Origin: Candidatus Marinacidobacterales bacterium
Lineage (GTDB): Bacteria; Acidobacteriota; Vicinamibacteria; Marinacidobacterales; DATDRI01
Assembly: GCA_965226495.1 (NCBI GenBank)
Contig: OZ245365.1
Coordinates: 3,264,001-3,328,000 of the forward strand
Length of the DNA stretch: 64,000 nucleotides
Direction of reading: 5' to 3'
The notes beneath the pieces were generated by a model, which did no database searches, was not told the origin of the DNA, and saw only the letters and a list, made by a program, of their open reading frames with translations. The position numbers were made by a program, and so were the translations under genes. Shown here piece after piece: positions 1 through 64,000 of the stretch (its first letter is position 1; every line of letters begins with the position of its first letter).

Positions 1-788
1 CCGTCCTTGTCTAGAAGCTGGTAAAACTCTTGGTCGTCGGTGCGATGAGAGCGTTCGACCTTGCCGTTCAATCGAGGGGTCCGGGGCGTGATGTATACGT
101 GGGATATGTCTTTGTCCTGAAGGTGCCAGTGAAACCTCGACTGGAATTCAGCACCGTTGTCGGTTTGTATGACGTGAATTCTGAAGGGTAATCGGTGGAT
201 GACTTCATCGATGAACTGAATGGCCGTCTTTTGACTGCAGGCATCGAATATCTTCAAGACCCGTATCCTTGTACAGTCGTCTACGGCCGTGAACTGATAG
301 AACCTTCTCCGGGTGCCTGGTATTCTCTCCAGGAACTTTACATCTACCTGCAGCCTATGACCAGGCTGGCGTCTCTCGTACCGCTTCCAGCGCTTCTTGT
401 GGGCTCGATGTTTTTGACTTGCGGGCAATCGACTCAGGCCATTGCGCTCCAGGACTCGGTGAACCGTGGAAGCGGCGATTTTTATCTGATGATATCGATG
501 CAGGTAGGAAGCGATTCTCGCCGGACCAAAGTGGTAGTTTTGCCGCAAGTAGAGAATCTTGCTGACCGTCTGTTTGGGAGTCTCACGGGGGCAATTCTTG
601 GGCCTCCTTGGTCTATCACAGAGGCTGGCCTCGCCATGGGCCTCGTACCGAGCCAGCCACTTGTAGAAAGTCTTCCGCGAGATCCCGAAATATCTACAAG
701 TTCTTGAGACATTATGAGTTGTTTCGGCTGCGTGACGAATGATCTTCATTCGCCAATTCACTAGCCGCTGTCGTTCCGTCTTCTTCAT
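1..788 (-). CDS. IS481-family transposase (3' end runs off the window; separated from its RBS by the IS256 insertion)
   Basis: Manual translation from ATG at 788: MKKTERQRLVNWRMKIIRHAAETTHNVSRTCRYFGISRKTFYKW (HTH)...RYERRQPGHRLQVDVKF...TAVDDCTR...IQTDNGAEF...NGKVERSHRT (rve/DDE core). Absent from the ORF track because there is no stop codon in the window. Confidence 0.9.
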   Translation of the reverse strand, partial: MKKTERQRLVNWRMKIIRHAAETTHNVSRTCRYFGISRKTFYKWLARYEAHGEASLCDRPRRPKNCPRETPKQTVSKILYLRQNYHFGPARIASYLHRYHQIKIAASTVHRVLERNGLSRLPASQKHRAHKKRWKRYERRQPGHRLQVDVKFLERIPGTRRRFYQFTAVDDCTRIRVLKIFDACSQKTAIQFIDEVIHRLPFRIHVIQTDNGAEFQSRFHWHLQDKDISHVYITPRTPRLNGKVERSHRTDDQEFYQLLDKD

Positions 789-791
789 GTT

Positions 792-2190
792 GGTGATGTC
801 TTAAGATTCCTGTCAAAGAAAAACGATGTATGGTTCCCCAAGCTCAAACCCGTCCCCGTCATGGGACAGAAAAGGAGAACCATACATCATGGGAAAGGTA
901 CTACCGAGTCAGCGATTGCTCAAGCAGTTCGAGGAACAACTGGTATTTGGGGAGATGAATCTCTCGGAGATCGTCCGGTCGGGAGCTCAGATGATGCTTC
1001 AATATGCGTTGGAGCGCGAGGTGACGGAGGCGTTGGGTCGAAACTACTATGAGAACGCTCCGGCAACGACGAAGGAGAAGGGACGACGCAACGGGTATGA
1101 GTCGCATCGGGTCCTCACGGGCGAGGGAGCGGTGACGGTGCAAGTGCCGCGGGTACGAGAAACAGAGAAGGTGTTTCAGTCAAAGATTCTCGACGCCTAC
1201 GTGAGCCGGACCGAGAAACTCGATGAACTGATCGCGCGGATGTACGTCCACGGGATGTCGACGCGTGACATTGAGGCGACGTTCGCGGACGTGCTGAGCG
1301 GCACGGGTGTCTCGAAGTCGGTGGTGAGCCGGGTCACACGGTGTCTGTCGGAGGATTTCGAGGCGTTTCGAAAACGGGATCTCTCGAACGAGAAGCTGTT
1401 GTATCTCGAGCTCGACGGCACGTACCTGCGCTACCACCAAGGAGCGGAGAGGAAAGAGCCCATCCTCGTTGCGACCGGCTATCGCGCTGATGGGACGCGA
1501 GTTCTTCTTCATATCGGTGTCGGCAACCGAGAATCCTACGAGAACTGGAAGGGGTTCTTGCAGGAGATGGTGGCCCGAGGAATGAGGGAGCCGTTGCTCA
1601 TCGTGACGGACGGGAATCCTGGAGTGCTCAAAGCGATCGCAGAGGTCTTCCCTCGAAGCCTCAAGCAACGTTGCCAGAAGCACCGCCTCGAGAACATCCT
1701 GGGCAAGGCTCCGAAGGAAGTGCGCGACGAACTCAAGGCGGCCATCCTTGAGTCGTTCCATGCGAACAGCTACGAGCAAGGGCTGAAGAAGGGTCGGGAG
1801 GTGATCGCTCGGTACCGTCAACGATTCCCGAGCGCGATGAAGTGCATGGAAGAGACCCTCGAAGCGTGTCTTCAGGCGCTACGCCTTCCTGCGGCGCATC
1901 ACAAAAGGCTTCGCACGTCGAATCTACTTGAGCGCACGTTCGGAGAGCACAAACGTCGCACAAAGGTCATTCCTCACTTCTTCACCGAGGAGGCCGCGAT
2001 GAAACTCTCGTTCGCTGTGCTCTTGGCCGTCGCAAACAAATGGCGCGGCGTGAGGATGGATGTCTTCGCCGCTAGGAAAGTCGAGGAGCTTCGCAACGAG
2101 CTTCTCCCGCAAGGCACGTCGGAGGAATCAGCAGCTTAACCGAGCGCGGGGAACCGTACGGAGATTTGACAGGAAAATTAAGACTTGACC
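792..2190 (+). mobile_element. IS256-family insertion sequence, 1399 bp, with 8-bp target duplication
   Basis: 26-bp imperfect terminal IRs: GGTGATGTCTTAAGATTCCTGTCAAA (792-817) vs the reverse complement of 2165-2190, GGTCAAGTCTTAATTTTCCTGTCAAA (4 mismatches). Direct repeat TTCATGTT at 784-791 and 2191-2198. Confidence 0.93.
826..2139 (+). CDS. IS256-family (Mutator-like) transposase
   Basis: RNGY..R, VPRVR, MYVHGMSTRDI, YLELDGT, IVTDG, QRCQKH and RTSNLLER motifs. The real start may be the ATG at 889. Confidence 0.95.
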   Translation: MYGSPSSNPSPSWDRKGEPYIMGKVLPSQRLLKQFEEQLVFGEMNLSEIVRSGAQMMLQYALEREVTEALGRNYYENAPATTKEKGRRNGYESHRVLTGEGAVTVQVPRVRETEKVFQSKILDAYVSRTEKLDELIARMYVHGMSTRDIEATFADVLSGTGVSKSVVSRVTRCLSEDFEAFRKRDLSNEKLLYLELDGTYLRYHQGAERKEPILVATGYRADGTRVLLHIGVGNRESYENWKGFLQEMVARGMREPLLIVTDGNPGVLKAIAEVFPRSLKQRCQKHRLENILGKAPKEVRDELKAAILESFHANSYEQGLKKGREVIARYRQRFPSAMKCMEETLEACLQALRLPAAHHKRLRTSNLLERTFGEHKRRTKVIPHFFTEEAAMKLSFAVLLAVANKWRGVRMDVFAARKVEELRNELLPQGTSEESAA

Positions 2191-2261
2191 TTCATGTTGC
2201 ACTACCTCCCTGCAGCACTTAAAAGAAGACTAGTGTGTCACCTCTGTCCTGGGGTTTTACA
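2191..2261 (-). mobile_element. Left end of the IS481 element (terminus and RBS)
   Basis: The minus strand reads TGTAAAACCCCAGGACAGAGGTGACAC from 2261 (IS481-type 5'-TGT end), then GGGAGG ahead of the duplicated ATG. Confidence 0.7.
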
Positions 2262-2268
2262 GAGCGCC

Positions 2269-2372
2269 GTCTAACGAGCAGTTGCAGCAGACGAAGCGCG
2301 AGTATGATGCAGGGGCTGTCCAAGCTCTTACGTCATCGAGTCGCGCTTCGCGGCTGAACGGCCCTGCTATAC
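2269..2372 (+). other. Integron attC-like recombination site with degenerate R' box
   Basis: R'' GTCTAAC, 5-nt spacer, L'' GTTGCAGC, stem CGAAGCGCGA...TCGCGCTTCG, L' GCTGAAC (pairs with L'' leaving the extrahelical G), 6-nt spacer, R' GCTATAC instead of GTTRRRY. Confidence 0.7.
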
Positions 2373-3485
2373 CGCCCGACAGCAAGGGGTCGTGGGGGAT
2401 GCCAAAAGAGAGCCACCGCAATCTCCTTTGTCTGCCGTCGAATTCCCGCGCCCAACGTACCAGCCATCGCTAGCCCCTGGATCACGTGATCCAAGATTGG
2501 AAACCGCTCGCACGCTATAAGGCATTCCAGCATCTCGGGAAATCATGGCGCCGCCCACTCGCTGTGGGGTCGAAGAGATAGACGGCTTGCTCTTCGAACG
2601 TCCCTTCGAACTCGGCAGGGGCAACGGCTTTTCGATAACTCCTAATGGCCCCTCCCAAGTCAGTCGGTTGGGAGCCCGACCCTTGACCTTCAATCGCCCC
2701 TCGGTGATCGCGGCGTGACACACCGCGCAGACCGTGTGGAGATTCCAAGTCTCGTCGGGACCACCCCGAGCCCGCGGGATGATGTGGTTCGCACTCAAAG
2801 CAGTTCGATTGCTGCACCCAGGCCGGGTGCACTTCCAGCCGGCTCGCTCGGCGACCTTTCGCACGTAGCCGCCATCGGTCTCGGGTCCGTCTCCAAACGC
2901 CGGCGTTATTGCATACCCGCAAAGCGCCTCAGCGCACATGAGATCGAATACCTCGATGTCGCTCAAGGTCTTTCCCGCCAAACGCTCGAGCGCCTCTCTC
3001 GCCTGCTCCCACGCCTCGACTCGATCACCTTCGAGCATGAAGAAGAGAGATTTCCTCGTCGTCGGTGGCTGCTTTCTTTTGACTTCCTGTTCGAGCTGGC
3101 GATTGCTCATGTTCTTGCAACGGTCGAGCCACTTGGCTTCGGTCTTGGGTGTCGCGACTTTGACGACCTCTCGCGCCTTGGTCCAAGGGATGTCTCCTTT
3201 CTGGAAGGCCGCCTTTAATCGCGGGAGTTCTTCGAAACGTTCTGCCATGTTTAGCAGCGACGGCGTCTTGCGATCCTCGAAACCCAGTCGTTCGCGAGCG
3301 TAATCGACGGTCGAGGCGAAACCGTATTTCAGGTAGAGTTGCCGGTTCTCGACCTCCTGGAGGTAGAAGCACAAAACGGACTCCACCCGGCGGTGTACTC
3401 GAGCGGCGGAAACCAGGCGTCGATCGACCTCGCTCGGGGGAAGACCTTTGGTCATTTCAAGAACGACTTCGGCAGGCACGGACAT
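2367..3485 (-). CDS. HNH endonuclease with DUF222-like N-terminal region
   Basis: N-terminal GFASTVDYARERLG...LPRLKAAF..GDIPWTKAREV. C-terminal CTRPGC...NHIIPRARGG...NLHTVCAVCH. Confidence 0.8.
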   Translation of the reverse strand: MSVPAEVVLEMTKGLPPSEVDRRLVSAARVHRRVESVLCFYLQEVENRQLYLKYGFASTVDYARERLGFEDRKTPSLLNMAERFEELPRLKAAFQKGDIPWTKAREVVKVATPKTEAKWLDRCKNMSNRQLEQEVKRKQPPTTRKSLFFMLEGDRVEAWEQAREALERLAGKTLSDIEVFDLMCAEALCGYAITPAFGDGPETDGGYVRKVAERAGWKCTRPGCSNRTALSANHIIPRARGGPDETWNLHTVCAVCHAAITEGRLKVKGRAPNRLTWEGPLGVIEKPLPLPSSKGRSKSKPSISSTPQRVGGAMISRDAGMPYSVRAVSNLGSRDPGASDGWYVGRGNSTADKGDCGGSLLASPTTPCCRAV

Positions 3486-3536
3486 GGCACTTACTCCTTT
3501 TAAAATGAGTGGGTTGCTATGAAAACCCGATACTCG

Positions 3537-3565
3537 AATATAGGAGTATATTAGGTGAATGTCAA
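3537..3565 (-). promoter_or_regulatory. sigma70-type promoter for the HNH gene
   Basis: TTGACA-N17-TATATT on the minus strand, with AAGGAG RBS before the ATG at 3485. Confidence 0.55.
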
Positions 3566-3882
3566 GTCATGTCATACGCACAATCTAACTAATTAGAAAC
3601 AAAGGACTTAGACAGAAAAACCAAAGGGTCGAAGGACCTGGCCGGTGGCTCAACTCATTGATAAAACAGTACTTACGCGCCCGGGCGCGGGCAAAAGACG
3701 TCTCTTCCCTTTCGAGGCTGCCCCCGTCGCCGACCCCGGTCCGTTCCGTCGTCCTCGTCTAGCGTCTGACGCCCGGCCTCGTTTCGGCAACCGACGCCCG
3801 GCAAACTTCCCTCGTGGCAAGCTTAGCAGGCATCCCTTTTTGGCGACTTACTGGCTCAATCCAGTAAAATAGTCAGTCGACC

Positions 3883-4785
3883 ATGAAGAACCTAGTTCCC
3901 CTGCCGTATCGCCGGGTCTCGGTCCAGCCCTACGAACGCGAGATGACGGAAAAGCCCATCCGCGCGCACCTGATGGGCCGGGAGACGTATCGGCGGACGG
4001 ACTTCATCGTCCTGAGGAAGGGCCCAGACAGTAAGGAGACGGCGGTCGTCGAGGTCACGGCCCCCGATAGGGAGAGTCTCTTCAGCCCCATCGATTCGGT
4101 CCGGATCGTGGCCCTGCCCGAAACCTGTGTCTTCGTCGAAGCCCCGGAGACCGATCCGGCCAACCCCTCCTCCCTGGCAGCCAAGGCGCACGAGCTCGGG
4201 ATCGAGGGCGAGCAAACGCTGGTGGTGCGCGGCAAGTACGAGCACGTCGGCTTCATTCACCACCCCGATCCCATGGTCATCCGTGTCGTAGAAGTTTCTC
4301 CGCCGGAGCCGCCCAAGCTCTTCGACCTCGCCCAACGCGTGCTCAGCTATGCGGAGCTTCCCCCAATACGGTTGGAGCTCACCCGCATCGACCTGAACGA
4401 GCTCGCCGAAGGCCACTCCCCTTCCGCCTTTCTGGTACCTTGCCGCTCCGGAGGACTGGATGGGCTCAAGGCACCGGTGTACTTTCTGGACGAGCGTCCG
4501 GCACGGCTCGATTGGACGATGATCGGGTGCGAGCGCAGTCTACAGTTCCATCGTCACTACTACGGCGACGAGCCGCCCCGCATAGAGCTCTGCCCGCGCC
4601 AATTGGCCGGCGAGAACGACGCTCCAACGCTACTCAAGTGTTGCCTCCTCGAGTTCGATTCCGAGCTCGACGAAAATGTTGCGATAGCACCCTGGGGCGC
4701 TGATCTGGCGATGGTGGAGAAGGCCATTCGTCAACTCGTGGCGGTCGCGGAGCGCGCACCCGCCGAAGCTACCAAAGCTACGTGA
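3883..4785 (+). CDS. Cys-rich uncharacterised protein, first gene of the putative coenzyme M operon (XcbA position)
   Basis: 300-aa ORF with PCRSGG, GCERS..FH, ELCPR, LLKCCLLE and PWGA motifs, 18 bp upstream of comA. Confidence 0.75.
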   Translation: MKNLVPLPYRRVSVQPYEREMTEKPIRAHLMGRETYRRTDFIVLRKGPDSKETAVVEVTAPDRESLFSPIDSVRIVALPETCVFVEAPETDPANPSSLAAKAHELGIEGEQTLVVRGKYEHVGFIHHPDPMVIRVVEVSPPEPPKLFDLAQRVLSYAELPPIRLELTRIDLNELAEGHSPSAFLVPCRSGGLDGLKAPVYFLDERPARLDWTMIGCERSLQFHRHYYGDEPPRIELCPRQLAGENDAPTLLKCCLLEFDSELDENVAIAPWGADLAMVEKAIRQLVAVAERAPAEATKAT

Positions 4786-4803
4786 CATAGGAGAAAAGCA
4801 TTC

Positions 4804-5640
4804 ATGACCAAAGCTTGGACTTCCATCTTTCCTGAGCTGGCGGCCCGCTCGCGGAAACCACGAACTCGCGGCGTGACGATGCTGCTGGACAAGTGCCAGG
4901 GCCCCGCGGCCACCGAAGATCTCCTGGCCATGTCGGGGGACTACATCGACTTTTGGAAGATGTCTTACGGAACGTCGGCTCTCCTCGACGACGGTTTCCT
5001 ACGTCGCAAGATTGAAACGATCGGCCAGCACGACATCATCGTCCACCCTGGCGGCACATTGGCGGAATACGGGATCATGCGAGGTCTCACCCGAGAGTAC
5101 GTCCGACACTGCCAGGCTCTCGGTTTCACCGGTGTCGAGATCTCGGATGGCACGATCGAAATGTCGCCCAGTGTGCGCCGGGATGCCATTCGGTACGCCC
5201 GGGATCTCGGTTTAACCGTCATCACCGAGGTCGGTAAGAAAGACCCCAACGAGCAACCTGCGGTCGAGCTGCTAGCGGAACAAGCGCTAGGCGACTTCGA
5301 TGCGGGCGCCTCCTGGGTCATCGTCGACGCGCGTGAGTCGGGTCGAGGAGTGGGGGTGTTCGACGCGGATGGCACCGTCCGCGAGGAAGCTGTCGATGCT
5401 ATGGTCGATATCTTGGAAGGCCACCTCGATAAGATGATCTGGGAGACGCCGCTCAAGAAACAGCAGGAGTACTTCATCATCCGCTTCGGCCCGCATGTCG
5501 GACTCGGCAACATCCAACCGCGCGACGTCCTGGCACTTGAATCGATGCGCACCGGTATCCGCTTCGAGACTTTCCACGCCTTTGCCGAGAAGCTCCTCGA
5601 AGAGGCCCAGCAGGCTCGAGACGCGGCGGACGACGGATAA
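4804..5640 (+). CDS. comA: Phosphosulfolactate synthase (ComA/XcbB)
   Basis: RKPRTRGVTMLLDK, YIDFWKMSYGTS, PGGTLAE, EISDGTI, TEVGKKD, DARESG, GLGNI and LESMRTGIR are ComA-family motifs. Confidence 0.93.
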   Translation: MTKAWTSIFPELAARSRKPRTRGVTMLLDKCQGPAATEDLLAMSGDYIDFWKMSYGTSALLDDGFLRRKIETIGQHDIIVHPGGTLAEYGIMRGLTREYVRHCQALGFTGVEISDGTIEMSPSVRRDAIRYARDLGLTVITEVGKKDPNEQPAVELLAEQALGDFDAGASWVIVDARESGRGVGVFDADGTVREEAVDAMVDILEGHLDKMIWETPLKKQQEYFIIRFGPHVGLGNIQPRDVLALESMRTGIRFETFHAFAEKLLEEAQQARDAADDG

Positions 5641-5651
5641 CGAGAGAACCC

Positions 5652-7247
5652 ATGGTTTTTGGCGACCCCCCCTCCGACGCCCTCATCCGAACCGCCTATG
5701 CGCGCGAGGCGGGCGACACGGCTATCCTTTATAAGGGGATGAGCCTGGCCGATATCGCCCACGTCGTCGGCTTGGTGGAGTCCAAGATCATTCCCCGCCA
5801 GGCGGGAGGCGAGCTCTTGTGGGCATTGCTAGAAATCCATCCTTCACCCCCGATGGATTTTGCCGTCGATCCCGGCCGCGGTGATTCCTACTCGAACCGC
5901 GAGGCTTACTTGAGAATGCTCACTCCCTCGGCCGGATGGCTGTCGGCAGGCCGGGCGCGGCGCGAGTCCACGACGACCGGTTATCGAATCGCCGTCCGAG
6001 AGCGGTTGCTGAGCTTGGCCGGAGCACTCGGCGACTGCGCCGCGGCGGCACTCGAGCAATGTGACGCGCATCGAACGACTCTCTTCCCCGACTACACGTA
6101 CCTTCAGCCGGCTCAACCCACCGTGTTCGCGCATTACCTCCTGACGTTCGTCTACCCCATGCTCCGTGATCTAGAGCGTCTCGGTGGCGCCTTCGCGCGT
6201 ACCAATGTCTCGCCGGCCGGCTGCGGCAGCGTGAACGGAAGCCGGCTACCCTTGGACCGCGAGGCGCTTTCCCAAATGCTCGGCTTCGACCGCCCCATCC
6301 CGCACGCACGCGACGCCATGTGGCAGGCGGACGGCCCGATCGAAAACGCGGCACTCATCACCGCGGTGCTCATCAACCTCGACCGCCTGGCCGAAGACCT
6401 GCAGATCTTTTCGACATCCGAGTTCGGGCTCGTCGAGTTGGCCGACCGCCATGCGCGCCCGAGCGTGATCATGCCGCAGAAGAAAAACCCGTACTCGCTC
6501 GCCTATCTCCGAGGGCTTGCCGGGGTTTCCATCGGCACCTTGGCTGCGATGGCTGCGGTCGCCAAGACGCCTTCCGGACAGATCGACAATCGCATGTTCG
6601 CTTATGGCGACGTACCGCGGGCGCTCGATCAAGCGACGGACGCAACACGGTTGATGGCCGACGTGCTCCGAGGGCTCACTGTGAAGACGGATGTCGCTGA
6701 AAATCGAGCCGCACAAGACTTCCTCGGTGCGACCGACTTGGCGGAAGTCATCATGATCGAGTGCGAGATCGACTACAAAACCGCGCACCGTATCGTAGCC
6801 CGAGCCATTCGGGAGGCCCTCGAATCAAACGAAGTAGGCGAATCGGCGCTAGCCATCGAACGACTGGAAGCCGCCGCCGAAGCCACCATCGGAAAAAAAC
6901 TCGGCCTCTCGAAGAAAAGAATTCGCGAGGTGCTCGACCCGGCGAGTATCGTCGCCACGCGCACCGGTATCGGAGGCGCCGCGAGCGAATCGGTGAGCGA
7001 GATGATCGCCGCATGCAGAAATGGCCTGAACGAAAATGAAGCGTGGCGCCTGGAGACGGGAAGGAAACTCGTGGAGGCCGAAACACGATTGGGAATGAAG
7101 GCCACACTACTGAAGATCGTTCCCGCCGAGCCCGCTGAGAAAGACGGCTCGCCTGAATCGCAGCAAGCCGAAACCAGTTCTTGGGAAAAGGAGTTCGAAG
7201 ATCTCCCCAAGATGCCTCCCGGGCGCCGCCGATTTCCAGCCGAATGA
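5652..7247 (+). CDS. Argininosuccinate lyase-like aspartase/fumarase-superfamily enzyme (XcbC-like)
   Basis: PDYTYLQPAQP, SPAGCGSVNG, RLAEDL and SVIMPQKKNP. Lies directly after comA. Confidence 0.85.
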   Translation: MVFGDPPSDALIRTAYAREAGDTAILYKGMSLADIAHVVGLVESKIIPRQAGGELLWALLEIHPSPPMDFAVDPGRGDSYSNREAYLRMLTPSAGWLSAGRARRESTTTGYRIAVRERLLSLAGALGDCAAAALEQCDAHRTTLFPDYTYLQPAQPTVFAHYLLTFVYPMLRDLERLGGAFARTNVSPAGCGSVNGSRLPLDREALSQMLGFDRPIPHARDAMWQADGPIENAALITAVLINLDRLAEDLQIFSTSEFGLVELADRHARPSVIMPQKKNPYSLAYLRGLAGVSIGTLAAMAAVAKTPSGQIDNRMFAYGDVPRALDQATDATRLMADVLRGLTVKTDVAENRAAQDFLGATDLAEVIMIECEIDYKTAHRIVARAIREALESNEVGESALAIERLEAAAEATIGKKLGLSKKRIREVLDPASIVATRTGIGGAASESVSEMIAACRNGLNENEAWRLETGRKLVEAETRLGMKATLLKIVPAEPAEKDGSPESQQAETSSWEKEFEDLPKMPPGRRRFPAE

Positions 7248-7271
7248 GCGCTCGAGTCAAATCTTAATTTT

Positions 7272-8663
7272 ATGCCATCTCACATCTCCGATTCGCTGAT
7301 CTACCGGAGCTCATGGGGCACCGAGGAAACGCGTGCGATATTCGACGACGAGCCCCGAACCCGCGCTTGGCTCGAGATCCTGGCCGTGCTGGCGGAAAGC
7401 CAAGCGGAAGTAGGTCTCATCCCTGCCGGTGATGCCAAGAAAGTAGCGCGCGCTTGCCGAGAGATGACGCTCGACACCGAGTTCTTCGAGGAGGTCCGGA
7501 AGGGTTTCGAGGAGACCAATCACACCACGCTCGGCCTCATTCGCGCCGTCCAACGCCGTTGCCCCGACGGCTCGGGCGAATGGGTCTACTACGGTGCCAC
7601 CGTACAAGACGTCGTCGACACCTGGACCATGATGACGGTCGCGCAAGTATGGTCCATCGCGTTCCGGGAGCTGAAAGCGCTCGAAGAGAATCTCCTTAGG
7701 CTCGCGGAGACTCACAAAGATACGGTAATGCCCGGTCGTACGCACGGCCAGCCCGGACTCCCCATCACCTTTGGTTTCAAGGCGGCAGTCTGGGCGAGCG
7801 AGACCCGACGCCACATCGCGCGCCTCAAAGACATTAGAAGTCGCATCGGAGTGGGTCAGCTCGTCGGCGGTGTAGGCAGCATGTCCTCCTTGGGTCCGCA
7901 GGCTTTCACGTTGCAAGAGAAGTTCTGTTCTCGCCTAGGGCTTCGACCGTCGGATATCTCATGGACCACCGCGCGCGACGTCTTTGTAGAATGGTTCCAG
8001 CTGCTAACCCTCATCTCCGGTACCGCAGACAAAATGGGGCATGAGATCTACAACCTGCAGCGTCCCGAGATCGGTGAGGTGACCGAAGGTTTCGTACCGG
8101 GAACGGTGGGGAGCATCACGATGCCGCACAAGCGCAACCCCGAAATCGCGGAGCACCTGGGCACGCTGGCGAGAGTAATTCGTCACAACACGGCGCTCCT
8201 GTCAGAATCTCAAGTTCACGACCACGAGCGGGACGGGCGAGCTTGGAAGTCGGAGTGGGCGGTTCTGGCCGAGACATCGATGGCGGCGGCAAAGCTTCTC
8301 GAGTTGACCAACACGATGATCCAACATCTCGACGTCCACGCCGACCGAGCGCTCGCCAATCTGGAAGCGAGCAAGGGCTTCGTGCTGTCGGAAGCCGTCA
8401 TGCTGAAGCTAGCGGAGCACGTTGGCAAGCAAAGCGCTCACACATTAATGTACGAGACCGCGATGAAGGCGCATGAGGCAGATCGTCCGCTAAAGGACGC
8501 CGTCTTAGAAAATGATGCCATCCGCAAGCACCTGTCCGCGGAGACCATCGAGGCTCTTTTCGACTACCGGCGACATACAGGCTTCTGTAGCGAGCAAGTC
8601 GATCGGGTGCTGGCGCGAGCCAAGAAGGAGAGGGAGAGGGAGAGGGAGAGCGACTCGAAATGA
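7272..8663 (+). CDS. Adenylosuccinate lyase-like enzyme (XcbD-like)
   Basis: YGATVQD, MPGRTHGQP, GSITMPHKRNP, HERD and an ADSL-type C-terminal domain. Confidence 0.85.
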   Translation: MPSHISDSLIYRSSWGTEETRAIFDDEPRTRAWLEILAVLAESQAEVGLIPAGDAKKVARACREMTLDTEFFEEVRKGFEETNHTTLGLIRAVQRRCPDGSGEWVYYGATVQDVVDTWTMMTVAQVWSIAFRELKALEENLLRLAETHKDTVMPGRTHGQPGLPITFGFKAAVWASETRRHIARLKDIRSRIGVGQLVGGVGSMSSLGPQAFTLQEKFCSRLGLRPSDISWTTARDVFVEWFQLLTLISGTADKMGHEIYNLQRPEIGEVTEGFVPGTVGSITMPHKRNPEIAEHLGTLARVIRHNTALLSESQVHDHERDGRAWKSEWAVLAETSMAAAKLLELTNTMIQHLDVHADRALANLEASKGFVLSEAVMLKLAEHVGKQSAHTLMYETAMKAHEADRPLKDAVLENDAIRKHLSAETIEALFDYRRHTGFCSEQVDRVLARAKKERERERESDSK

Positions 8664-9073
8664 AACCCTGTTTCTACATCGGGTTGGCACTGATTCTATT
8701 CACGTTGGGAGGGTGTGGCAACGGAGAAGGCACCAAGAGTGGCGAAACCAACATCAAACCCCTCCCCACCGGCAACCCGACAGACGGAGAAAGCGTCTTC
8801 TTGGGCACGTGTATCAAATGCCACGGCAAAGATGCGACCGGGATCGAAGGTTCAGGAACCAATCTGACCATCAGCGAGTTCGTCAAAGCTCATACTGATG
8901 CCGAGTTGGTGGAGTACATCAAGACCGGACGCGCGATGAACGACGCGCTCAACACGACGGGGATCGCGATGCCCCCGTACGGCGCCAATCCAATGCTAAC
9001 CGATCAGGATCTCGCCGACGTCGTGGCTTACTTACGAGCCGTTCAGCGTGCACCCGATTCACCGACGAACTGA
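8660..9073 (+). CDS. Lipoprotein monoheme class I cytochrome c
   Basis: Signal peptide with LGGC lipobox, CIKCH heme motif and distal AMPP Met. ATGA overlap with the upstream stop. Confidence 0.85.
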   Translation: MKPCFYIGLALILFTLGGCGNGEGTKSGETNIKPLPTGNPTDGESVFLGTCIKCHGKDATGIEGSGTNLTISEFVKAHTDAELVEYIKTGRAMNDALNTTGIAMPPYGANPMLTDQDLADVVAYLRAVQRAPDSPTN

Positions 9074-9087
9074 GGAAAAACATACCC

Positions 9088-10083
9088 ATGTCGACTCCCA
9101 CTCGTTTCGAGCTAGGCATTTTTCCCACACCTCTCGTCGAGGCCTCGCGCTTATCGCAAGCCCTCGAGGGTCCACGCATCCTTATCAAGCGCGACGACCT
9201 CACGGGTTTCGGCTTCGGTGGCAACAAAGTACGTGGACTCGAGTATTCCATCGCGGACGCCATCGCGCAGAAAACCGATGTCGTCGTCACCGGAGCGGGC
9301 CCCCAATCGAACCACATCCGCGCCACCGCGGCCGCGGCGCGAGCGGCGGGGCTCGATGTGGTCGCCGTCATGCACGGTGACCGGCCCGCCGAGACGCAGG
9401 GCAATTTTCTTCTCGATCAATGGCTAGATGTCGAGATCCGTTTCACTAACGATCCCGACCGCAGCCTCTTAGATCAGAAGATCGAGGAAGTCGCCGAGGA
9501 GCTCCGGCAATCGGGGCGACGACCGTATGTCATTCCGCGGGGCGGTTCTTCGGGACTCAGTGCCTGCGGTTACGTGCAGTGTGCCCGTGAAATGGGGGAG
9601 CAGCTCGTAGACCGCGGCGCCAGACCCCACTGGCTGGTCATCGCAACCGGGGGCGGTGGCACGCATGCGGGTCTCCTTGCCGGTTCGAAGATTTACGATG
9701 CACCGTATCGCATTCTCGGCGTCACGGTGAGCCGTCCGCCGGAGGAGTGCGAGGAACGCATCGGACGCCTGGCGCGTGAGGCGGCGAAGCTCGTCCGGCC
9801 TCAAGGTGATCCTATCCAGATCGCTCCCGACGACATCTCTGTCCGTGACGGCTTCATCGGCGAGGGGTACGGCATTCCCTCGCCGGAAGGCATCGAAGCC
9901 ATCCGCCTGCTAAGCCGGACAGAAGGAATGTTCTTGGATCCCGTCTATACCGGCAAGGCCATGGCCGGCCTTATTGGTGAGATCCGAGCGGGGCGCATTA
10001 GGAAGGGCGAGACGGTCGTCTTCGTTCACACCGGAGGAGAGCCTGCCCTCTTTGCCTACCCGGAGATCGCAACGCGTTCATGA
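9088..10083 (+). CDS. PLP-dependent D-cysteine desulfhydrase-family enzyme (XcbE-like)
   Basis: IKRDDLTG..GGNK, QSNH, GGGGTHAG, LDPVYTGKA and HTGG. Thr/Thr at the positions where ACC deaminases have Glu/Leu. Confidence 0.88.
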   Translation: MSTPTRFELGIFPTPLVEASRLSQALEGPRILIKRDDLTGFGFGGNKVRGLEYSIADAIAQKTDVVVTGAGPQSNHIRATAAAARAAGLDVVAVMHGDRPAETQGNFLLDQWLDVEIRFTNDPDRSLLDQKIEEVAEELRQSGRRPYVIPRGGSSGLSACGYVQCAREMGEQLVDRGARPHWLVIATGGGGTHAGLLAGSKIYDAPYRILGVTVSRPPEECEERIGRLAREAAKLVRPQGDPIQIAPDDISVRDGFIGEGYGIPSPEGIEAIRLLSRTEGMFLDPVYTGKAMAGLIGEIRAGRIRKGETVVFVHTGGEPALFAYPEIATRS

Positions 10084-10122
10084 AAAGCAGCCTGCCCGCT
10101 GCGATTTACCTGATTGCCGCCC

Positions 10123-10593
10123 TCATACCAACCGGTGGCGCACCGCACGAAGAGTCTCGTCGCTCTCGTCGAACGCCAGAGTCTTCGCCGCTTGCAGTAG
10201 ACCCTCGACCTGTGCCGCTTCGTGCCCCCAGGAGTCACCCGCGAATAAAACCGGCAAGTAGGCGGTGCGAGCGAGGCCGGTAAGATCCTCTTCTTGGATA
10301 TCAATCGAGCCAAGAGCCGTGTGGTCAATCCTTGGCACCGAGAGCGTGACCGCCCTCTGACGATGGGTCTCGAGATCGGCGATCACCTCGGGTAAGGCTA
10401 CGATGATGAGTTGGACCGGGCGGCCGAGGTGTGTTCGTCCAATGGTCTCCACACGCACCCGCGGGCTCTTCTCGAGCTCTGCTAGTGTCGAGGCGAAACT
10501 TCGATCGACGAGCAGCACTTCTGCAGGAGGCTGCGTGCTCTCGGCTTGTGATCCACCAGCCGCCAACAAAAGGGCCAGCACTTGAAAGGTCAT
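10123..10593 (-). pseudogene. Truncated N-terminal fragment of a secreted M14-like zinc carboxypeptidase
   Basis: Signal peptide, then SPRVRVETIGRTHLGRPVQLIIV and LPVLF...WGHEAA. Stops after ~156 aa, lacking most of the catalytic domain. Confidence 0.55.
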
Positions 10594-10737
10594 CTTGATT
10601 CCCTCCGGCGGCTTGACGGTCTGTCGGCCTGTCAGGCGAACCCGGGTACCACACTCTATACATCCTATTTGACCGATGGAAGCCAAGACAAATAGAATAC
10701 GCCCGCTCCAGGAAGGGATTTAGGAGAAGGACCCACG

Positions 10738-13700
10738 ATGAACAATTCTTACACTCACCGAACAGCTTTCATCGGCGCTCTAGTGCTGATCGCGATGGTG
10801 CCCCGGGTCGCTGCCGAGCCCTATGATCCGGATGTTTACCAAAATCTGGAGTGGCGTTTCATCGGTCCTTATCGCGGCGGCCGCGTGACGACCGCGGTAG
10901 GTGTCCCTGGACAAGCCAACGTCTACTACCAAGGGGCAACCGGCGGCGGCGTTTGGAAAACCACCGATGCTGGACTTTCTTGGAAAAACGTCTCTGACGG
11001 TTTTCTCAAGACCGGCTCGGTGGGCGCGATCGCCGTAGCTCCATCCGATCCCAACGTCGTGTACGTGGGCATGGGAGAGGTTTGCATTCGGAGCAACTTC
11101 TCGCACGGAGACGGGGTCTACAAATCGACCGATGCCGGTAAAACCTGGACGCATGTCGGGCTCTCTGACTCGCGGCAAATCGGTCAGATCCGCGTCCATC
11201 CCGAAAACCCCGACCTGGTCTACGTCGCGGCGCTGGGTCACGTCTTCGGCCCCAACGAAGAGCGAGGCGTATTTCGGTCCAAGGACGGGGGGACGTCGTG
11301 GGAGAAAGTCCTTTACATAGATGACAAGACCGGCGCGGTCGATTTGAGCCTGGATGTTACGAACCCCAACGTCATCTACGCAGCTATGTGGCAAGTCATT
11401 CGAAAACCATGGGGCATCCTTCCGCATGGGCCTGGAAGCGGTATCTACAAAACGACGAACGGTGGAGATTCCTGGGAAGAGCTCACCCGCGGCCTGCCAG
11501 GGACGGGTCTCGGAAGGATCGGCGTTTCGGTCTCTCCCGTCAATCCCAACCGAGTGTGGGCGCTGGTCGAGGCTGACGGCGGGGATCTCTTTCTTTCCGA
11601 CGACGCCAGCGTCTCTTGGACTATGGTCAACGACGATTTTCATTTACAGCGGCGACCTTATTACTACGGCCACATCTATGCCGATACTCAAGAGGTCGAC
11701 TCTGTCTACGTCCTCACCTCTCCCTTCATGAAGTCGATAGACGCGGGGAAGTCCTTCGCGCATATCGAAGTGCCTCACGGGGATAACCACGACCTTTGGA
11801 TCGCGCCCGACGACAACAACCGCATGATCAACGCCAACGATGGTGGCGCAAACGTATCCTTCGACGGAGGAAAGAGCTGGAGTCGAATCGATAACCAGCC
11901 TACCGCTCAGTTCTATTGGGTCATCACGGACGACCGGTTCCCCTATCGTGTTTACGGTGCCCAACAGGACAATACGACAGTCTCGATCGCAAGCCGGACG
12001 GCAACCCCCGGAATCGCGGCGAGTGATTGGTATGCGGTGGCGGGGGGCGAGAGCGGCTACATTGCTCCCAAACCGGGAGCTCCCGACGTAACCTACGGGG
12101 GCAGCTATTGGGGATTGATGACGCGTCACGATCGCCGCACCGGCGAAAATCGTGACGTTTCGCCTTGGCCGGCTCGGCCGATGGGGCGCGTGGGAGCGGA
12201 TCTGAAGTACCGCTTCAACTGGACGTATCCTATTGTGATCTCGCCGCATGATCCCAACACGATCTTTGCCGGGGCGAACGTCGTCTTCCGCTCCACCAAC
12301 GAAGGGCAGAGCTGGGAAGTGGTCAGCCCGGACCTAACTCATGACGACAAAAGCAAGCAGCGGCTGGGTCGACTCTCCGACTTCTACTGCACGATCACTT
12401 CGATCGCCGAGTCGAAGCTCCAAAAGGATTTGCTCTGGGTGGGGTCCGACGACGGAAGAGTTCACCTGACACGGAATGGCGGGCAAGAGTGGCTAGAGGT
12501 CACGCCTTCAGAAATGGAAGCGTGGAGCCGGATAAACGTCATTGAACCCTCGCCTCATGACGCGGGCTCGGCGTACTTGGCGGTGAACCGATACCAGCTC
12601 GACGACTACCGACCGTATGTTTACAAGACCAAGGACTTTGGAAGCAGCTGGAAGCGGGTGGCGAAAGGTATCCCCGAAAACGCGTTCGTCAGAACGGTGC
12701 GCGAAGATCCCAAACGCAGAGGGCTCCTTTACGCCGGTACTGAAACGGGCGTCTACGTATCTTTCGACGACGGAGAGAACTGGCAGTCGCTGCGAGGCAA
12801 CTTGCCGATCGTGCCGATTACCGACCTCGCGGTCAAGAACGATGACCTCGTCGCCGCCACTCAAGGCCGCGCTTTCTGGATCTTGGATGATCTGACACCG
12901 CTCCATCAGCTCACGCCAGAGATCGCCGCATCTCCTTTCTTCCTATTCGAGCCACGCGACGCATACCGGGTGAGGAAACACCGCTCCTTTCTCCGAGACC
13001 CGAACACGGGTCAGAATCCCCCCGACGGCGTCATCGTGGACTATTTACTGCGAGATAGTTCAGGCGTAGTGACTCTCGAGTTCCTCGACGCCGATGGCGG
13101 CACGATCCAGTCCTTAAACAGCTCGGACCAGGAATCGAACGTCACTGTGGAACCAGGACTCAATCGTTTCGTCTGGGATATGCGCTATCCCGATGGCACG
13201 GATCTCACAAATGGCAGTCATCTATTCGGCGGCAATCTCCGTGGGCCCATGGCCGTCCCAGGCACTTACCAGGTCCGCCTAGCGGTAAGCGGTGAAACGA
13301 CGAGTGCTTCGTTCGACATCAGAAAAGATCCAAGGGTTACCGCCACCCGTGAGGATCTTCAGGCTCAGTTCGACTTGCTCATCGCCATCCGTGATGGTGT
13401 GAGCGACGCCCACACCGCGGCCAACCAGATCCTCGCCGCTAAGGAACACGTCCAGAACTTATCGACTGAGGACGCGAACATAGAGACCCAAGCAAGGGAG
13501 GTTGACCTGAAGCTCACCGCAGTCCTGGACGAGCTGGTGGAGCTGCGCTTCCGTGGCATCGACGACCAGATGCTCGTCTACCCGCTGCAGCTAAACGCAA
13601 AGATCGTGTCTTTACAGCGAGTGGTTGCTAGCGCAGAACGCCGGCCCACCGATCAGTCCGTGGAAGTCTTTAGAGTGTTACGGTCTCAGCTCGACACGCA

Positions 13701-13800
13701 ACTCAGGAAGCTCGACGCGATCATAGCGGACGAGGTCAAGGCCCTCAACCGAGCGCTCAGGAAGAGCGGCCTCCGCGAATTGAGAACGGACCTGGAATAA
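10738..13800 (+). CDS. Secreted VPS10/BNR-repeat beta-propeller glycosyl hydrolase-like protein
   Basis: WRFIGPYRGGR, many Asp-box repeats (KSTDAGKTW, SFDGGKSW), HGDNHDLWI and ATQGRAFWILDD. Confidence 0.88.
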   Translation: MNNSYTHRTAFIGALVLIAMVPRVAAEPYDPDVYQNLEWRFIGPYRGGRVTTAVGVPGQANVYYQGATGGGVWKTTDAGLSWKNVSDGFLKTGSVGAIAVAPSDPNVVYVGMGEVCIRSNFSHGDGVYKSTDAGKTWTHVGLSDSRQIGQIRVHPENPDLVYVAALGHVFGPNEERGVFRSKDGGTSWEKVLYIDDKTGAVDLSLDVTNPNVIYAAMWQVIRKPWGILPHGPGSGIYKTTNGGDSWEELTRGLPGTGLGRIGVSVSPVNPNRVWALVEADGGDLFLSDDASVSWTMVNDDFHLQRRPYYYGHIYADTQEVDSVYVLTSPFMKSIDAGKSFAHIEVPHGDNHDLWIAPDDNNRMINANDGGANVSFDGGKSWSRIDNQPTAQFYWVITDDRFPYRVYGAQQDNTTVSIASRTATPGIAASDWYAVAGGESGYIAPKPGAPDVTYGGSYWGLMTRHDRRTGENRDVSPWPARPMGRVGADLKYRFNWTYPIVISPHDPNTIFAGANVVFRSTNEGQSWEVVSPDLTHDDKSKQRLGRLSDFYCTITSIAESKLQKDLLWVGSDDGRVHLTRNGGQEWLEVTPSEMEAWSRINVIEPSPHDAGSAYLAVNRYQLDDYRPYVYKTKDFGSSWKRVAKGIPENAFVRTVREDPKRRGLLYAGTETGVYVSFDDGENWQSLRGNLPIVPITDLAVKNDDLVAATQGRAFWILDDLTPLHQLTPEIAASPFFLFEPRDAYRVRKHRSFLRDPNTGQNPPDGVIVDYLLRDSSGVVTLEFLDADGGTIQSLNSSDQESNVTVEPGLNRFVWDMRYPDGTDLTNGSHLFGGNLRGPMAVPGTYQVRLAVSGETTSASFDIRKDPRVTATREDLQAQFDLLIAIRDGVSDAHTAANQILAAKEHVQNLSTEDANIETQAREVDLKLTAVLDELVELRFRGIDDQMLVYPLQLNAKIVSLQRVVASAERRPTDQSVEVFRVLRSQLDTQLRKLDAIIADEVKALNRALRKSGLRELRTDLE

Positions 13801-13986
13801 GGGAAGGTCTGGCCCCCTGGCTGTACGGACCGATATTGGCGGGCACCGCCGGTTATCTGGCGGTCTGCCTGGACGACGAAGTCTGGGAAGTTGTGGCCAC
13901 ACCTTTTTGGAAGCGGAGTTAGGCTGCGCCTCTGTCAAACGACGTAGAGCATGTTTCTGGAAACGTGCTAGCATGTAGCCCGCCTT

Positions 13987-14394
13987 ATGATTAAGCACAA
14001 GCCACTCTTCACGTCAGAGGCCCTCACCCGAGGCGTTCGGGTGCACGTCGTCTGCAAGTACTCCCCCGACCACTCTCAGCCTCAAGTGAACCGCTGGTTC
14101 TTCCTCTACACCGTCAAGATCGCGAACGAAGGAACGGCGCCGGTTCAGCTGGTGAGCCGTCATTGGATCATCGAAGACGCCGACGGCAACGTGGAGGAAG
14201 TTCGGGGACCGGGTGTGGTGGGGCAGCAGCCTGAGCTCGCTCCCGGTGAGTCCTTTCAATACACGTCGGGCTGCCCGCTCGCAACCCCGTTCGGGTCGAT
14301 GCGCGGCACGTACCAAATGGTGTCCGAAGAAGGCGCCAGCTTCGACGCGGAGATCGCTCCCTTTACCCTCAGCGAGCCTTATACGATTCACTAA
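13987..14394 (+). CDS. apaG: ApaG protein
   Basis: QLVSRHWII, EVRGPGVVGQQP, YTSGCPLATPFGSMRGTY. Confidence 0.95.
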   Translation: MIKHKPLFTSEALTRGVRVHVVCKYSPDHSQPQVNRWFFLYTVKIANEGTAPVQLVSRHWIIEDADGNVEEVRGPGVVGQQPELAPGESFQYTSGCPLATPFGSMRGTYQMVSEEGASFDAEIAPFTLSEPYTIH

Positions 14395-14465
14395 CGCGCC
14401 ACCATTTACTTGTTGATGGGCTCTAATCCCCAGGAGATCGTTTCGAGGAGCTCCGTCCGTTTCGG

Positions 14466-15293
14466 ATGAGCGAAAAACTAATGGCGCCAAAGAAGAAGAA
14501 ACTCACCGCAAGAAATGCTGACAAACACTGGCTGTATGAGCAGAGCGTCCAAGCGCCCGAGGCGGACACCCGGTTCTTCGCTCGTTATTACAAGAAACTC
14601 ACCGGTCGGAACGCTCGCGTCATGCGAGAGGACTTTTGCGGCACCTCCCAGCTCTCGTGCCACTGGGTCAAGCTCCACGGAGAAAACCGCGCTATTGGTG
14701 TGGATCTCGATGCCTCGGTATTGAAGTGGGCACGCACGAACAACGTCAGCCTGCTGACCGAAGATCAGCGACGGCGCCTGCGCTTGATCCGAAATAACGT
14801 GCTCGCGGTTCGCCATCCGAAGGCCGACATCGTGGCGGCCATGAACTTCAGTTATTCGGTGTTCCAAACCCGCGAAACGCTCGGCGCATACATCAAGAAC
14901 GCCTACCGGTCACTGAACAAGCACGGTGTCCTGTGTATGGATGCGTGGGGCGGTGCCGACACACTCATCACCACCGTAGAGAAACGCCGACAGCAGGGTT
15001 TTACGTACGTTTGGGACCAAGTCGATTTCGATCCGATCACGTTTCACATCCTTTGCAAGATCCACTTCGAGTTCCGTGACGGCTCGCGGATGCGCAACGC
15101 GTTCATTTACGATTGGCGCCTGTGGACATTGCCGGAAATGCAGGAGCTCATGGTCGAGGCTGGGTTCAAAGACGTGCACGTGCTCTGGGAAGGAACCGAA
15201 CGTAGCACGGGCGAGGGTAACGGTGCGTTTCGCCGCACCGAAAAAGGAGGCGACGAGGCGGCATGGATCGCCTACGTCGTCGGAAAAAAATGA
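14466..15293 (+). CDS. Class I SAM-dependent methyltransferase (uncharacterised)
   Basis: LYEQSVQ, REDFCGT, GVDLD, NFSY and YDWRLWTLPE. Confidence 0.75.
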   Translation: MSEKLMAPKKKKLTARNADKHWLYEQSVQAPEADTRFFARYYKKLTGRNARVMREDFCGTSQLSCHWVKLHGENRAIGVDLDASVLKWARTNNVSLLTEDQRRRLRLIRNNVLAVRHPKADIVAAMNFSYSVFQTRETLGAYIKNAYRSLNKHGVLCMDAWGGADTLITTVEKRRQQGFTYVWDQVDFDPITFHILCKIHFEFRDGSRMRNAFIYDWRLWTLPEMQELMVEAGFKDVHVLWEGTERSTGEGNGAFRRTEKGGDEAAWIAYVVGKK

Positions 15294-15391
15294 TGGTTTC
15301 CCTCCTCTATTCCTCTCCCTCTAGGCCTTGCGGCCGTCAAAATATGTTGTGCCAGCAAAAGAGGTGGCCAGACGGCGGTGAGGGGTGACAG

Positions 15392-16297
15392 GTGGGCCTG
15401 AATCAAGGCTACTCCTATCGACAGAGACTGGGCTCCGAAGCCGCGGATCTCACCGTCCTCGAATACCTCAGCCGACGCTACCAGCATTCTTCCGCCGACC
15501 AGTGGCGAGCCAGGATCGAAGCGGGGCTAGTCCTGCTCGACGGAGAACCCGCCGCTTCTGGTGAAATCATCCACACCGGTCAAACGCTGGTCTGGCGCCG
15601 ACCACCCTGGCAAGAACCGAACGCCCCGGTTTCGTTTGCCGTCCTTCACGAGGACGAGCACGTGCTGGCAATTGCGAAACCGACCGGGCTTCCGACGCTT
15701 CCCGGTGGCGGCTTTCTGGTCAACACGCTTCTCAGTATCGTGCGCAAACACTATCCAGACGCGACGCCTCTTCACCGATTGGGCCGCGCGACCTCTGGGA
15801 TCATGCTCTGGGCGCGAACCGGCCTGGCACGTCGCCGGTTGCGACAAGCTTGGGAGACGGATGTCGTCAGAGTGTACCGGACGTTGGTCCAGGGCGTGAT
15901 CGATCAAGAGGAGCTGACGGTCGAAACACCCATCGGGGCCGTGCCGCACTTGCTGCTTGGTACCGTCTATGCGGCCACCCCCGCTGGCAAGCCTTCCCTG
16001 AGTCGGGTCCGAACGCTCGAGCGATCCAGCAACACGTCCTTGGTCGAGGTCCGGCTGGAAACCGGAAGACCCCATCAAATCCGAATCCACCTCGCGGCAG
16101 CCGGTTATCCACTGGTTGGAGATCCGCTTTACGACATCGGTGGCGTGCCGAAAGCGAAGAGTCGTGCCCTTCCAGGAGACCTTGGCTACCTCCTTCACTC
16201 GGAACGAGTGACCTTCCGGCACCCCGGCACCGAGCGACTCATTGAAGTGGCGTGTCTCCCACCCCCGCTTCTGAGATTGACAAGAAACCCCTTATAA
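15392..16297 (+). CDS. RluA-family pseudouridine synthase homolog lacking the catalytic Asp
   Basis: S4-like N-terminus, KPTGL, HRLGRATSG (canonical HRLD), TGRPHQIRIHL and GDPLY. Confidence 0.85.
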   Translation: MGLNQGYSYRQRLGSEAADLTVLEYLSRRYQHSSADQWRARIEAGLVLLDGEPAASGEIIHTGQTLVWRRPPWQEPNAPVSFAVLHEDEHVLAIAKPTGLPTLPGGGFLVNTLLSIVRKHYPDATPLHRLGRATSGIMLWARTGLARRRLRQAWETDVVRVYRTLVQGVIDQEELTVETPIGAVPHLLLGTVYAATPAGKPSLSRVRTLERSSNTSLVEVRLETGRPHQIRIHLAAAGYPLVGDPLYDIGGVPKAKSRALPGDLGYLLHSERVTFRHPGTERLIEVACLPPPLLRLTRNPL

Positions 16298-16307
16298 TAA
16301 TCTCGCC

Positions 16308-17039
16308 ATGTCGCGAACCGCCGCCGCCCTCATCATCGGGAACGAGCTCCTCGGCGGCAAAATCCAGGAAAGCAACCTCCGCCAGCTCGCCCAGCTCTTG
16401 CGGCAACTCGGCATCAGCCTGAACCGTACCGTGATCGTGGCGGACGATGTAGCAACCATATCGCAAGAAGTCGCGGCGCTGTCTTCGGCCCATGACTTCC
16501 TCTTCACGAGCGGCGGAGTCGGCCCAACCCACGACGACGTCACGATGGAGGGAGTCGCTTCCGCCTTCGGCGTGCCGGTGGTGACCGATCCCGTCCTCGA
16601 AGAGAAGCTGCGTCTGCATTTCGGAGACAGTATCAACGAGAACCATCTCCGCTTGGCTCTGGTACCGCGAGGCACGCTTTTACTCTCCAACGCCAACTCA
16701 CTTTGGCCGGCGACAGTCATGGCGAACGTGTGGATCCTGCCGGGAATCCCGGAAGTGTTTCAGAAGAAACTGCCGATCGTGCAAGAGCACTTGGGCGGAG
16801 ACTTGCCGTTCCTATCGCGTGCGGTCTACACCAAGCTCGATGAAGCCGATCTCGCTCCCCTGTTGAACGAAGTCGTTCGCAACCACCTGACAGTCGATAT
16901 TGGCTCCTACCCGACGTGGGCGGATCGGAAATACAGTACGAAGCTGACCTTCGATGGAAAGGACGGCGATGCCATTAGCCGGGCGGTAGATGAATTCGTA
17001 GCTTTGCTGCCCGATGGCGAGCCCCAGTGGATCGAATAG
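16308..17039 (+). CDS. CinA-like molybdopterin-binding domain protein
   Basis: IIGNELLGGKIQESN, TSGGVGPTHDDVT, ILPGIP and IGSYP. Confidence 0.88.
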   Translation: MSRTAAALIIGNELLGGKIQESNLRQLAQLLRQLGISLNRTVIVADDVATISQEVAALSSAHDFLFTSGGVGPTHDDVTMEGVASAFGVPVVTDPVLEEKLRLHFGDSINENHLRLALVPRGTLLLSNANSLWPATVMANVWILPGIPEVFQKKLPIVQEHLGGDLPFLSRAVYTKLDEADLAPLLNEVVRNHLTVDIGSYPTWADRKYSTKLTFDGKDGDAISRAVDEFVALLPDGEPQWIE

Positions 17040-17064
17040 CCCCTCCGGGGGCGCGGAGGTACGT

Positions 17065-17320
17065 ATGAGGTTGATCGTATCCATTTCTTTTTTCCTTCTC
17101 TCTTCCACCACGCTGTGTGCCCAATTTTTCGAACCTGAAGTCTATGAGACGCGACGCGAGGCGGTGCTGGAGAATTTGGGCGAGGCGATCGCGATCGTTC
17201 CTGGTTACTCCGGGGCGCTGGGCATGGGTGTCTACCGACAGTCGGCCCACCTCATTTACTTGGCAGGTGTGGAAACTCCCAACGCCTATTTGGTCCTGGA
17301 CGGTCGCTCGAAACGGTACT
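17065..17320 (+). pseudogene. 5' fragment of a secreted Xaa-Pro aminopeptidase (AMP_N domain), truncated
   Basis: GGAGG RBS, signal peptide, EVYETRRE...YRQSAHLIYLAGVETPNAYLVLDG, then the sequence switches to transposase. Confidence 0.65.
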
Positions 17321-18048
17321 TCGTTGCCCCTCAGCCTGTCTCGCATTCACTGGACACCGGGCGCAAAAACGCTTTTCTACGAAGCGAAAGGCTCACATGA
17401 CGACCCCCTCGCTTCTCATCCGCGAGGCGAGGCCCTCGATGTCTTCGAGTTCCTGGCCCGAGTCCTCACGCAAATCCCCAAGCCTCGGCAACACGGCGTG
17501 CACTACATGGGCGCCTACTCCTCGAGAGCGCGCGCCTTTCGAAAAAGGAAAAACCGCCGCCTGCAATCACTCACCAGCCAACAAAACCCCAAAGCCAACT
17601 CTGAGCCGAACCTGTCTCCCAAAAAGCGTGCCGCGCTCAGAAAAAGATGGGCACAGCTCATCAAGCTCATCAGGCGCGTTCATCAGACCGACCCTCTCCG
17701 GTGCGACTGCGGAGGCACCTATCGCGTCATCGCCTTCATCACCGAGCAGAAGGTGATTCGGAAAATCTTGGCTCATCTCGAAAAAAGAAGAAGAAAAAGC
17801 GACTCGCACCCGCCACCCGAGCCCTAGTCACTGGCTTCACACCACGCCACTTGTCCGTTACCCCGACACCAGACGGCCGGAGTGTTTCTTCAACACCTAA
17901 CTCCCCCGGCGGGAGACACTTCTCAACCGCCTTGCCCCGTTTGCTCGAGTTCTGCTACCCTCACCAGGACTCACTCGGACTGCACAGACCCATTCTGGTG
18001 GGGAAAACTCGCGGGCCGGCGCTCGGGAGCGTATGAATTTTCCTATCC
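17320..18048 (+). mobile_element. IS91/ISCR-family remnant: transposase 3' half (to 17827) plus oriIS-like end
   Basis: PLSLSRI, FEFLARVLTQIP.PRQH.VHYMGAYS, WAQLI..V...DPLRCDCGG...IAFIT...IRKILAHL. Terminus GCGTATGAATTTTCCTATCC at ~18029-18048. The left junction is approximate. Confidence 0.75.
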
Positions 18049-18119
18049 TTTATCCTTTCTCCACGAACGCCCGTTAAGCGTCCTGCCCCCCTAATGTAGC
18101 GCGCCGTCCGAGCAAAAGT

Positions 18120-19478
18120 TCACTGGCGCTCGCTCACTCCGGTTGCCTCAATCGGTAGGGTAATTGTGAATTCGGTGCCCTTTCCCACCTGGCTGGCTAC
18201 TTCTATCTGGCCACGGTGTTTGTGCACAATGTGCCGAGCGGCCGTTAAGCCCAGGTTCGCTCCGACTCTAGAACCTTGGGATCGAAAGCCCAAATCGAAG
18301 AGGGTCCTCGCGTCTTCCGGCGACATGCCTTTTCCGGTATCTAAGATCTTAGACGTAGAGGGTCCTCGCGTCTTCCGGCGAACACTCTTCTCCTTCGTGA
18401 AAGTTCTAATTGTGACGCTGCCCCGCCATTCAACCGCCTGTATGGCAGTCATCAGTAAAGCCATGAAGACTTGGTTGAGCTCGCCGTGGTTACCATGAAT
18501 CTCCGGAATACAGCCATACTCTTTTACCAAACTTATTCCCTCCTTAATTTCGTTTTGAATTAAGGTTAGGGTACTTTCAATTCCTTCGTGAATGTTGGCC
18601 TTCTGGAATTCGCCTTCGTCCAATCTAGTAAAACTCTTCAAACTCTTTGCTATTCTGGCGATTCTGTCACTGGCAGATGAAGAAGTCTGACTATTTTCTT
18701 GGAGAATTCTAAGGCACTCTTGATAATCACGACTATTCTTGACTTCAGCAGGCGTTTCGCTATTTTCCAAAATCTGCTCCAACCTAGCGACAGAACGAAT
18801 TAACACGTCCGCATTACCCTTAATCACGCCAATAGGCGTATTGATTTCGTGAACAATGCCTGCGGTAAGCTGTCCGAGGGCCGCCATCTTCTCAGATTGA
18901 ACCAATTGAGCCTGGGCAGTTTGTAACTCGCTCTCCACTCGCTTGCGCTCCAGTTCAGCGGTGGCTCGTGCAGCGAAGATTTTGAAAATCGACAGGTCAC
19001 GATGTTCACCAGTCATGGGCTTATCATCTAACGTGGCCAAGTGGCCTAGCACATCGCCCGAAGAGTCGACTAGTGGTATCGCCAGATAGCTCTCCGCACC
19101 TAATTCGACGAGTGCTTCATCCTCCGGAAAAGCAGATTGCACATTTTCAGCATAGCGACAAATCTCGCCGCGCAACACTTTCTCGCAGGGTGTTCCAGCA
19201 AGATTGTAGCCATAGTTGTCCATAAAGCTATGGTCTTTCCAAAAGGCCAGTGTTCTGACTCTGGTTTTCACCTCCGTAAACTCGGAAATGAAGGCATAGC
19301 GTACGTGAAGCGCGCAGGCAAGATTTCGGACAAGCGAACGAAAAAAATCATCGCCCGTCAATGGAGCTGTACCTTCAATGATCGTGCGGAATATGTCATC
19401 CCGACTTGCTTGGGTTCTCTGCATCGCTGTCGGGCCCACAACACTCGATCCAAAGGACTGACTGACGCAATAGCTCAT
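18120..19478 (-). CDS. Cytoplasmic GAF-domain sensor histidine kinase
   Basis: GAF (FFRSLV...GTPCEKV...YLAIPL), QSEKMAALGQLTAGIVHEINTP H-box, LNQVF, DTGKG, G.GTEF. The start may be the ATG at 19424. Visibly more AT-rich than its flanks. Confidence 0.85.
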   Translation of the reverse strand: MSYCVSQSFGSSVVGPTAMQRTQASRDDIFRTIIEGTAPLTGDDFFRSLVRNLACALHVRYAFISEFTEVKTRVRTLAFWKDHSFMDNYGYNLAGTPCEKVLRGEICRYAENVQSAFPEDEALVELGAESYLAIPLVDSSGDVLGHLATLDDKPMTGEHRDLSIFKIFAARATAELERKRVESELQTAQAQLVQSEKMAALGQLTAGIVHEINTPIGVIKGNADVLIRSVARLEQILENSETPAEVKNSRDYQECLRILQENSQTSSSASDRIARIAKSLKSFTRLDEGEFQKANIHEGIESTLTLIQNEIKEGISLVKEYGCIPEIHGNHGELNQVFMALLMTAIQAVEWRGSVTIRTFTKEKSVRRKTRGPSTSKILDTGKGMSPEDARTLFDLGFRSQGSRVGANLGLTAARHIVHKHRGQIEVASQVGKGTEFTITLPIEATGVSERQ

Positions 19479-20326
19479 TGTAAGCTCCTTCTTCTAACGT
19501 CGTTTCTCAGAGAGTTTCGATCCGCCGTTCTAGGTTTCGGTGCCAACCGAGCCCGAGAGCCTCGGGGTCCTCGCGGGAGACAAGGTTGCTCGCTTGCGAC
19601 GCGCAGCTTTGCTGGCCCATCTGTCTCTTGATAGCGCTCGAGCGCGTTTCGAACCTTCGTGCGTCCCCGGTGGAGCAACACTTTTTGATTGGCCTCGGTC
19701 AGTCCAAGTACTTGACAGACCTCTTCCGCGGACCAGCCCTCGATATCCCGCAGGGTGACGACCTCGGCTTGTCGCGGGGGCATCGACTGAAGTTCCTTCC
19801 GGATCATCGTGATCGTTTCTGTCGACAAGAGACGATCTTCGGGCGTCTGTCTCCATCGGCGAGGCGGGGACATCCAGGCGTGTCGATCGTCTGAGAATCG
19901 CTCGGCTGCCGCCGCAAGATTGTCGGCAGGGTTCTCGATTTCACTCAGGGACGAAAACGGGACCGTCCGTCGTTCCCTCTTGGCTCTCGTTCGCGCGACA
20001 TTCATGAGAATCGAGAAGATCCAAGTTTTGAGTGAAGAGCGACCCTCGAAGCGCTCCAGGCCTCGAATCGCCGCGAGCCAAGTCTCCTGAACTACCTCTT
20101 CCGCCATCTCTCGATCAGAAAGGACCGATCTCGCGAGGCCAAGCATGGACGACGAGAGCCGCTCGAGCAAGACCTCGAACGCCCTCTCGTTGCCGGCCCG
20201 GAGTGCCTCTATGAAGTCCTTCTCTTGATGGTATCCGTCGGCGCTCTGCCCCCGCTGGAGAGGCCACAGGATGGTGGTCGGGCTCGTTGCAACCGTTTCC
20301 ATTTGCTGGGTCATGTGCTGGGTCAT
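19475..20326 (-). CDS. ECF RNA polymerase sigma factor
   Basis: AEEVVQETWL, FEGRSSLKTWIFSILMN and VVTLRDIEGWSAEEVC...VLLHRGR. AAGGAG RBS before the ATG at 20326. Carries a C-terminal tail of uncertain meaning. Confidence 0.9.
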   Translation of the reverse strand: MTQHMTQQMETVATSPTTILWPLQRGQSADGYHQEKDFIEALRAGNERAFEVLLERLSSSMLGLARSVLSDREMAEEVVQETWLAAIRGLERFEGRSSLKTWIFSILMNVARTRAKRERRTVPFSSLSEIENPADNLAAAAERFSDDRHAWMSPPRRWRQTPEDRLLSTETITMIRKELQSMPPRQAEVVTLRDIEGWSAEEVCQVLGLTEANQKVLLHRGRTKVRNALERYQETDGPAKLRVASEQPCLPRGPRGSRARLAPKPRTADRNSLRNDVRRRSLQ

Positions 20327-20485
20327 GGAATTTCTCCTTTCCTGGAAAGCAATTTGCCAGTGGCCCCTCTGGAACACCATGCCGAGCAGATCACGGGTGC
20401 GTCAAAGCGTCTTCACGATGCAAATAATTGATTCTTAAAGAGTTGGTGAGTTGGATCACGCAGAAAAGGGTGGGTTGCCCCAAGG

Positions 20486-20516
20486 AAAAAGGTCCCGCGC
20501 CTTTCGGCGGGGACCT
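20486..20516 (-). terminator. Intrinsic terminator after the cytochrome P460 gene
   Basis: GC hairpin AGGTCCCCGCC-GAAA-GGCG(C)GGGACCT followed by a T-tract on the minus strand. Confidence 0.6.
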
Positions 20517-20540
20517 CGAGGATGAGCGCCAAACCCTAAG

Positions 20541-21746
20541 CTATTTGGGCGGATACTCCGTCAAGACAAAGTCCTTGCCCGTGGAGTGGCAGCCGGAGCA
20601 GAGGGGAAGGCCGTTGCCAACCCCGACAATGTCACTGCTGTCTTCCGTGTTGGTCGTTTCGTACCAGAACCAACCCTGCCCTTGAGCGCTGTCTTCTTGG
20701 GTCTTGACCATCACCGCCCAGCCGAGAAGCTCGGAACCATCCTCGCTGTACATTTCCTTCACGATCGATGAGCCGGCCGGATGCGACGCATTTCCTGCCG
20801 CGAGGGAAGCGTCGATCTTGGCATCCAAGTAGACGCGAACCGGCCAGCTGAACTTGGCATGGGGTCCTCGGGAAGCGTGTTTCTCAGATTCTTGGCTCTC
20901 GAATGACCTGTATGAGCCAGCTTTGAGGAATTCGTGAAGCCTTTGGGCTTCGGTGGGCACGACCGAGTCCACGGTAGGTGTATCGGCTGTCGCTTTCATG
21001 GCCGACTCGGACGCGCCGAGCATCGTATCCGCCATGCGATCGTACGACTCGTCGCCGCTTCGCATCGCCGCGCCGCTGGGAGACGCTGAGGAAGGAGAGC
21101 CCAGAGAGCTCTGCCGCGGCCCCTTTGCGGCGCGCAGCACCGGATAGTACTGGGTAAAGACCCCATTATCCGCGGCAGCCGCTTCGTGGCAGGAGCTACA
21201 TGCCGCGGCTGGGAATTTCTCTGCGGTGTCCGCAAGCGGATAGCTATGGCCGAAGCTGAAGTAAGCCCAGTTCCCTGGCTCGTCGGGAAAACGGTTCGAG
21301 TCCTTGACAGCGGCCTCCAAACCGATGAACTCGCCCATGAAGTAGCCTCTACCGCTAGCGGCCGCCTTCGAGCCCACGCTGACGAGCTCCTTGACCAGGA
21401 CTGTCCCCTCCCGGAAATTTCCGGTTTCCATGTAGTGGTCGTAGCTCTCGGGATCGATATAGACGTTGTGGAAGTCCGGGAACGGCGCTTCGGGCGGATT
21501 CATGTCGTTGGGTGTCAGCGGCGTTCCGATGTACACCCACGTCCGGTAACCCGTGGGCCGGATGAGCCAACCCTGGCCATCGAAGTGGACCGGCGTTTCC
21601 TCCTGCGGTGGCTCGGCCGTCGCAAAGAGAGCAGGACTGAGGATGTAGCTCGATGCGAGAACCGTCAGCCCCATAACAACGGCCAGGCCCACAACCCTCG
21701 ATCCAAAGGACTGAATGACGCGATACTTCATTTGCATTTCGTTCAT
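20541..21746 (-). CDS. Tandem two-domain cytochrome P460-family protein (two CxxCH)
   Basis: Signal peptide. Domain 1: WVYIGTPLTPN..N, GTVLVKELVSVG, GYFMG..IGLEAAVKD, CSSCH, VFTQYYPVL. Ser-rich linker. Domain 2: GSSIVKEMY, AVMVK, GWFWYE, CSGCH. Confidence 0.88.
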   Translation of the reverse strand: MNEMQMKYRVIQSFGSRVVGLAVVMGLTVLASSYILSPALFATAEPPQEETPVHFDGQGWLIRPTGYRTWVYIGTPLTPNDMNPPEAPFPDFHNVYIDPESYDHYMETGNFREGTVLVKELVSVGSKAAASGRGYFMGEFIGLEAAVKDSNRFPDEPGNWAYFSFGHSYPLADTAEKFPAAACSSCHEAAAADNGVFTQYYPVLRAAKGPRQSSLGSPSSASPSGAAMRSGDESYDRMADTMLGASESAMKATADTPTVDSVVPTEAQRLHEFLKAGSYRSFESQESEKHASRGPHAKFSWPVRVYLDAKIDASLAAGNASHPAGSSIVKEMYSEDGSELLGWAVMVKTQEDSAQGQGWFWYETTNTEDSSDIVGVGNGLPLCSGCHSTGKDFVLTEYPPK

Positions 21747-21754
21747 ACAGATAC

Positions 21755-21827
21755 AGTCTCCCGCTGCAGATTTCCGTTACGCTGTTCGGTCGGAATCCGT
21801 GTAACGAAAAGGCAGGGACGGAAGACT
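21755..21827. promoter_or_regulatory. Divergent pair of putative ECF promoters (P460 gene / anti-sigma)
   Basis: Minus strand CGTAAC-N16-AGACT (21781-21755). Plus strand TGTAAC-N17-AGACT (21800-21827). Confidence 0.7.
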
Positions 21828-21834
21828 TGTCATA

Positions 21835-22113
21835 GTGCCGGAACTGATCCCTTCGGAATACTCGATGGCGCCTGACGCACTCACTTGCCGGGAGCTCGCA
21901 GAGCTCCTCACCGACTACCTAGAGGAATCGCTTCCCGCTCCCCAGCGGAAACGGTTCGAAGCGCACCTACGCAATTGCAAGAGTTGTCAGGACGACCTGG
22001 AGGAAATGCGGGCAACGTTGATTGCCCTGAGGCGTCTACCCAGGGAGTCTCTAAAACTGGCGACGAAGCACAGGCTGCTTCGGGCATTCAGAAGATGTAC
22101 TCAACGGCATTAG
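21835..22113 (+). CDS. Small soluble zf-HC2 (ZAS) anti-sigma factor
   Basis: LTCRELAELLTDYLE...RFEAHLRNCKSC (HxxxCxxC). Confidence 0.85.
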   Translation: MPELIPSEYSMAPDALTCRELAELLTDYLEESLPAPQRKRFEAHLRNCKSCQDDLEEMRATLIALRRLPRESLKLATKHRLLRAFRRCTQRH

Positions 22114-22241
22114 CTGTTCGACAACATCTACGTTGACACCCAGCGGACAAATCGAACTTAGGAGATGGGAAGAAAACTGCCCGGTTCGTTGCGTGACGTC
22201 TCGAGCGAACACTATAATCAGCTCGAAATCCGGGCCAGGCC

Positions 22242-24116
22242 ATGTCGACGTTTCAATCGTCCAACTCCATCCGATTTGGGAACTTTGAAGTCGATCCCCG
22301 CGCTGGAGAGCTAAGGAAGAACGGACGGCCGGTTAAGCTCCAGGAACAACCCCTCCAGCTCTTGCTCTTGCTTCTTGAGCATCCTGGCGAAGTCGTAACC
22401 CAGGAAGAAGCGCGAAATACTCTCTGGAGAGAGGATACTTTCGTCGACTTTGAACATGGTCTCGGCGCCGCACTGAACCGTTTGCGCGCCGCCCTGGGTG
22501 ACTCCGCGAGTAATCCTCGTTTCATCGAAACGCTGCCTCGCCACGGATATCGGTTCATCGCGCCCGTAGCGGCAGGCTCGCCGAACGAACCGGAATCCGT
22601 GGCGGTGAGTCCGCCGACGAAACCTGTCGCCTTTAGATATGGCGGCTGGGTGGTCGCTTTCGGGGCGTTGATGCTCTCGATCTATCTGCTGAGAGAGCGT
22701 GTTCCGGCACCAACAAGCGCCGGCGCGGACACGAATATGCTCGTCGTGCTTCCCTTCGACAACTTGAGCGGCGACCCGGAGCAAGAGTATTTCAGCGACG
22801 GCCTGACCGAGGAGATCATCACCCACGTGGGCCAACTTAGCTTTGAACGACTCGGCGTCATTGCCCGCACGTCGAGCATGACATACAAGAACACGACACA
22901 GACGATCGAGCAGATAGGGCAGGATCTCGGCGTGAACTACGTGCTCGAGGGAAGTGTGCGGCGTGAGGGCGGACGCGTCCGGATTACCGCCCAGCTCATC
23001 TCCGTGAGCGATCAAACCCATGTTTGGGCAGAGAGCTACGACCGCGAGCTCCAAGGGATTCTTGCCTTGCAAAGCGACGTTTCCCGGCAGGTCGCCAAGG
23101 CCGTGGCCGGCGAGCTTGGGCTTGCGAACGACCCGGTGGTTGCCCCAGAACTGGCGCACACGGACGCTTATGACGCGTACCTCAAAGGTCGTTTCTACTG
23201 GAACAAGCGCGATGCCCAGGGCTTCCAGAAAGCCATCGAGTACTTCCAAGAGGCCATCGACATCGACCCGCGTTTCGCGCCTGCATACGCGGGGCTGGCT
23301 GACTGCTACGCGCTGCTAAGCGTCTCCTTTGACCTGCTACCTCCGGGAGAGGCGCAGTCCAAAGCGAGGACGATGGCCAGAAAAGCACTGGAAATCGACC
23401 CCAACCTGGCCGAAGCCTATGCTTCCCTGGGACTCGTACGGCACGGTTACGATTGGGACTGGGCGGGCGCATCCGAAGCGTTCCAGCGCGCCATCGAACT
23501 CAACCCAAGCTATGCGACCGCATACCACTGGCACGCACTTCATCTGGCAGGCATGGGTCGGTTCGAGCAAGCGCTCGATGAAATGAGACGAGCCCGGGCT
23601 CTGGATCCTCTCTCTCTGATCATCAACACTGACCTAGGGAGGGTGCTCTATACCGCGCGCCGGTACGACGAGGCCACAAAACAGTTGCAAGAAACCCTGG
23701 GTTTGGACCCGCACTTCGTGCCGGCGCGCATCTGGCTGTCTAGCGTATACCTGCAGAGAAAAATGTTCGAAGAGGCCATCGAAGTCTCCCGGACGGTAGC
23801 TACCATCGAGAACGGTGGACCGACGGCACTCGCCCTGCTCGGCGCCAGTTATGCCGCGGCGGGAAAGACAACCGACGCCATGGAAATTCTCCAGACGCTA
23901 AAACAGTTGTCCAACCAGCGCCACGTGTCACCAGCAAGCATCGCGCTCGTGTACGCGAACCTTGGCGACCCCGATGAGGCGTTTGCCTGGCTGGAGAAGG
24001 CTTTCGGGCAACGTTCCGGCTCCCTCCGACTGCTCAAGGTGGATCCCGTATTCGATCCCCTTCGCTCCGATCCGCGTTTTCAGGGTCTGCTTACACGCAT
24101 GAACTTCCCGGAGTGA
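22242..24116 (+). CDS. CadC-like winged-helix / TM / TolB-like / TPR regulator
   Basis: FGNFEVD...LRAALGDSASNPRFIETLPRHGYRF, TM helix, VLPFDNLSGDPEQEYFSDGLTEE, TPRs and DPLRSDPRF. Confidence 0.88.
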   Translation: MSTFQSSNSIRFGNFEVDPRAGELRKNGRPVKLQEQPLQLLLLLLEHPGEVVTQEEARNTLWREDTFVDFEHGLGAALNRLRAALGDSASNPRFIETLPRHGYRFIAPVAAGSPNEPESVAVSPPTKPVAFRYGGWVVAFGALMLSIYLLRERVPAPTSAGADTNMLVVLPFDNLSGDPEQEYFSDGLTEEIITHVGQLSFERLGVIARTSSMTYKNTTQTIEQIGQDLGVNYVLEGSVRREGGRVRITAQLISVSDQTHVWAESYDRELQGILALQSDVSRQVAKAVAGELGLANDPVVAPELAHTDAYDAYLKGRFYWNKRDAQGFQKAIEYFQEAIDIDPRFAPAYAGLADCYALLSVSFDLLPPGEAQSKARTMARKALEIDPNLAEAYASLGLVRHGYDWDWAGASEAFQRAIELNPSYATAYHWHALHLAGMGRFEQALDEMRRARALDPLSLIINTDLGRVLYTARRYDEATKQLQETLGLDPHFVPARIWLSSVYLQRKMFEEAIEVSRTVATIENGGPTALALLGASYAAAGKTTDAMEILQTLKQLSNQRHVSPASIALVYANLGDPDEAFAWLEKAFGQRSGSLRLLKVDPVFDPLRSDPRFQGLLTRMNFPE

Positions 24117-24135
24117 ATCGTCGCTCGTAAAGGAA

Positions 24136-24173
24136 GCGCCCTGGGAGCCGCCGACAAGCCGCTCCCAGGGCGC
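24136..24173. terminator. Inverted repeat between convergent genes
   Basis: Perfect 13-bp IR GCGCCCTGGGAGC...GCTCCCAGGGCGC. Confidence 0.5.
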
Positions 24174-24190
24174 CCGGGCAGGCAAGCAAA

Positions 24191-24727
24191 CTAGCTCTCT
24201 TCCACGATATCCGGCTTCAGGGTGCCAATGATCTCGAGAAGCTCTGATTTCTCGGCGGCAGGAACTTTGAATTTATCCAAGGTGTCAACCAAGTGTTGCA
24301 CCACGATGTTGAATTCCTTTTCAGTGATGCCGAGTCCACCATGAATGGTCTTGGCTGGCCGGCTGATGATCTTGCAGGGGCCCCCGGTGACGTTGCAGAC
24401 CAAATTCTTGTTCTTCTGCCTGAACTGCTGCCTTGTATCATCGCCCATGCCCCTGAAAAACTGGGCAATGCGAGGATCAACAAACAACTTTCCCGCGAAG
24501 TCGTCGACCACGGCAGAAATCGCATCGTACCCGCCGAGCCGCTCGTATAACGATTTTCCCTCATCTGATTCATCTGGAGCCGACGAGCTCTCGACCGCAG
24601 ACTCCAACAATGGGAGGCTGCCTTCGACAAGCGACGGCGGAGTCACAAGCAATACGGTTGCTAAGAAGAGCCCCTCACCCAGAAGAAAACTCCTCGTTCT
24701 TCTCCAATTTCCTATTGCAAACATCAC
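24191..24727 (-). CDS. Group I truncated hemoglobin with N-terminal export-like leader
   Basis: SLYERLGGYDAISAVVDDF, DPRIAQFF, TGGP, proximal H in KTIHGGLGIT..EF. Hydrophobic leader. Confidence 0.88.
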   Translation of the reverse strand: MMFAIGNWRRTRSFLLGEGLFLATVLLVTPPSLVEGSLPLLESAVESSSAPDESDEGKSLYERLGGYDAISAVVDDFAGKLFVDPRIAQFFRGMGDDTRQQFRQKNKNLVCNVTGGPCKIISRPAKTIHGGLGITEKEFNIVVQHLVDTLDKFKVPAAEKSELLEIIGTLKPDIVEES

Positions 24728-24794
24728 AATCCTCCTTTTTAGGTTCGTGCCCTTCGGCGATCGTTCACCTGGGACAACGCACGTTCAGAGGCCT

Positions 24795-24863
24795 AGTCCA
24801 TCTATGAGGCGTTTCGTTACAAGGTGAAACCTGGGATGTAACGTTTCAACCTACGGGAGGACT
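24795..24863. promoter_or_regulatory. Divergent pair of putative ECF promoters (globin / hemA)
   Basis: Minus strand TGTAAC-N16-GGACT (24821-24795). Plus strand TGTAAC-N16-GGACT (24837-24863). Confidence 0.7.
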
Positions 24864-24874
24864 ATTTCTATGCC

Positions 24875-26083
24875 ATGCCGGAAATGAAAGGAAAAGAGCT
24901 TCGACTGCTTGGCGCAAGCTACTGTACGGCGCCGGTCGAGGTGAGGGAGTCTCTCGGCCACTTCGTCGCCGAGACTAAAGCGCGCTTGCTGCCGAACGAA
25001 CCAGAAGAGTTGGAGCTCGTCGTCCTTTCTACCTGCAATCGCATTGAGATTTACACTTGGGCCCCGATACAGGCTGACTACCTGGACCAATGGTTTCGAC
25101 AGATTGCCGATAGCATTCGGCCCGGCGGCGCCTTTTCGAACGAAACGCTATATCACCATCGAGGCGAGTCAGCGGCGCGGCATCTGTTCCGAGTCGCTTG
25201 CGGGCTGGACTCGGCGGTCCTGGGTGATGTGCAGATACTGTCGCAGATCAAGCAGGCCCGGACGGCCGCGAAGGAGGCGCGAAGGCTTGGCATCTTCCTG
25301 GAACAGATCTTTCGGGTGGCCATCCAAGCGGGAAAACGGGCAAGACACGAAACCGAGATCGGGTATGGTGCGGCCAGCGTGGGTTCCGCCCTCGCCAGCA
25401 TGCTCCGCCACCGCTCGAACTCCGGTTCTTTTCGCATCCTCCTTATCGGAGCCGGTAACGCCGCTCGCAACATTGGTCTGCACCTTGCCAAATCCGAGCT
25501 AGGCTCCATTGTATGCATCAACCGCACCCGCCACAAAGCGAACGAGCTTGCCCTTCAGTTGGGGGGAAAGTCCCGGGCCTGGGACGAGCTCGAACCAGCG
25601 TTGCTCGAAAGCGACCTTGTCATTGCCGCGACATCGGCCGCCGAGCCCGTCCTTCAGAAAAACGACCTTGAGGAATTAGCCCGCCGGCGGCGCGGCGCGC
25701 CCATTTTGATCGTCGACGCTGGCCTTCCCAGAAATGTGGAACCTGGCTCTCCTTTGGACGTGATTGGGATCGATGAAGTCCGTGAGCGGCAGGAACAGGT
25801 TATGGCAAGGCGTCGGGCTTCGGTGCCATCGGTGGAGCGAATCGTTCAGGACGCGGTCGAGGAGTGGCGACACTGGGTTGTTTCTAGGCCCATAGAGGAA
25901 ATCGTTCGATCCCTGTTTCAAGAAGTGCCCAGCTACACAAGACAGGCGGCAGCCAGCCTCGTCGACGGCAAAGTACTGACGCCGGAAAAAGCAGAACGAA
26001 TCCTCGAGAAGTCTGTTCGGCAACTCCTCCATGACCACGTCCGCCGCCTGCGCACCCTCGCCGTCCCGGGCCAGTCGCACTAA
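24875..26083 (+). CDS. hemA: Glutamyl-tRNA reductase (divergent, stand-alone)
   Basis: TAPVEVRE, LSTCNRIE catalytic Cys, HLFRVACGLDS.VLGD.QIL.Q, GKRARHET.I, IGAG, NRT and D..LPRNVE. Confidence 0.88.
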   Translation: MPEMKGKELRLLGASYCTAPVEVRESLGHFVAETKARLLPNEPEELELVVLSTCNRIEIYTWAPIQADYLDQWFRQIADSIRPGGAFSNETLYHHRGESAARHLFRVACGLDSAVLGDVQILSQIKQARTAAKEARRLGIFLEQIFRVAIQAGKRARHETEIGYGAASVGSALASMLRHRSNSGSFRILLIGAGNAARNIGLHLAKSELGSIVCINRTRHKANELALQLGGKSRAWDELEPALLESDLVIAATSAAEPVLQKNDLEELARRRRGAPILIVDAGLPRNVEPGSPLDVIGIDEVRERQEQVMARRRASVPSVERIVQDAVEEWRHWVVSRPIEEIVRSLFQEVPSYTRQAAASLVDGKVLTPEKAERILEKSVRQLLHDHVRRLRTLAVPGQSH

Positions 26084-26296
26084 CTCGAACAACTCTTCAT
26101 CCCAAGTAGCGACGGCAACATCCGCTTAATGACTTAGCGAACCCTCACCCGCCGTCTGGCCACGTTCTTGTTCGGCACGGAGCATTTTGACGGCCACAGG
26201 CTTCCAAGGGGGAGAGGGAATGACGGAAGGAAGCCATCGTCCATTTCTCGTAGACCACAATCTGCTTGGCCATTCCATCACCACCCAAACCCGCCT

Positions 26297-27307
26297 CTAC
26301 TTGTGAGAAATGATGACCGCTTCGGTCATTCCGGGAGCGGGATGGATTTCGTGTTTCGAAAAGCCGGCTTCCTCGAACATCTGTTTGTATTGTGCGAAGG
26401 TGTAAGCATCCCCTCTCGGCGTGGAACACAGCATGGTGAGGGAGAACATGGCGGCGTCCGGAGGTGACACGCGGTCATCGTTGGGCACGAACTCCAAGGT
26501 CATTGCCCGTCCACCCGGCTTGAGGGCACCGTACACCCTCCTCGCCAACTCGGTGCACGTCGGTACGTCGAAATGGTGGAAGAAGTTGGTAAGCAAGACG
26601 AGGTCATAATCTGTCCCGTAATCGACCTCGAACGCGCTTCCGGGCTTGAGATGATGCCGATCTGCCACGCCCGCCGCCTGCGCATTCTCCGTTGCGACCT
26701 CTAAAACGGCGGGCCAATCGACCGCAAAGATCTCCGCCTCAGGGTTTTTCTGTGCCACGTGGATTCCGAAGAGGCCATGCCCCGCCGCGATGTCCAGCAC
26801 TTTGATCGGCCCTTGAGCCGGCCCGACGAGCTCGGCGATGAACTGCGCCGAAGGAGCGACCAGAGGAGCCATCCCCCGCGCAAACTCGATCCATAGCGGG
26901 TTCTCGGCGGTCACCGATCCGTCTTCCTCCATAAGCGTGCCGCCCTTCCGAACGGTCCCGGCAACATTCCGAAACGCATCGGCCAGGTCTGGTGCCAAGA
27001 GAAAACGAGTTGCCACACCGATATAAGCGGGCGAGCTCTTGTCGAGAAAAAGGGCGGTGTCGGGAGTCAGGCCATAGCTGTGATCGGCCTTCGTCAAGAA
27101 CCCGGCGACCACGAGATAGTCGCAGAGAATACGCACTCCTCGCTCGGTGGCGTCGAGCCGCTTGGCCAATGCATCAGCGGTGGTCGCTCCCTTAGCGATC
27201 TCGGTGAACAGACCCAGGTCGATCGCCCCCCTCAATGCCTCAGTGCGTTGGTATGCGTTGATGGTGTTAAAGATAAGCTCTGGCGACGGTGCTTTGCTCT
27301 TACTCAT
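26297..27307 (-). CDS. O-methyltransferase (family 2, with dimerisation domain)
   Basis: AIDLGLF, VLDIAAGHG, VDWP.V, NFFHHF and LKPGG. Confidence 0.88.
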   Translation of the reverse strand: MSKSKAPSPELIFNTINAYQRTEALRGAIDLGLFTEIAKGATTADALAKRLDATERGVRILCDYLVVAGFLTKADHSYGLTPDTALFLDKSSPAYIGVATRFLLAPDLADAFRNVAGTVRKGGTLMEEDGSVTAENPLWIEFARGMAPLVAPSAQFIAELVGPAQGPIKVLDIAAGHGLFGIHVAQKNPEAEIFAVDWPAVLEVATENAQAAGVADRHHLKPGSAFEVDYGTDYDLVLLTNFFHHFDVPTCTELARRVYGALKPGGRAMTLEFVPNDDRVSPPDAAMFSLTMLCSTPRGDAYTFAQYKQMFEEAGFSKHEIHPAPGMTEAVIISHK

Positions 27308-27322
27308 AAAAGCCTCACGGGT

Positions 27323-28411
27323 TTATGCTGGTAAGAAGTAGAACGCGATGGCGAGCATCACGTAGACGGCGAGCATTTGCACGCCTTCCATCCAATGGGT
27401 CAGGCCGTCCTGGCTAACGACGACGATGACTCCCACTGCCATAGCGATTGCCACGACCTCCATCGTTGTAAACCTCAGGTCGATGGGCCCCGGACCCACC
27501 GCATAACTAATGAAAACGAGCAGCGGTGCCGCAAAGAGAGCGATTTGTATCGAGGAGCCCACCGCGATGTTGATGGTTAGATCCATCTTGTTCTTGAGAG
27601 CCATGAGCACCGCGGTGGAATGCTCGGCCGCGTTTCCAATCACCGCGACCAAAACGACGCCGATGAAGACTTCTGTCATGCCCAACACATGGGCCGCTGC
27701 TTCCACCGACCCGATGAGAAGCTCGCTCATGACAGCAACCGACGACGCCGCGCCCAACAAGACGAGAAGCGAAGTACGTTTTGACCAGATTGGCCCCTCG
27801 GACTCTTCGTCCCCCGAATGCGCTCCTCCCACATAGAGGTGGGAGTGCGTTTTGAATGTGAAAACGAGAGAAACGAGGTAGGTGGCCATAAGAACTATGG
27901 CGATCATGAGACTCATCTCTTGCTCGCTCCGCAGCGCGCTGTCGCCCGCAACCATGTGAAAGATCGCCGGGATGGTGAGACCGATAGCGCTCAGGAGAAG
28001 CATGGTGGAACCATGCCCCGCTGCGATTGGATTGAAGGTTTGTCTTTGGAACCGGAGACCACCCAAGAAAGCAGAGAGCCCGAAGACGAGCAGGATGTTG
28101 CCGATGATGGAACCGGTTATCGACGCTTTGACCAGATCGTGTAGTCCGGCCCGCAGGGCAAGAATAGCAATGATCAACTCTGCCGCGTTGCCGAACGTTG
28201 CGTTCAGAAAGGCCCCCATTCCCTGCCCGACTCGCTCCGCCAAGTGCTCGGTCGCTTTCCCCATGAGACCGGCCAGAGGAATGATGGCCAAGCCGGAGGT
28301 GATGAATACCGGCAACCCCCCTTGATGAAACACGTACTCGAGCAGGAAAGAAATGGGAACGAAGACAAGCAGGAGAAGGAGAATGTTTTCGACTGTGAAG
28401 AGTTTCTTCAT
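27323..28411 (-). CDS. Ca2+/H+ antiporter (CaCA/CAX family)
   Basis: [26 protein letters not shown] and GSSIQIALF. Confidence 0.93.
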
Positions 28412-28535
28412 GCGCTGACCCGAAACAGGCGGGGATGTTACCCCGCACTCATATGATCTGGCAACCTAAGAGAGACCAATGTCAAACAAAAACCCGGGAG
28501 TGAGTTGCCTGACCAGGAAAGCGTTCTTGTGATGG

Positions 28536-29058
28536 CTACGCCCCCAGCCTGGCATCCAGCCACGATAGCACCTCGCTCGCCATTCCGACCCGATTCTTCC
28601 GGGTCACCTCCCAGAGCTCAATATCTGCTCTTTCTTTCACCGCCTCAATGAAGCCACTTCCCTTTCGCGCCACCGTAGCAACTAACAGTTGTCGGGAATC
28701 GAGCAGCGCCGAGACGGCCTCGACGAAACGCTGCGAGAAGCATTCCATCTTGCCGATCTCGTCGACGATGAAGAGGGCCGGAGTCGGCCGGGATGAGCGT
28801 GGACTCGACGACCCGTTCGAGCGCCGCGACCTCCATCCCGTAACGGCCCACGCGTTGAGGTGAGGTCGAGTCGACGTGCGCCAGAACCGCCCCGTCACCC
28901 TCAAAGGGTGCAAGACGAAATCCCGCACGCTCCTTGTCCCGGCGGATCTCGTCGGTGAGAAACCCCCGGAGCTTCGTCGTTGGGAGGCTGGCCACGACCT
29001 TCCGGAGAATGGTCGTCTTCCCGATACCGGGCGAGCCGGTCAAGAGCAGAGCGTTCAC
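28536..29058 (-). pseudogene. THEP1-like nucleoside triphosphatase split by a frameshift near 28780-28800
   Basis: Frame 1: LLTGSPGIGKTT...GFLTDEIR...VGRYG. Frame 2: FIVDEIGKMECFS...NR. Could be a sequencing error. Confidence 0.8.
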
Positions 29059-30080
29059 TCTGGAGATTCTGGGGATTCCTTGTTTTCCGATTCACCGGGT
29101 GACGCGGCAGGCGCAACAGGCGCGGACTCTTCGGCTCTGGCCACGCCTTGGTACATAGCCAACTGACCTCCGTAGAATGACAACCGAACGACCAGCTTCG
29201 CGACCAAGTAGGCCTGGCCGATCACGAAAGCAAGTACGACCCCGGTCATAGTGGACTGCCCCGCGCCGGGAGCCGCCAACGAGTACAGGCCGAGTAGAAC
29301 AATCGCCAGGATACCTAGCCCATAGTAGAGCCCGAACGTCTTCGCCGGGTGAGAAAGGACGAACACAAAGCCTCGCAGCGCCGCGAGGACCATGCTGCTC
29401 CGATCCTCCACAAAAGTGGCGATCTTCGCGTAGTCGAATGCCATGTTAACCAGTGTGAGAAGAAACAGTACCGCGGCCGTTCCCAGTAGCACGACCATCA
29501 GGACGGTTCCTTCCACCGTCACATCCCGAGTCCAGTAATCGATTCGCCGAAAGAGCCAGCCCGCGAATCGGTAGACGAGGTAGTAGAGCACGCCGGCGAG
29601 GACGATCAGACGGAGGAAACGGAAGAAAAACCGCCCACCAGACGAGAAAAACCGGCTCAGGCCGAAGAAGCCTTCCGGTTTGGAGAACCGGTCCAGGATG
29701 CCTCCGACAAAGAGCGCCCACACGAGGGCGTACAGAACCCCCAGACCAACGACACCCGGGAACTGCTGGAAGAGACCTCCGAAGAGCCAGCTTTCTACGT
29801 TGTTGTAGAAGGCTCCCGCCCCGACGACGGTTGGAGTGAAGGTACGCGGAAGTCCCACCGCATCTTCCCGAAACTCTCCATACCAACCCATATCGAAACC
29901 GGTTGCCAACTCTTCGTGCACCAGGCTCGAACCGATCGATGAGCGGATCGACTCCGACACAACGACTCCGGCGGGAAGAGCGACCGCGAAGTTGACCAGC
30001 CACAACCAAATGACCAAGCCGGGAGATTCGATGGCACGCCACAAACCGACAAAGATGGCTCTTAGTACGGACATCATCAT
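29055..30080 (-). CDS. Multi-pass membrane protein co-transcribed with the M1 peptidase
   Basis: 341 aa with several hydrophobic segments, 12 bp downstream of the peptidase. Confidence 0.7.
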   Translation of the reverse strand: MMMSVLRAIFVGLWRAIESPGLVIWLWLVNFAVALPAGVVVSESIRSSIGSSLVHEELATGFDMGWYGEFREDAVGLPRTFTPTVVGAGAFYNNVESWLFGGLFQQFPGVVGLGVLYALVWALFVGGILDRFSKPEGFFGLSRFFSSGGRFFFRFLRLIVLAGVLYYLVYRFAGWLFRRIDYWTRDVTVEGTVLMVVLLGTAAVLFLLTLVNMAFDYAKIATFVEDRSSMVLAALRGFVFVLSHPAKTFGLYYGLGILAIVLLGLYSLAAPGAGQSTMTGVVLAFVIGQAYLVAKLVVRLSFYGGQLAMYQGVARAEESAPVAPAASPGESENKESPESPE

Positions 30081-30092
30081 CCCTCCCCTCGG

Positions 30093-32144
30093 TTACACGA
30101 AGAACGCGAACGTGGCCAACGCATCCTGAAACCAAATCATCCACTTCGAAGCCCACTTTCGCGACGGAAACTTGGACGCCGGCTTCAGGAGCTGCGAATT
30201 ATTGGTGTAGTACAGATCCAAAACTAACTTCCGTTCCGGATCGACGACCGCGTACTTGAGTTGCGCCGGCCGTTCCTCGACATAAAGCTCCCAACGCGAG
30301 GCGCCGTCCCACTCCTTGCGAACCTCGGTTCCATCGTCGAAGACCATCAGGACCTCGACCGGGAAGATCGCACTACCGTTCCGGCGAACCACAACCTCGG
30401 TGCGATACAGCTTACCCTCACCATCCGGCTCGGAGTAGATGAGCTTGCCCTCTTTCTCGAGGAATCCTTTGACACTTATTGGATCGCTCGCCACCGATTG
30501 AACGGCGTAGTCAAAGGTCTCCGAGCCCCCATGCACCTGGTCGAAGAACCAAGCGAGGTCGCTCTCCGTGACCTCGTTGGCGACGTCGAAGAAGTCTTGC
30601 GGCCGGGGGTGCCGAAAGCGGAAACGCGCAAAAAAGGTGGACATAATCTCTTGGAGCGTGTCCCAACCCAAATAGCGCTCGAGCGTGAGAAGCCAAAGTG
30701 CCGTCTTGTTGTAGCTCATCGCGCTGGACGATGAGGGAAAGTACTTGAACGTCGGTGTCGATTGGAAGTCCGCCGTCGCCACCGAGCGATAGCCGTCGAG
30801 TCGACTGCCCCCCACCCGGGTACGCTTGATGTCCCTGAAGAGAACGGGGAGAAATCCACCGCGGATCCGCATCCCGGGAGGCCTCAGGTAACGCTGCACC
30901 AGCAGGCTGTCGCCGAAAGTGACCTCCATGGTGCGAGCGGTGGAGAACGTGTTGAACCCTTCGTCCAACCACGCGAACTCGAACTCGTTGTTACCTACTA
31001 ACCCATACCAGAACTGATGACCGGCCTCGTGCACCGTGACTCCCTCCGGCGACCCGCCCCCAAAGGGATTGAAGAGGCGCGTGCCGCAAGTGAAGAGGGT
31101 TGGATACTCCATCCCACCCGCCCCGGAGCCGAACGCGGGATCGACCACGGTGATGTGGTCATAAGGATAGGGCCCGAACCACTTGCCGTAATTGAGAAGC
31201 GCGGCGGCGGTCGCTTCGAAATGCCGCTCGGCCTGCTCGAGGTGCTCGGGCTGGAGGAGTAGTCTCATGTCCACCGATGGCAGCCCCGGCTCCTCGAAAC
31301 GTGACTCCCGCACCTGGTACTTGGGACTGGTGGTCCAAGTGAAATCGTGGACGTCCTCTTGCCGGTATCGGTGTGTCACCGTCTCGTCCGGATTGACTTC
31401 CAGATCCACTTCTTTCCCGGTCGCTCCTAGGACATACGCCTTCGGCACGGTCATACTGACGTCGTAGACTCCGTAGTCCGAGAAGAACTCGGTGGCGGCG
31501 TGGAACTGATGATTGTTCCAACCTTCTTCCTCGAACACACCGAGCTTGGGAAACCAATGTGCGAGAAAGAAGAAGTCTCCTCGGAAACCCGTGCGGCGGA
31601 ACGTGCGCGGAATCTTCGAGCGCCAGGCTACCTCGATCTGAATGGCCTCGTCCGGCCCCACCGGGGTCGGGAGCGGCACCACCAGAACCGTGCGATCCTC
31701 AGGATTCCCATCGTCCGGCGACGCGTAGCGCATCACGCCAGTGAGATCGTTCCCGGAGTAGCCCATCCCGGGCAACAGTTTGATGGAGTTAACCTCCACG
31801 TAGCCCCAATCGCCTTCTTCGATTCGGAGATCATCCGGCAAGCGCCCGCGTAGCCGGCTTTCTAGAAGCCATGTGCTTCGGTTGTTCCTCCAGGCGTTCC
31901 AATAGAGATGGAACCAGAGCTCGTCGGTGGGTTGCTCTTGGACGTTGGTCCAGGTGATCGTCTCTCGTCCCGTTAGCACCTTGCTCTCCGGATCCAACGT
32001 GACTTCGATCCGGTAGTTCGCGTTGCGAGTCGTTGCGTCGTCCGTCTCGACCAGCTCTTCCTGCGCTAAGAGGAGTGAAACTGACGACAATCCGAGCGCT
32101 GCGACCCAGGCCGAGCATCGGAGAAGGGAAATGAGACGCTTCAT
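30093..32144 (-). CDS. Secreted M1-family metallopeptidase
   Basis: GGMEYP and HEAGHQFWYG...WLDEG, signal peptide. Confidence 0.92.
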   Translation of the reverse strand: MKRLISLLRCSAWVAALGLSSVSLLLAQEELVETDDATTRNANYRIEVTLDPESKVLTGRETITWTNVQEQPTDELWFHLYWNAWRNNRSTWLLESRLRGRLPDDLRIEEGDWGYVEVNSIKLLPGMGYSGNDLTGVMRYASPDDGNPEDRTVLVVPLPTPVGPDEAIQIEVAWRSKIPRTFRRTGFRGDFFFLAHWFPKLGVFEEEGWNNHQFHAATEFFSDYGVYDVSMTVPKAYVLGATGKEVDLEVNPDETVTHRYRQEDVHDFTWTTSPKYQVRESRFEEPGLPSVDMRLLLQPEHLEQAERHFEATAAALLNYGKWFGPYPYDHITVVDPAFGSGAGGMEYPTLFTCGTRLFNPFGGGSPEGVTVHEAGHQFWYGLVGNNEFEFAWLDEGFNTFSTARTMEVTFGDSLLVQRYLRPPGMRIRGGFLPVLFRDIKRTRVGGSRLDGYRSVATADFQSTPTFKYFPSSSSAMSYNKTALWLLTLERYLGWDTLQEIMSTFFARFRFRHPRPQDFFDVANEVTESDLAWFFDQVHGGSETFDYAVQSVASDPISVKGFLEKEGKLIYSEPDGEGKLYRTEVVVRRNGSAIFPVEVLMVFDDGTEVRKEWDGASRWELYVEERPAQLKYAVVDPERKLVLDLYYTNNSQLLKPASKFPSRKWASKWMIWFQDALATFAFFV

Positions 32145-32265
32145 GAAGGCCTCCTGCCAAACGACATTTTCAAAAAGACAAATCCGAAAAACGCGTGATT
32201 ATAAGACTCTCCGTTGCTGGTTTCAAACCGCGGTATACTCTTCGCACCTGCCTAGGAGGATCGCC

Positions 32266-33180
32266 ATGAAGATTGCCGTTACCGGCGCCACCGGCCTAAT
32301 CGGCGCCGCTCTCAGCGAGCGGCTTCACAAGCAAGGAAACGAAATCGTGGCGATCACGCGACGAAAGAAACTCTCTTCACCTTATTCCCCTTATACGGTC
32401 GTCCATTGGGATGTGGAGCGAGGGAAGCTCGATGCGTCGGCCCTCGAGGGTGTCGACGCGGTCGTACACTTGGCCGGAGAGACGATCGCGGAACGATGGA
32501 CCGCCCCAAAAAAGGCGCTCATCCGAAGCAGCCGCGTCGAGGGCACCAAGCTTCTGGTCGAAGGCTTGAAGAGTCTCTCCAAACGACCTTCGGTCCTCGT
32601 CAGCTCATCCGCGCTCGGCTTTTACGGAAACCGGGGTGACGAAGAGCTAGACGAGAGTGCCGCCCCCGGGACCGGATACTTGCCGGAGGTCTGTCAAGAG
32701 TGGGAATCAGAGGCGGCCCGTGCGAAGGAGCTCGGAATGAGAGTCGTGAGCATGCGGGGTGGCATCGCCTTGTCCACGAGAGGAGGCGCGTTGGCGAAAA
32801 TGCTATTGCCATTCAAGCTCGGTTTGGGCGGGCCGCTGGGAAGTGGGCGCCAGTGGATGTCTTGGATCCATATTGATGACGTCGTGGGCGGGTACCACTT
32901 CGCCCTCCACCAGCCGGGGTTCGATGGTGTCGCCAACTTGACCGCGCCCCGGCCGGTTCGAAACAAAGAATTCACCAAGGCGCTAGGGCGGGCGTTGTCC
33001 CGGCCGGCCTTCCTCCCGACTCCGGGGTTTGCGCTGAAGCTGGCTTTCGGAGAAATGGCCAAGGATCTGCTACTGGACGGCCAGAAGGTCTTGCCTCGCC
33101 GCTTGGAGCAGGCCGGGTACAAGTTCCAGCACCCCGGTTTGGACGAGGCGTTACAAGACGTCATCTCAGCGCGAAAATAG
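32266..33180 (+). CDS. TIGR01777/YfcH-family NAD-dependent epimerase
   Basis: MKIAVTGATGLIG after AGGAGG RBS, VHLAGE, SRVEGT, GLGGPLGSGRQWMSWIHIDD. Confidence 0.92.
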   Translation: MKIAVTGATGLIGAALSERLHKQGNEIVAITRRKKLSSPYSPYTVVHWDVERGKLDASALEGVDAVVHLAGETIAERWTAPKKALIRSSRVEGTKLLVEGLKSLSKRPSVLVSSSALGFYGNRGDEELDESAAPGTGYLPEVCQEWESEAARAKELGMRVVSMRGGIALSTRGGALAKMLLPFKLGLGGPLGSGRQWMSWIHIDDVVGGYHFALHQPGFDGVANLTAPRPVRNKEFTKALGRALSRPAFLPTPGFALKLAFGEMAKDLLLDGQKVLPRRLEQAGYKFQHPGLDEALQDVISARK

Positions 33181-33241
33181 CCTCCCCGACCGCCGGGGGC
33201 CCCCATCGAGCTCGATGTCGAGCCTGATATAATGGCACAAC

Positions 33242-35551
33242 ATGGAATTTGACGTTGCTCCGGAGGATCTCGCGAGAACTCCTGAACAACCCTCCGAACC
33301 CTCGAATCGCGGCGCGCGCCTGGTGCATTGGCTGGTCCTGCTCTTCCTGTTCGTGTTGTCCGTCGCGGGAGGCTCGCTCACCGGGCTGCTGATTGCGTAT
33401 CAGACAGATCTACCCCAAATCGAGACCCTGGAGGACTACAAGCCGAGCATCATCTCCGAACTCTACTCCGACGAAGGTAACGTCATCGCGGAGTTCGCGG
33501 TGGAACGGCGGGTGGTGATCCCCTTCGAAGAAATCCCGCAATACCTCAAGGACGCTCTGGTGGCGACCGAGGATCAACATTTCTATCGGCATCCAGGGAT
33601 CGACCCCACCGGGATCGCGCGCGCGGCATACGTAAACCTCGTTCAAGGGCGCCGCGGCCAGGGGGGAAGTACGATCACGCAGCAACTCTCACGCCTACTG
33701 TTCCTCACGCCGGACAAGACCTACGAGAGGAAGATCAAAGAGGCCATTCTTGCCTTTCAGATCGAGAAGAACTACACGAAGGAAGAGATACTCACCCTCT
33801 ATTGCAACCAGGTGCCGCTCGGAAAGGGCGTCTACGGCGTTGAGGCAGCAGCACAGTTCTATTTCGGCAGGTCGACGCGAGATTTGTCACTCGAGGAAGC
33901 CGCTCTGATCGCCGGCTTACCCGGCCGCCCGGCGACATTCAACCCGTTTGACAATCCGGAGCGGGCATTCGTGCGCAGGAACCACGTCCTGAACCGCATG
34001 TACGAGGAGGGGTTCGTACTGGAGGAAGTCAAAAACACCCTTCAGGAGAGACCCATTCAGGTCCGCCGACGGCAGCGCAGCGACGGGCTGGCCGCCTACT
34101 TCGTGGAGGAAGTCCGGCAGTATTTGGAGCGAAAGTACGGAAGCCAGCGGATCTACCGCGGAGGACTTCGCGTCTACACGACGTTGAGCGAAAGCATGCA
34201 ACGGTCGGCCGAAAAGGCTATGGACCAAGCCCTCCGAGATCTCGACAAGCGGCAGGGGTTCCGCCCGGTTGAGTTCAACGTACACAGAGACACGGAAGGC
34301 GCCATCGACGATTTCGTGGCCGACGATTGGGGAGAGCCGCTTTCGGTCGGGGAAGTCGTGACCGGGGTGGTTACCGCGGTCGATGACCGAAAGGCGACGG
34401 TGCGCATCGATCGCTACACCGCAACGGTGGATGCCAAAGCCATTGAGTGGACGAAAGAAAAAAGGCCCAGCGCTATTCTCAAATTGGGCGACGTCACCGA
34501 TTTCAAGATCCAGTCCATCGACCCACCTACCGAGACCGTGACCGTGACACTCGAGCAAGAACCGGTGGCCGAAGGAGCCTTCCTGGCCCTCGAGACCAGA
34601 ACCGGCCAAATCAAAGCAATGTTTGGTGGCTTCGACTTCGCGCGCAGCAAGTTCAATCGTGCCGTGCAGGCGCGCCGACAGCCCGGATCGGCGTTCAAGC
34701 CTTTCGCTTATGCCGCAGCGATTGACGCCGGATTCACCGCCACTTCCCTCATCCTCGATGCCCCGGTCCGATATCAAGATCCGATAACGGAGGAGATCTA
34801 CGAGCCATCGAACTACAACGGCAAGTACGAAGGATGGGTCACTCTTCGCCGAGCGCTCGAGGCCTCTCGCAACGTTCCGGCGGTCCGTTTGACCGAACAG
34901 ATCGGACCCGAAAAAGTTGCGGAAATGGCCCGGCGATTGGGACTAGCCGGACCCCTTCCACCTTTTTTGAGTCTACCGTTGGGTTCAGCGGAAGCGAGTC
35001 TCATCGAAATGGTCTCGGCCTACTCGGCATTTCCCAATCAGGGGATCCGAATGCGGCCGTTTCTCGTTACCAAGGTGACGGATCGGGACGGTAACCTCCT
35101 CGAGGAGACCCATCCGAAGGCGGCCAGTGCCATCCGCGCCGACACGGCGTACATTGTGACCAGCCTGATGCAGGGCGTCGTCCGACGAGGCACCGCCGCG
35201 CGGGCAGCTCAATTGGGGCGGCCCATGGCGGGTAAGACCGGAACCACCAACGACTATACGGACGCGTGGTTCATCGGATTCGACCCCGGGCTCGCCGCGG
35301 GCGTTTGGGTCGGCTTCGACGAGAAACGCTCCCTGGGCGAGAAAGAAGTGGGAGCACGGACCGCCCTTCCCGCTTGGATCCAATTCATGCGTGAAGTGCG
35401 GGCGGATCAACCGGTCGAGGACTTCCCCGTTCCCTCGAACATCGTCTTTGTTCCGGTGGATCGGCACACCGGCTATCCGAGCCACAGTTCGGGCAAGGAT
35501 GTTATTTTGGAGGCGTATATTAGTGGAACCGAACCGGCTGGCTACCCTTGA
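33242..35551 (+). CDS. Class A penicillin-binding protein (PBP1A family)
   Basis: TEDQHFY.H, QGGSTITQQL, RKIKE, SAFK, SRN and KTGT. Confidence 0.95.
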   Translation: MEFDVAPEDLARTPEQPSEPSNRGARLVHWLVLLFLFVLSVAGGSLTGLLIAYQTDLPQIETLEDYKPSIISELYSDEGNVIAEFAVERRVVIPFEEIPQYLKDALVATEDQHFYRHPGIDPTGIARAAYVNLVQGRRGQGGSTITQQLSRLLFLTPDKTYERKIKEAILAFQIEKNYTKEEILTLYCNQVPLGKGVYGVEAAAQFYFGRSTRDLSLEEAALIAGLPGRPATFNPFDNPERAFVRRNHVLNRMYEEGFVLEEVKNTLQERPIQVRRRQRSDGLAAYFVEEVRQYLERKYGSQRIYRGGLRVYTTLSESMQRSAEKAMDQALRDLDKRQGFRPVEFNVHRDTEGAIDDFVADDWGEPLSVGEVVTGVVTAVDDRKATVRIDRYTATVDAKAIEWTKEKRPSAILKLGDVTDFKIQSIDPPTETVTVTLEQEPVAEGAFLALETRTGQIKAMFGGFDFARSKFNRAVQARRQPGSAFKPFAYAAAIDAGFTATSLILDAPVRYQDPITEEIYEPSNYNGKYEGWVTLRRALEASRNVPAVRLTEQIGPEKVAEMARRLGLAGPLPPFLSLPLGSAEASLIEMVSAYSAFPNQGIRMRPFLVTKVTDRDGNLLEETHPKAASAIRADTAYIVTSLMQGVVRRGTAARAAQLGRPMAGKTGTTNDYTDAWFIGFDPGLAAGVWVGFDEKRSLGEKEVGARTALPAWIQFMREVRADQPVEDFPVPSNIVFVPVDRHTGYPSHSSGKDVILEAYISGTEPAGYP

Positions 35552-35663
35552 CGCGCTGTTTGCCGCCAAAACAGGACTCGGCACGACCGGAGGTGGCCAG
35601 GCGGCGGAACAGAGCCAGCGGGCTATCCTTAAGTAGACCATCCCTAAACGGAGTGAGAAGCCA

Positions 35664-36281
35664 ATGAAAAAAGTTTTTGCTGCAGGATGTGGCGTCCTCA
35701 TCGTGGTGGCATTGCTGGTCGCCGCGGTCGGGGTGCTCTGGGGCCTCGGGTCTTACAACCGACTGGTCGGCCTCGAGGAGCAGGTCAATGCCTCCTGGTC
35801 CCAGGTCGAGAACGTGTATCAGCGGCGAGCCGACTTGATTCCCAACTTGGTGAACACCGTCCAGGGCGCGGCGGACTTCGAAAGGGAAACCCTGACCGCG
35901 GTCATCGAGGCCCGAGCCAAAGCCACGTCCGTCCAGCTAACTCCGGGAGAGCTGAGCGATCCCCAAGCGCTGGCCCGATTCGAGCAAGCCCAGAGCGGAC
36001 TGGGAAGCGCCCTCGGACGCCTGATGGTGGTCGTGGAGCGTTACCCCGATATCAAGGCCAATCAGAACTTCATCCAGCTCCAAGACGAGTTGGCCGGCAC
36101 GGAGAACCGAATCGCTGTCGAACGCAAACGCTTTAATGAATCCGCCCAGGGCTTCAATACCGCGCGGCGACGCTTCCCCGCTGTCTTGATCGCCGGGTGG
36201 CTGGGATTCGATGAGAAGGCCTATTTCCAGGCGACTCCGGGAGCCGACCAACCTCCGGTCGTCGACTTCGATAACAACTGA
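35664..36281 (+). CDS. lemA: LemA family protein
   Basis: WSQVENVYQRRADLIPNLV, VERYPDIKANQNF and LAGTENRIAVER. Confidence 0.95.
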   Translation: MKKVFAAGCGVLIVVALLVAAVGVLWGLGSYNRLVGLEEQVNASWSQVENVYQRRADLIPNLVNTVQGAADFERETLTAVIEARAKATSVQLTPGELSDPQALARFEQAQSGLGSALGRLMVVVERYPDIKANQNFIQLQDELAGTENRIAVERKRFNESAQGFNTARRRFPAVLIAGWLGFDEKAYFQATPGADQPPVVDFDNN

Positions 36282-36406
36282 CAAACGTCCGGGATCACGT
36301 TCCAAGCGCCACCCACTTGGCCGGCTCAAAATCTAAGCGTTTAACACTCAACTTAAATCAATAACTCGCCTATAAACAATTAGTTAACAAACCATACCGT
36401 CATGCC

Positions 36407-36435
36407 TTGACAATCATCCACTAAGTTTGTATAGT
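36407..36435 (+). promoter_or_regulatory. sigma70-type promoter upstream of lon
   Basis: TTGACA-N17-TATAGT in an AT-rich intergenic region. Confidence 0.65.
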
Positions 36436-36589
36436 TAGTAAGAAGTTCCGGGTCGATTCCAGCAATCACTGGTGCCTTACGGTCTTGACTCGCGGCACGC
36501 CATGATTTGGACGGGCGTCTGACGAGCTAGTTCGTGGCAAGGCCTGCTTTGACGCCAAACCAGTTCGACCGGAAGACCGAGGAGAATAG

Positions 36590-39022
36590 ATGACAACCCA
36601 AGAGCAGAAAACGACGACCCCAGAGGGAATCCATGAGTCGGTTCCTATCCTCCCCTTGCGAGACACATCGATATTTCCACACTCCATCCTTCCCCTTGCC
36701 GTAGGTCGAGAAAGCACAGTGCAGTTACTCGAGGAGAACTCGGACACCGCGGAGTTCATTGGCGTGGTAACCCAGCGTGATGCCACCGTCGAAACTCCGA
36801 ACGGCTCCGACCTCTACGAAGTGGGCACGGGGGTCAAGATTCACAAATCGGTTCGAATGCCCGATCGGTCGGTTCGGTTGGTTGTTCAGGGCTTGTTCCG
36901 ATTCCGGGTGCTTCGCGTAGTCCAGACCGCTCCGTACGTCCGCGCCGACATCGAGGTCGTCTCGGATTTCGCCTCCCCCGAAGAAGAGCTCGAGATCGAT
37001 GCTCTGACCCGCAACCTACAGTCGGTCTTCTCCAAAGTCGTCGAGCTTTCACCCAATCTGTCGGACGAGGTCAGCTCGCTGAGCTCCGCCACCCAAGGGG
37101 GCAGCCGCCTGGCAGACTTCATCGCGCAGAACCTCCCCAATCTAGATACGCCGGCCCGCCAGACCGTGCTCGAGGCCGTGGATGTTAAGAAACGGTTGAC
37201 ACTCGTGCACCAGGCCTTGTTGCGGGAGCAGGAAGTGCTCGAGTTGGGGAACAAGATCGAATCGCAGGTCAAGGACGAGGTGGGAAAGACCCAACGCGAG
37301 TATTACCTGCGGGAGCAGCTCAAGGCCATTCAAAAGGAGCTGGGCGAGAACGACGAGAACACAAAAGAGATCGAGGAGCTCCGCCAGAAAATAGAAGACG
37401 CGGGGATGCCGGAAGAGGCCAAGAAAGAGGCCCTGCGGGAAGTCAACCGCCTGGCCAAGATTCCGCCAGCCTCTGCCGAGTACACGGTGGGACGCACCTA
37501 TCTCGATTGGGTCGTCCGCGTGCCTTGGTCCAAGCGCACCGAGGACGTCTACGATATTCCAAAGGCCAAAGAGATCCTAGAGGCGGACCACTACGACCTG
37601 GAGAAGGTCAAGGACCGGATCTTGGAGTTCCTGGCGGTTCGAAAGATGAAGCCGGACATCAAAGGCCCCATCCTGTGCTTCGTGGGCCCCCCGGGCGTCG
37701 GCAAGACGAGCCTCGGCAAGTCGATCGCCAAATCCCTAGGCAGGAAGTTCTCTCGCATCAGCCTGGGCGGGATTCGCGACGAGGCGGAGATCCGAGGTCA
37801 CCGGAGAACCTATATCGGGGCACTGCCGGGTCAGATCATCCAAAGCATTTGCCGCGCTGAGTCCAGAAACCCGGTGTTCATTTTGGACGAGATCGACAAA
37901 CTGGGAATGGACTTCCGTGGCGATCCGAGCTCCGCCCTGCTGGAAGTACTCGATCCCGAGCAGAACAACTCTTTCCGGGATCACTACGTGGACCTGCCGT
38001 TCGATCTGTCTGAGGTACTCTTCATCGCCACCGCCAACATCATGGATCCCGTTCCGCCGGCCCTCAAGGACCGCCTGGAAGTCATCCATCTGGCCGGTTA
38101 CACCGAGGAAGAGAAGATCCAGATCGCGGAAAGGCATCTCATCCCACGCCAGCTCGAAAATCACGGGCTGAAACCGGACGTCGCCCCCCGATTCACCCGT
38201 GAGGCCCTGGCGGAAATTATCCGCCACTACACGAAAGAAGCCGGTCTCCGAAACGTGGAGCGCGCTATTGCCTCGATTTGCCGCAAGGCGATAAGGAAGT
38301 GGGCGGAGGGTGCTACGGAACCGGTCACCGTAACCCCAGACTCCCTTCAGGAATTCCTGGGTGCACCGACCTTTCTTTCTCGCGAAATTTCCGAGAGAGT
38401 CAAGGTGCCCGGAGTCGCAATCGGAATGGCTTGGACTCCGGTCGGCGGAGATATCCTGTTCGTCGAGGCCTCCAAGCTGAAGGGTGGCAAGAACCTCCAA
38501 CTGACTGGCCAACTGGGCGACGTCATGAAAGAGTCGGCGCGCGCCGCGCTCACGTGGGTCAGGGCTCACGGTCTGGAGTTCGGTCTAGAGGGTGATTTCT
38601 ACCGTCGACTCGACCTCCACCTTCACGTCCCTGAAGGCTCGATCCCAAAGGATGGCCCTTCGGCGGGTGTAACCATGGTCACCGCCTTGGTGTCCGTGCT
38701 GACGGGAACTCCGGTGCGCGCCGACATCGCCATGACTGGAGAAATCACGCTCACCGGACACGTCCTACCGGTAGGCGGCCTGAAAGAGAAGCTGCTTGCC
38801 GCACACCGCTACGGGATCAAGAAAGTAATCATTCCCAAGCTGAACGAAAAAGCAGTGCTAGAGGATCTTAGTGAAGAGATTCGCGAGGAGCTCGAGATCC
38901 ATTTGGTCTCGAACCTGGAAGAAGTTTTGAATATCGTCTTCCCTTCCCTGGCTCCGGGCCTGCTACCGCCAGGCCCGCTGCCGGAAGGGACCGACCCTTC
39001 GCATCAAATCCCCTTGCAGTGA
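36590..39022 (+). CDS. lon: ATP-dependent Lon protease
   Basis: LON N-domain, [29 protein letters not shown] and GGLKEK. Confidence 0.97.
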
Positions 39023-39037
39023 TCGGATTGTTCGGCT

Positions 39038-40069
39038 GTGGATTACAAGGATTACTACCAGACGCTGGGCGTCTCGAAGGGTACCAGCCAAAAGGATATC
39101 AAGCAGGCGTATCGGCGCCAGGCCCGCAAACACCATCCCGACGTGAACCCCGGTGATCGCGGAGCCGAAGTCCGCTTCAAGGAGATCAACGAGGCCTACG
39201 CTGTCCTTTCCGACTCCGAAAAACGACAGAAATACGATCAGCTCGGCGCCAATTGGCAGCAGTACGAGCGGGTCGCACAGCAAGATGGAGGCGGTTTTCC
39301 ACCGGGATTTGAAGGATTCCACGTCGAGTTCGAAGGGCAGCCTGGTGCGGAGCGGCCGGGAGGTTTCTCCGACTTCTTCAAGATTTTCTTCGGGGAGGGC
39401 TTCGACGCCGACTCGATCCGTGGAGGGACCGGGCCCGAATCGGGGCGACGCCGTGGGCGAAGAGGTGCCCGCCGCGGACCTCGAGCGGGCGGTTTCGGTT
39501 TCGATGCTCCCGCGTCCAAAGGGCGTGACGTTTCCGCCCCACTAGAGATAACGCTGGAAGATGCGTTTCGTGGCAGCCAAAGGCGACTCGCTCTGCAGAA
39601 CAATTCAGGCTCGCCCCAGCAACAGATCGAGGTCAAGATCCCGCCAGGAGTAAAGGACGGCTCTCGAGTACGCGTGGCCGGCAAGGGTGAGCCCGGGGTC
39701 GGCGGTGCTCCTTCCGGCGATCTCTACCTCGACGTCAAGCTTCTCCCACATTCGCTCTATCGTCGTGAGGGCGACGATCTCTACGTCGACGTCCCGGTAA
39801 CGGTAACCGAGGCGGCGCTCGGTGCCGAAGTCGAGGTCCCCACTTTTTCCGGCAAGACGCGCATCAAGGTCCCCGCTGGCTCTCAAAGCGGGAGGCTCTT
39901 ACGGCTCCGTGAAAAAGGCATGCCGCAGCTCAAGAAGGACGGCCACGGCGATCTCTTTGCGAGAGTGAAAGTGGTCACGCCTACGGAACTTTCCGAAAAG
40001 GAACGCGAGCTCCTCGAAGAGCTCAATAGTCTGCGCAGCGAAGACCTCCGAGCCCACTTCGGTAACTGA
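39038..40069 (+). CDS. Class II DnaJ/CbpA-type co-chaperone
   Basis: DYYQTLGV, HPD, G/F region and DnaJ C-domain. No Zn finger. Confidence 0.93.
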   Translation: MDYKDYYQTLGVSKGTSQKDIKQAYRRQARKHHPDVNPGDRGAEVRFKEINEAYAVLSDSEKRQKYDQLGANWQQYERVAQQDGGGFPPGFEGFHVEFEGQPGAERPGGFSDFFKIFFGEGFDADSIRGGTGPESGRRRGRRGARRGPRAGGFGFDAPASKGRDVSAPLEITLEDAFRGSQRRLALQNNSGSPQQQIEVKIPPGVKDGSRVRVAGKGEPGVGGAPSGDLYLDVKLLPHSLYRREGDDLYVDVPVTVTEAALGAEVEVPTFSGKTRIKVPAGSQSGRLLRLREKGMPQLKKDGHGDLFARVKVVTPTELSEKERELLEELNSLRSEDLRAHFGN

Positions 40070-40078
40070 CCTAACCGT

Positions 40079-40517
40079 CTAGTCTGACCCTCCCACCGTC
40101 ACCGTGACCTTCGCGGCATAGCTTGCAGCGTCGATGCGTTTTCCCGATTCGGTCTGCGGATCGAGCTCGGTGATTGCGATGGACACCTCCTCGAATTCCT
40201 GGACATCGCTGCCACCCGGCGGAACGCTGAACGTTAGATCGGTAGTACCGCCGTCTCGGGAAGCCTGAAAGATCACAATCGCCTCGCCGGCGACGATGCA
40301 ATTCGCGTCCTTCGGGCAGCGAGAGTCCCGAGTGACGGCAGAGAAAGTGATGGAGATGTCTACCTCTTCAAGACTGACCGATTCACCGACCGCGATCGAA
40401 AAAGACTCCCCTGCCGAATGCTCCGTTAGTGTGGTGCTCGCCGTCGGCGCACAGTCGGTGCCTGCCACCAGGACCCCGAGCTGGCTGACCAACGCCAAAG
40501 CGAACAACGTCTTCATT
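40079..40517 (-). CDS. Small secreted hypothetical protein
   Basis: Signal-like MKTLFALALV and a DSRCPKDANCIVAG motif. The ORF track extends it to 40579. Confidence 0.6.
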
Positions 40518-40550
40518 GTGGCCGACGGCGCTCCTTCCTTATCTTGGCCT

Positions 40551-43500
40551 TTATTGCGGCACGCAGATGACAATGTCATCCAATCCGGCCTCCACTAGAT
40601 CACCGGGGCCGGCACCATCCGAAACTTGTACGCGGAGGACCAGATCGCCGGGGTTGGCGACGGTCGTCGCCACCTGGGTCCACTCGGCGTTCAACGTCAC
40701 ATCCCCGATCGACACCAGGTTCGTTGTGAAGGTCGAGCCCCCATCGGTCGACACGTCGATGCTGAAGAAATCCCCCGCCGCGTCGTCCCCCTGATCTCGT
40801 TGGCCAAAGTAGTACCACAACGTGATTTGGACGTCGGAGTGCGCGTTCGCATCGATGGAGGTTGACAAAGCGGTACAGACGCCACCGTCGACGTCGTCGG
40901 TTCCCGCTCCACCGGCGTTCGGCTGGGTGAAGAACGCGTTGACACCAGTGGCCGAGTGATCGTCCTCCAGCTGCGTTGTGACGCCACTGTTCACGACTTG
41001 GTCGGGATTGCCGACCATCCAATCCCCTGTGGAACAGGTGCTGTCCGGTACGCTGTGGAACCAACCGCTGGGCCCCGCCTCGAAGTCCGTGGCAAGAAGG
41101 ATCTCGCCGCACACCGGAGGCAGTTCCTCGAAGATCCGCACATTCCGGAACGTCCCGTTGTTGTTCTGCGTTCCGGCGTCTTTGTCGTTCACCAGCACCA
41201 AAAACATGCCGCTGCCAGTATAGAACTCACCCACCTTGATCCGAAAGCTCACGAAGTTGCCTAGGTCGCTACTGGTGTACTGTTGCGCGTTTTGGAACGC
41301 ACCGCTCCAGTTCTGCGTGCCGAAGATCTCGAAGATCCGCGTGTTGTTGTTCAAGGTGTCGTCTTCGTCGAAACCAATACCATGGATCTCTCCCTTGGAG
41401 GTGCTCATGAACTCGAACTCGATGACCGTGGACGGTGTGACGTTGACCGTCTGCGTGGTGCGGCGCCAGCGGTTGCCTTCCAAGAAGAGACTCGCACCGG
41501 CCTCCTGCGGCTCAACCGTTCCGGTGCGGTCCTGGTTGGAGTACGAGACGGTCTGCGTGTTCTCCCAGTCGATGCAATCGTTGCATCCCCCCGTATCGGG
41601 ATTGATAGTGACCACTATCGAATCCGACCCGGAGAGGCCGCCATTGTCGGTGACGGCTGCGGTGATCGTGTGCGTGCCCAGCGACAATCCGGTTGTCGAG
41701 AACGAGCCACCCGAGCCGATCGCGTCGTCTAGGCTGGAGTTCCACGTCAGGTTCATCGTCACAACTCCGTCCTCGGTGTCGCTTGCACTGCCGACAAACA
41801 CGACAGAGGCTCCCGACATGAAACTCGAGTTGTCCGGCGGACTGCTGATCGTAACGCTCGGTGGCGTATTCGCCGCTCCGACGACCCGCACGCACGCGAA
41901 GCGACCGAGGTTCGTCGCCGAGCCTGCATCCTTGTCGTTCACGAAGACCAACCGCATGGAACTCCCGGTGTAGAACTGCCCCACCCGAATACTGAAGGTC
42001 TCGAACTCATCAGAGCCGGAGTAACGCGGCGAGAACTGGTTGGCGCCGGTCCAGTTTTGTGTGCCCCAGAACTGGAAGATGCGCACGTCGTTGCTGAGCT
42101 CCTGGTTCTCATCGAACCCGACGCCGTGGATTTCCCCCTCCGCGGCGCTCTGAAACTGGAACTCGATAACGGTGTCGGTGGTCACCTCGAAGCTGTCGGT
42201 CGACCGGCGCCAACGGTTGCCTTCTATGAGCAAGGTATCGCCGTCATTCTCGATGCTCAGCTCCCCGGTTCCGTCTTGATTGGAATATGCCTCGAGCGTG
42301 AATGCATTGAAGTCGATGCTACCGACCGGGCAGGTCGGCGGGTCGGGTGGGGTTAGGCAAGACGCAGGGAGGTTGAAGCCGTTGGTGGGGCTGGTACTGT
42401 TCGAGCCCCCGCTCACCGCGTCGGTGCCGAGTCCGTAGGCGGCGAAGACTTCCCAAAGTGCACAAACATCCTCCCCGGAAAAATTGTCGACTGCCACCTG
42501 GATGACGCCGTCGCGCGCGTCGACGAAGGTCGGCGAGCAAGCGGTGTTCTTCAAACCTTCGTTCACGTAAAGGAGCGCACGATGATTACCCGCTCCCGCG
42601 GTAGAGTCGTAGAGATCCGGGTCGAAGCCATGGTCGTCGACCAGCCGCCAATACATCTCCCAAAGAACTTGAGCCCATACGGAGCCCACGCCGTGAGGAA
42701 TGGATAGGCCGTTGATGCTCTCATAGGTGTAACTGTTGACCAGTGGATCGGTGCTATACCGCTGGGGGCGTATGCCTGGTCCATCGGCGGCCTGGCCGAA
42801 GAGATAAGTTCCAATGCCGCGCGCATCCAGTCCCGCATCCCCGACTTCCGCGGTGTAGACCAATGCGAACCAGTCGCTCCAACCTTCTCCACCCTGTTGG
42901 TTATTGTTGAGACAACTCGAGTTGCCAGGTCCCCCTACTTGGCGCACCGAGATGCCATGTCCGTACTCGTGCACGATAACGCCGTTGTCGAAGTCACCGT
43001 CTCTCGCAGGGCTTACGTTGTCACACAGGAACATCTGCATCCGTGGCCGCCCGCCATCGGTCGGCGTGGCGAAGTTCGCGTTGCAGGTGCCGCTCCCATC
43101 TTGGGCCTCGGCGCGCACGTCGTCCCCTCCGGCGCCCCCATTGCTGAAATTGTTGACCTGGAAATTGCCGCCTGCTTCATCGAAACCGTACTGATACTGG
43201 ACATCGTGAATGATGTTGTTCCAGTAGAACAGATTGGCGATGGCGGCGCTCCTGTAGTTGCTCGGCTCTTGGCTAAGGTCAACCGGAAAGTCGCAATTCA
43301 GTGACGCCCCGCAACTCGGCTGAGAGCCTGGAGGCGAGTCGTTGGCATCCGAGTCCTCGTAGGCATGGACGTTGTTTCCGCGCATAACGGTGTAGCTTGC
43401 GCTTCCGGTGTCGTGCCAACCGAGGGCTGAGGCCGTAGGGTCCGCCGGATCGGTTGCCAGTATCCTGGCCTCGGCCGGCGGAGACGGAGTTGTGTGCTGA

Positions 43501-44438
43501 GGGCTCTCCACCGGCTGCCGGTAAACGCGGTAGGAATCCGAACTGACCCAATCGAACCGCGTGATCACACGGCCCGCATCGGAAACCGGCCCCCCCGACT
43601 CGGCATCGACGGTGATATCGAATATGTGTTGGCCGTCGAGGGTGTGGATCTGAAATCGCCAGACCAAGTGGAGCCGGCGGCCAACCGGCAGCCACATCAA
43701 TTCCGCTTCGATTCCGGTCAATGAAACATCCGCAGCGACGAGCGAAGTCTTCTGCTGGACACCGACCGGCTGCGAAGCAATGGAGGGCTGGCGGCGCACC
43801 GGAAGGTTGAGATGCGAGGCTGCCGCGGAAACCGCCTGCGCTGCATCGATGGCCGGCGCCGGAGAACTGAGCGGAGCCGCAACGTCGGGTACAAAGCCGT
43901 TTTGGACACCCGAGATGCGACCCTCTCGGTTGAGGTGTACCTGTAGCGTCGCGTTGAAAACGGGCAGCCCCTGGTGCACTTGCCGCAGATAGACGTGGGT
44001 CGCGCCGGTCGCGGCGGAGAAGACTGCGTCCGTCACCTCGAGCTCGGCGAGGTCCGCCGCGTCCAGCCCCAGCAGCGTCGCGCGCGATCGAACAAAGTCC
44101 AAGGCGATATCAGAAGGATCTCCGGGCCGGGGGGCCGTTAGGTATCCGACCGGGTTCGAGAGACTACGTGTGACGCCGGTTACCGGATCCAATCCGTGGA
44201 TCAACGAACCGTCGAGCTCCTGGCGCAGCGCTGTCAGGGCGTCGGTCTGCGCCGAGCGTGGCGTGACCGCGGCAGCCTGTGCCAATGAACGACGATCGTA
44301 ACTGCGCCGGTCCTCCTGGCGTGGTTGTCCCCAAGCCAATTGACTGGCGAAAGGAGAGGAAACAGCAAGTAGAATCGCGAAACGCGAAAGACGACTAAAG
44401 GGGCCTACTGCGCAGAGTTTTCTCCGTATATCCGGCAT
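40551..44438 (-). CDS. Secreted M36 (fungalysin) metallopeptidase with multi-domain C-terminus
   Basis: FTP propeptide (THVYLRQ...GLPVFN), NANFATP.DG..PRMQM, HEYGHG, GEGWSD, HGVGSVW, two repeated beta-domains and an Ig-like domain. Confidence 0.92.
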   Translation of the reverse strand: MPDIRRKLCAVGPFSRLSRFAILLAVSSPFASQLAWGQPRQEDRRSYDRRSLAQAAAVTPRSAQTDALTALRQELDGSLIHGLDPVTGVTRSLSNPVGYLTAPRPGDPSDIALDFVRSRATLLGLDAADLAELEVTDAVFSAATGATHVYLRQVHQGLPVFNATLQVHLNREGRISGVQNGFVPDVAAPLSSPAPAIDAAQAVSAAASHLNLPVRRQPSIASQPVGVQQKTSLVAADVSLTGIEAELMWLPVGRRLHLVWRFQIHTLDGQHIFDITVDAESGGPVSDAGRVITRFDWVSSDSYRVYRQPVESPQHTTPSPPAEARILATDPADPTASALGWHDTGSASYTVMRGNNVHAYEDSDANDSPPGSQPSCGASLNCDFPVDLSQEPSNYRSAAIANLFYWNNIIHDVQYQYGFDEAGGNFQVNNFSNGGAGGDDVRAEAQDGSGTCNANFATPTDGGRPRMQMFLCDNVSPARDGDFDNGVIVHEYGHGISVRQVGGPGNSSCLNNNQQGGEGWSDWFALVYTAEVGDAGLDARGIGTYLFGQAADGPGIRPQRYSTDPLVNSYTYESINGLSIPHGVGSVWAQVLWEMYWRLVDDHGFDPDLYDSTAGAGNHRALLYVNEGLKNTACSPTFVDARDGVIQVAVDNFSGEDVCALWEVFAAYGLGTDAVSGGSNSTSPTNGFNLPASCLTPPDPPTCPVGSIDFNAFTLEAYSNQDGTGELSIENDGDTLLIEGNRWRRSTDSFEVTTDTVIEFQFQSAAEGEIHGVGFDENQELSNDVRIFQFWGTQNWTGANQFSPRYSGSDEFETFSIRVGQFYTGSSMRLVFVNDKDAGSATNLGRFACVRVVGAANTPPSVTISSPPDNSSFMSGASVVFVGSASDTEDGVVTMNLTWNSSLDDAIGSGGSFSTTGLSLGTHTITAAVTDNGGLSGSDSIVVTINPDTGGCNDCIDWENTQTVSYSNQDRTGTVEPQEAGASLFLEGNRWRRTTQTVNVTPSTVIEFEFMSTSKGEIHGIGFDEDDTLNNNTRIFEIFGTQNWSGAFQNAQQYTSSDLGNFVSFRIKVGEFYTGSGMFLVLVNDKDAGTQNNNGTFRNVRIFEELPPVCGEILLATDFEAGPSGWFHSVPDSTCSTGDWMVGNPDQVVNSGVTTQLEDDHSATGVNAFFTQPNAGGAGTDDVDGGVCTALSTSIDANAHSDVQITLWYYFGQRDQGDDAAGDFFSIDVSTDGGSTFTTNLVSIGDVTLNAEWTQVATTVANPGDLVLRVQVSDGAGPGDLVEAGLDDIVICVPQ

Positions 44439-44697
44439 CGATTCGACCCCCGAAAAGAAAACGACATTTCAGCACAAGAGGCGCACCGGCACGGAAACTA
44501 CTTAACCTAATTAGCCTTGTTAACCTGGAGAAGGGGTCCGTTATTCAATGGGAGGCTAGCACGCGCGTTTTGGAGAGTCAAGAACGCGGATGGTTCGGCG
44601 TCCCCTAGCCACTCCTCAGCGTGTCGAATTGAAACTCGTCACCCTGTAGATATGGTTGAGGGCTTTAGCACCACGCGTCTCGAAGTGGAGCGGAGAG

Positions 44698-45069
44698 TCA
44701 CACCGCTTGCTGGCCGATCTGGGTAGCGAGCTGGCAAAACTTCTGGATGTAGGTCCGGAGCTTTTTCTTCCCTTCATCGGAAACATCGAGGAGCAGTAGG
44801 CCCATGCCCATCGGCAACCGCTCTGCCCGCGGCCCGGCCTGGTCGGTGCGCCAAACGACTTCGGCCTCCGCCGTCACCTCACCCAACGTCCATGGCATAT
44901 CCAATATCACACCGAGGGATTCGCCGACCTCGGTAAGTTCCTCGGTTGCCAGAAAAGCTCCGGTCTCGCTGAGATTCGTGACGTAGCCTTCGAGAAGCTT
45001 GCCCCCGAGTTGAAATTTGGCTCGAATGATCAGCGGGCTGACACGACGACTGATTCGTGTTTCATCCAT
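44698..45069 (-). CDS. PilZ domain protein
   Basis: RISRR and NLSETG motifs, AEVVW, GMGL. Confidence 0.8.
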   Translation of the reverse strand: MDETRISRRVSPLIIRAKFQLGGKLLEGYVTNLSETGAFLATEELTEVGESLGVILDMPWTLGEVTAEAEVVWRTDQAGPRAERLPMGMGLLLLDVSDEGKKKLRTYIQKFCQLATQIGQQAV

Positions 45070-45095
45070 TGGGTTACCCTCATCTTCCGTCCGTA

Positions 45096-46808
45096 CTACG
45101 CAGATAGCGTCGACTCGAACTGGCGAAGCTTGCGGTGTAGAAAGACGTTCTCCAAAGCCATCCCTGCTTGCGCCAGGAAGAGCTCGACACCTCTCAGTTT
45201 TCCGAGAGGCTTTCCGGATACTGGGTTGTCACCGTAGAGGATGGTCAAGACCTCCCGGTTGTTGAGCATGGGTAGCAAAGCGATCTCTTGGGCGCGGCCG
45301 CGGTCAATGACCGCGTAGAGAGAATCTTGTAGCCCGTCCACGTCGGGTCCTATCCGCAACGCCTTGCGAGTCAGAACCACTTGTGCCAGGCACTGGACTT
45401 TTTCCACGTCCAGGGCGATTTGCTTAGCCACCTCGTTGTTCACTCTGCCACCTCGAGTGAGCCCGAACCCGGCCACGTCCAGGGCGATTTGCTTAGCCAC
45501 CTCGTTGTTCACTCTGCCACCTCGAGTGAGCCCGAACCCGGCCATGCCGGTGGCTTTGCCTTTTTTTATCATGAACAAGATGCTCCTCTCGAAAAACTTG
45601 GATGCTACGTGGAGCACCATGCGAGATACGTCCAAAGAGCGCTCCGGGTTCGCGAACTGTTCAGTCATGGACGCGAGAAAGTCCAGCAACAGGGAGTCGT
45701 CCTCACGCTCGACGTCGGTAACCTCTTTGTCCGCTGGGCCCGATGGGTTGATCGTCAGATCGGTGAGGTGGCGCATAAGGAGAATCGAGAACGTCTTCAG
45801 ATCGGCTCGGTACTCGTCTTGATCGAGTTTGGAAATCGTCGGCTTGAACGCAACTTTACGAATACCCAGCTCCTTTGCTCTTTCGCGTGCCTTTTCGGGG
45901 AGTCGATCTGTCATCAAGAGAATGGGTAATTCCAATCTGCTGTTTCTCAGTCTCCGCACCAGCTCGAAGCCGCCATAAAAACTCTTGCCGTTTGCGCTCG
46001 GCATGCGGAGATCGGAGGCGAGCACGACCCGCTCGCCGGCAGTCAGAAGTCTACGAACCAACTCCTCTCCCGCGTCAGGACTGGAAGCGATCTCGACGCG
46101 CAAACGCCGCGCCCGAAGCTCCTCACCTACGATGTCTGTCACCTCGGCTTCATCGTCCACCAGGACGATAACCACCTCAGACTGCGTTTGGGAGGGTGGT
46201 TCGGCCGGTTGGGCATCTGGCGTCGGTTCTGCCGAGGAGACGGGCTGAGCCGATTGAGTCGGTTGAGATTTTCGGGCGATCTCCGGCGGCACGGGAACCG
46301 GCTCCGGGGTGGTCTGTGAAGTCGGTCGTTTTTCGGCTGCCGATCGTGGGCCGGTGCCGACGAACGCAACCGCATCGGCACGGTCCTCGTCCATTTCCTT
46401 GGCCGCATCCAACAGCAGGTGCTGTGGGTCGAAGCCGTCGTGAGCCAGAAACGGCGCGACGTCGACGCCGCCCAGCGTGGCGGTGAGATCGTCGGTCAAT
46501 CGAAACAGAAAGGCTCCCTCTCGCATCGTCGTCAGCTCGCGGAACGTGACCTCGACGTGCCGCCGAAGCAAGGCCAGGCGGTCCCCAGTGTGATCTTCGC
46601 CAGTGAGCTGTCGCAAGTAGCTCTGTGTGGACCAGGAATAGGCGCAGAGGACAAGCCCGTTCTTGAAAAGAATCGCGCCACGACCGAGGGGACCTTCGAC
46701 ACTCAGATGGCCCGTCTTCTTGGAAAAGGCGACGATTTGGAGGATATCGGGAAGGGGGAGATCTTCTAGCCTCCCCTTGAGACCCTCGTTCTCCCGGCCT
46801 TGCGTCAC
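45096..46808 (-). CDS. DUF4388 (PatA-N-like) + receiver + GAF-like signalling protein
   Basis: LKGRLEDLPLPDILQ...KKTGHL, LVDDE...SDLRMP...KP receiver, C-terminal LYGDN. Confidence 0.8.
   Translation of the reverse strand: MTQGRENEGLKGRLEDLPLPDILQIVAFSKKTGHLSVEGPLGRGAILFKNGLVLCAYSWSTQSYLRQLTGEDHTGDRLALLRRHVEVTFRELTTMREGAFLFRLTDDLTATLGGVDVAPFLAHDGFDPQHLLLDAAKEMDEDRADAVAFVGTGPRSAAEKRPTSQTTPEPVPVPPEIARKSQPTQSAQPVSSAEPTPDAQPAEPPSQTQSEVVIVLVDDEAEVTDIVGEELRARRLRVEIASSPDAGEELVRRLLTAGERVVLASDLRMPSANGKSFYGGFELVRRLRNSRLELPILLMTDRLPEKARERAKELGIRKVAFKPTISKLDQDEYRADLKTFSILLMRHLTDLTINPSGPADKEVTDVEREDDSLLLDFLASMTEQFANPERSLDVSRMVLHVASKFFERSILFMIKKGKATGMAGFGLTRGGRVNNEVAKQIALDVAGFGLTRGGRVNNEVAKQIALDVEKVQCLAQVVLTRKALRIGPDVDGLQDSLYAVIDRGRAQEIALLPMLNNREVLTILYGDNPVSGKPLGKLRGVELFLAQAGMALENVFLHRKLRQFESTLSA
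45404..45544. repeat. Perfect in-frame 69-bp tandem duplication
   Basis: Two identical copies (45404-45472, 45473-45541) plus CCA overlap. The protein repeats AGFGLTRGGRVNNEVAKQIALDV. Confidence 0.95.
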
Positions 46809-46909
46809 GACGGTCTCGCCTCTTTAACGACCCCCGCGCACAAAGGGCGGCGGGGTCGGCACAGCGCGGACTGAGAAAGGCTGGGAGGGGTCGCCACGCC
46901 GGCGGATCA

Positions 46910-46925
46910 AGCAATGCGTGTGCCA
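46910..46925 (-). promoter_or_regulatory. sigma54 (-24/-12) promoter for the DUF4388-receiver/PilZ genes
   Basis: Minus strand TGGCAC-ACGCA-TTGCT, an exact consensus match, ~100 bp upstream of the start. Confidence 0.75.
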
Positions 46926-47051
46926 GGGGCAGGACGCGCTTGGTTCGCTGATCTACTTGGGCGATAGGCGTTTACGCGAGAGGCCGAGATAGGAAGGTGG
47001 GGGAAACCGGGGGAAGCCGTAGAGTTTTCCCTGCACTCGCGGGATATTCCC

Positions 47052-47152
47052 CCTCGCCTTCGTTCGCCGCACTCAGTCCTTCGCGGGCGAACTACGGCGA
47101 GGCCGCGCCGAAGCCGTCGAGTGCCAAGACTCGAGACGACGGCGTAGGCGGG
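47052..47152. repeat. REP/REPIN-like double-hairpin extragenic element
   Basis: CTCGCCTTCGTTCGCC...GGCGAACTACGGCGAG followed by CGCCGAAGCCGTCG...CGACGGCGTAGGCG, containing CTAC/GTAG. Confidence 0.5.
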
Positions 47153-47157
47153 CCCCG

Positions 47158-48283
47158 CTACGACTTGTGCGGGGGCTCCCGCCGGCTCAAGAGAAAAGCC
47201 TTCATGAACGGATCGAGATGGCCATCCATCACACGATCCACGTCGCCGATCTCCTGTTTCGTGCGATGATCTTTCACCATGCGATAGGGCTGAAAGACAT
47301 AGGAGCGAATCTGATTGCCCCAGGCAATTTCCTTTTTTCCATCGTGTAGAGCCTCGATCTTTTCCTGCTTCTCTCGGAGCATTCGATCGTAGAGCCTGGC
47401 CCTGAGCACCTTCATCGCGATGTCGCGATTGCGATGTTGGGAGCGCTCGTTTTGGCACTGCGTAACGATACCAGTAGGAAGGTGGGTAATGCGTACGGCA
47501 GAGTCGGTGACGTTGACGTGTTGGCCACCCGCCCCGCTCGACCGGTAGGTATCGATGCGAATATCTTTCTCATTGATTTCCACCTTCACCTCTTCGTCGA
47601 TCTCGGGAAAAACAAAGACCGAGGCGAACGAGGTGTGCCGCCTCTTCGCCGCGTCGAAGGGTGAGATACGTACCAAACGATGGACGCCCACCTCACTCGA
47701 AAGCAGACCATAGGCATAGGGACCGCTAACGGTAAATGTTGCGCTCTTGAGTCCCGCCTCTTCACCTTCCTGATAGTCGAGCATCTCGGCCTTCCAACCC
47801 TTTTGCTCGGCCCAGCGCAGATACATTCTGAGCAACATCTCCGCCCAATCTTGGGATTCCGTCCCCCCGGCGCCCGGGTGGATGCTCACGATCGCGTTTT
47901 TCGCGTCGTTCTCTCCCCCCAGGAGCTTCTGGATCTCGGCGGCCTCGACATCCTGCTCCAGTTTCTCCAGATGCTTCTTGAGCTCTTCCGCAACCGTCTC
48001 CCCCTCCTTCGCCCACTGGATGAGAGTGCGGACTTCCTCTTCGCTGCCGTTGAGATGATTGATCAGGTCCACGTCGCGCTGAAGGCGACTTCGTTCTCGC
48101 GATAACTGCTGTCCCTGGGCGGGATCGGACCAAACTGCGGGATCGGCCAGCTTTTGTTCTATCTCGGCGAGTGCTTTCTTGACCGCGGCTTCGTCAAAGG
48201 TAACCTCGAACGTCCTCGACCCGACTCTCGATCTTCTCGTACCGCTCTAGCAACTCGTCAACAGTATGTGGCGTATGTGGCAT
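47158..48283 (-). CDS. prfB: Peptide chain release factor 2 with programmed +1 frameshift
   Basis: ATG at 48283 gives MPHTPHTVDELLERYEKIESRVEDVRGYL, then CTT TGA C (48199-48193) with upstream GAGG. The shifted frame has SPF and GGQ. Confidence 0.96.
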
Positions 48284-49815
48284 TAGGAGCCTCGCCGTCC
48301 CCTCTTGTCCCGGTAATGGAGCGCGACTACCGCGACCCCGAAAAGCAATGTTACCACGGCCATCGAATGAGATAAAAGAAAGCCGTAGCGAACGAAGAAA
48401 GTTTCATCATGACGGAACGAGACGTTGCGCACCAGAAGCGCCGGCGTAAACAGATCTCCCCGGGCCAATACCCGGCCAAATGGATCGACGAATGCCGAGA
48501 TGCCGGTGTTGGCGGCCCGGACCAAATACCTCCGCGTTTCGATGGCTCGCAGCACCGCCTGATTGAAGTGTTGGTATGGAGCCGCGCTATGTCCGAACCA
48601 AGCGTCGTTGGTCACGTTGATCAAAAGGGCGGCGCCCGCTTTGACGAAACGCCGCGTCAGGTTCGGATAGATCGCCTCGTAGCAGACGAAAGCTCCGATA
48701 TTCTCGCCCTCGACCGCAGCAACAACAACTTCGGTCCCGGCTGTGAAATTAGAGGCGCTCTGAACGACGGGTTTGGCGAAAAAAAGCAACGACCTGAGAG
48801 GGACGAACTCACCGAACGGAACCAAGTAGATCTTGCGGTAGCGCAGCCGAACCGTTCCGTCTGGATCGAGAATCTTGATCCCGTTATAGGATCGGTAGTC
48901 CTTGGTCCCCGATAGAAACTCGTAATCGTCGCTGCCGAACAGGAGGGGCACGTTTTTGTCCTTCGCGAAATTGCGCATGTGCTGGGCCTCGACCGGCCCC
49001 CCGTCGAAGTAAAAGGGCGTCGACGATTCGGGCCAAACCACAAGCCGCACCCCTTGCTCGATGCCCTCGCTCGAAAGCTTCATGTGAGTGGCGAAAATCT
49101 GTTTTCTATATTCCGGCTTCCATTTGTGCTCTTGCAGCACGTTCCCCTGCACTGCGGCGACTGGGAAACTCGCCGTGGGAAGTGGGCGCGCCAGCTCCCG
49201 GTATCCAAATAAGAGCGTTGCCCCCACCAACGTGGCGACCGGTACCCCTGCCATCAACGCGCGCTTGAGCCCGGGCCGACAAAGCCAGTAAGCGATCAGG
49301 GCATTCACGAGCACGATCAGCAGAGAGACCCCGTACACGCCGGTGAGTGAGGTGATTTGGACGACAGGCAGGAAGTCGGTCTGGCTAGAGCCGAGCAGAC
49401 ACCAGGGAAAGCCTCCGAACGGGTACTTTCGGAAAAACTCGAGCCCCACCCAAAGTATCGGAGAGACGAAAATCCCGCCGGCGCCGCCACGCATGCAGGC
49501 GGCCGCGGCGAGCCCACCGAACGCCGTCGAGTAAAACGAAAGGTAGCCGACTAAGGTCAAGAGAATGGCCACGCTCGTAGGCCAACCGATTCCATCCCCG
49601 AAGCGAACCATGGTGTCGCTGATCCAATACAGGTTTCCAAGGTGGAAGAACAGACCGAAGAACGCCCCGGCCACCATCGCTTGCCGTGGGCGAACCTGGG
49701 TTATCTGGTAGAGGAAGGGCACCAAAGCGACCCACGCGAGCAAAGTCAGCCCGGCGCGCGGGAAGCAGAAGACCAGGAGCGTCCCGGAGAACGCCCCCGC
49801 CACCATGGAGCTCAC
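48283..49815 (-). CDS. lnt: Apolipoprotein N-acyltransferase
   Basis: GGFPW, VQGN, VWPES, K..LVPFGE, VCYE, NVTNDAWF and RAANTGIS. Confidence 0.95.
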   Translation of the reverse strand: MSSMVAGAFSGTLLVFCFPRAGLTLLAWVALVPFLYQITQVRPRQAMVAGAFFGLFFHLGNLYWISDTMVRFGDGIGWPTSVAILLTLVGYLSFYSTAFGGLAAAACMRGGAGGIFVSPILWVGLEFFRKYPFGGFPWCLLGSSQTDFLPVVQITSLTGVYGVSLLIVLVNALIAYWLCRPGLKRALMAGVPVATLVGATLLFGYRELARPLPTASFPVAAVQGNVLQEHKWKPEYRKQIFATHMKLSSEGIEQGVRLVVWPESSTPFYFDGGPVEAQHMRNFAKDKNVPLLFGSDDYEFLSGTKDYRSYNGIKILDPDGTVRLRYRKIYLVPFGEFVPLRSLLFFAKPVVQSASNFTAGTEVVVAAVEGENIGAFVCYEAIYPNLTRRFVKAGAALLINVTNDAWFGHSAAPYQHFNQAVLRAIETRRYLVRAANTGISAFVDPFGRVLARGDLFTPALLVRNVSFRHDETFFVRYGFLLSHSMAVVTLLFGVAVVALHYRDKRGRRGS

Positions 49816-49816
49816 G

Positions 49817-50536
49817 CTACTGGGTTATGTACGGCTTGAACTTCTCAACCTCGCGCAGCTGGACCGCCACTTGCTCGGCCTCTACACGACTGTCGAATCT
49901 CCCCACCCGCACACGGTACAGCCCCGCCGAGCCTCCTGGCTCGAGATAAGCTCGGTAGCTGGCGTCCTTGAGACGCTTCACCAGGGAGGCCGCCCCTTCT
50001 TGGGTCCTCAGTGCCACGACCTGAATCGTAAATGCTCCCCGCTCGCCTCCGATCACGCCAGGATCGGCGGACGCCGGGCGCGGGGGCGGTGTCGACGTGG
50101 GAGCGGATTTCTTGGGCTTGGCTGATGCCTCCTTGGAGGCGTCAGAGATTGACCCCGCTCGCGCGCTAGGCTCGCTCGGTTTCCTCGTCTTCTTCGATTT
50201 CCTCGACGACGCCACTAACTGTTCCGGGTTGCCGGCGGGACTCTGAAGCTTGGCGTCCACTTTCTCGGCCTCCAGTCGCTTCGGGAAATCGAGCTCACTG
50301 CGCACGTCGGCAGGGGGAACCGTGGTCTTCATCGACTGTCCGGACTCTCCCACCGGGGGCTTCGACAGGATGCTATTCCCGCCTGCGGCAAGCGTTGCAT
50401 CCCGCACCCCGCGCCCGACCATCACTCCGCAGAGAAAGACGACCACGGAGATGGCTACCGCTGCCATGAAGAAAAAGACCAATTGTTTGTTATTCAACTG
50501 GACTTCGTAATAGCCTGCTTCTTCGTACTCGGCCAT
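49817..50536 (-). CDS. SPOR-domain cell-division protein
   Basis: N-terminal TM, low-complexity linker, FTIQV.A...YRVRVGRF. Start uncertain (ORF extends to 50569). Confidence 0.88.
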   Translation of the reverse strand: MAEYEEAGYYEVQLNNKQLVFFFMAAVAISVVVFLCGVMVGRGVRDATLAAGGNSILSKPPVGESGQSMKTTVPPADVRSELDFPKRLEAEKVDAKLQSPAGNPEQLVASSRKSKKTRKPSEPSARAGSISDASKEASAKPKKSAPTSTPPPRPASADPGVIGGERGAFTIQVVALRTQEGAASLVKRLKDASYRAYLEPGGSAGLYRVRVGRFDSRVEAEQVAVQLREVEKFKPYITQ

Positions 50537-50634
50537 TTCAAACGACTCCTTCCCTTTCCTGCCCCTCAAAAGATTTCGACTTCGTTAGTGTCTTCCTCGT
50601 AAAAATACAGCTAGCGACAATTGTCTCAACTCAA

Positions 50635-51768
50635 TCAGGCAAGGCTCGACGAACTGCTCGCTTGAATGCTAGCGGAGACCCTTTCTTGCTCCTCCTTGCC
50701 AAACTGACGTCCTATACCCAACAACAATCCATAGGTAAGCTCGTTGAGCCCATCGACCAGTATCGTTCTCTTCGCATCGTGTTGACGGTCGCCCAAGTTA
50801 GCCAGTAGCTGCTCGAAGTCGACACGGTCCGCACTACTGAGCTCGATCCCCTCGAACAAGGGAGCGCATTGCTTCGACACCTCGGCCACGATCCGGTCCG
50901 CGAACTCGCCTGCCTCGTCCCCCAACTTCTCTTTAAGGTAAGTTGTCAGAGTGTCGAAGTTGCGGTTGTAATGCTCGACGATTTCCTCGAGCTCGTACTC
51001 CCGCTCGACGGTCAGACCCTTTCCCTCCGCGCCTTCCGCCCCCCTCTCCAGAACTCCGACCGCGACCAAACCGTAGAGAATTCTGAGCGTCTCGAAGTTG
51101 GAGAGGAAGCTCAACGAGAGTACCTGCTCGAGGTTCATCGTCCCGTTCACCAGCGACAGAATCTGTGATTCGTCCGAGTCGAGCTCCAACTTGTATATAA
51201 GATTGTCCGCGTTGTCCGACACACGAAGGACTCGGTCGATGGATCCCAGACCGGCATAGATACGCGAAAAGTCGGTGATGCGGCGAATCCCCTCGAGAAT
51301 CACATCTTCCGTGTTGAGTTGCAACGTGATCGGACCTTGTGCCGACAGCTCCTTGATGATGAACTCGTATTCCCCTCGCACCCAGTCGAAGAGCCCATAG
51401 ACGATCTCTTCGACGTGCCCCTGGATCGCCGCAATCAGTTCATCAGGAGACAGAATGTTTTGGTCCACCATGATCGCCCCGAAGCGTTTGCCGGGCCGAA
51501 CCAACTTGCTCCCCTCCAGGAACTGTCGGACGGTAATCTTTCCTTGCTTGATCAGATACTCGCCGAGCCGGTCGTCGGGGAGATTCGAGGTGGCGAAGAT
51601 GACTTGCCCGTCTTTGAAATAGACGGCCTTCCAACGTCCCATGTCGTGGAAGTTAAGGGTCCCGGTCTCTCGGCTGCGGCTGATGCTAGCAAGCAGCTCG
51701 TGGAGACTGGACTCCGAGAGGGAGCCTCGTATACTGAGTTCCTCGTCCTGCATCGTCATCTCGCTCAA
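50635..51768 (-). CDS. DUF4388 domain protein
   Basis: RGSLSE..L.ELL...ETGTL, VYFKDGQVIFATSN...RLGEYL, LFDWVRGEYEF. Confidence 0.82.
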   Translation of the reverse strand: MSEMTMQDEELSIRGSLSESSLHELLASISRSRETGTLNFHDMGRWKAVYFKDGQVIFATSNLPDDRLGEYLIKQGKITVRQFLEGSKLVRPGKRFGAIMVDQNILSPDELIAAIQGHVEEIVYGLFDWVRGEYEFIIKELSAQGPITLQLNTEDVILEGIRRITDFSRIYAGLGSIDRVLRVSDNADNLIYKLELDSDESQILSLVNGTMNLEQVLSLSFLSNFETLRILYGLVAVGVLERGAEGAEGKGLTVEREYELEEIVEHYNRNFDTLTTYLKEKLGDEAGEFADRIVAEVSKQCAPLFEGIELSSADRVDFEQLLANLGDRQHDAKRTILVDGLNELTYGLLLGIGRQFGKEEQERVSASIQASSSSSLA

Positions 51769-51796
51769 TGGCGAGCCGCGCTCGGAAACGACACCG

Positions 51797-52567
51797 TCAC
51801 GAGTCGCTCCCCCGTCCTGGCGTGAGGAAGGATTGGATCAGATCGATCGGCAGTGGGAATATGATGGTCGAGTTTCTTTCCGTTGCAATCTCGGTGAGGG
51901 TTTGTAGGTACCTCAGTTGTATTGCCATCGGATGCTGTCCGACGATCTTCGCGGCAGCCGCCAGTTTCTCGGAAGCTTCGAATTCGCCGGCCGCGTGAAT
52001 GATCTTGGCTCGCTTCTCTCGTTCCGCCTCGGCTTGTTTCGCGATGGCGCGCTGCATCTCCGGAGGCAAATCGACGTGTTTGACTTCCACCGAAGTCACC
52101 TTGATGCCCCATGGATCGGTGTGTTTGTCCAAGATGTCCTGAAGCTGCATGTTGAGCCGCTCTCGCTCCGAAAGCAGATCGTCGAGCTCCACTTGACCAA
52201 GCACACTGCGAAGCGTCGTCTGCGCAAGCTGCGAAGTCGCATAAAGGTAGTTCTCTACCTCGACCACCGCCTTAATCGGTTGAAGGACTCGGAAGAAGAT
52301 CACCGCGTTCACCTTCACCGAAACGTTGTCCCGGGTAATCACGTCCTGAGGGGGTACGTCGAGAGCCACCAAACGGAGGCTCATTTTGACCATCCGATCC
52401 ATGGGACTGAAAACAAAGACGAGACCCGGCCCTTTGGGATAGGGCAGGAGTTTCCCGAGCCGAAAGATCACCCCACGCTCGTATTCGTTGAGAACCTTGA
52501 GCCAGTTGAGAAAGAAAATTGCTACAAGAATAAGGCCAATGACATAACCACTCAGCCCGAACGGCAT
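51797..52567 (-). CDS. SPFH/band-7 (slipin, stomatin-like) protein
   Basis: [32 protein letters not shown] and QAEAERE. Confidence 0.95.
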
Positions 52568-52570
52568 TGT

Positions 52571-53890
52571 TCACTCCCTTTCAGTCAAGCTCTCAGAGAA
52601 GGGCTCCACTCGGAGAACGAGCCCATCAATCCTTGTCACTTGAACGCGTGCTCCCTGCGCGATCTTGGCCTGCGAGAGCGCATCCCAGTACTCTCCATGA
52701 ACGAAGATCTTCCCTCGCCCGTCGATATCTGTGGAAGCGGTTCCTACCAGTCCGATCAAGCCCTGATCTCCTGTCACGGGTTTCCGCTTCATCGAGATGA
52801 TAACCAATCGAGCAAGGAACCCAAACACGACGACGAGTGTCACTACCACCGGAAGTATGACGGTCCAGCCTAGCTGGAGCACTGGAGTCGGCACCGTTTG
52901 CTCCTTGAAAAGCATGAGAGACCCCAGGATCAGCGCCGCGATACCACCCAGTCCGAGAACACCGAAAGCCGGTGTGAAGGCCTCCCCAATGATCAGACCC
53001 ATCCCTACTAAGAGCAAGAGTACACCCGCATAATTGACCGGTAACACTTGAAGCGCAAAGAAAGCCAGAATCAACGAGATGACGCCGATGACCCCAGGCA
53101 ACACCGCCCCGGGGTTGGCGAGCTCGAAGTACAGGCCCATCATCCCGAGCGCCATGAGAATGTACGCGACATTCGGGTGGGCGATGACGGAAAGAATGCG
53201 TTGCGGCCAGCGCATCTCGAATGCGACGACGGTTTCGCCCTTGGTGTTGAGTACCACTTCGTCCCCGTCGAAACGGGTCACCGTCTTGCCATCGAGTTGT
53301 TCCAGAAGCTCATCCTCGGTGCCGGCGATGTAATCGATGAGTCCGACCTCGAGCGCTTCGGTCTCGGTCCACGACTGGCTCTCGATGACGCCTTTTTCCG
53401 CAAGCTCGACCGGCCTACCTCGCTTCGCGGCGATAGAACGGATATAGGCGGCGGCATCGGACTCGACTTTCTTGGACATCGTCTCGTCCATCTCTTGACC
53501 GCCTCCCGAGACAGGATGAGCCGCACCCATGTTGGTGCCGGGCGCCATCGCCGCCACGTCGGCCGAGAGGGCGATGAGAAACCCCGCCGAGGCGGCGCGT
53601 GCACCGGATGGAGCCACATAGACAACAACCGGAGTCTCGGCGTTCAGGATCTTTTCGATGATCTCCCGCATCGCAGTGTCCAACCCGCCGGGTGTCTTGA
53701 GTTGGATCAAGACCAGCTCCGCACCATCGCGGTCGGCTCGATCGATGCCTTCCGTGATGTACTGGGCGCTGACCCGATGGATAATGTCGTCTACGGTGAG
53801 CTTGTAAATGGGGGCGGACCAAGCCGGTGCCGCCAGGGTCAGCACGACCGAGGCAAGGAACCCTATGGTTAATCTGTAGAAGAGACTCAT
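52571..53890 (-). CDS. nfeD: NfeD membrane-bound serine protease
   Basis: TPGG, ARAASAG, MAPGTNMGAAHPV, TM region and C-terminal OB fold (VHGEYW). Paired with the SPFH gene. Confidence 0.93.
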   Translation of the reverse strand: MSLFYRLTIGFLASVVLTLAAPAWSAPIYKLTVDDIIHRVSAQYITEGIDRADRDGAELVLIQLKTPGGLDTAMREIIEKILNAETPVVVYVAPSGARAASAGFLIALSADVAAMAPGTNMGAAHPVSGGGQEMDETMSKKVESDAAAYIRSIAAKRGRPVELAEKGVIESQSWTETEALEVGLIDYIAGTEDELLEQLDGKTVTRFDGDEVVLNTKGETVVAFEMRWPQRILSVIAHPNVAYILMALGMMGLYFELANPGAVLPGVIGVISLILAFFALQVLPVNYAGVLLLLVGMGLIIGEAFTPAFGVLGLGGIAALILGSLMLFKEQTVPTPVLQLGWTVILPVVVTLVVVFGFLARLVIISMKRKPVTGDQGLIGLVGTASTDIDGRGKIFVHGEYWDALSQAKIAQGARVQVTRIDGLVLRVEPFSESLTERE

Positions 53891-53900
53891 CAAAAATGGA

Positions 53901-53930
53901 AGTATACATTGAGGCTATGACGAGTGTCAA
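53901..53930 (-). promoter_or_regulatory. sigma70-type promoter for nfeD
   Basis: TTGACA-N18-TATACT, 10 nt before the ATG. Confidence 0.5.
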
Positions 53931-53968
53931 GGCGTTCTATGCGGTAAGTCTATGAAACAGCGGCCCTT

Positions 53969-56056
53969 GTGGTTCTCACCCCTCGAAAGCCTCGACGTTC
54001 AACGGGTCTCGCGGCACCCGGGGCGAGCGGCTTGAACCCTCGAGCCATAGCGGCGGTGGTCGGTTTTTTCGCCGCACTAACCTTCATTTTTACGATTCCG
54101 CTGAGCCTGCATCCCGCAGGCCGGGCCTTGGATCTAGGAGCCGATACTCGCCTGTTCCTCTGGACTCTGGCCTGGGACGTTCATGGGCTGGTGAGCCAAC
54201 CCTTGTCGTTGTTTCAAGCCAACATCTTCTTCCCCACCCCCGACACGCTCGCCTACTCGGAGCACTTGTTGGGAACCGCGATTCTCGCGGCACCGTGGCT
54301 CGCGGCGACCGGGAATCCTCTGCTTGCGTTGAATGCGGTGCTGCTCATCTCCTGCGTCGGTGCAGGCGCGGGAACTTACTTTCTCGCTCGTCGAGTCGGC
54401 GTCGGCGTGGCCGGTGCCCTGGCCGCCGGCGTCATATTCGCCTTCGCACCACCCCGCTTCTTCCGGCTCGGGCAAGCTCACCTGGCGGTGGTACTTTGGA
54501 TGCCCCTCTGCTTGGGTTTCCTACACACATATGCCGCAGGGGGCTCCCGAAAACACCTCTTGGCGGCGGTGGCTTTCTTCACACTTCAAGCGCTCTGCGG
54601 AGGACAACCGGGCTTGTTTCTCGCGTTCGCCGCAGGAGGATTCCTGCTGTACGCGTGGGTCTTTGGCTTACTGCGACCTCGGGGAAGACTTCTCGCCGAC
54701 TTCGGTCTGGCGGCCGTACTCGTCATCGCTGTGAACGTGCCTTTCTTCCTCCCCTACCTCCGTGTGCAGGAAGAGTCCGGCCTCAGCCGATCGCTAGACG
54801 AAGCACGAGAGTGGTCCCCCAATGCCGCCAGCTTTCTCGCCGCGCCCACGCACATGCAACGACGCCTACTCTCGATCATTCCGGGACTCGAGCGTCGCAT
54901 CATGGGTACCGCCCGGGCATACTTGTTCCCAGGCTTTCTGGCATTGGCTCTCGCACTGGTGTCCCTTCGACGGGTGCAAGAGGGTTCTCCGGTGGCCAAG
55001 CGTGCGCCACCACCTGCGCAGACTGCCCAGGGAGGGCCGGCGCGTTGGCCAGGTTGGCCAGGTTGGGTTGTCGCGCTAGACGCCTTGCTCATCGTGTCCG
55101 CTCTCATCACCTTGTCCCTCGTAATCACAGGAGGGGTTCGATGGCAGGTGGGAGGCGTAACGATCTCGGCCCGCGGTGCCGGGAGAGCGGCGCTCGTCTT
55201 GGTCGCCTTGTCGGGACTACGCTTGGCGCTCGCCGGTCGAAGCCCGTTCGCATTCCGGGAACTGTATCGACGACTCGTCGCGCGAGTGCGGATAGAGTGT
55301 TCATCCCGCGTGGGTATTCAAGCCGGCTACTACTTCTTTCTCGCCGTCTTCTCTTTGTGGATCGCCCTCGGGCCCAGCTTCGGCCTATACGCAGCCTTTT
55401 ACCGACTCGTGCCAGGCTTCGACTTCATTCGAGTCCCCTCTCGATTCACGTTGCTGACTGTTTTGAGTCTGGCCGTTCTCGCCGGTGTCGGATTGGAGCG
55501 ACTTCTCGGTAGCGTACGCGCGAGTCGACGCCGGCTGCTCGCCCCGGTGACGGTCGCGATTCTGGGCTTTCTGCTTCTGGAATTTGCAGCGTTCCCCCTC
55601 GATGCTCCACCCTACTCGTTCGCGATCCCGCCCATCGATCGATGGATCGCTCGCGAGGCCCAACGTTCAGGCCCCTTCGCGGTGGTCGAGCTTCCGGTCC
55701 CGGATCCGAGAGATACCGCCGCCTCCGCACGCTGGCACTCGCTCTACATGTTGCACTCAACCGCGCACTGGCAGAAACTCGTCAACGGCTACAGCGGTTT
55801 TACACCACCCACTCACGACGCGCTCTTTCGTAAACTCGTCAATTTCCCAGATGAGGCCAGCATTGGTGCGCTCGAACAAATGAGCGTGCGCTACGCGGTC
55901 ATTCACCGGGATGCGTTTGACGAGGATGGGTGGCAAGAGGTGAAGGAAAAGCTGGAGGTTTTCGACGGCCGATTGCGACTAGAGGCCGAGGAGGAAAGCG
56001 GGCTGGCCTATTCTCTTACTCGTTCGAAGACGAATCCACCTGATCATGAACCGTGA
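53969..56056 (+). CDS. Polytopic membrane glycosyltransferase-like protein (GT-C/YfhO-like)
   Basis: D..LFLWTLAW, ANIFFP...TLAYSEHL, IRVPSRF and LVNGYSGF. Confidence 0.7.
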   Translation: MVLTPRKPRRSTGLAAPGASGLNPRAIAAVVGFFAALTFIFTIPLSLHPAGRALDLGADTRLFLWTLAWDVHGLVSQPLSLFQANIFFPTPDTLAYSEHLLGTAILAAPWLAATGNPLLALNAVLLISCVGAGAGTYFLARRVGVGVAGALAAGVIFAFAPPRFFRLGQAHLAVVLWMPLCLGFLHTYAAGGSRKHLLAAVAFFTLQALCGGQPGLFLAFAAGGFLLYAWVFGLLRPRGRLLADFGLAAVLVIAVNVPFFLPYLRVQEESGLSRSLDEAREWSPNAASFLAAPTHMQRRLLSIIPGLERRIMGTARAYLFPGFLALALALVSLRRVQEGSPVAKRAPPPAQTAQGGPARWPGWPGWVVALDALLIVSALITLSLVITGGVRWQVGGVTISARGAGRAALVLVALSGLRLALAGRSPFAFRELYRRLVARVRIECSSRVGIQAGYYFFLAVFSLWIALGPSFGLYAAFYRLVPGFDFIRVPSRFTLLTVLSLAVLAGVGLERLLGSVRASRRRLLAPVTVAILGFLLLEFAAFPLDAPPYSFAIPPIDRWIAREAQRSGPFAVVELPVPDPRDTAASARWHSLYMLHSTAHWQKLVNGYSGFTPPTHDALFRKLVNFPDEASIGALEQMSVRYAVIHRDAFDEDGWQEVKEKLEVFDGRLRLEAEEESGLAYSLTRSKTNPPDHEP

Positions 56057-56504
56057 GGAGCTTCGTGATCTCGAAGGATTTGGCACCGGCGGGAGTTTGG
56101 ACGGTGACTTCATCGCCCTCTTGTTTGCCTAACAGTCCTTTTCCAATGGGTGAGGTCGTGGAGATGAACCCACGCTGCACGTCGGCCTCTTCGCTCATCA
56201 CCAGTCGGTACACGACGTTTGCTTTTTTCTCGATCTCGTAGAGATGGACTTCCGAGCCTAACGAGACCCGATCCCGTGGAATCTTGCTCATGTCGATCAT
56301 AGACAGCTCGCCCAGTCGCTTGCGAAGTTGGCCGAGTCGCGCGTTGACGTAGCCTTGGCGCTCCTTGGCGGCGTCGTATTCGGCGTTTTCGGAAAGGTCG
56401 CCGTGCTCGCGAGCGATCTTGAGCTCCCTGGGAAGCTGGACGTGGAGCTCTTCTTCGAGCGCCTTGATCTCTTCTTTGAGTTTCTCGAGAAAATCTTGTT
56501 CCAT
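56016..56504 (-). CDS. greA: Transcription elongation factor GreA
   Basis: AREHGDLSENAEYDAAKERQ and ISTTSPIGKGLLGK. Start trimmed to MEQDF. Confidence 0.95.
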   Translation of the reverse strand: MEQDFLEKLKEEIKALEEELHVQLPRELKIAREHGDLSENAEYDAAKERQGYVNARLGQLRKRLGELSMIDMSKIPRDRVSLGSEVHLYEIEKKANVVYRLVMSEEADVQRGFISTTSPIGKGLLGKQEGDEVTVQTPAGAKSFEITKLLTVHDQVDSSSNE

Positions 56505-56580
56505 GGCCGGGTCGCCCATGTTAACACATCGCGGAACGCCAATCCCGCCCCGTGGTAGCATGGCGGGCAGGTCGCGCAAC

Positions 56581-57375
56581 ATGAAAACCCTGGCCAGCCC
56601 GGAAAACCCGCTCATCAAGACGATACGCCGCCTTCGGCAACGGCCCCACCATCGCGGGGAGGACCGATTCATGCTCGAAGGCGTCAAGCTGGCGAACGAA
56701 GCGCTCTCCTCCGGTACCGAGGTCCTGCACGCCATTCTGTCCGCCGACTTCAGCGACAGCTCGAGTGGACGCAAGCTTGTCCGCCGGCTGGAAGCTTCGG
56801 GGGTGCCCTCGGTCTCGGTAGACGAAAGCCTTTTCCGGCGCTGCAGCAGCTTGGAAGCGCCGGAGGGCGTGTTGCTCCTAGCAAAACGAGACCCACGACC
56901 GCTCCAGGAACTTTCTGGCGATCTGATCGTGGTCAGCACGGGGGTGCAAGACCCGGGCAACCTGGGGGCCATCGCGCGAGCGGCCGAGGCGGCCGGCGCA
57001 TCGGCGCTCGTCGCCTGTCGTGGCAGTGCCTACCCTTTTCATCCCAAAGCGGTCAGAGGGTCGATGGGTAGCTTGCTGCGACTCCCCGTTTTCGATGGCG
57101 GCGATGCGGACACCGCAGTCGTCGCCCTCAAACAGAAAGGCCTCTCACTAGCGGCTTGCGTCCCTCGTGGGGGATCGGACTTCCGAAGCGTCGATCTGAA
57201 AAAGGATTTGGCTTTGATGCTGGGAAGTGAAAGCGGCGGTTTGCCCGAAGAATTAGTACAAGTGTCGGACCTGCGCCTATCGGTGCCTATGAAAGATGGT
57301 GTGGATTCGCTCAACGTGGCGGTGGTTGCGGGGCTCGTACTCTACGAAGCGGCACGCCAGCGAGGAGTCATATAA
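56581..57375 (+). CDS. TrmH/SpoU-family RNA methyltransferase
   Basis: QDPGNLGAIAR.A, PKAVRGSMGS, GSESGG and SLNVAV. Confidence 0.92.
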   Translation: MKTLASPENPLIKTIRRLRQRPHHRGEDRFMLEGVKLANEALSSGTEVLHAILSADFSDSSSGRKLVRRLEASGVPSVSVDESLFRRCSSLEAPEGVLLLAKRDPRPLQELSGDLIVVSTGVQDPGNLGAIARAAEAAGASALVACRGSAYPFHPKAVRGSMGSLLRLPVFDGGDADTAVVALKQKGLSLAACVPRGGSDFRSVDLKKDLALMLGSESGGLPEELVQVSDLRLSVPMKDGVDSLNVAVVAGLVLYEAARQRGVI

Positions 57376-57377
57376 CC

Positions 57378-58727
57378 GTGAGTCAGCCCGGACTCTTCGC
57401 CGATCCGAAAGACAAACACCCTAAGTCTTTCGATGCCCATACGCCGCTCGCGGAGCGTATGCGCCCTCGAGACCTCGACGAGATATTGGGGCAGGAGGAA
57501 ATCGTGGGGCCCGGGGCTCCCCTTCGCGCCGCGATCGACAATGACACGGTGGGTTCGTTGCTCTTGTGGGGTCCCCCTGGCTCTGGAAAAACCACCTTGG
57601 CTCGTGTCGTTGCTCATCGCACCAAGGCCTACTTCGTCCCCTACTCGGCCGTACTTTCCGGGATCAAAGAGATTCGAACCGTCATGCAGGACGCGGAACG
57701 CCAAAGGAGACTCCACGGTAAGAAAACAATCTTGTTCGTTGACGAGATTCATCGCTTCAACAAAGCACAGCAGGACGCCTTCCTCCCACACGTCGAGTCC
57801 GGTAACGTCATCTTGATCGGAGCGACCACCGAAAATCCCTCGTTCGAAGTGAACGCGGCGCTATTGTCCCGCTGCCGTGTCGTGATCCTGCGACAACTGG
57901 AGCCCAAGGATCTCGTAGAAGTGATGCGACGAGCCCTAGCCGACAAGGAAAGGGGTTTTGGTGCTCGTGAGATCGAGGTCGAACCCGACGCGCTCGGCTG
58001 GCTAGCGCGGCAGGCGAACGGGGATGGCCGGTTCGTACTCAACGTGCTCGAAGTAGCGGTTGCCGCAAAACCTAAGGGAACGATCTTGCTCGGGGATCTC
58101 GGGAGGGTCGTCCAGCGAAAAGCGCTGCTCTACGACAAGAGCGGCGAGGAGCATTTCAACATCATCTCGGCGCTTCACAAATCGCTCCGCAATTCTGATC
58201 CGGACGCCGGGCTCTACTGGCTGGCTCGCATGCTGGAGGCCGGCGAAGATCCTCTTTATGTGGCGCGCCGGTTGGTTCGTTTCGCCTCTGAGGATGTGGG
58301 GCTCGCGGATCCCCAGGCGCTCTCGGTGGCAATGGCGGCGAAGGAAGCGTTTCATTTCATCGGACCACCGGAGGGGAAATTGGCCCTGGCACAAACCGTC
58401 GTCTACTTGGCGACCGCACCCAAGTCCAACGCTATCTACCGTGCATATGGAGAGGCCGCCGATGACGCGCTCAAGGAAGCCACCGAGCCGGTTCCGTTGC
58501 AGTTGCGCAACCCGGTGACGAAACCAATGAAGAGTTGGGGCTACGGTCGAGGCTACCAGTACGCGCACGACTTCGAGGAGAAAACGACCGACATGGAGTG
58601 CTTGCCGGAAAGTCTAGCCGGCAAGGTCTACTACCATCCGAGCGATGAAGGCTTCGAGGGAGATTTGCGGGAGCGTATCAAAACCGTACAGAAAAAAAGA
58701 AAGAAACTGAAAAAGGAATCGCAGTAA
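57378..58727 (+). CDS. rarA: Replication-associated recombination protein A (RarA/MgsA)
   Basis: PLAERMRP, GPPGSGKTT, DEIHRFNKAQQD, GATTENPSF and ISALHKS.R.SD. Confidence 0.96.
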   Translation: MSQPGLFADPKDKHPKSFDAHTPLAERMRPRDLDEILGQEEIVGPGAPLRAAIDNDTVGSLLLWGPPGSGKTTLARVVAHRTKAYFVPYSAVLSGIKEIRTVMQDAERQRRLHGKKTILFVDEIHRFNKAQQDAFLPHVESGNVILIGATTENPSFEVNAALLSRCRVVILRQLEPKDLVEVMRRALADKERGFGAREIEVEPDALGWLARQANGDGRFVLNVLEVAVAAKPKGTILLGDLGRVVQRKALLYDKSGEEHFNIISALHKSLRNSDPDAGLYWLARMLEAGEDPLYVARRLVRFASEDVGLADPQALSVAMAAKEAFHFIGPPEGKLALAQTVVYLATAPKSNAIYRAYGEAADDALKEATEPVPLQLRNPVTKPMKSWGYGRGYQYAHDFEEKTTDMECLPESLAGKVYYHPSDEGFEGDLRERIKTVQKKRKKLKKESQ

Positions 58728-58803
58728 TTTCCGCGACGGCGCACTTGATTTCGAGCGTCGTTCCAGTTACACACTCGTCCCATTCGAGAGACGGAGGGCC
58801 TTT

Positions 58804-59415
58804 ATGAAGAGATTCGGTAAATCAAACCTCGCCATCGCGATCGCCGCGCTGGCCGTAATCCTGACAGTTGCGAGTGCCGAGGCTCAAGGGTTACTCAAGG
58901 TCGGCGACAAGGCGCCCGACTTTCCGAACCCATTACCCTCGACCGCAGGAGAAAAACCGGCCGAGACCAAGATTCAGATGTCCGACTTCCTCGGGAAAAA
59001 GAACATCGTTCTCGCTTTTTACGTTGCTGACTGGACCGGTGGGTGAACGCTGCAATTCTCGTCCTACAAGGACGACATCCGGAAGTTTCTGGATGCGAAC
59101 GCCCAAGTCCTGGGAGTCAGCACCGACTCCCCGTTCTCTCAAGCAAAATGGTTGGAAAGCGTGGGGTTCACGAGCAAGGACACACGTGTAACGTCGTCCG
59201 GCGACTCACTGCCCGGACTGATCCTGCTTTCCGATCGAAATGCGGATCTCGTCAAGGCCTATGCCGTGGACACTTATGATATTGATGGCGGTGTTTATGC
59301 GAAGCGAGCGACGTTCGTCATCGACAAAAAGGGGATCCTTCGCTACGTGAACTACGAGTATAAGGTCAAGGAAGACTACGAGCCTCTAATGAAGGTCCTG
59401 GCGGAGCTCGATTAG
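58804..59415 (+). CDS. Secreted selenocysteine-containing peroxiredoxin (AhpC/TSA family)
   Basis: ORFs 58804-59046 and 59152-59415 are one frame interrupted only by TGA at 59044-59046, in FYVADWTGG-U-T (peroxidatic position). Downstream GVSTDS, LLSD and RATFVIDKKG. Confidence 0.88.
59059..59075 (+). promoter_or_regulatory. Candidate bacterial SECIS hairpin
   Basis: TCGTCCT-ACA-AGGACGA stem-loop beginning 12 nt after the in-frame TGA. Confidence 0.5.
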
Positions 59416-59433
59416 GCGACCTCGGAAAAAACG

Positions 59434-60162
59434 GTGGAAGTACCCAAGGAGGTGCGCCTCATCCGCCTCGAGTGCGGTAAGGCCAACGCCATCGACCTAC
59501 GTCTGCTAGAGACGCTGAAGGATGGGCTCGAGGCTGCCCGCGCCGATGGTGTACGAGCGGTGGTTCTCACCGGCTACGATCAGTTTTTCTCCGCCGGACT
59601 CAATTTGAAGAGCCTCCCCGACTCGCGCGAGGGGATGACCGACTTCGTCGAAAAGTTCGAGGGCGGGCTGCGTCATTTGCTCACTTTCCCGCTTCCGGTG
59701 GTCGCGGCTATCAATGGCCATGCTATCGCCGGGGGATGCGTCTTCGCTTCGGCGTGTGATCTGCGCCTCGCAGCCGAAGGCTCCTACAAAATCGGTTTGT
59801 CGGAAGTGGATGTGGGACTTCCTTTCCCTGGCTTGGCTCTCGCCGTTATGAAAAGTGCGATTTCCAACCGCTGGTTGACCGATTTAGTCTTGGGCGCTCG
59901 TTTGGTGAGCCCCCGCGAAGCAACCGAGGTCGGCATTGTGCACGCCGTCATCCCGCCCGAGGGGTTGCTCGATGAGGCGATCGCCCGGGCGCTACGATTA
60001 GGGGCGAAACCGCAGCCCGCCTTTCGGTTGACGAAGGAGGCAATGCACCGAGACTCGATCGAGCGAGTCGAGGCGGTCGCGGGCGAGACGCAAAAGCATT
60101 TCCTCGATTGCTGGTTTTCGGAAGCAGTGCGAGAGCGGCGGGCGGAACTCTTGAAACGCTAA
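59434..60162 (+). CDS. Enoyl-CoA hydratase/isomerase family protein
   Basis: FFSAGLNL, PVVAAINGHAIAGGC and IGLSEV..G. Confidence 0.92.
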   Translation: MEVPKEVRLIRLECGKANAIDLRLLETLKDGLEAARADGVRAVVLTGYDQFFSAGLNLKSLPDSREGMTDFVEKFEGGLRHLLTFPLPVVAAINGHAIAGGCVFASACDLRLAAEGSYKIGLSEVDVGLPFPGLALAVMKSAISNRWLTDLVLGARLVSPREATEVGIVHAVIPPEGLLDEAIARALRLGAKPQPAFRLTKEAMHRDSIERVEAVAGETQKHFLDCWFSEAVRERRAELLKR

Positions 60163-60181
60163 ACGAGTTTGGGCTTGCTGC

Positions 60182-60665
60182 CTATTCCAATTTTTCACCG
60201 AGTCGGTCGAGCTCTGGCTGCAGTTCCTCGAGCATTTCCTGAAACGGGGTACGGTTGGCCGCTCCTCCCACCGGGGCGGGGACCATGTCGAAGGCGGCGG
60301 TCGTTAGTAGGCCCTTCAACTGCGAGCGCACCGCGTCGGGGAGTCCGGTGAACTGAACTCCGTGAAGCACCGCACCCACCACCGGATCCTGCGAGCCTTC
60401 TGCCTCGCCGCTCCAGACGATGTGCCCTTTGGTCTCGAAGACGCCGAGCCGGTCGAGGCTGACCTTGAGATCGACTCTCCAACCCTTTTTCAGCAGCAGA
60501 TCCGTAATAAAGCAGGCGCCCGACTCAGAGAGATCGCGGACGACCCCACAGCCAAGGGGAAAGCCGTCTTCATTGACGGCGACAGTGACAGAGTGGTTCG
60601 GGACGAATCGCCTTGCGGCGCGAGGGGGGCTCTCCTCGATCTTCGAGCTCAGGATCTCATTGAGT
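60182..60665 (-). CDS. PilZ domain protein (start uncertain)
   Basis: RAARR and DLSESG motifs, G.IVW, HGVQF. Confidence 0.75.
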
Positions 60666-61012
60666 TTTGAGACCTCGGAAAACGTATCGAATATGGTGTT
60701 GCGACGGCAGCGGCGGTTGCGCTTTCGCCACGTTGAAACCCGTTTAAGTCGTCGCATCGTCCAGAGTTACTGAAGGGGGAAATTACGGTATTCCAACCCG
60801 TCCGGGAAGTCAAGCTGTGTTCCTGGCCATGTATCCCCCCTTATTTGCGGCCCCCCGGAGGTACCACCCATTTGCCACCCATTTGGAGGACAGCTGGACG
60901 GGGCCACCGTTTTGGGATACATATCCTGCCGCACACCGCTAAAAGGGTGTGCATAGAAAACAAACATTCCGCTAATCACCAATTAATCATCAATTCCAAA
61001 GGAGAACAGAAG

Positions 61013-61912
61013 ATGCTCCGCGACCCATTACTCCTCTGCACTTTGTTGGTCCTGGGTTTCGCTCTCAATAAAGGTCGGCCGGCCCGCGCACAGGTCATCA
61101 GTCTGAAGGAAGCGATCAACCTGCCCAAACCCCCGCCCGACCATCGGATCCCATACGGGGATGATCGGAATCAATTCGGAGACCTACGACTACCAGAGGG
61201 AGATGGGCCATTTCCCGTGGTCATTGCTATTCATGGTGGTTGCTACCAAGCAAAGTACGATCTCACTTTGCTCAGTAGCTTTTCTGCAGATCTTACAGCG
61301 GCGGGCTTTGCAACTTGGAATCTCGAGTATCGCCGCGTCGGAAACGAGGGTGGCGGATGGCCGGGTACCTTCGAAGACATCGCTCGCGGATCGGACTATC
61401 TCCGGGTCGTGGCGCAAAACTACCCGATAGATTTAACCCGCGTGGTGGCCGTTGGTCACTCTGCGGGCGGGCACTTTGTCGCGTGGTTGGCCGCTCGATC
61501 GCGTCTCCCCAATGACAGCGTTCTCTATTCGGAAGATCCAATCTCCCTTCTAGGCGTTGTGCCGCTCGCGGGTGTCATGGACTCGCGTGCTGACCTCGAG
61601 GGTGGCGTCTGCGAGAAGGTAACGCCCAAGATGCTCGGCGGCCTACCCTCCGAAGTTCCCGATCACTACGCCCAAGCCTCCGCAATCGAGCTCCTGCCGA
61701 TCGGCATACCGGTACGGTCGATCATCGGAGACCAGGACGGTCCCGTACTGATTGACATGGTCAAGCGCTACGACGAGAAGGCAAGGGCAGCGGGCGACGA
61801 TTCCGAGCTATCTATGGTCGAAGGAGCAGGGCATTTCGAGCTGACCACGCCTGATAGCTTCGCGTGGGAGCTCGTGAAGGAAACCGTGCTTTCGCTCTTC
61901 GAGCCGAAATAA
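61013..61912 (+). CDS. Secreted alpha/beta hydrolase (esterase/lipase-like)
   Basis: AAGGAG RBS, HGGC, NLEYRRVG..GGGWP.TF.D, GHSAGG and GHF. Confidence 0.9.
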   Translation: MLRDPLLLCTLLVLGFALNKGRPARAQVISLKEAINLPKPPPDHRIPYGDDRNQFGDLRLPEGDGPFPVVIAIHGGCYQAKYDLTLLSSFSADLTAAGFATWNLEYRRVGNEGGGWPGTFEDIARGSDYLRVVAQNYPIDLTRVVAVGHSAGGHFVAWLAARSRLPNDSVLYSEDPISLLGVVPLAGVMDSRADLEGGVCEKVTPKMLGGLPSEVPDHYAQASAIELLPIGIPVRSIIGDQDGPVLIDMVKRYDEKARAAGDDSELSMVEGAGHFELTTPDSFAWELVKETVLSLFEPK

Positions 61913-61936
61913 ATCGCGGGCTGAGGGCGTCGAGTT

Positions 61937-62185
61937 TTATTGGGTTGCGGGAGGCCCGATCAACCGTCGGACGAAGGACTCTGCCCGATCGAGCGCCTCT
62001 TTGGAAACGGGACCGTGAAACTCGAGACCCAGAAACGGTCCCGCTCCCTCGACGGTGACAGTCCAATCCCCACCATGGCTCACCGCGACCAGGGCGATCT
62101 CGCCGTCCGGAACCCGCAAGGTCCTCAAGACGCTCAGACCATCCTCAAGAACTTTTTCGCTCGAGTACACATCGGGAGTCGACAT
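61937..62185 (-). CDS. Small hypothetical protein
   Basis: 82-aa ORF with a GAGG RBS filling the intergenic gap. No recognised motif. Confidence 0.45.
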   Translation of the reverse strand: MSTPDVYSSEKVLEDGLSVLRTLRVPDGEIALVAVSHGGDWTVTVEGAGPFLGLEFHGPVSKEALDRAESFVRRLIGPPATQ

Positions 62186-62410
62186 TTTTCGCCTCCTCTC
62201 GTACCAGCCTTCCTGGCACTCCTAGCTCCAAAGGTAGCAAGAACCGTTCCCGATGCTAATTCGTTGATTCTAAACACGCAGGCATCTGGAGGCTGCCATT
62301 GTTTGACGCCCCGACCTCCCAAAATGTGTGAACCTTGTGACGCGTGATAAGGAATCCGCGTGCGGGGGATCACAATCGATCAAATAGGTGTACCTAGTGG
62401 CGGCGGGACA

Positions 62411-64000
62411 CTAGCTGGCTTTGATGCGTGCCAGCGCATCCTGGGCGGCGCGCGCCACATCAGGATCGGATTCTTTCGCCGCGGATTGGAGCAGCGGGAC
62501 GCTACTGTAAGAGCGCAAGTTTCCAAGTCCGATGAGCGCTTGAACTCGCGAGGCGAGGGCTTCGTCGGCGGCCGCCCGCTCCAACAACCCGACGGCCCAT
62601 GAGCCACCCAGCGATTCCAAACAGAGACAACCGATGCGCTGATGGATCGCCCCGTCGCTTCCGAGCGAGCGCTCGATCGCACCGTGCAAGCTGGCTGCCG
62701 CAGAGTCCGCGGAAAGCGCCTCCCGGTAGCACTCGGACGCTAGAACGAGATCGCGTTCGAGAAGGCCGTTCACCAAATCGGAGCTGTCTTCCAACATCCC
62801 ACTGAGGAAAGCGAGCGCACCATGAAAAGGACCTCGCTTGAGATTGTGGGGACGATCATCTAGCGAGGAATCGTGTATCCACTCGGCGGCGTCGACAAGC
62901 TCGAGTAACTCGCTGGTGCTATTCGACCGGAGGGCGTAGGCAGTCAGAAACTCCTGGATGGCAACGTTCGGGAACGAGAACGCGTGCGGACCTCTTAGCA
63001 ATCTCGTTTTGCTCAATGCCGCAAGCAGCTCTTCTGAGCTGGTACGGCCGAAATGGCTATCGAACCAATCCTGGGGTTCGCTCATCTCGCCTTCGAGGTG
63101 CTCGCGTCGAAGCGATGTTCTACCCGCACCACTCATCCGAAGGGCAAGTGCGGGAAGAACAATTTCCCTGATCTCCGAGGAGAGCGACTGACCCGCTACT
63201 TGGTAAAAGGCCGCGTAGAGGCCGCTCCGAGTGTAAGGAACGCTCGAGCCCTCCCGCCAGAGTCGCCGCGCCATCGCCAACACCTGGGGGTTTCCGCCTC
63301 GGGAACCCATGGCCTGCAAGAGCTGCCGATACAGGACCCGAGCCTGCTCGACCCTCATCGCCTCGCCTTCCACGAGGAAATCGGCCGCTTCCCATTCGGC
63401 GAAAGGGAGAAGCTCGAACCAGTTCGGAATGTCGAGCGACAGCGGTACCGGCCTCCGCGCAGCAGCGACGAAGCGGTTCAAGGAAAATCGCTGCATGAAG
63501 GTGTTCAGCTTCTCGGTCAAGCGCCTCGAGGAGTCAGCACTCATTTCGTCCAAACCGTCCATCAGGAAGAGGAACCGACCCTCCTCGAGATCACTCAGGA
63601 AAAGCTTTCGGTCGAATCCTTCTCCGACGAAATCCAACAGCTCTGCCCCGGCTGGAAGATCAGAGAGGCTCACATAAACCGGAAGAGGCGACTTGGCACT
63701 GTAGGAAAGAATGGGTTGGGCAGAGTCGTAAAAGAGCTTGAACAACGTCATGCTCTTGCCCGCGCCGGGCTCTCCCAACACCAGCAACCGCTGAAAACGG
63801 CGGGCAAGCTCCGGGGCGTCTTGAGGCTGCCCGAGGAAATCGGCTGCGTGAAGGTAGGATGACATCGGGTCTTGACGCGGCATCCATTTTAGGAGCTGGT
63901 GCGCGTAGCGCTCGGGTTTGGGCCATATTCGATTCAAGGTCTCTCGGAGCCGGCGGCGATAACGCCCCTCCGAAAGCTCGTACACCTGGCGAACCCGCTC
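62411..64000 (-). CDS. NACHT-type NTPase with C-terminal HEAT-like repeats (N-terminus beyond the window)
   Basis: LVLGEPGAGKS, FLMDGLDE, GNP..L, FSF....IQEFLTA, HEAT-like helices. The frame is open to the window edge. Confidence 0.85.
   Translation of the reverse strand, partial: ERVRQVYELSEGRYRRRLRETLNRIWPKPERYAHQLLKWMPRQDPMSSYLHAADFLGQPQDAPELARRFQRLLVLGEPGAGKSMTLFKLFYDSAQPILSYSAKSPLPVYVSLSDLPAGAELLDFVGEGFDRKLFLSDLEEGRFLFLMDGLDEMSADSSRRLTEKLNTFMQRFSLNRFVAAARRPVPLSLDIPNWFELLPFAEWEAADFLVEGEAMRVEQARVLYRQLLQAMGSRGGNPQVLAMARRLWREGSSVPYTRSGLYAAFYQVAGQSLSSEIREIVLPALALRMSGAGRTSLRREHLEGEMSEPQDWFDSHFGRTSSEELLAALSKTRLLRGPHAFSFPNVAIQEFLTAYALRSNSTSELLELVDAAEWIHDSSLDDRPHNLKRGPFHGALAFLSGMLEDSSDLVNGLLERDLVLASECYREALSADSAAASLHGAIERSLGSDGAIHQRIGCLCLESLGGSWAVGLLERAAADEALASRVQALIGLGNLRSYSSVPLLQSAAKESDPDVARAAQDALARIKAS

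Follow-up and report, generated by a model that had tools for sequence, protein, structure and literature searches.

A cluster of six co-directional genes (xcbA-B-C-D, a lipoprotein cytochrome c gene and xcbE) occupies positions 3883-10083 on the plus strand of the window, i.e., the whole stretch of 64,000 nucleotides that was analysed (Table 1). It is intact and contains all five enzyme families of coenzyme M (CoM) biosynthesis, as shown by homology; the product itself is inferred. Intergenic gaps are, in order, 18, 11, 24, -4 (an overlap) and 14 bp; none of the six ORFs is disrupted, and their lengths match those of the orthologues. When the Xcb proteins of Xanthobacter Py2 were compared with the whole genome by tblastn, the best match of each (A1 to E1) fell inside the window, with identities of 63.4% (XcbA1), 45.0% (XcbB1), 44.3% (XcbC1), 49.8% (XcbD1) and 49.3% (XcbE1). 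Family scores below are bits against the curated cut-offs of NCBIfam and Pfam profiles.

Table 1. Features of the xcb cluster and of the adjacent insertion (positions in the window).
Feature	Positions	Strand	Basis
xcbA, XcbA-family [2Fe-2S] reductase, last step	3883..4785	+	NF052538, Pfam DUF7714
xcbB/comA, phosphosulfolactate synthase (PEP + sulfite)	4804..5640	+	TIGR03849, Pfam ComA
xcbC, ArgH-like lyase, phosphosulfolactate minus phosphate to sulfoacrylate	5652..7247	+	NF052535, XcbC clade
xcbD, PurB-like 3-sulfopropionylcysteine synthase	7272..8663	+	NF052536, XcbD clade
Mono-haem c-type cytochrome, lipoprotein signal	8660..9073	+	Translation, Pfam Cytochrome_CBB3 + Cytochrom_C
xcbE, PLP enzyme, D-cysteine desulfhydrase family	9088..10083	+	NF052537 best model, below cut-off
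HNH-domain protein, 372 aa, between island halves	2367..3485	-	Pfam HNH 32.9 bits
IS256-family transposase, part of island-splitting insertion	826..2139	+	NF033543 295.3 bits
IS481-family transposase, ORF runs off window start, part of insertion	3..788	-	NF033577 249.5 bits

The first product matched NF052538 (443.2 bits, cut-off 150) and DUF7714, and five Cys residues (C187, C216, C237, C253 and C254) were invariant in a comparison of six sequences. XcbA is the fifth enzyme of the CoM pathway, a function assigned previously (PMC9457059). The second product scored 297 bits with TIGR03849 (cut-off 280) and 270.5 bits with Pfam ComA. The XcbC model NF052535 gave 565.2 bits, just under its cut-off of 575, and the argH model only 258 bits (cut-off 279.5), while the XcbD model NF052536 gave 650.2 bits (cut-off 600) and the purB model 302.6 (cut-off 326.2). 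The last product scored 399.9 bits with NF052537, under the cut-off of 450, followed by CuyA as second-best model (334.6 bits), and its gene occupies the position expected for xcbE. In a 47-row lyase tree that included the window proteins, the Py2 enzymes and the housekeeping ArgH of the host, XcbC fell inside a 22-row XcbC clade together with the Py2 enzyme (SH-aLRT 97) and the host ArgH fell outside; XcbD fell likewise inside a 22-row XcbD clade with the Py2 enzyme (SH-aLRT 99). Separate housekeeping copies of ArgH (genome positions 1695565-1696920, 525.2 bits) and PurB (5223306-5224598, 547.2 bits) were detected.

The initial annotation had placed the ORFs at exactly these positions and proposed a complete bacterial CoM operon, which held by homology and is fuller with XcbA added. 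Its description of the first gene as an unknown Cys-rich protein failed; because this ORF is XcbA, the window encodes all five bacterial CoM enzymes. The finding named as refuting it, that the two lyases are the sole housekeeping ArgH and PurB copies, was not borne out, given the separate copies and the Xcb clades. Its assignment to a probable acidobacterium also held: the nearest loci, with ~90% protein identity, are from Candidatus Marinacidobacterales (Vicinamibacteria, Acidobacteriota), the order to which the host belongs.

The five CoM steps are established for Xanthobacter Py2, and in this host they are inferred by homology. In the predicted route, XcbB would add sulfite to PEP, XcbC would eliminate phosphate to give sulfoacrylate, XcbD would add L-cysteine, the PLP enzyme XcbE would release sulfoethanethioaldehyde, and XcbA, a [2Fe-2S] protein, would reduce the latter to CoM, 2-mercaptoethanesulfonate.

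The xcb cluster forms the downstream (3') half of an island of 12 conserved genes. Those for a putative cbb3-type oxidase (CcoN-like and CcoO-like) come first, then those for an AhpD-like (CMD) protein, a rhodanese with two domains, a short Zn enzyme related to MetE and an OsmC-like protein, and these are followed by xcbABCD, cytochrome c and xcbE. This placement of xcb genes within a conserved island, in a non-epoxide context, is new here. A possible role of the rhodanese, by inference only, is to provide sulfite from thiosulfate. The 5' half, which also contains small membrane ORFs, lies just upstream of the window (genome positions 3254926-3260485), and the conserved unit reaches ~13 kb upstream of xcbA, past the window start. 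In three other loci (L010, L089 and L091) all 12 genes are co-directional, with gaps of 2 to ~280 bp between matched stretches except for one of ~500 bp, within which small membrane ORFs are found. In the host the halves are now 7.4 kb apart; an insertion of ~5.9 kb between them comprises IS481, IS256 and an amidohydrolase gene that is broken. The IS256 element had 20 blastn matches in the host genome, 10 of which, itself included, spanned 1,264 bp or more at 96-100% identity, and two further copies of IS481 (~950 bp) were present. The HNH gene is common to the host and the same-genus genome G002 and shows 81% DNA identity to L009:8549-9664.

The cytochrome c has an LGGC lipobox and a CIKCH haem motif, and the region of its start codon overlaps the xcbD stop codon. 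It matched Cytochrome_CBB3 (42.4 bits), Cytochrom_C (40.3 bits) and, weakly, NCBIfam ccoP (40 bits). The gene also lies between xcbD and xcbE in L009, L010, L074, L089 and L091 and is placed after xcbE in L014; a CcoN-like gene accompanies it in all seven loci that have it. The CcoN-like protein scored 243.8 bits with a solved cbb3 CcoN versus 24.3 with NorB, and was below the cut-off of TIGR00780 (297.8 bits, cut-off 583), as was the CcoO-like protein with TIGR00781 (90.7 bits, cut-off 200.65). No di-haem CcoP was found, and the mono-haem lipoprotein cytochrome c sits within xcb.

The host genome is complete (a single contig of 6.34 Mb), and the searches for absent genes covered all of it. 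By tblastn no orthologue of EaCoMT or 2-KPCC was detected in this genome, the best matches being 23.5% identical to XecA (80.9 bits) and 25% identical to XecC; for comparison, Xec-linked loci show 70-81% identity to XecA and 51-69% to XecC. Orthologues of both were likewise absent from all five XcbA-bearing acidobacterial genomes searched (best matches of 28-35% for XecA and at most 28% for XecC). A soluble di-iron monooxygenase was not found in the genome (Phenol_Hydrox, 23.1 bits, below the 24.4 cut-off); copper monooxygenases were outside this search. Epoxide carboxylation is therefore probably not the use of CoM in this host, an inference from sequence alone. The initial annotation had reported no alkene/epoxide genes in the window, which held and extends to the whole genome for Xec genes and di-iron monooxygenase; it had overlooked the upstream extension of the conserved unit (~13 kb, outside the window).

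We further examined 80 XcbA loci from species genomes, which are not phylogenetically independent. Xec-linked clusters accounted for 47 of them, including those of Methylocystis, Methylocella and Methylocapsa, and the non-epoxide island context for 17 (4 in Acidobacteriota and 13 in Chloroflexota); the remaining 16 were undecided, mostly because their flanks were short. Of the 17 non-epoxide loci, 11 have a CcoN-like gene and 11 a CMD gene, 7 have the rhodanese/MetE-like/OsmC trio, and 7 have MtaA-like/corrinoid/RACo/CobAT genes. The same neighbours were retained in L076, L081 and L096, whose XcbA is only 42-50% identical to that of the window. XcbA occurred in 5 of 41 relatives examined and in 1 of 401 genomes of a phylum sample, that one being the host genome itself (G000). 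MetE-like orthologues at least 91% identical were found in four of the 41 relatives, all XcbA-positive and all with intact CcoN-like copies (at least 86% identity); the fifth XcbA-positive relative had a truncated CcoN-like copy. Only CcoN-like fragments were present in the XcbA-negative G001, G016 and G026, suggesting that the island was lost as a unit. In a metagenome set of 11 loci with a MetE-like gene at least 65% identical, XcbA was present in five and partial in one (L092); four had less than 700 bp of flank, and only L098, with MetE-like, OsmC and CcoN-like genes, had room yet no xcb within 10 kb. Conversely, xcb is present without the MetE trio in G018/L074. Glutathione synthetase (GSH-S_ATP) was unmatched in G000, and this absence does not discriminate, because 31 of the 41 relatives also lack it.

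The MetE-like island protein (390 aa) lacks the folate-binding half. Alignment A2 shows no variation in its His-Cys-Glu-Cys Zn ligands (H259, C261, E295 and C356), and S16, E67 and D203 align with the homocysteine-binding Ser/Glu/Asp of 3RPD, a MesD protein and the closest solved relative (100.9 bits); roles of these residues in MetE/MesD have been described (PMC7857596, section 11). Since the homocysteine-binding residues are kept, the protein may be merely a folate-independent methionine synthase. It reached no NCBIfam cut-off (best 204 bits versus 406). MesX was not found in the host genome in a weak search whose control also matched nowhere, and a stand-alone corrinoid protein was absent, the sole B12-binding_2 match in the genome being a 1231-aa MetH ORF. 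The subfamily of this protein occurs beside xcb, unlike a 57%-identical paralogue elsewhere in the host genome.

Because xcb sits in a conserved island that combines a predicted respiratory oxidase for low oxygen with thiol-handling enzymes and lacks epoxide genes, an undescribed job for CoM is pointed to. We lean, on balance, towards the view that the host makes CoM for an undescribed role in thiol redox or methyl transfer; this is inferred from sequence, with no biochemical or expression evidence, and the role remains unresolved. That CoM may have a new role had been suggested earlier and is still an inference, now with contextual support from the conserved neighbourhood. CoM would be the low-molecular-weight thiol partner of the island's own proteins, putatively OsmC/AhpD-like proteins of the thiol peroxidase type, sulfurtransferases and Zn or corrinoid methyltransferases. 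These partners would be co-expressed with a high-affinity oxidase, and the gene for the periplasmic cytochrome c of that oxidase would be the one within the xcb operon. Several points weigh against this explanation. XcbC (565 versus 575) and XcbE (400 versus 450) are below their NCBIfam cut-offs, parts of the island are separable (G018/L074 and L098), its halves are 7.4 kb apart in the host, and the MetE-like protein may be no more than a methionine synthase. Conservation of the neighbours could also stem from linkage, with the island moving horizontally, and not from a common function.

The latter point leads to the first alternative, in which the host makes CoM to buffer cytoplasmic redox state or scavenge electrophiles in general and the neighbours merely ride on a mobile island, so that neither the oxidase nor the MetE-like protein nor OsmC is specifically tied to CoM. 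It is supported by the patchy occurrence of XcbA (5/41 relatives and, in the phylum sample, G000 alone among 401), the IS elements and HNH gene inside the island, the separable modules (L074 and L098) and the lack of a GSH-S_ATP match in G000. However, the neighbours persist across two phyla around XcbA proteins of only 42-50% identity, xcbD and the cytochrome c gene are translationally coupled, a CcoN-like gene accompanies the latter in 7/7 loci, and the CcoN-like fragments in XcbA-negative relatives suggest loss of the island as a unit. We consider this alternative unlikely.

A second alternative, also improbable, is that CoM serves alkene/epoxide detoxification via non-orthologous enzymes, the MetE-like Zn protein being a divergent EaCoMT that opens epoxides made by another oxygenase. 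EaCoMT is a MetE-family Zn enzyme. In favour of this view are that family membership, the occurrence of all four Zn ligands (H259, C261, E295 and C356) in Py2 XecA as well (alignment A2), the position of the MetE-like gene, which occupies the place of xecA in Xec-linked clusters, and the presence of a cytochrome P450 gene within two loci of the non-epoxide context (L014 and L096). However, identity between the MetE-like protein and XecA is only 23.5% (tblastn) to 28% (alignment A2), the former retains the Ser and Glu of the homocysteine type at positions that are Asn and Arg in XecA, 2-KPCC orthologues are absent from the host genome, and no P450 is present in the host island.

It is very unlikely that the cluster makes no CoM, either yielding another sulfonate or thiol (e.g., with the XcbE-like protein as a cysteate-type sulfo-lyase) or being silenced by IS elements. 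In favour of this reading, XcbE and XcbC are under curated cut-offs with CuyA second-best for ORF6 (334.6 bits), IS481 and IS256 lie upstream, and the promoter-like site before xcbA is weak (9/12 matches). Against it, the six reading frames are undamaged and as long as their orthologues, Xcb models are the best match for all five enzymes and all fall in Xcb clades, G002 of the same genus shares the HNH gene between the halves and has xcb at 86% DNA identity, and the cluster was present in contigs from four runs of four studies with 0-3 differences per piece.

Returning to the preferred reading of an undescribed CoM role, a bolder version can be formulated, which is no more than possible as a whole: bacterial CoM may have a second, perhaps older, epoxide-unrelated function in Vicinamibacteria and Anaerolineae. 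CoM would then be the thiol partner of Zn-/corrinoid-dependent methyl transfer and of OsmC/AhpD-type thiol redox chemistry; methyl-CoM might be a bacterial C1 intermediate, or a methyl donor or acceptor for a new core MetE class; a dedicated cbb3-type oxidase for low oxygen might be wired to CoM chemistry; and the proteobacterial epoxide pathway might be a later recruitment. In the XcbA tree, the Xec-linked clusters of Proteobacteria belong to a clade at whose base non-epoxide loci are placed. This is compatible with an older non-epoxide function, although the root is not established.

The xcb pathway thus occurs without any Xec gene, in an alternative context conserved across two phyla, and xcb genes alone are no proof of alkene/epoxide catabolism in genome annotation. 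The xcb-linked short MetE-like proteins, MtaA-like and corrinoid proteins, and OsmC/AhpD-like proteins are candidate CoM-dependent enzymes, and why bacteria make this "methanogen" cofactor is now a directly testable question.

Several known systems resemble parts of this locus. As in the MtaA/MtbA systems of methanogens, MtaA/CmuA-family, corrinoid and RACo proteins are encoded beside xcb in 7 of the 13 Chloroflexota loci (these 7 being from Anaerolineae). The MtaA-like proteins reach at most 227.6 bits with PRK06252 ("methylcobalamin:coenzyme M methyltransferase") and the corrinoid protein 200.5 bits; all MtaA-like, corrinoid and RACo scores in these loci are below curated cut-offs, and sequence alone does not reveal the methyl acceptor. 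In contrast, the host genome lacks such genes, its URO-D match being hemE only and B12-binding_2 being MetH only. The core (folate-independent) methionine synthases MesA-MesD (Price et al. 2021, PMC7857596) likewise lack the folate half and keep the Zn and homocysteine ligands, but the island MetE-like protein could be assigned to no Mes class and no partner (corrinoid protein or MesX) was found. A full CoM pathway without propylene-degradation genes, with a CoM role that is unknown, was reported in the Desulfobacterota class "Anaeropigmentia" (bioRxiv 10.1101/2021.03.22.436540). That pathway is archaeal-type (comABCDE) and, according to that study, differs from xcbC, D and E, whereas the host's pathway is of the bacterial xcb type and has other conserved neighbours. 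CoM biosynthesis genes were described as known only from methanogens and alkene users in a study of Methylohalobius crimeensis (PMC11507031). The etnE-linked methanotroph clusters discussed there are similar in that CoM genes occur in bacteria without their own alkene monooxygenase, but methanotroph and alkene-oxidiser clusters retain EtnE/XecA, which the host locus lacks. A further close reference is xcbA1B1C1D1E1 of Xanthobacter autotrophicus Py2 (Xaut_5051-5055; Wu et al. 2022, PMC9457059), with the same five enzyme families in the order A-B-C-D-E at 44-63% identity. In Py2 this cluster lies on plasmid pXAUT01 with xecA, xecC, xecD and xecE, none of which is in the host genome, directly upstream; in the host it is chromosomal, in an acidobacterium, with the lipoprotein cytochrome c inserted between xcbD and xcbE and with the cbb3-type oxidase, AhpD-like, rhodanese, MetE-like and OsmC-like genes upstream.

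The six plus-strand ORFs were found exactly where the initial annotation had placed them, with gaps of 18, 11, 24, -4 and 14 bp, and were assigned with Pfam and NCBIfam models by comparing bit scores with curated cut-offs (see table). The protein that had been listed as unknown and Cys-rich is XcbA, a [2Fe-2S] protein that reduces sulfoethanethioaldehyde to coenzyme M (CoM) (Wu et al. 2022, PMC9457059), and its identification therefore completes the five-step CoM pathway. We also ran proteins of the megaplasmid region of Xanthobacter autotrophicus Py2 against the whole genome (G000); XcbA1-XcbE1 matched only the window, with identities of 63.4, 45.0, 44.3, 49.8 and 49.3%, respectively. All five xcb genes are thus represented in the window and none is broken, XcbE being assigned as the best-scoring model although below its cut-off. 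CoM as the product of this cluster is inferred in the absence of expression data; of the 20 sequencing runs found, from 7 studies, none was of RNA.

The assignment would have failed if the two lyases were the only ArgH and PurB of the genome and clustered with housekeeping copies, which was not the case. The genome, a single contig of 6,337,479 bp, encodes ArgH (525.2 bits) and PurB (547.2 bits) at other sites, and the lyases in the window fell below the cut-offs of the ArgH and PurB models. In the tree built from 47 rows of the aspartase/fumarase family, one branch set the 22 XcbC rows apart (SH-aLRT 97) and another the 22 XcbD rows (SH-aLRT 99); proteins of the window and of Py2 lay within both clades, and the housekeeping copies were long-branched outsiders.

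The initial annotation had noted that epoxide genes were missing from the window and had proposed a whole-genome search. No XecA (EaCoMT) or XecC (2-KPCC) orthologue was found anywhere in the complete genome (best matches 23.5% and 25% identical, respectively), the SDR matches obtained with Py2 Xec proteins were generic, and Phenol_Hydrox had no match above cut-off. Epoxide genes were equally missing from all five XcbA-bearing acidobacterial genomes searched. The absence thus holds beyond the window, and this is a complete genome without the epoxide pathway; copper monooxygenases were outside all of these searches.

The loci closest to the window (XcbA 89% and 79% identical) came from metagenome-assembled genomes of Candidatus Marinacidobacterales, an order in Vicinamibacteria, Acidobacteriota, which upheld the earlier view of the host as a probable acidobacterium. 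XcbA was present in 5 of 41 relatives, G000 counted, and G000 was the only carrier in an evenly drawn sample of 401 genomes from the phylum; in these samples, XcbA is rare in Acidobacteriota. An XcbA alignment scan of one genome per species confirmed 110 stretches, of which 80 loci were kept with flanks of up to 10 kb and probed with Py2 Xec proteins and proteins from the G000 neighbourhood. Of the 80 loci, 47 had Xec genes (called at 45% identity or more); their hosts were Pseudomonadota (Methylocystis, Methylocella, Methylocapsa and Bradyrhizobium among them), Ktedonobacteria, Actinomycetota and Myxococcota. Another 17 loci (4 Acidobacteriota, 13 Chloroflexota) had no Xec gene and a common alternative gene set, and 16 had neither context, flanks being short in most of these. 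Xec-linked clusters included L045, L052, L054, L056, L059, L065, L069 and L071, some from the three methanotroph genera, in which such clusters have already been described (PMC11507031), and one on a Bradyrhizobium chromosome (L036). Six Burkholderiales loci (L026, L031, L033, L037, L038 and L039) had XecA (70-73% to Py2) on the opposite strand, with another, divergent gene of the MetE family (~30% to XecA) immediately upstream of xcbA; XecC, XecD and XecE were not found within their flanks. This arrangement could represent a third cluster layout.

A conserved alternative xcb neighbourhood is present in two phyla. All its genes are co-directional, in the order TusA-DsrE (position 1, some loci only), CcoN-like and then CcoO-like (2-3), small membrane ORFs (4), one or two copies of an AhpD-like CMD protein (5), a trio of rhodanese, short MetE-like and OsmC-like (6, some loci only), and xcbABCD, cytochrome c (some loci only) and xcbE (7-9). 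Among the 17 loci, CcoN-like genes occurred in 11, CMD in 11, the trio in 7 and cytochrome c in 4; elsewhere, OsmC-xcbA spacing was given by L010, L089 and L091, at 5-77 bp. In seven Anaerolineae loci, xcb was flanked by up to three MtaA/CmuA-family proteins (best score 227.6 bits to 'methylcobalamin:coenzyme M methyltransferase', below the cut-off of 244), a methyltransferase-cognate corrinoid protein (200.5 bits, below 215.3), RACo, cobalamin adenosyltransferase and a TrmB regulator. FolD adjoined xcbA in one locus (L018), and a cytochrome P450 lay inside two non-epoxide islands.

Coordinates and model scores (bits, curated cut-off in brackets) of the features discussed
Feature	Location	Strand	Details
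ORF 1, XcbA family/DUF7714	window	+	443.2 (150); no competing model
ORF 2, ComA/XcbB	window	+	297 (280); no competing model
ORF 3, XcbC	window	+	565.2 (575, below); competitor argH 258
ORF 4, XcbD	window	+	650.2 (600); competitor purB 302.6
ORF 5, mono-haem cytochrome c	window	+	
ORF 6, XcbE	window	+	399.9 (450, below); competitor CuyA 334.6
Island 5' half	genome 3254926-3260485		immediately upstream of window
Amidohydrolase ORF pair	L003:17595-19222; genome 3261595-3263222	-	two overlapping ORFs matching N- and C-terminal halves of Amidohydro_1, suggesting a frameshifted pseudogene; adjoins 76-bp IS256 fragment
Amidohydrolase site in read contigs	L128:5149-5350		200 bp of the reference missing from the contigs of 4 runs
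IS256/IS481	window 3-2139; genome 3263700-3266250		IS256 copy inserted beside or within IS481 copy
HNH-domain protein	window 2367-3485	-	372 aa, between island halves; weak IscB-model match, 34.6 (175); gene shared with same-genus G002, 81% DNA identity
BNR/sortilin-repeat protein	window 10738-13800	+	1020 aa, immediately 3' of operon; F510_1955-type glycosylhydrolase model 135.9 (below cut-off)
Cytochrome P460-domain protein	window 18120-21746	-	401 aa; adjoins ECF-type sigma factor and histidine kinase
MetE-like paralogue	genome 4182208-4183341		57% identical; OsmC-like gene 2 kb away
CcoN-like fragments, same genus, XcbA-negative	G001:C17:270412-277143		residues 75-213 at 91%, containing a stop codon; residues 1-87 at 83%
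Metagenome locus L098	L098:10001-21170		MetE-like (71%), OsmC, CcoN/O-like and CMD genes, no xcb within 10 kb; then DinB-family protein resembling mycothiol transferase (77.8, below cut-off), two TPP enzymes, cysteine desulfurase-like protein
Cytochrome P450	L014:13328-14620		between xcbC and xcbD; best NCBIfam models for this and the next TxtE-like or cyclodipeptide-associated, all below cut-offs
Cytochrome P450	L096:6733-7956		

We examined the identity of the neighbour proteins. The CcoN-like protein, the only one found in the genome at an E value of 1e-10 or better, scored 243.8 bits to solved cbb3 CcoN chains versus 24.3 to NorB, and its assignment as a nitric oxide reductase was rejected on these scores. 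The cytochrome c encoded within the operon carries a lipoprotein signal and a single CxxCH motif, and the start of its gene overlaps with the stop codon of xcbD. It was confined to loci with the CcoN-like gene (7 of 7) and is therefore best read, by inference, as the periplasmic electron donor of that oxidase. The MetE-like protein (genome 3258770-3259942) has the same Zn ligands as XecA (H259, C261, E295 and C356), as well as the homocysteine-binding Ser/Glu/Asp of MetE and MesD, where XecA has Asn and Arg. EaCoMT was rejected as its main reading because these homocysteine-binding residues are retained; judged from its residues, it likely resembles a folate-independent methionine synthase of unassigned subfamily. 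MetH is present in the genome, an MtaA-like protein is absent, and no MesX was found there, in a search whose control was equally silent.

In the 86-row XcbA tree (a quick IQ-TREE run, with midpoint rooting used solely for drawing), at least two changes of the non-epoxide context were needed across well-supported branches. This context occurred in a deep separate clade (L076, L081 and L096; XcbA 42-50% identical to that of the window) and in several basal lineages of a large clade; nested in this large clade was the Xec-linked group of Proteobacteria and Ktedonobacteria (SH-aLRT 82). Among the 41 relatives, MetE-like orthologues (at least 91% identity) and intact CcoN-like copies (at least 86%) were present only in the same four genomes, all XcbA-positive. 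The fifth XcbA-positive genome had a truncated CcoN-like copy adjoining a transposase, and the XcbA-negative G001, G016 and G026 had CcoN-like fragments only; those of G001 suggest that the whole island decayed there. Scanning metagenomes with the MetE-like protein yielded 39 loci. Of the 11 with at least 65% identity, five had XcbA, one a partial XcbA (L092), four a flank below 700 bp, and one (L098, with 10 kb on each side) no xcb; xcb was absent from all 25 loci at 45-65% identity. Since G000 itself has a 57%-identical copy, these 25 loci represent a paralogous subfamily. The idea of a CoM-specific MetE-like trio was first weakened by them, and then refined once they proved paralogous. All of these association counts, those from metagenomes included, come from related genomes and lack independence.

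In this genome, the island is split, xcb forming its 3' half. Collinearity with a same-genus locus (L009) was found on both sides, and the OsmC-to-HNH interval was ~5.9 kb versus ~1.8 kb in L009, containing a broken amidohydrolase gene, IS481 and IS256. Both IS families are multi-copy (>99% identity); with 10 genome matches of IS256 (at least 1,264 bp, 96-100% identical, the element itself counted) and 3 copies of IS481, transposition looks recent and active. In a comparison of read contigs with L128, those of four runs broke at IS elements, and an IS-free form of the island was neither shown nor excluded; a 1,407-bp 'skip' across IS256 was rejected as such a form because other genomic IS481 copies account for it. 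The BNR/sortilin-repeat gene was not kept with xcb in more distant loci. The downstream ApaG, methyltransferase, pseudouridine synthase and CinA-like genes were rejected as island parts, being housekeeping-type and conserved among close relatives only.

The earlier interpretation, that the host makes CoM or a related thiol-sulfonate and may use it in an undescribed role, was supported, the new role by genomic context only, and the observation behind it is real. Three elements are new: the first gene is identified as XcbA, the epoxide pathway is missing from the genome as a whole, and xcb belongs to a conserved island that also encodes a putative cbb3-type oxidase, thiol proteins and methyltransferases. 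We infer that CoM would serve the thiol-redox, sulfur-transfer or methyl-transfer proteins of the island under low oxygen, which of these uses being unresolved; the MetE-like enzyme may act on CoM, a question that the data do not settle. Absence of glutathione, considered as support for CoM as the main thiol, was non-discriminating, a GSH-S_ATP match being missing from 31 of 41 relatives. The literature searched contained no xcb-type cluster outside an alkene/epoxide context and no mention of DUF7714, 'XcbA family' or Marinacidobacterales; the supplementary tables of PMC9457059 and PMC11507031, a possible source of more xcb taxa, were outside its scope. According to a 2024 paper, methanogens and aerobic alkene users were the only organisms known to have CoM biosynthesis genes (PMC11507031), and a moss-metagenome paper links CoM pathways in bacteria with the use of alkenes (PMC11437008). 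Desulfobacterota without propylene genes are reported to carry archaeal-type comABCDE, not xcb (2021 preprint).

Follow-up and report, generated by a model that had tools for sequence, protein, structure and literature searches.

Cytochrome P460 oxidises hydroxylamine and binds NO, group I truncated haemoglobins (trHbs) handle NO and O2, ZAS proteins can sense thiol oxidation, and HemA catalyses the committed step of C5 haem synthesis. Among regulatory pairs, the thiol-stress systems SigR-RsrA of Streptomyces and SigH-RshA of Mycobacterium are close to the locus described here, with the SigR consensus differing from the locus promoter, and the anti-sigmas OsrA (B. japonicum) and NrsF (C. crescentus) are membrane proteins, not ZAS. 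ECF group 16, which comprises EcfF-OsrA and SigF-NrsF, uses a −35 element of GTAAC(g/a) and is induced by reactive oxygen species, as described in the excerpted text of PMC3420878. In a 64,000 nt stretch from the genome of a Candidatus Marinacidobacterales bacterium, hereafter the window, a first-pass annotation made from the sequence had proposed a self-contained nitrosative/hydroxylamine stress regulon that boosts its own haem supply. We know of no described system that combines a sigma/ZAS pair with P460, trHb and hemA, and the papers searched contained no description of one.

The five genes singled out by that annotation, encoding an ECF sigma factor, a P460, a ZAS anti-sigma, a leader-bearing truncated globin and a HemA, were all recovered in one cluster at the positions given below, and contigs from sequencing runs of four studies span the cluster without a break. 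Two further genes of the cluster encode a CadC-like one-component regulator and a cytoplasmic sensor histidine kinase. The kinase gene (18120..19478, − strand) overlaps the sigma stop codon by 4 nt and encodes an N-terminal sensor domain without family assignment followed by HisKA (6e-8) and HATPase_c (5e-14) domains; its N-terminal 160 residues share 55% identity with a GAF-type kinase adjoining P460 genes in genomes G024 and G030, and no response regulator gene adjoins it.

The sigma factor is encoded on the − strand in an ORF of 19475..20380, which is open to 20380 and has its likely start at 20326, preceded by AGGAG. The protein is an ECF (group IV) sigma factor, having regions 2 and 4 only and matching the ECF profiles (Sigma70_r2 about 2e-14, r4_2 about 7-8e-14, Sigma70_ECF 1.5e-7, and TIGR02937 with 93 bits at a cut-off of 42.9), and the best NCBIfam equivalogs all stayed under their cut-offs (TIGR02943, 111.7 bits vs 162.2). 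Relatives with 41-77% identity were found in 20 of 400 other genomes of the class, the orthologue in G008 being 77% identical, and a ZAS homologue adjoins the sigma gene in 13 of the 18 sigma loci inspected. The ZAS gene at our locus (21835/21865..22113, + strand) starts at GTG 21835 or ATG 21865 and encodes a small soluble protein of 82-92 aa without a TM segment, which matched zf-HC2 (E 2e-10; 41 bits, cut-off 22.2). Its zinc site, C-x25-H-x3-C-x2-C, is formed by C8, H34, C38 and C41, which are invariant in 12/12 aligned homologues. A modelled sigma-ZAS complex scored 0.75, a mark that 116 of 157 solved complexes attained, as did 2 of the 215 mismatched pairs, vs 0.06 for the best of three controls, with contacts agreeing by at least 88% between runs and a partner pLDDT of at least 84; because ECF sigma/ZAS complexes have already been solved, this outcome may reflect likeness to them. 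Between the P460 and sigma genes lies a GC hairpin with a T-run (20494..20511, − strand), which implies that the P460 transcript is separate from that of sigma; the hairpin is conserved in G008, and terminator-like sites in the region are not enriched (7 vs 8.0 by chance).

Each of the P460, ZAS, globin and hemA2 genes is preceded by the motif (T/C)GTAACG-N16-(G/A)GACT, oriented toward the gene start: cGTAACG-N16-aGACT for P460 (21755..21780, − strand), tGTAACG-N17-aGACT for the anti-sigma gene (21801..21827, + strand), and tGTAACG-N16-gGACT for both the globin (24795..24820, − strand) and hemA2 (24838..24863, + strand). The sigma gene itself has no such motif upstream and is not autoregulated through it. 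The window contains 6 matches to GTAAC-N16-18-GACT vs 0.72 expected, a count attained in 0/100 shuffles, which bears out the shared promoter-like motif noticed earlier; four of the six lie in two divergent intergenic regions and are aimed at the four genes. In the 6.34-Mb genome the motif is limited to the locus in the sense that the refined consensus has seven matches, four of them within a 3.1-kb stretch of the cluster. The P460 ATG lies 8 nt downstream of GACT, and its transcript is probably leaderless; for hemA2 the first ATG is 6 nt and the ATG of the ORF 11 nt past GACT, and the globin promoter is followed by a 70-nt leader with AGGAGG. Around sigma/ZAS homologues in other genomes, the motif was found 27 times in 275,032 bases, with none in a backward-read control and about 1-3 expected (mean 0.97 and maximum 5 in 100 Markov-1 simulations). 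Of 34 sites, 26 have 17 nt between GTAAC and GACT, and several sites of the family lie directly upstream of a sigma/ZAS operon or of a gene with its ATG 8-11 nt downstream. The motif is therefore the promoter of the locus sigma's family, given its enrichment around sigma homologues in other Vicinamibacteria. Together with the concentration of the genome's matches at the locus, this enrichment supports the proposed co-regulation and a four-promoter regulon specific to the locus sigma.

Very improbably, the motif could be not a promoter but an operator to which some other protein binds, for example the CadC-like regulator (22242..24116, + strand; Trans_reg_C 1.8e-13 plus TPR families), whose gene sits mid-cluster and encodes a wHTH, one TM segment and a periplasmic TPR domain, without an ECF motif upstream. 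Its homologues adjoin the globin gene in G002 (53%) and lie near the sigma gene in G008 (46%), and among the 80 metagenome loci four have a TPR protein akin to its C-terminal part adjoining the globin; the CadC-like protein may also regulate the globin, as a second factor. A promoter is nevertheless favoured by the design of the motif, two ECF-type blocks at a fixed spacing of 17 nt with AAC as the hallmark of the −35 element, and by its distance and orientation relative to four gene starts; a CadC homologue was detected in only one of 20 motif-enriched sigma loci, about 4 kb from sigma.

The P460 gene (20541..21746, − strand; PF16694 E 2e-33) encodes a secreted two-domain haem-c protein of 401 aa with a canonical N-domain. 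This domain scored 115.8 bits against PF16694 (cut-off 27) and shares about 60% of its residues with cytochrome P460 of N. europaea (2je2, E 1.8e-56); its VKEL Lys, which we take to be the haem cross-linking residue, its GLEA Glu and its CXXCH (CSSCH) align with the N. europaea residues, so that every residue known as needed for NH2OH oxidation is kept. The C-domain carries CSGCH and is only a divergent, remote P460/c′-beta relative, with 23.1 bits, under the PF16694 cut-off of 27, an hhalign E of 1.6e-4, and Foldseek ranks 1-25 that are all c′-beta or P460 (best E 1.8e-3, from a low-confidence model). The two-domain P460 of the first-pass annotation thus stands in full for the first domain and as remote kinship for the second. 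The distal Glu of P460 is required for NH2OH oxidation, according to the excerpted text of PMC6457333.

The second haem protein (24191..24724, − strand) is an exported truncated globin of group I that begins with a hydrophobic leader; it matched PF01152 Bac_globin (1.3e-10; 41.9 bits, cut-off 21) and has M. tuberculosis HbN as its closest solved relative (E 2e-16). It belongs to a widespread family, with 3356 homologues; the proximal HisF8 is invariant in the family alignment (A1), and two Cys are conserved in the family (CNVTGGPC). With HbN residue numbering assumed for the distal columns, the globin has Ala at B10, almost invariant in the family, Asn at E11 and Phe at E7, and because of these residues classic NO-dioxygenase chemistry appears doubtful. 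Of the NO/O2 role suggested earlier for this trHb, the group I fold and HisF8 are borne out, and the TyrB10/GlnE11 pair of NO-dioxygenating trHbN is absent.

The hemA gene (hemA2; 24875..26083, + strand) encodes a second, divergent glutamyl-tRNA reductase, with 270.6 bits against TIGR01035 (cut-off 209.55). The canonical copy lies at 4.81 Mb (412 bits); the two are 32% identical, and hemA2 keeps STCNR, the Cys of which is presumably the catalytic Cys of HemA. In two metagenome loci, L188 and L169, a 5-aminolevulinate synthase (ALAS) is encoded between P460 and globin (TIGR01821, 641.1 and 641.5 bits, cut-off 338.55), an analogous route to the same haem precursor by a non-homologous enzyme. Both the extra hemA copy and the ALAS beside P460 and globin strengthen the haem-supply idea, in which hemA2 would serve to provide haem.

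How far the combination recurs was assessed by synteny. The exact four-gene set was found in none of the 401 class genomes sampled, the one genome_contigs match and the 80 metagenome loci, and the recurrence predicted for the whole set holds for the P460-globin pair, which is common among environmental bacteria: 12 of the 80 metagenome loci, L188 and L169 with their ALAS included, have P460 adjoining globin, or 10 of 46 when only loci flanked by 2 kb or more are counted (adjacency confirmed by Pfam in 9 loci, neighbours having been Pfam-scanned in 18). In one of them, L194, the motif stands ahead of a cupin-P460-globin operon, with 3 motif matches in 3.9 kb. None of the 80 loci has a GluTR, or an orthologue of sigma or ZAS, alongside the globin; the one sigma match is 27% identical. 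Reciprocally, the targets of the sigma family elsewhere were never P460, globin or hemA; they comprise thiol, redox and envelope genes (Pyr_redox_2, AhpC/redoxin, CMD/AhpD, YHS and OMPs). These thiol/redox-oriented regulons raise a rather unlikely alternative, that the same regulon mounts a general thiol-oxidative, sulfide or oxygen-related response of the envelope, with the P460-type protein and the globin binding or converting another small periplasmic ligand such as O2, H2S or peroxide. The lack of TyrB10/GlnE11 in the globin would fit, as would globin loci that carry sulfur genes and not P460, namely L163 (DsrE-like and a metallo-beta-lactamase fold), L157 (rhodanese) and L171 (methionine sulfoxide reductase), and a genome (94.8% complete) with no nirK above cut-off and no NrfA. 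Against it stand the N-domain with its full set of NH2OH-oxidation residues and its identity of about 60% with the N. europaea enzyme, and the position of P460 as the recurrent partner of the globin in the 80 loci.

The cluster is not the self-contained module that had been supposed, nor was it inherited as a unit; it is composite. Synteny of the source genome (G000) with a genome of the same genus, G002, ends at about 17316, within a Y2-transposase-like/IS91 remnant (17117..17827, + strand; PF04986 Y2_Tnp, E 6e-4, 20.3 bits, a weak match under the cut-off of 20.9) that forms the left edge of an inserted block and cuts an M24 peptidase gene intact in G002; contig depth over 17100-18200 is 5-10x higher in 4/4 runs. 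The block of histidine kinase, sigma, P460 and ZAS genes, missing from G002, is an IS-associated insertion. G002 keeps globin-hemA2 with both promoter motifs, its best sigma match being 34% identical, and G003 likewise retains globin-hemA2 and the two motifs but has neither a sigma match (E<=1e-15) nor a ZAS match (E<=1e-3); P460 is absent from both genomes. The motifs there must have another reader or be relics. Between G000 and G002 substitutions occurred in the promoter spacers and none in the GTAACG or GACT elements.

These observations would also suit two unrelated units joined by the IS insertion, with sigma/ZAS running only P460 and ZAS and with globin-hemA2 in a resident regulon under another ECF sigma of similar −35/−10 preference, an arrangement that the flanking transposase remnant and the truncated resident gene make conceivable, all the more as the GTAAC −35 is also used by ECF group 16 sigmas, which are unrelated (excerpted text of PMC3420878). 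We consider this unlikely: the source genome encodes no other sigma of the family (its closest other sigma shares 33% identity) and no other sigma gene with the motif upstream, the −35, spacer and −10 are common to all four sites, and the P460-globin pair recurs elsewhere, once with the motif.

We therefore favour, at a probability of roughly one half, a four-promoter regulon of the ECF sigma and ZAS that comprises P460, ZAS, globin and hemA2, is triggered through thiols, and deals with periplasmic hydroxylamine and NO while supplying haem. In this regulon, a thiol-reactive signal in the cytoplasm (an oxidant, a nitrosating or an electrophilic agent) would hit the Cys/His zinc site of ZAS; we infer a nitrosative or hydroxylamine trigger from the known activities of the protein families. 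The freed sigma would read the (T/C)GTAACG-N16-(G/A)GACT promoters, and at two of these the mRNA would probably be leaderless; ZAS, being itself among the targets, would exert negative feedback. Two periplasmic haem proteins, P460 and the Sec-exported globin, would be made, and hemA2 would provide extra 5-aminolevulinate for their haem loading outside the control of the housekeeping hemA. Most likely, P460 and globin would then act jointly on periplasmic hydroxylamine and NO. More tentatively, P460 and the Ala-B10 globin may form a widespread periplasmic pair in non-nitrifying bacteria, in which the globin accepts electrons and/or NO from the oxidation of hydroxylamine by P460, with a dedicated ALA-forming enzyme recruited repeatedly (GluTR here, ALAS elsewhere) and the whole system captured here by a thiol-sensing ECF/ZAS switch; we hold this to be a possible but doubtful extension. 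If true, the pair would be a previously unrecognised system, and its haem demand would be large enough to account for the repeated recruitment of ALA enzymes.

Compared with known systems, the locus shares with SigR-RsrA and SigH-RshA a soluble anti-sigma with C-x(25-26)-H-x3-C-x2-C, the gene of which is under sigma control, and elsewhere the homologous regulons of its sigma family include genes for thioredoxin-fold proteins and disulfide reductases. It differs in that its ZAS is not an orthologue (TIGR03988, 23 bits vs 62.5), sigma and anti-sigma are not co-transcribed, and the cargo consists of periplasmic haem proteins and hemA. ECF group 16 differs from the locus in its −10 element, CGAA or (c,t)CG(t,a), and its spacer of 14-16 nt (excerpted text of PMC3420878), as against GACT and 17 nt here. 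The N-domain has the cross-link Lys, the Glu97 equivalent and the CXXCH of N. europaea P460 (2JE2/2JE3), and the structural matches of the C-domain are to cytochrome c′-beta and P460, the two proteins paired in M. capsulatus; unlike in both organisms, the P460-fold domains are here fused in one secreted protein under an ECF promoter in a non-nitrifying member of the Acidobacteriota. Compared with M. tuberculosis HbN, the globin keeps HisF8 on the proximal side as well as the Phe-Phe pair before the E helix but has TyrB10, GlnE11 and LeuE7 replaced by Ala, Asn and Phe; it also carries a signal peptide and two conserved Cys. Periplasmic truncated-haemoglobin domains fused to pentahaem cytochromes in cable bacteria offer a precedent for such globins functioning in the periplasm next to c-type cytochromes; as described in the excerpted text of PMC11976967, those are fusion domains with a proposed oxidase role, whereas the globin here is a free-standing protein of 150-180 aa beside P460.

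The open reading frame listing and profile searches placed a cytoplasmic histidine kinase gene (18120–19478, minus strand) and the ECF sigma gene (19475–20380, probable start 20326, minus strand) at one end of the cluster, followed by the gene for a secreted 401-aa protein with two P460-type domains (20541–21746, minus strand) and, divergent from it, the gene of the small zf-HC2 anti-sigma factor (ZAS; 21835 or 21865 to 22113), after which comes a CadC-like wHTH-TM-TPR regulator (22242–24116). A truncated globin with an N-terminal leader (24191–24724, minus strand) and the glutamyl-tRNA reductase (GluTR) gene hemA2 (24875–26083, plus strand) form a second divergent pair, and an O-methyltransferase and then a Ca/H exchanger are encoded downstream of hemA2. 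The N-terminal domain of the kinase yielded no Pfam domain, and its best PDB sequence match reached only E 0.097. At 18351–18360 of the kinase gene, 24 nt of the HATPase part are missing from the contigs of four of four sequencing runs (as 1+2+21 or 1+23 nt), and the odd peptide stretch there may reflect misassembly or strain variation. No nitrogen-cycle genes were found in the remainder of the window, which holds housekeeping genes, and neither nirK nor NrfA was found in the window's own genome (G000). Elsewhere in the window, a gene run at 3883–10083 encodes a DUF7714 protein, phosphosulfolactate synthase (ComA), two fumarate-lyase-family enzymes, a cytochrome c and a PLP enzyme, and a Mutator transposase lies upstream of it at 826–2139.

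The first-pass annotation had seen the same promoter-like motif before four genes of the cluster, and this was borne out: the window has 6 copies of GTAAC-N16-18-GACT where 0.72 would be expected, and the two divergent intergenic regions contain four of them, directed at P460, ZAS, globin and hemA2. Genome-wide, GTAACG-N15-17-GACT was observed 22 times versus ~30 expected from composition, while the refined form [TC]GTAAC[GA]-N15-17-[GA]GACT occurs 7 times, 4 of these in the cluster and 2 of the remaining 3 within long ORFs. The motif is absent upstream of the sigma gene. A terminator-like hairpin, conserved in a genome of another family (G008), lies 3′ of the P460 gene. A third GTAACG-N17-GACT site, on the minus strand within the 3′ end of the CadC-like gene, is kept in a genome of the same genus (G002; locus L048, 7100–7125) and in one of another genus of the family (G003; locus L059, 11039–11064), but is missing from the window.

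Homologues of the sigma at E<=1e-35, with 41–77% identity, were found in 20 of the 400 other genomes sampled from the class Vicinamibacteria; a ZAS homologue adjoins the sigma in 13 of 18 loci read, and the four zinc ligands of ZAS are invariant in all 12 aligned members. Within 275,032 bases around sigma homologues the motif was counted 27 times, versus 0 in the backward-read control and a mean of 0.97 (maximum 5) in 100 Markov-1 simulations. The spacer between GTAAC and GACT measures 17 nt in 26 of 34 sites, and a G follows GTAAC in 30 of 34. Several sites lie directly before the sigma/ZAS operon, and many stand 8–11 nt upstream of an ATG, as the motif also does at P460 and hemA2, a placement that suggests leaderless transcripts, including those of the latter two genes. 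The modelled complex of the sigma (residues 37–235) with ZAS scored 0.75 against 0.06 for the best control; 116 of 157 solved complexes attain that mark, as do 2 of 215 mismatched pairs. At least 88% of contacts were shared between runs, and partner pLDDT was 84 or higher. Because solved sigma/ZAS complexes exist, this score speaks for likeness and is not proof. The sigma-controlled regulon proposed at first pass is well supported, with one sigma/ZAS pair governing four promoters; its putative trigger is one that we infer from ZAS chemistry. Targets of the sigma family elsewhere are Pyr_redox_2, AhpC/redoxin, CMD, DUF302, outer-membrane protein, YHS and methyltransferase genes, which have a thiol, redox and envelope flavour. 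A second pair of a sigma and a soluble ZAS is encoded at C1:4888241–4889172 of G000, 33% identical to the window sigma and 46% identical to a pair of G002; the motif was not found near it.

P460 enzymes convert hydroxylamine to N2O or NO. The N-domain of the window protein matches Nitrosomonas europaea P460 (2je2) at E 1.8e-56, with the Lys of VKEL, the Glu of GLEA and CSSCH aligned. This Glu corresponds to Glu97, which is needed for hydroxylamine oxidation; the inactive AL212 protein has Ala131 at that position (PMC6457333). The C-domain scored 23.1 bits on PF16694, under the cut-off of 27, and the PDB sequence search gave no match for it, while its profile, compared by hhalign with that of the N-domain family, reached E 1.6e-4, and the Lys and CXXCH columns coincided. 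Among the Foldseek matches listed to rank 25 for the AlphaFold model of the C-domain, all were cytochrome c'-beta/P460 (best E 1.8e-3); given the low confidence of this model (mean pLDDT 58), they are a consistent hint only. The two-domain P460 was therefore rightly recognised, its second domain being divergent. ZAS carries C8, H34, C38 and C41 and is without a membrane segment. The globin belongs to group I, with Mycobacterium tuberculosis HbN as its best solved relative (E 2e-16), and keeps HisF8, with Ala at B10, Asn at E11 and Phe at E7 in the distal pocket. A shared P460–globin chemistry may be expected from family knowledge, an expectation that this atypical pocket weakens.

The single 6.34-Mb contig of G000 carries two hemA genes, the canonical one (412 bits) at 4.81 Mb and the window copy hemA2 (271 bits), which are 32% identical; the STCNR motif is kept in hemA2. 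Among 400 class genomes, hemA2-type genes of >39% identity were found in G002 and G003 only, and metagenomes hold hemA2-type proteins at 63–88% identity plus a clade at 40–50%.

The proposal of a self-contained module, if taken to mean inheritance as a unit, did not hold. G002 is syntenic with the window on both sides of the cluster and keeps the CadC-like gene (53% identity), globin (87%), hemA2 (86%), methyltransferase and exchanger with both promoter motifs intact, yet is without the kinase, sigma, P460 and ZAS genes, in whose place M24 and S9 peptidase genes stand uninterrupted. The window's M24 gene is broken at ~17316 by the remnant of an IS91/Y2-type transposase (weak Pfam match), and contig depth over 17014–18100, covering the truncated M24 5′ end and then this remnant, was 5–10 times that of the flanks in all four metagenome runs, so the element is multi-copy or common to several organisms. 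In G003, IS66/IS91 genes surround a CadC 3′ fragment, the globin gene (81%) and a hemA2 that breaks off at residue 178, where a DctM piece is fused on; both motifs are present. G008 alone has a close sigma orthologue (77%); it lies beside a truncated, C-domain-only P460 remnant lacking a signal peptide, and no ZAS orthologue was found with it. The closest tandem P460 (58% identity) is encoded among Mutator transposases in another class genome (G022), and the window P460 protein was found in none of 7 genomes from the family of G000. Away from the globin–hemA2 pair, G002, G003 and G008 had motif counts at control level. The stretch itself is near-identical in sequencing runs of 7 studies. Contigs from 4 studies cover it in pieces, and in one run two contigs span 18022–22794 and 22773–27000. 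A joint skipping 18050–23837, in one contig of one run and with only 21 letters on one side, was set aside as unreliable. Rather than an ancient operon, the cluster is a recent composite that brings together genes found as partners elsewhere.

The globin family comprises 3356 proteins at E<=1e-8; among the 120 best, most are 60–87% identical and 150–180 aa long. The fifteen close members that were aligned each have a signal-type N-terminus, share Ala at B10 and HisF8, and carry the Cys pair of CNVTGGPC. By eye, these N-termini resemble Sec signals more than Tat signals, in which case haem insertion in the periplasm would be required. Matches at E<=1e-25 occur in 20 of 401 class genomes (G000 counted; unpublished G245 and G384 included), and in this sample identity rises above 55% in G002 and G003 only. 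P460 adjoins the globin in 12 of 80 metagenome loci (Pfam-confirmed in 9), or, by available flank, in 11 of 65 (>=1 kb), 10 of 46 (>=2 kb) and 6 of 24 (>=4 kb). One of these loci (L171) has a tandem P460 as in the window, and another (L194) has the motif three times in 3.9 kb, once directly before a cupin–P460–globin operon. GluTR, sigma or ZAS orthologues were found beside the globin in 0 of the 80, one locus having a 27% identical sigma match. In L188 and L169, a 5-aminolevulinate synthase (ALAS) gene stands between P460 and globin (TIGR01821, 641.1 and 641.5 bits versus a cut-off of 338.55). The two enzymes are 58% identical and may be of single origin; their recruitment is independent of the GluTR solution of the window. 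The suggestion that the cluster boosts its own haem supply has hereby gained real comparative support.

Two candidate recurrences were rejected. A P460-like/globin/CcmE-domain locus in G016 has the motif before the globin, which is only 32–38% identical and without a signal peptide. Motif matches near distant single-domain P460 genes (L032, L035 and L036; three g9 genomes) are directed away from P460, contain a palindrome and amount to one orthologous site, and were judged chance or a terminator. In other settings (G024/G030 and L157), P460 genes adjoin a P460–cupredoxin fusion or free cupredoxins, a DUF4142 protein and a Haem_bd protein, and in G024/G030 P460 lies near a response regulator and a GAF histidine kinase that shares 55% identity with the window kinase in the N-terminal domain; such neighbours may offer P460 an alternative electron acceptor and sensing arrangement. 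The TPR-protein neighbours of the metagenomic globins are only partly CadC-like: that of L177 has an AraC HTH, and no wHTH was seen in those of L161 and L164. Two exported globin paralogues occur in tandem or close by in L174 (5601–6777), L155 and L169. In L163 (1401–2851) the globin is near a DsrE-like protein and a metallo-beta-lactamase-fold protein instead of P460, a hint that some members of the family are connected with sulfur.

To our knowledge, the physiological role, partners and regulation of P460 outside nitrifiers are largely unknown. The literature searched on P460 with sigma factors, truncated haemoglobins or Acidobacteria, and on GluTR paralogues, showed no such module by title or abstract, and no description of a globin–P460 link was found in the literature searched. 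The cluster supplies a defined regulator and promoter for P460, and an exported globin family of thousands of members becomes its candidate partner. The comparative evidence couples secreted haem proteins to a private 5-aminolevulinate supply, a cofactor-provisioning design principle that arose at least twice with non-homologous enzymes (GluTR and ALAS). Among known systems, truncated-globin domains in the periplasm are described from cable bacteria (PMC11976967). The −35 element of the motif equals that of ECF group 16, whereas the −10 element and the anti-sigma type differ from those of that group (PMC3420878).

Follow-up and report, generated by a model that had tools for sequence, protein, structure and literature searches.

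One gene in the 64,000-nucleotide window (the whole stretch of DNA that was analysed, from a Candidatus Marinacidobacterales bacterium) encodes a single chain in which a cytochrome P460 domain (D1) is joined through a linker to a second, dissimilar domain of the same P460/c'-beta fold (D2), and fusions of this family occur in at least eight phyla. Sequence comparison and structural models suggest, with a probability of about 0.6, that the product is an exported di-haem enzyme handling hydroxylamine and NO, in which D1 would be the catalytic domain and D2 would provide a second ligand-binding haem. Direct production of N2O from hydroxylamine has been demonstrated for only a few enzymes, cytochrome P460 among them, and P460 has so far been studied as a single-domain protein in nitrifiers and methanotrophs. 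Literature searches on P460 domain fusions, at the level of titles and the opening lines of abstracts, showed among the papers listed no study of such a protein, no paper on two or tandem P460 domains, on a di-heme P460 or on a P460-like domain, and nothing on a gene pair of P460 and truncated haemoglobin. The D1–D2 architecture is a new variant within the known P460 family.

Gene, leader and integrity of the fusion

The open reading frame begins with ATG and encodes 401 residues, its boundaries agreeing with the original prediction (Table 1). All motifs quoted there are present in the translation (VKELVSVG, residues 118–125; IGLEAAVKD, 141–149; IVKEMY, 328–333; CSGCH, 383–387), and CSSCH occupies residues 183–187. 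The whole protein matched the Pfam family Cytochrome_P460 (PF16694) in two stretches (E = 2.1e-33), and NCBIfam gave nothing above its cut-off, with weak CxxCH-motif models only. Hydrophobic N termini similar to that of the fusion are found among its homologues, and the leader is presumed to be a Sec signal or an anchor. In the linker, pLDDT is below 50 at residues 210–228 of the full-length model, and M228 and M242 are nearly invariant in the alignment of close homologues. For the hairpin beyond the stop codon it is position alone that speaks, as one terminator-like site was found against 2.0 ± 1.3 in shuffled sequences; an Rfam scan of the whole window gave no match at the gathering score.

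Table 1. Positions of the P460 fusion gene, its parts and neighbouring genes in the window
Feature	Position	Strand	Basis or remark
Whole P460 gene	20541..21746	(-)	D1–linker–D2, predicted exported di-haem protein; stop codon counted in
N-terminal leader, residues 1–~44	21615..21746	(-)	Hydrophobic helix at residues 15–35 (DSSP, model)
D1, residues 64–198 by Pfam (about ~50–210)	21153..21557	(-)	PF16694, 2je2 match
D1 key codons	K119 21390–21392; E144 21315–21317; CSSCH 21186–21200	(-)	Alignment to 2je2
Inter-domain linker, residues ~210–262	20961..21119	(-)	Ser/Pro-rich low-confidence stretch and helix at residues 233–249
D2, residues 263–401	20544..20960	(-)	Model, Foldseek, VIA-align, hhalign, family conservation
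D2 key codons	K330 20757–20759; A344 20715–20717; CSGCH 20586–20600	(-)	Profile alignments
Terminator-like hairpin with T-run	20494..20511	(-)	~30 nt past the stop codon of the P460 gene
ECF sigma factor	19475..20380	(-)	Directly downstream of the P460 gene; Sigma70_r2/r4_2/ECF
Histidine kinase	18120..19478	(-)	HisKA and HATPase_c; start overlaps the end of the sigma gene by 4 bases
zf-HC2 anti-sigma-like protein	21835..22113	(+)	PF13490, E = 2.2e-10; divergent from the P460 gene
Trans_reg_C winged-helix and TPR regulator	22242..24116	(+)	Between the P460 and globin genes
Truncated haemoglobin (Bac_globin), N-terminal hydrophobic leader	24191..24727	(-)	PF01152, E = 1.3e-10

That an assembly or gene-calling error joined two genes is scarcely credible: D1 and D2 do form separate open reading frames in two loci (adjacent in L022, 1.5 kb apart in L048) and one contig of run X2 lacks a single base at 20838, within D2, but the 401 codons are open in frame, the gene is covered by contigs of four other sequencing runs, including a gapless X6 contig over 20400–21671 and X8 and X9 contigs that span the linker (20646–21146) with zero differences, and all 60 aligned homologues (57–79% identity) have the full D1–D2 architecture. 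The fusion is thus backed both by contigs of other runs and by homologues, the support on which the original prediction had made it depend.

Two domains of one fold

D1 is, by alignment, a canonical and catalytically equipped cytochrome P460. The N-terminal half alone scored 96.8 bits against PF16694 (cut-off 27; residues 64–198 on profile positions 1–125 of 125), and a genome-wide search recovered the site at the same place. Its closeness to the Nitrosomonas-type enzyme, including the Lys and the Glu, had been predicted and is borne out by the match to Nitrosomonas europaea P460 (NeP460, or CytL; 2je2), which covers 167 residues (54–220) at E = 1.8e-56, with K119 aligned to residue 71 of the chain and E144 to residue 97. 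The Arg44 named in the title of entry 8gar is residue 45 when counted along this chain; published numbers are therefore lower by one, so that K119 corresponds to Lys70 and E144 to Glu96 (review, Table 2), the proton-accepting distal carboxylate on which hydroxylamine oxidation depends. F89 aligns with the capping Phe. Across 158 D1-type domains, K119, F89 and CxxCH are each present in 158, and the E144 position holds Glu in 157 and Asp in one. NeP460 (2JE2/2JE3, 8GAR) therefore has in common with D1 the Lys, the distal Glu, the capping Phe and CxxCH, and is also alike in its C-terminal helix and its long loop between strands 3 and 4 (17 residues in the D1 model, 123–139, by DSSP). It differs in having Arg44 where D1 has a His (H93), as does the P460 of Nitrosomonas sp. 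AL212 (NsP460; 6AMG), and in being a single-domain protein of a nitrifier, whereas here the chain continues beyond D1 with a linker and a second haem domain, and the host gave no AMO match.

D2 is a divergent domain of the P460/c'-beta fold, as profiles and models together indicate and as had been predicted, along with its own Lys and CSGCH. Scanned alone, the C-terminal 180 residues matched PF16694 (E = 1.2e-4; profile positions 24–121 of 125) at 22.9 bits, below the cut-off of 27. Single-domain proteins of the D2 type scored 18–24 bits in six of the seven scanned and 31.8 bits in one. The five-stranded beta-sheet fold is unique to the P460/c'-beta superfamily, and the D2 model, which is confident (pLDDT 93.3, pTM 0.89), clearly matched only members of it. 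The 20 Foldseek matches shown among ranks 1–24 were all P460/c'-beta proteins (E = 9e-5 to 1.2e-2; the next had E = 0.29), the first of them NsP460 at ~20% identity. VIA-align gave 17 P460/c'-beta entries Z scores of 9.0–11.5 (r.m.s.d. 2.8–4.0 Å, 120–129 residues; next Z 4.2), with the c'-beta proteins best (7ead 11.5; M. capsulatus c'-beta 10.8–11.2) and the P460s at 9.0–10.6. Among the 30 ESM Atlas clusters nearest D2, 28 carry PF16694.

The two domains could be aligned directly. With broad profiles, hhalign matched D1 to D2 over 122 columns (probability 96.2%, E = 2.2e-9), setting K119 against K330 and E144 against A344; an earlier run with narrow profiles (61 close homologues) had given a probability of 70% and E = 3.9e-5, with a gap misplaced after the Lys strand. 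The strand register of the models agrees (D1 116–122/140–148, D2 327–333/340–348), and the D2 profile places K330 on Phe61 and A344 on Gly82 of the Thermus thermophilus c'-beta protein (7ead), positions equated with Lys70 and Glu96 (review, Table 2). The D2 sequence had no significant match in the PDB, where four chance matches (E ≥ 0.72) were to the Golgi protein GCP60 and a relative. The D2-family profile ranked P460/c'-beta chains first in the PDB at E values of only 0.08–0.37, led non-significantly by the P460 of Methylococcus capsulatus (McP460; E = 0.083), and these alignments served only as a check of residue equivalence.

Residue conservation was assessed in 154 D2 domains from 149 cluster representatives. 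K330 is kept in 145/153, E331 in 152/153 and CxxCH in 151–152/152, and the A344 position holds Ala in 128 of the 154 domains, Ser in 18 and Val in 4. Conserved polar residues include H290 (129/146), H296 (139/146), H322 (138/152), E363, K348 and D392. H296 belongs to a conserved Gly-Pro-His loop, and we infer that it sits in the loop that gives the distal capping residue of known members. The strand 3–4 loop has 6 residues in the D2 model (334–339, DSSP) as against 17 in D1, and D2 is without the long loop that reaches the haem of the partner. D2 thus has Ala at the position of the distal carboxylate of a catalytic-type P460, and a conserved Lys at the cross-link position, where c'-beta proteins have Phe or Met.

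Two characterized P460s resemble D2 in different respects. NsP460 has the Lys and, at the carboxylate position, an Ala (Ala131), and is inactive towards hydroxylamine (review); it differs in its long inter-subunit loop, and the conserved His residues of D2 are absent at the aligned positions of both D1 and NsP460. McP460 (6HIU, 9HRK; VIA-align Z 10.1–10.6 to D2) is compact, has the Lys cross-link and is without the C-terminal helix, but it is active, its carboxylate is Asp102, at a position taken by Ala in D2, and Arg50 caps its haem pocket.

Distribution, architectures and gene neighbourhood

The fusion is far from unique. We found 885 homologues of the fusion protein, and D1 and D2 share one open reading frame in 54 of the 80 best genome loci, in addition to the window. 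Record titles place the fusion family in at least eight phyla and name Acidobacteriota, Gemmatimonadota, Planctomycetota, Flavobacteriaceae, Verrucomicrobiales, Alphaproteobacteria, Myxococcota, Latescibacterota and Krumholzibacteriota; cultured carriers include Winogradskyella maritima, Aquimarina spp., Leptobacterium flavescens and Roseibacillus ishigakijimensis. Several other arrangements were found. Five of the 80 loci encode D1–D1–D2 fusions, 12 have a D1–D2 gene followed by a separate D1 gene, and D2–D2 tandems occur in P0123, P0128, P0190 and P0258. The D2 family comprises 835 cluster representatives, mostly standalone, and in fusions D2 invariably comes last in the chain, after one or two D1 domains. 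These arrangements, standalone D2 among them, argue that D2 is a separable module.

They also bear on the original proposal that D1 and D2 of one chain form a pseudo-heterodimer mimicking the P460 homodimer, in which the long loop of D1 would reach the haem of D2. Solved family members are mostly homodimers, in P460 the strand 3–4 loop extends as far as the haem of the partner subunit (review), the corresponding D1 loop is long, and a linker of ~50 residues would be long enough. The full-length model, however, has a pTM of 0.50 and no confident inter-domain geometry, and the array of architectures is no less compatible with pairing of like domains (D1:D1 and D2:D2) or with modules that act independently. 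Complex prediction between D1 (residues 50–212) and D2 (253–401) gave scores of 0.02 and 0.01 (threshold 0.32), which we take as neutral on binding. The size and mostly standalone occurrence of the D2 family count against an obligate pseudo-heterodimer, and intrachain pairing seems to us rather unlikely.

The neighbouring genes offer a candidate functional partner, a truncated haemoglobin. Its gene is the single Bac_globin match in the 6.3-Mb genome; the distance to the single P460 gene is 2.4 kb, and two opposite-strand genes stand between them. Of the 80 loci, 17 have a globin homologue no more than 6 kb from the P460 gene, encoded on the same strand in 16, and 63 have none within that distance; as six of the 17 carry D1 as a single-domain gene, the link to globin extends beyond the fusion. 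The regulator type that separates the two genes in the window also lies divergently upstream of globin–P460 pairs in L001, L002, L014 and L034. Homologues of the ECF sigma factor occur within 6 kb in 12/80 loci, and in L002, L014 and L020 a gene for a homologous histidine kinase immediately follows the P460 gene. MsrA was seen nearby in 11 loci.

The host genome (94.8% complete) was searched for four nitrogen-cycle genes. AMO (PF02461) and the NosZ propeller (PF18764) had no match in the host, nor in the control genomes; NrfA (PF02335) had none in the host and was detected in two control genomes; and the best NirK score (TIGR02376) was 30.3 bits, far under the cut-off of 296.3. These results agree with the description of the host as a non-nitrifier, the AMO and NosZ searches being without a positive control. 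Three PF01578 matches indicate that c-type cytochromes can be made in the host.

Proposed function and significance

In the reading we prefer, two covalent c-haems would be carried by one exported chain, each in a domain of the P460/c'-beta fold. D1 would oxidize hydroxylamine to NO/N2O in the periplasm, as NeP460 does. D2 would likely hold a second P460-type cross-linked haem, because the Lys is kept at the cross-link position despite the c'-beta-like compactness of the domain. Given the Ala at the carboxylate position and the conserved Gly-Pro-His loop, this second ligand-binding haem would serve some purpose other than the reaction of D1: by the rule of review Table 2, for which NsP460 is the precedent, A344 implies that D2 should not oxidize hydroxylamine as D1 should. 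D2 would most likely bind or process NO formed by D1, or some other small N-oxide. The protein may be part of a stress-type periplasmic module for hydroxylamine and NO in a non-nitrifier, with the apparently exported truncated haemoglobin, the ECF sigma and anti-sigma proteins and the histidine kinase encoded nearby.

Two other roles for D2 were weighed. D2 might be a c'-beta-like NO-binding domain without a cross-link, which would buffer or sense the NO made by D1 and in which the Lys would serve, for example, a haem propionate or a ligand contact. Indeed, c'-beta proteins (T. thermophilus 7EAD, M. capsulatus 6HIH, N. europaea 7S5O; Z 11.5 to 9.2) are the best structural matches of D2 and share with it a compact size, the short strand 3–4 loop typical of c'-beta (review) and a small residue, Ala or Gly, at the carboxylate position. 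They are themselves unfused proteins. Against such a role, all three structurally characterized c'-beta proteins have Phe or Met in place of the Lys (Table 2 of the review), three of three characterized P460s with that Lys have the cross-link (review), and the many conserved polar residues of D2 (His, Glu, Lys and Asp), if they line the pocket, would contrast with the hydrophobic pockets described for c'-beta. On this balance a c'-beta-like role is a doubtful alternative to a cross-linked second haem.

D2 might otherwise be an electron-transfer module, in which H296 or H322 would close the sixth coordination site and a low-spin haem would take electrons from D1 to a periplasmic carrier. We know of no natural electron acceptor of P460, a gap that such a module could fill; the three His residues are strongly conserved, H296 probably occupies the loop from which known members draw their distal cap, and D2 always follows one or two D1 domains of catalytic type in the fusions. 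The Lys at the cross-link position, for which a shuttle has no need, is nonetheless retained, D2-type proteins mostly occur without D1, and the solved members of the fold are all five-coordinate ligand binders (review). The haem potentials of known P460s are, moreover, very low (−340 to −424 mV; review), which would make a P460-type D2 a poor electron acceptor. An electron-transfer role is, in our judgement, improbable, and a second ligand-binding haem remains our preferred assignment for D2.

A bolder extension of the preferred assignment is that D2-type proteins form a large, so far unstudied class of Lys-cross-linked P460 proteins in which the His of the Gly-Pro-His loop replaces the carboxylate as distal base, and that fused D2, together with D1 and the presumably exported globin, would make up a complete periplasmic pathway in non-nitrifiers, along which hydroxylamine is converted by way of NO into something harmless. 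We offer this reading as speculation, with the odds well against it.

P460 sequences were described as proteobacterial in a 2025 review. P460 domains with the full set of catalytic residues are frequent in Acidobacteriota, Gemmatimonadota, Planctomycetota, marine Flavobacteriaceae and further groups; there they are usually joined to a second, dissimilar haem domain that shares their fold, and often associated with a truncated haemoglobin. The single chain offers a natural pair of P460-fold domains, with and without the catalytic Glu, for structure–function work, and the family suggests a candidate answer as to which cellular partners P460 works with. With the cultured carriers, a physiological role can be tested in non-nitrifiers. 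If the route based on a distal His in D2 were true, soils and oceans would contain a biological source or sink for NO and N2O that has so far gone uncounted, distributed over at least eight phyla.

The domain 1–domain 2 fusion and its distribution

Open reading frame (ORF) calling returned the P460 gene exactly where the original prediction had placed it, and every motif quoted there is present in the translation (see table). The host genome has only two P460 matches, both in this ORF. The full-length model contains an N-terminal hydrophobic helix (residues 15–35), which we read as a putative export signal or anchor, and the genome encodes cytochrome c assembly proteins (three PF01578 matches above cut-off).

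Positions of protein motifs and neighbouring genes (residues of the translation, or nucleotides of the window with strand)
Feature	Position	Strand	Remarks
VKELVSVG	residues 118–125		domain 1
IGLEAAVKD	residues 141–149		domain 1
CSSCH	residues 183–187		domain 1
IVKEMY	residues 328–333		domain 2
CSGCH	residues 383–387		domain 2
Two-domain P460 gene	20541–21746	(−)	401 codons, start ATG
Terminator-like hairpin	20494–20511	(−)	after P460 gene; not significant by count
ECF sigma gene	19475–20380	(−)	next after hairpin; 301 aa
Histidine kinase gene	18120–19478	(−)	start overlaps end of sigma gene by 4 bases
236-aa ORF	17117–17827	(+)	weak Y2-type transposase match (PF04986, E 6.2e-4, below cut-off)
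zf-HC2 anti-sigma-like gene			upstream, divergent from P460 gene
Winged-helix/TPR regulator gene			upstream, divergent, beyond zf-HC2 gene
Truncated haemoglobin gene (Bac_globin, group-I-type)	24191–24727	(−)	beyond regulator
hemA (glutamyl-tRNA reductase)	24875–26083	(+)	directly beside globin gene, opposite strand

Contigs of four other sequencing runs, from four studies, cover the gene, although a near-identical one may itself be the source of the window DNA. One X6 contig matches 20400–21671 with one substitution and without a gap, and X8 and X9 contigs match 20646–21146, spanning the linker, with zero differences. One X2 contig (depth 6.6) spans all of it with a base missing at 20838, inside domain 2, which would shift the frame; not seen in the contigs of the other three runs, this gap reflects an assembly error or else a rare variant. 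A word-indexed search identified 885 proteins (E ≤ 0.001) among 6,133 candidates of 220–702 aa, 60 of which (57–79% identical) align end to end. In these 60, no substitution occurs at K119, E120, E144, C183, C186, H187, K330, E331, M332, A344, K348, C383 or C386, and H387 is almost invariant. Forms of approximately 540 aa contain two canonical P460 domains followed by domain 2. In two three-domain homologues (P0013 and P0017), the linker that joins the second P460 domain to domain 2 has a CxxC pair (C-K-E-C, C-E-H-C), which is absent from the window's protein and is not a CxxCH haem motif.

A relative was encoded in 566 of 603 candidate stretches (one genome per species). For the best 80 loci and the window (81 in total), ORFs were called mechanically and scored with HMMs of both domains. 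The domain 1–domain 2 (D1–D2) form was found in 36, including the window, and D1 alone in 16; the others were D1–D2 followed by one separate D1 gene (11) or two (1), D1 + D1 (6), D1–D1–D2 (5), D1 and D2 as separate ORFs (2), D1–D2 + D2 (1), D1–D2–D2 (1; 414 aa, probably a split domain call), D1 + D1 + D1 (1) and D1–D1 (1). The fusion is thus real and common, being spanned by the X6, X8 and X9 contigs and encoded in a single ORF at 54 of the best 80 loci. The arrangement with an additional D1 gene occurs in Flavobacteriaceae—12 marine loci (L003–L015, L060) have a separate single-domain D1-type gene within approximately 30–50 bases after the fusion. By record titles, relatives occur in Acidobacteriota/Bryobacterales/Terriglobia, Gemmatimonadota, Planctomycetota, Alphaproteobacteria, Myxococcota, Latescibacterota, Krumholzibacteriota, Desulfobacterales, Verrucomicrobiales (Roseibacillus) and Flavobacteriaceae, including isolates of Winogradskyella, Aquimarina and Leptobacterium.

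Two dissimilar P460 domains

The Pfam cytochrome P460 family (PF16694) matched the whole protein in two stretches (E 2.1e-33), and the N-terminal 214 residues alone scored 96.8 bits with the full profile covered. All 12 PDB chains matched by sequence were P460 or c'-beta, headed by Nitrosomonas europaea cytochrome P460 (NeP460; 2je2, E 1.8e-56, query 54–220). This alignment pairs K119 with the VKELVSVG Lys and E144 with the IGLEASVKD Glu. Arg44 of the 8gar title is chain position 45 in 2je2, so the chain index is the published numbering plus one, and K119 and E144 correspond to Lys70 and Glu96, bearing out the proposed Nitrosomonas-type domain with its cross-link-position Lys and its Glu. Table 2 of a review (Adams et al. 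2025, PMC11928373) gives a Lys cross-link, a distal carboxylate and a capping residue as determinants of NH2OH oxidase activity, which in NeP460 are Lys70, Glu96 and a presumed Phe cap. Domain 1 has all three in common with NeP460 (K119, E144 and F89). Among 158 D1-type domains from 122 proteins, K119, F89 and CxxCH were kept in all 158 and E144 in 157 (Asp in one). Given the presence and conservation of these residues, domain 1 is, by every sequence criterion testable, a canonical, catalytic-type P460.

The C-terminal 180 residues alone stayed below the Pfam cut-off of 27 (22.9 bits, E 1.2e-4) and had no meaningful match among PDB sequences. A model of residues 253–401, built from an alignment of 74 sequences, was of high confidence (pLDDT 93.3, pTM 0.89). 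Foldseek gave 19 PDB matches at E ≤ 0.001; the rows displayed for ranks 1–24 were all cytochrome P460 or c'-beta (E 9.3e-5 to 1.2e-2, TM 0.46–0.62), and the first row after them had an E of 0.29. VIA-align placed 17 P460/c'-beta entries first (Z 9.0–11.5, r.m.s.d. 2.8–4.0 Å, 120–129 residues), ahead of the next entry at Z 4.2, and 28 of the 30 nearest ESM Atlas clusters carried PF16694. Judged by its model, domain 2 has the P460/c'-beta fold; as originally predicted, it is divergent and has its own CSGCH and Lys.

Profiles of 158 D1-type and 147 D2-type domains aligned over 122 columns (hhalign, Prob 96.2%, E 2.2e-9), pairing GTVLVKEL with GSSIVKEM and IGLEAAVKD with LGWAVMVKT. An alignment of narrower profiles, weaker and with one misplaced gap, was superseded by this one. 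DSSP strands of the models lie in the same register (116–122 and 140–148 versus 327–333 and 340–348). Another profile, built from 74 D2-type proteins of which most are standalone, matched Thermus thermophilus c'-beta (7ead) weakly (E 0.2), with the Lys on Phe61 and the Ala on Gly82, which Table 2 of the review equates with Lys70 and Glu96 (PMC11928373). These three lines agree on K119~K330 and E144~A344, by which domain 2 has the cross-link Lys without the carboxylate. In this it resembles the inactive Nitrosomonas sp. AL212 P460 (Lys106, Ala131; PMC11928373). The loop between strands 3 and 4 has 6 residues in the domain 2 model versus 17 in domain 1. In each of the three P460s with solved structures it extends to the haem of the neighbouring subunit; the M. 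capsulatus and T. thermophilus c'-beta structures have a short one (PMC11928373). Although the short loop is shared with c'-beta, a c'-beta-like NO binder without a cross-link is improbable for domain 2, which differs in its P460-type Lys. By sequence and model, domain 2 is a 'halfway' form, with the P460 Lys on a c'-beta-like scaffold.

An exhaustive phmmer search with domain 2 returned 835 cluster representatives (E ≤ 0.001), of which 468 reached E ≤ 1e-10 and 22 reached E ≤ 1e-30. The best 149 are mostly proteins of 140–230 aa with a leader and a C-terminal D2-type domain, and include four D2–D2 tandems (P0123, P0128, P0190 and P0258) and a few D1–D2 proteins. In P0173 (578 aa) the domain lies C-terminal to a lactonase-type beta-propeller, and P0246 (677 aa), where it is also C-terminal, weakly matches a Cys-rich repeat family. 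Across 154 domains from the best 149 of the 835 representatives, with denominators differing by column, conservation was high for K330 (145/153), E331 (152/153), K348 (151/154), E363 (144/153), D392 (148/151) and CxxCH (151–152/152); A344 was kept in 128/154 (Ser in 18, Val in 4). Conserved His residues (H290, 129/146; H296, 139/146; H322, 138/152) would suit an electron-transfer haem closed by His, a reading we consider unlikely beside the conserved Lys. Six of seven single-domain D2-type proteins scanned alone fell under the Pfam cut-off (18–24 bits; the other, 31.8 bits), so many such proteins may be unannotated. The domain is patchy in the window's own phylum (10 of 201 sampled genomes at E ≤ 1e-10, counting its own).

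Gene neighbourhood

The 4-base overlap suggests that the sigma factor and histidine kinase are translationally coupled. The sigma ORF is long, its sigma regions beginning near residue 55–72, and the 236-aa ORF may be a mobile-element remnant near the module. No other Bac_globin match occurs in the 6.3-Mb genome, and the globin gene is 2.4 kb away from the sole P460 gene; its neighbour hemA encodes the enzyme of the first step of haem synthesis. Globin homologues lie within 6 kb of a P460 gene at 17 of the 80 loci (15 assemblies by isolate names), on the same strand in 16, often directly adjacent (L001, L002, L026, L031, L035, L052 and L062), at loci with the fusion in 11 cases and with single-domain D1 genes in 6. 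Pfam identified the L026 homologue, and the downstream one of L052, as Bac_globin. The majority of those upstream begin with a hydrophobic leader and so look exported; a second type, without a leader, lies downstream in L025, L032, L040 and L052. The N-terminal extension of the window's globin, approximately 55 residues long, is Arg-rich at its start (WRRTRSFLL) and includes a hydrophobic segment. Most homologues next to P460 genes elsewhere, in other phyla, have comparable signal-like leaders, which suggests that this b-haem globin is exported—this would be unusual. Truncated haemoglobins of group I, M. tuberculosis HbN among them, act as NO dioxygenases, which would fit a module that handles NH2OH-derived NO.

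Also within 6 kb were histidine kinases (15/80 loci), AraC regulators (13/80; for example, at a Flavobacteriaceae locus), ECF sigma genes (12/80), SnoaL-like small proteins (12/80), peptide methionine sulfoxide reductase (MsrA; 11/80; for example, L036:3641–4384 (−)) and Haem_bd proteins (7/80). The recurrent MsrA and SnoaL-like neighbours hint at a link with oxidative or nitrosative stress.

Proposed function and significance

Given the complete conservation of the published determinants, domain 1 would oxidize NH2OH at a haem cross-linked to Lys, Glu144 serving as proton relay. Domain 2 would carry a second haem, probably also cross-linked in view of its conserved Lys; with Ala344 it would have no access to the domain 1 mechanism, and may act on or hold another small ligand, for which the NO product is the simplest candidate. 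The host genome had no match to NrfA, none to NirK above cut-off, and none to AMO or the NosZ propeller, for both of which the control genomes were silent too. These absences, together with the neighbouring globin, MsrA, ECF sigma and kinase genes, point to periplasmic detoxification or stress defence in a non-nitrifier. The prediction of a single-chain fusion of dissimilar P460 domains holds, whereas its pseudo-heterodimer, possible in principle, is not favoured and seems rather doubtful, since domain 2 is found alone, in D2–D2 tandems and after D1–D1 pairs; the full-length model (pLDDT 72.8, pTM 0.50) shows no confident inter-domain packing.

The main text of the review does not mention fused, tandem, two-domain, multi-domain or dihaem P460 (PMC11928373), and we found no description of tandem or multiple P460 domains in the literature covered, which excluded subscription journals. 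The genes themselves are not unseen, as some members are already labelled 'cytochrome P460 family protein' in public records. The family provides Glu-plus and Glu-minus domains naturally paired in a single chain, a large D2 subfamily as yet untouched, and carriers in culture that are available for physiology.
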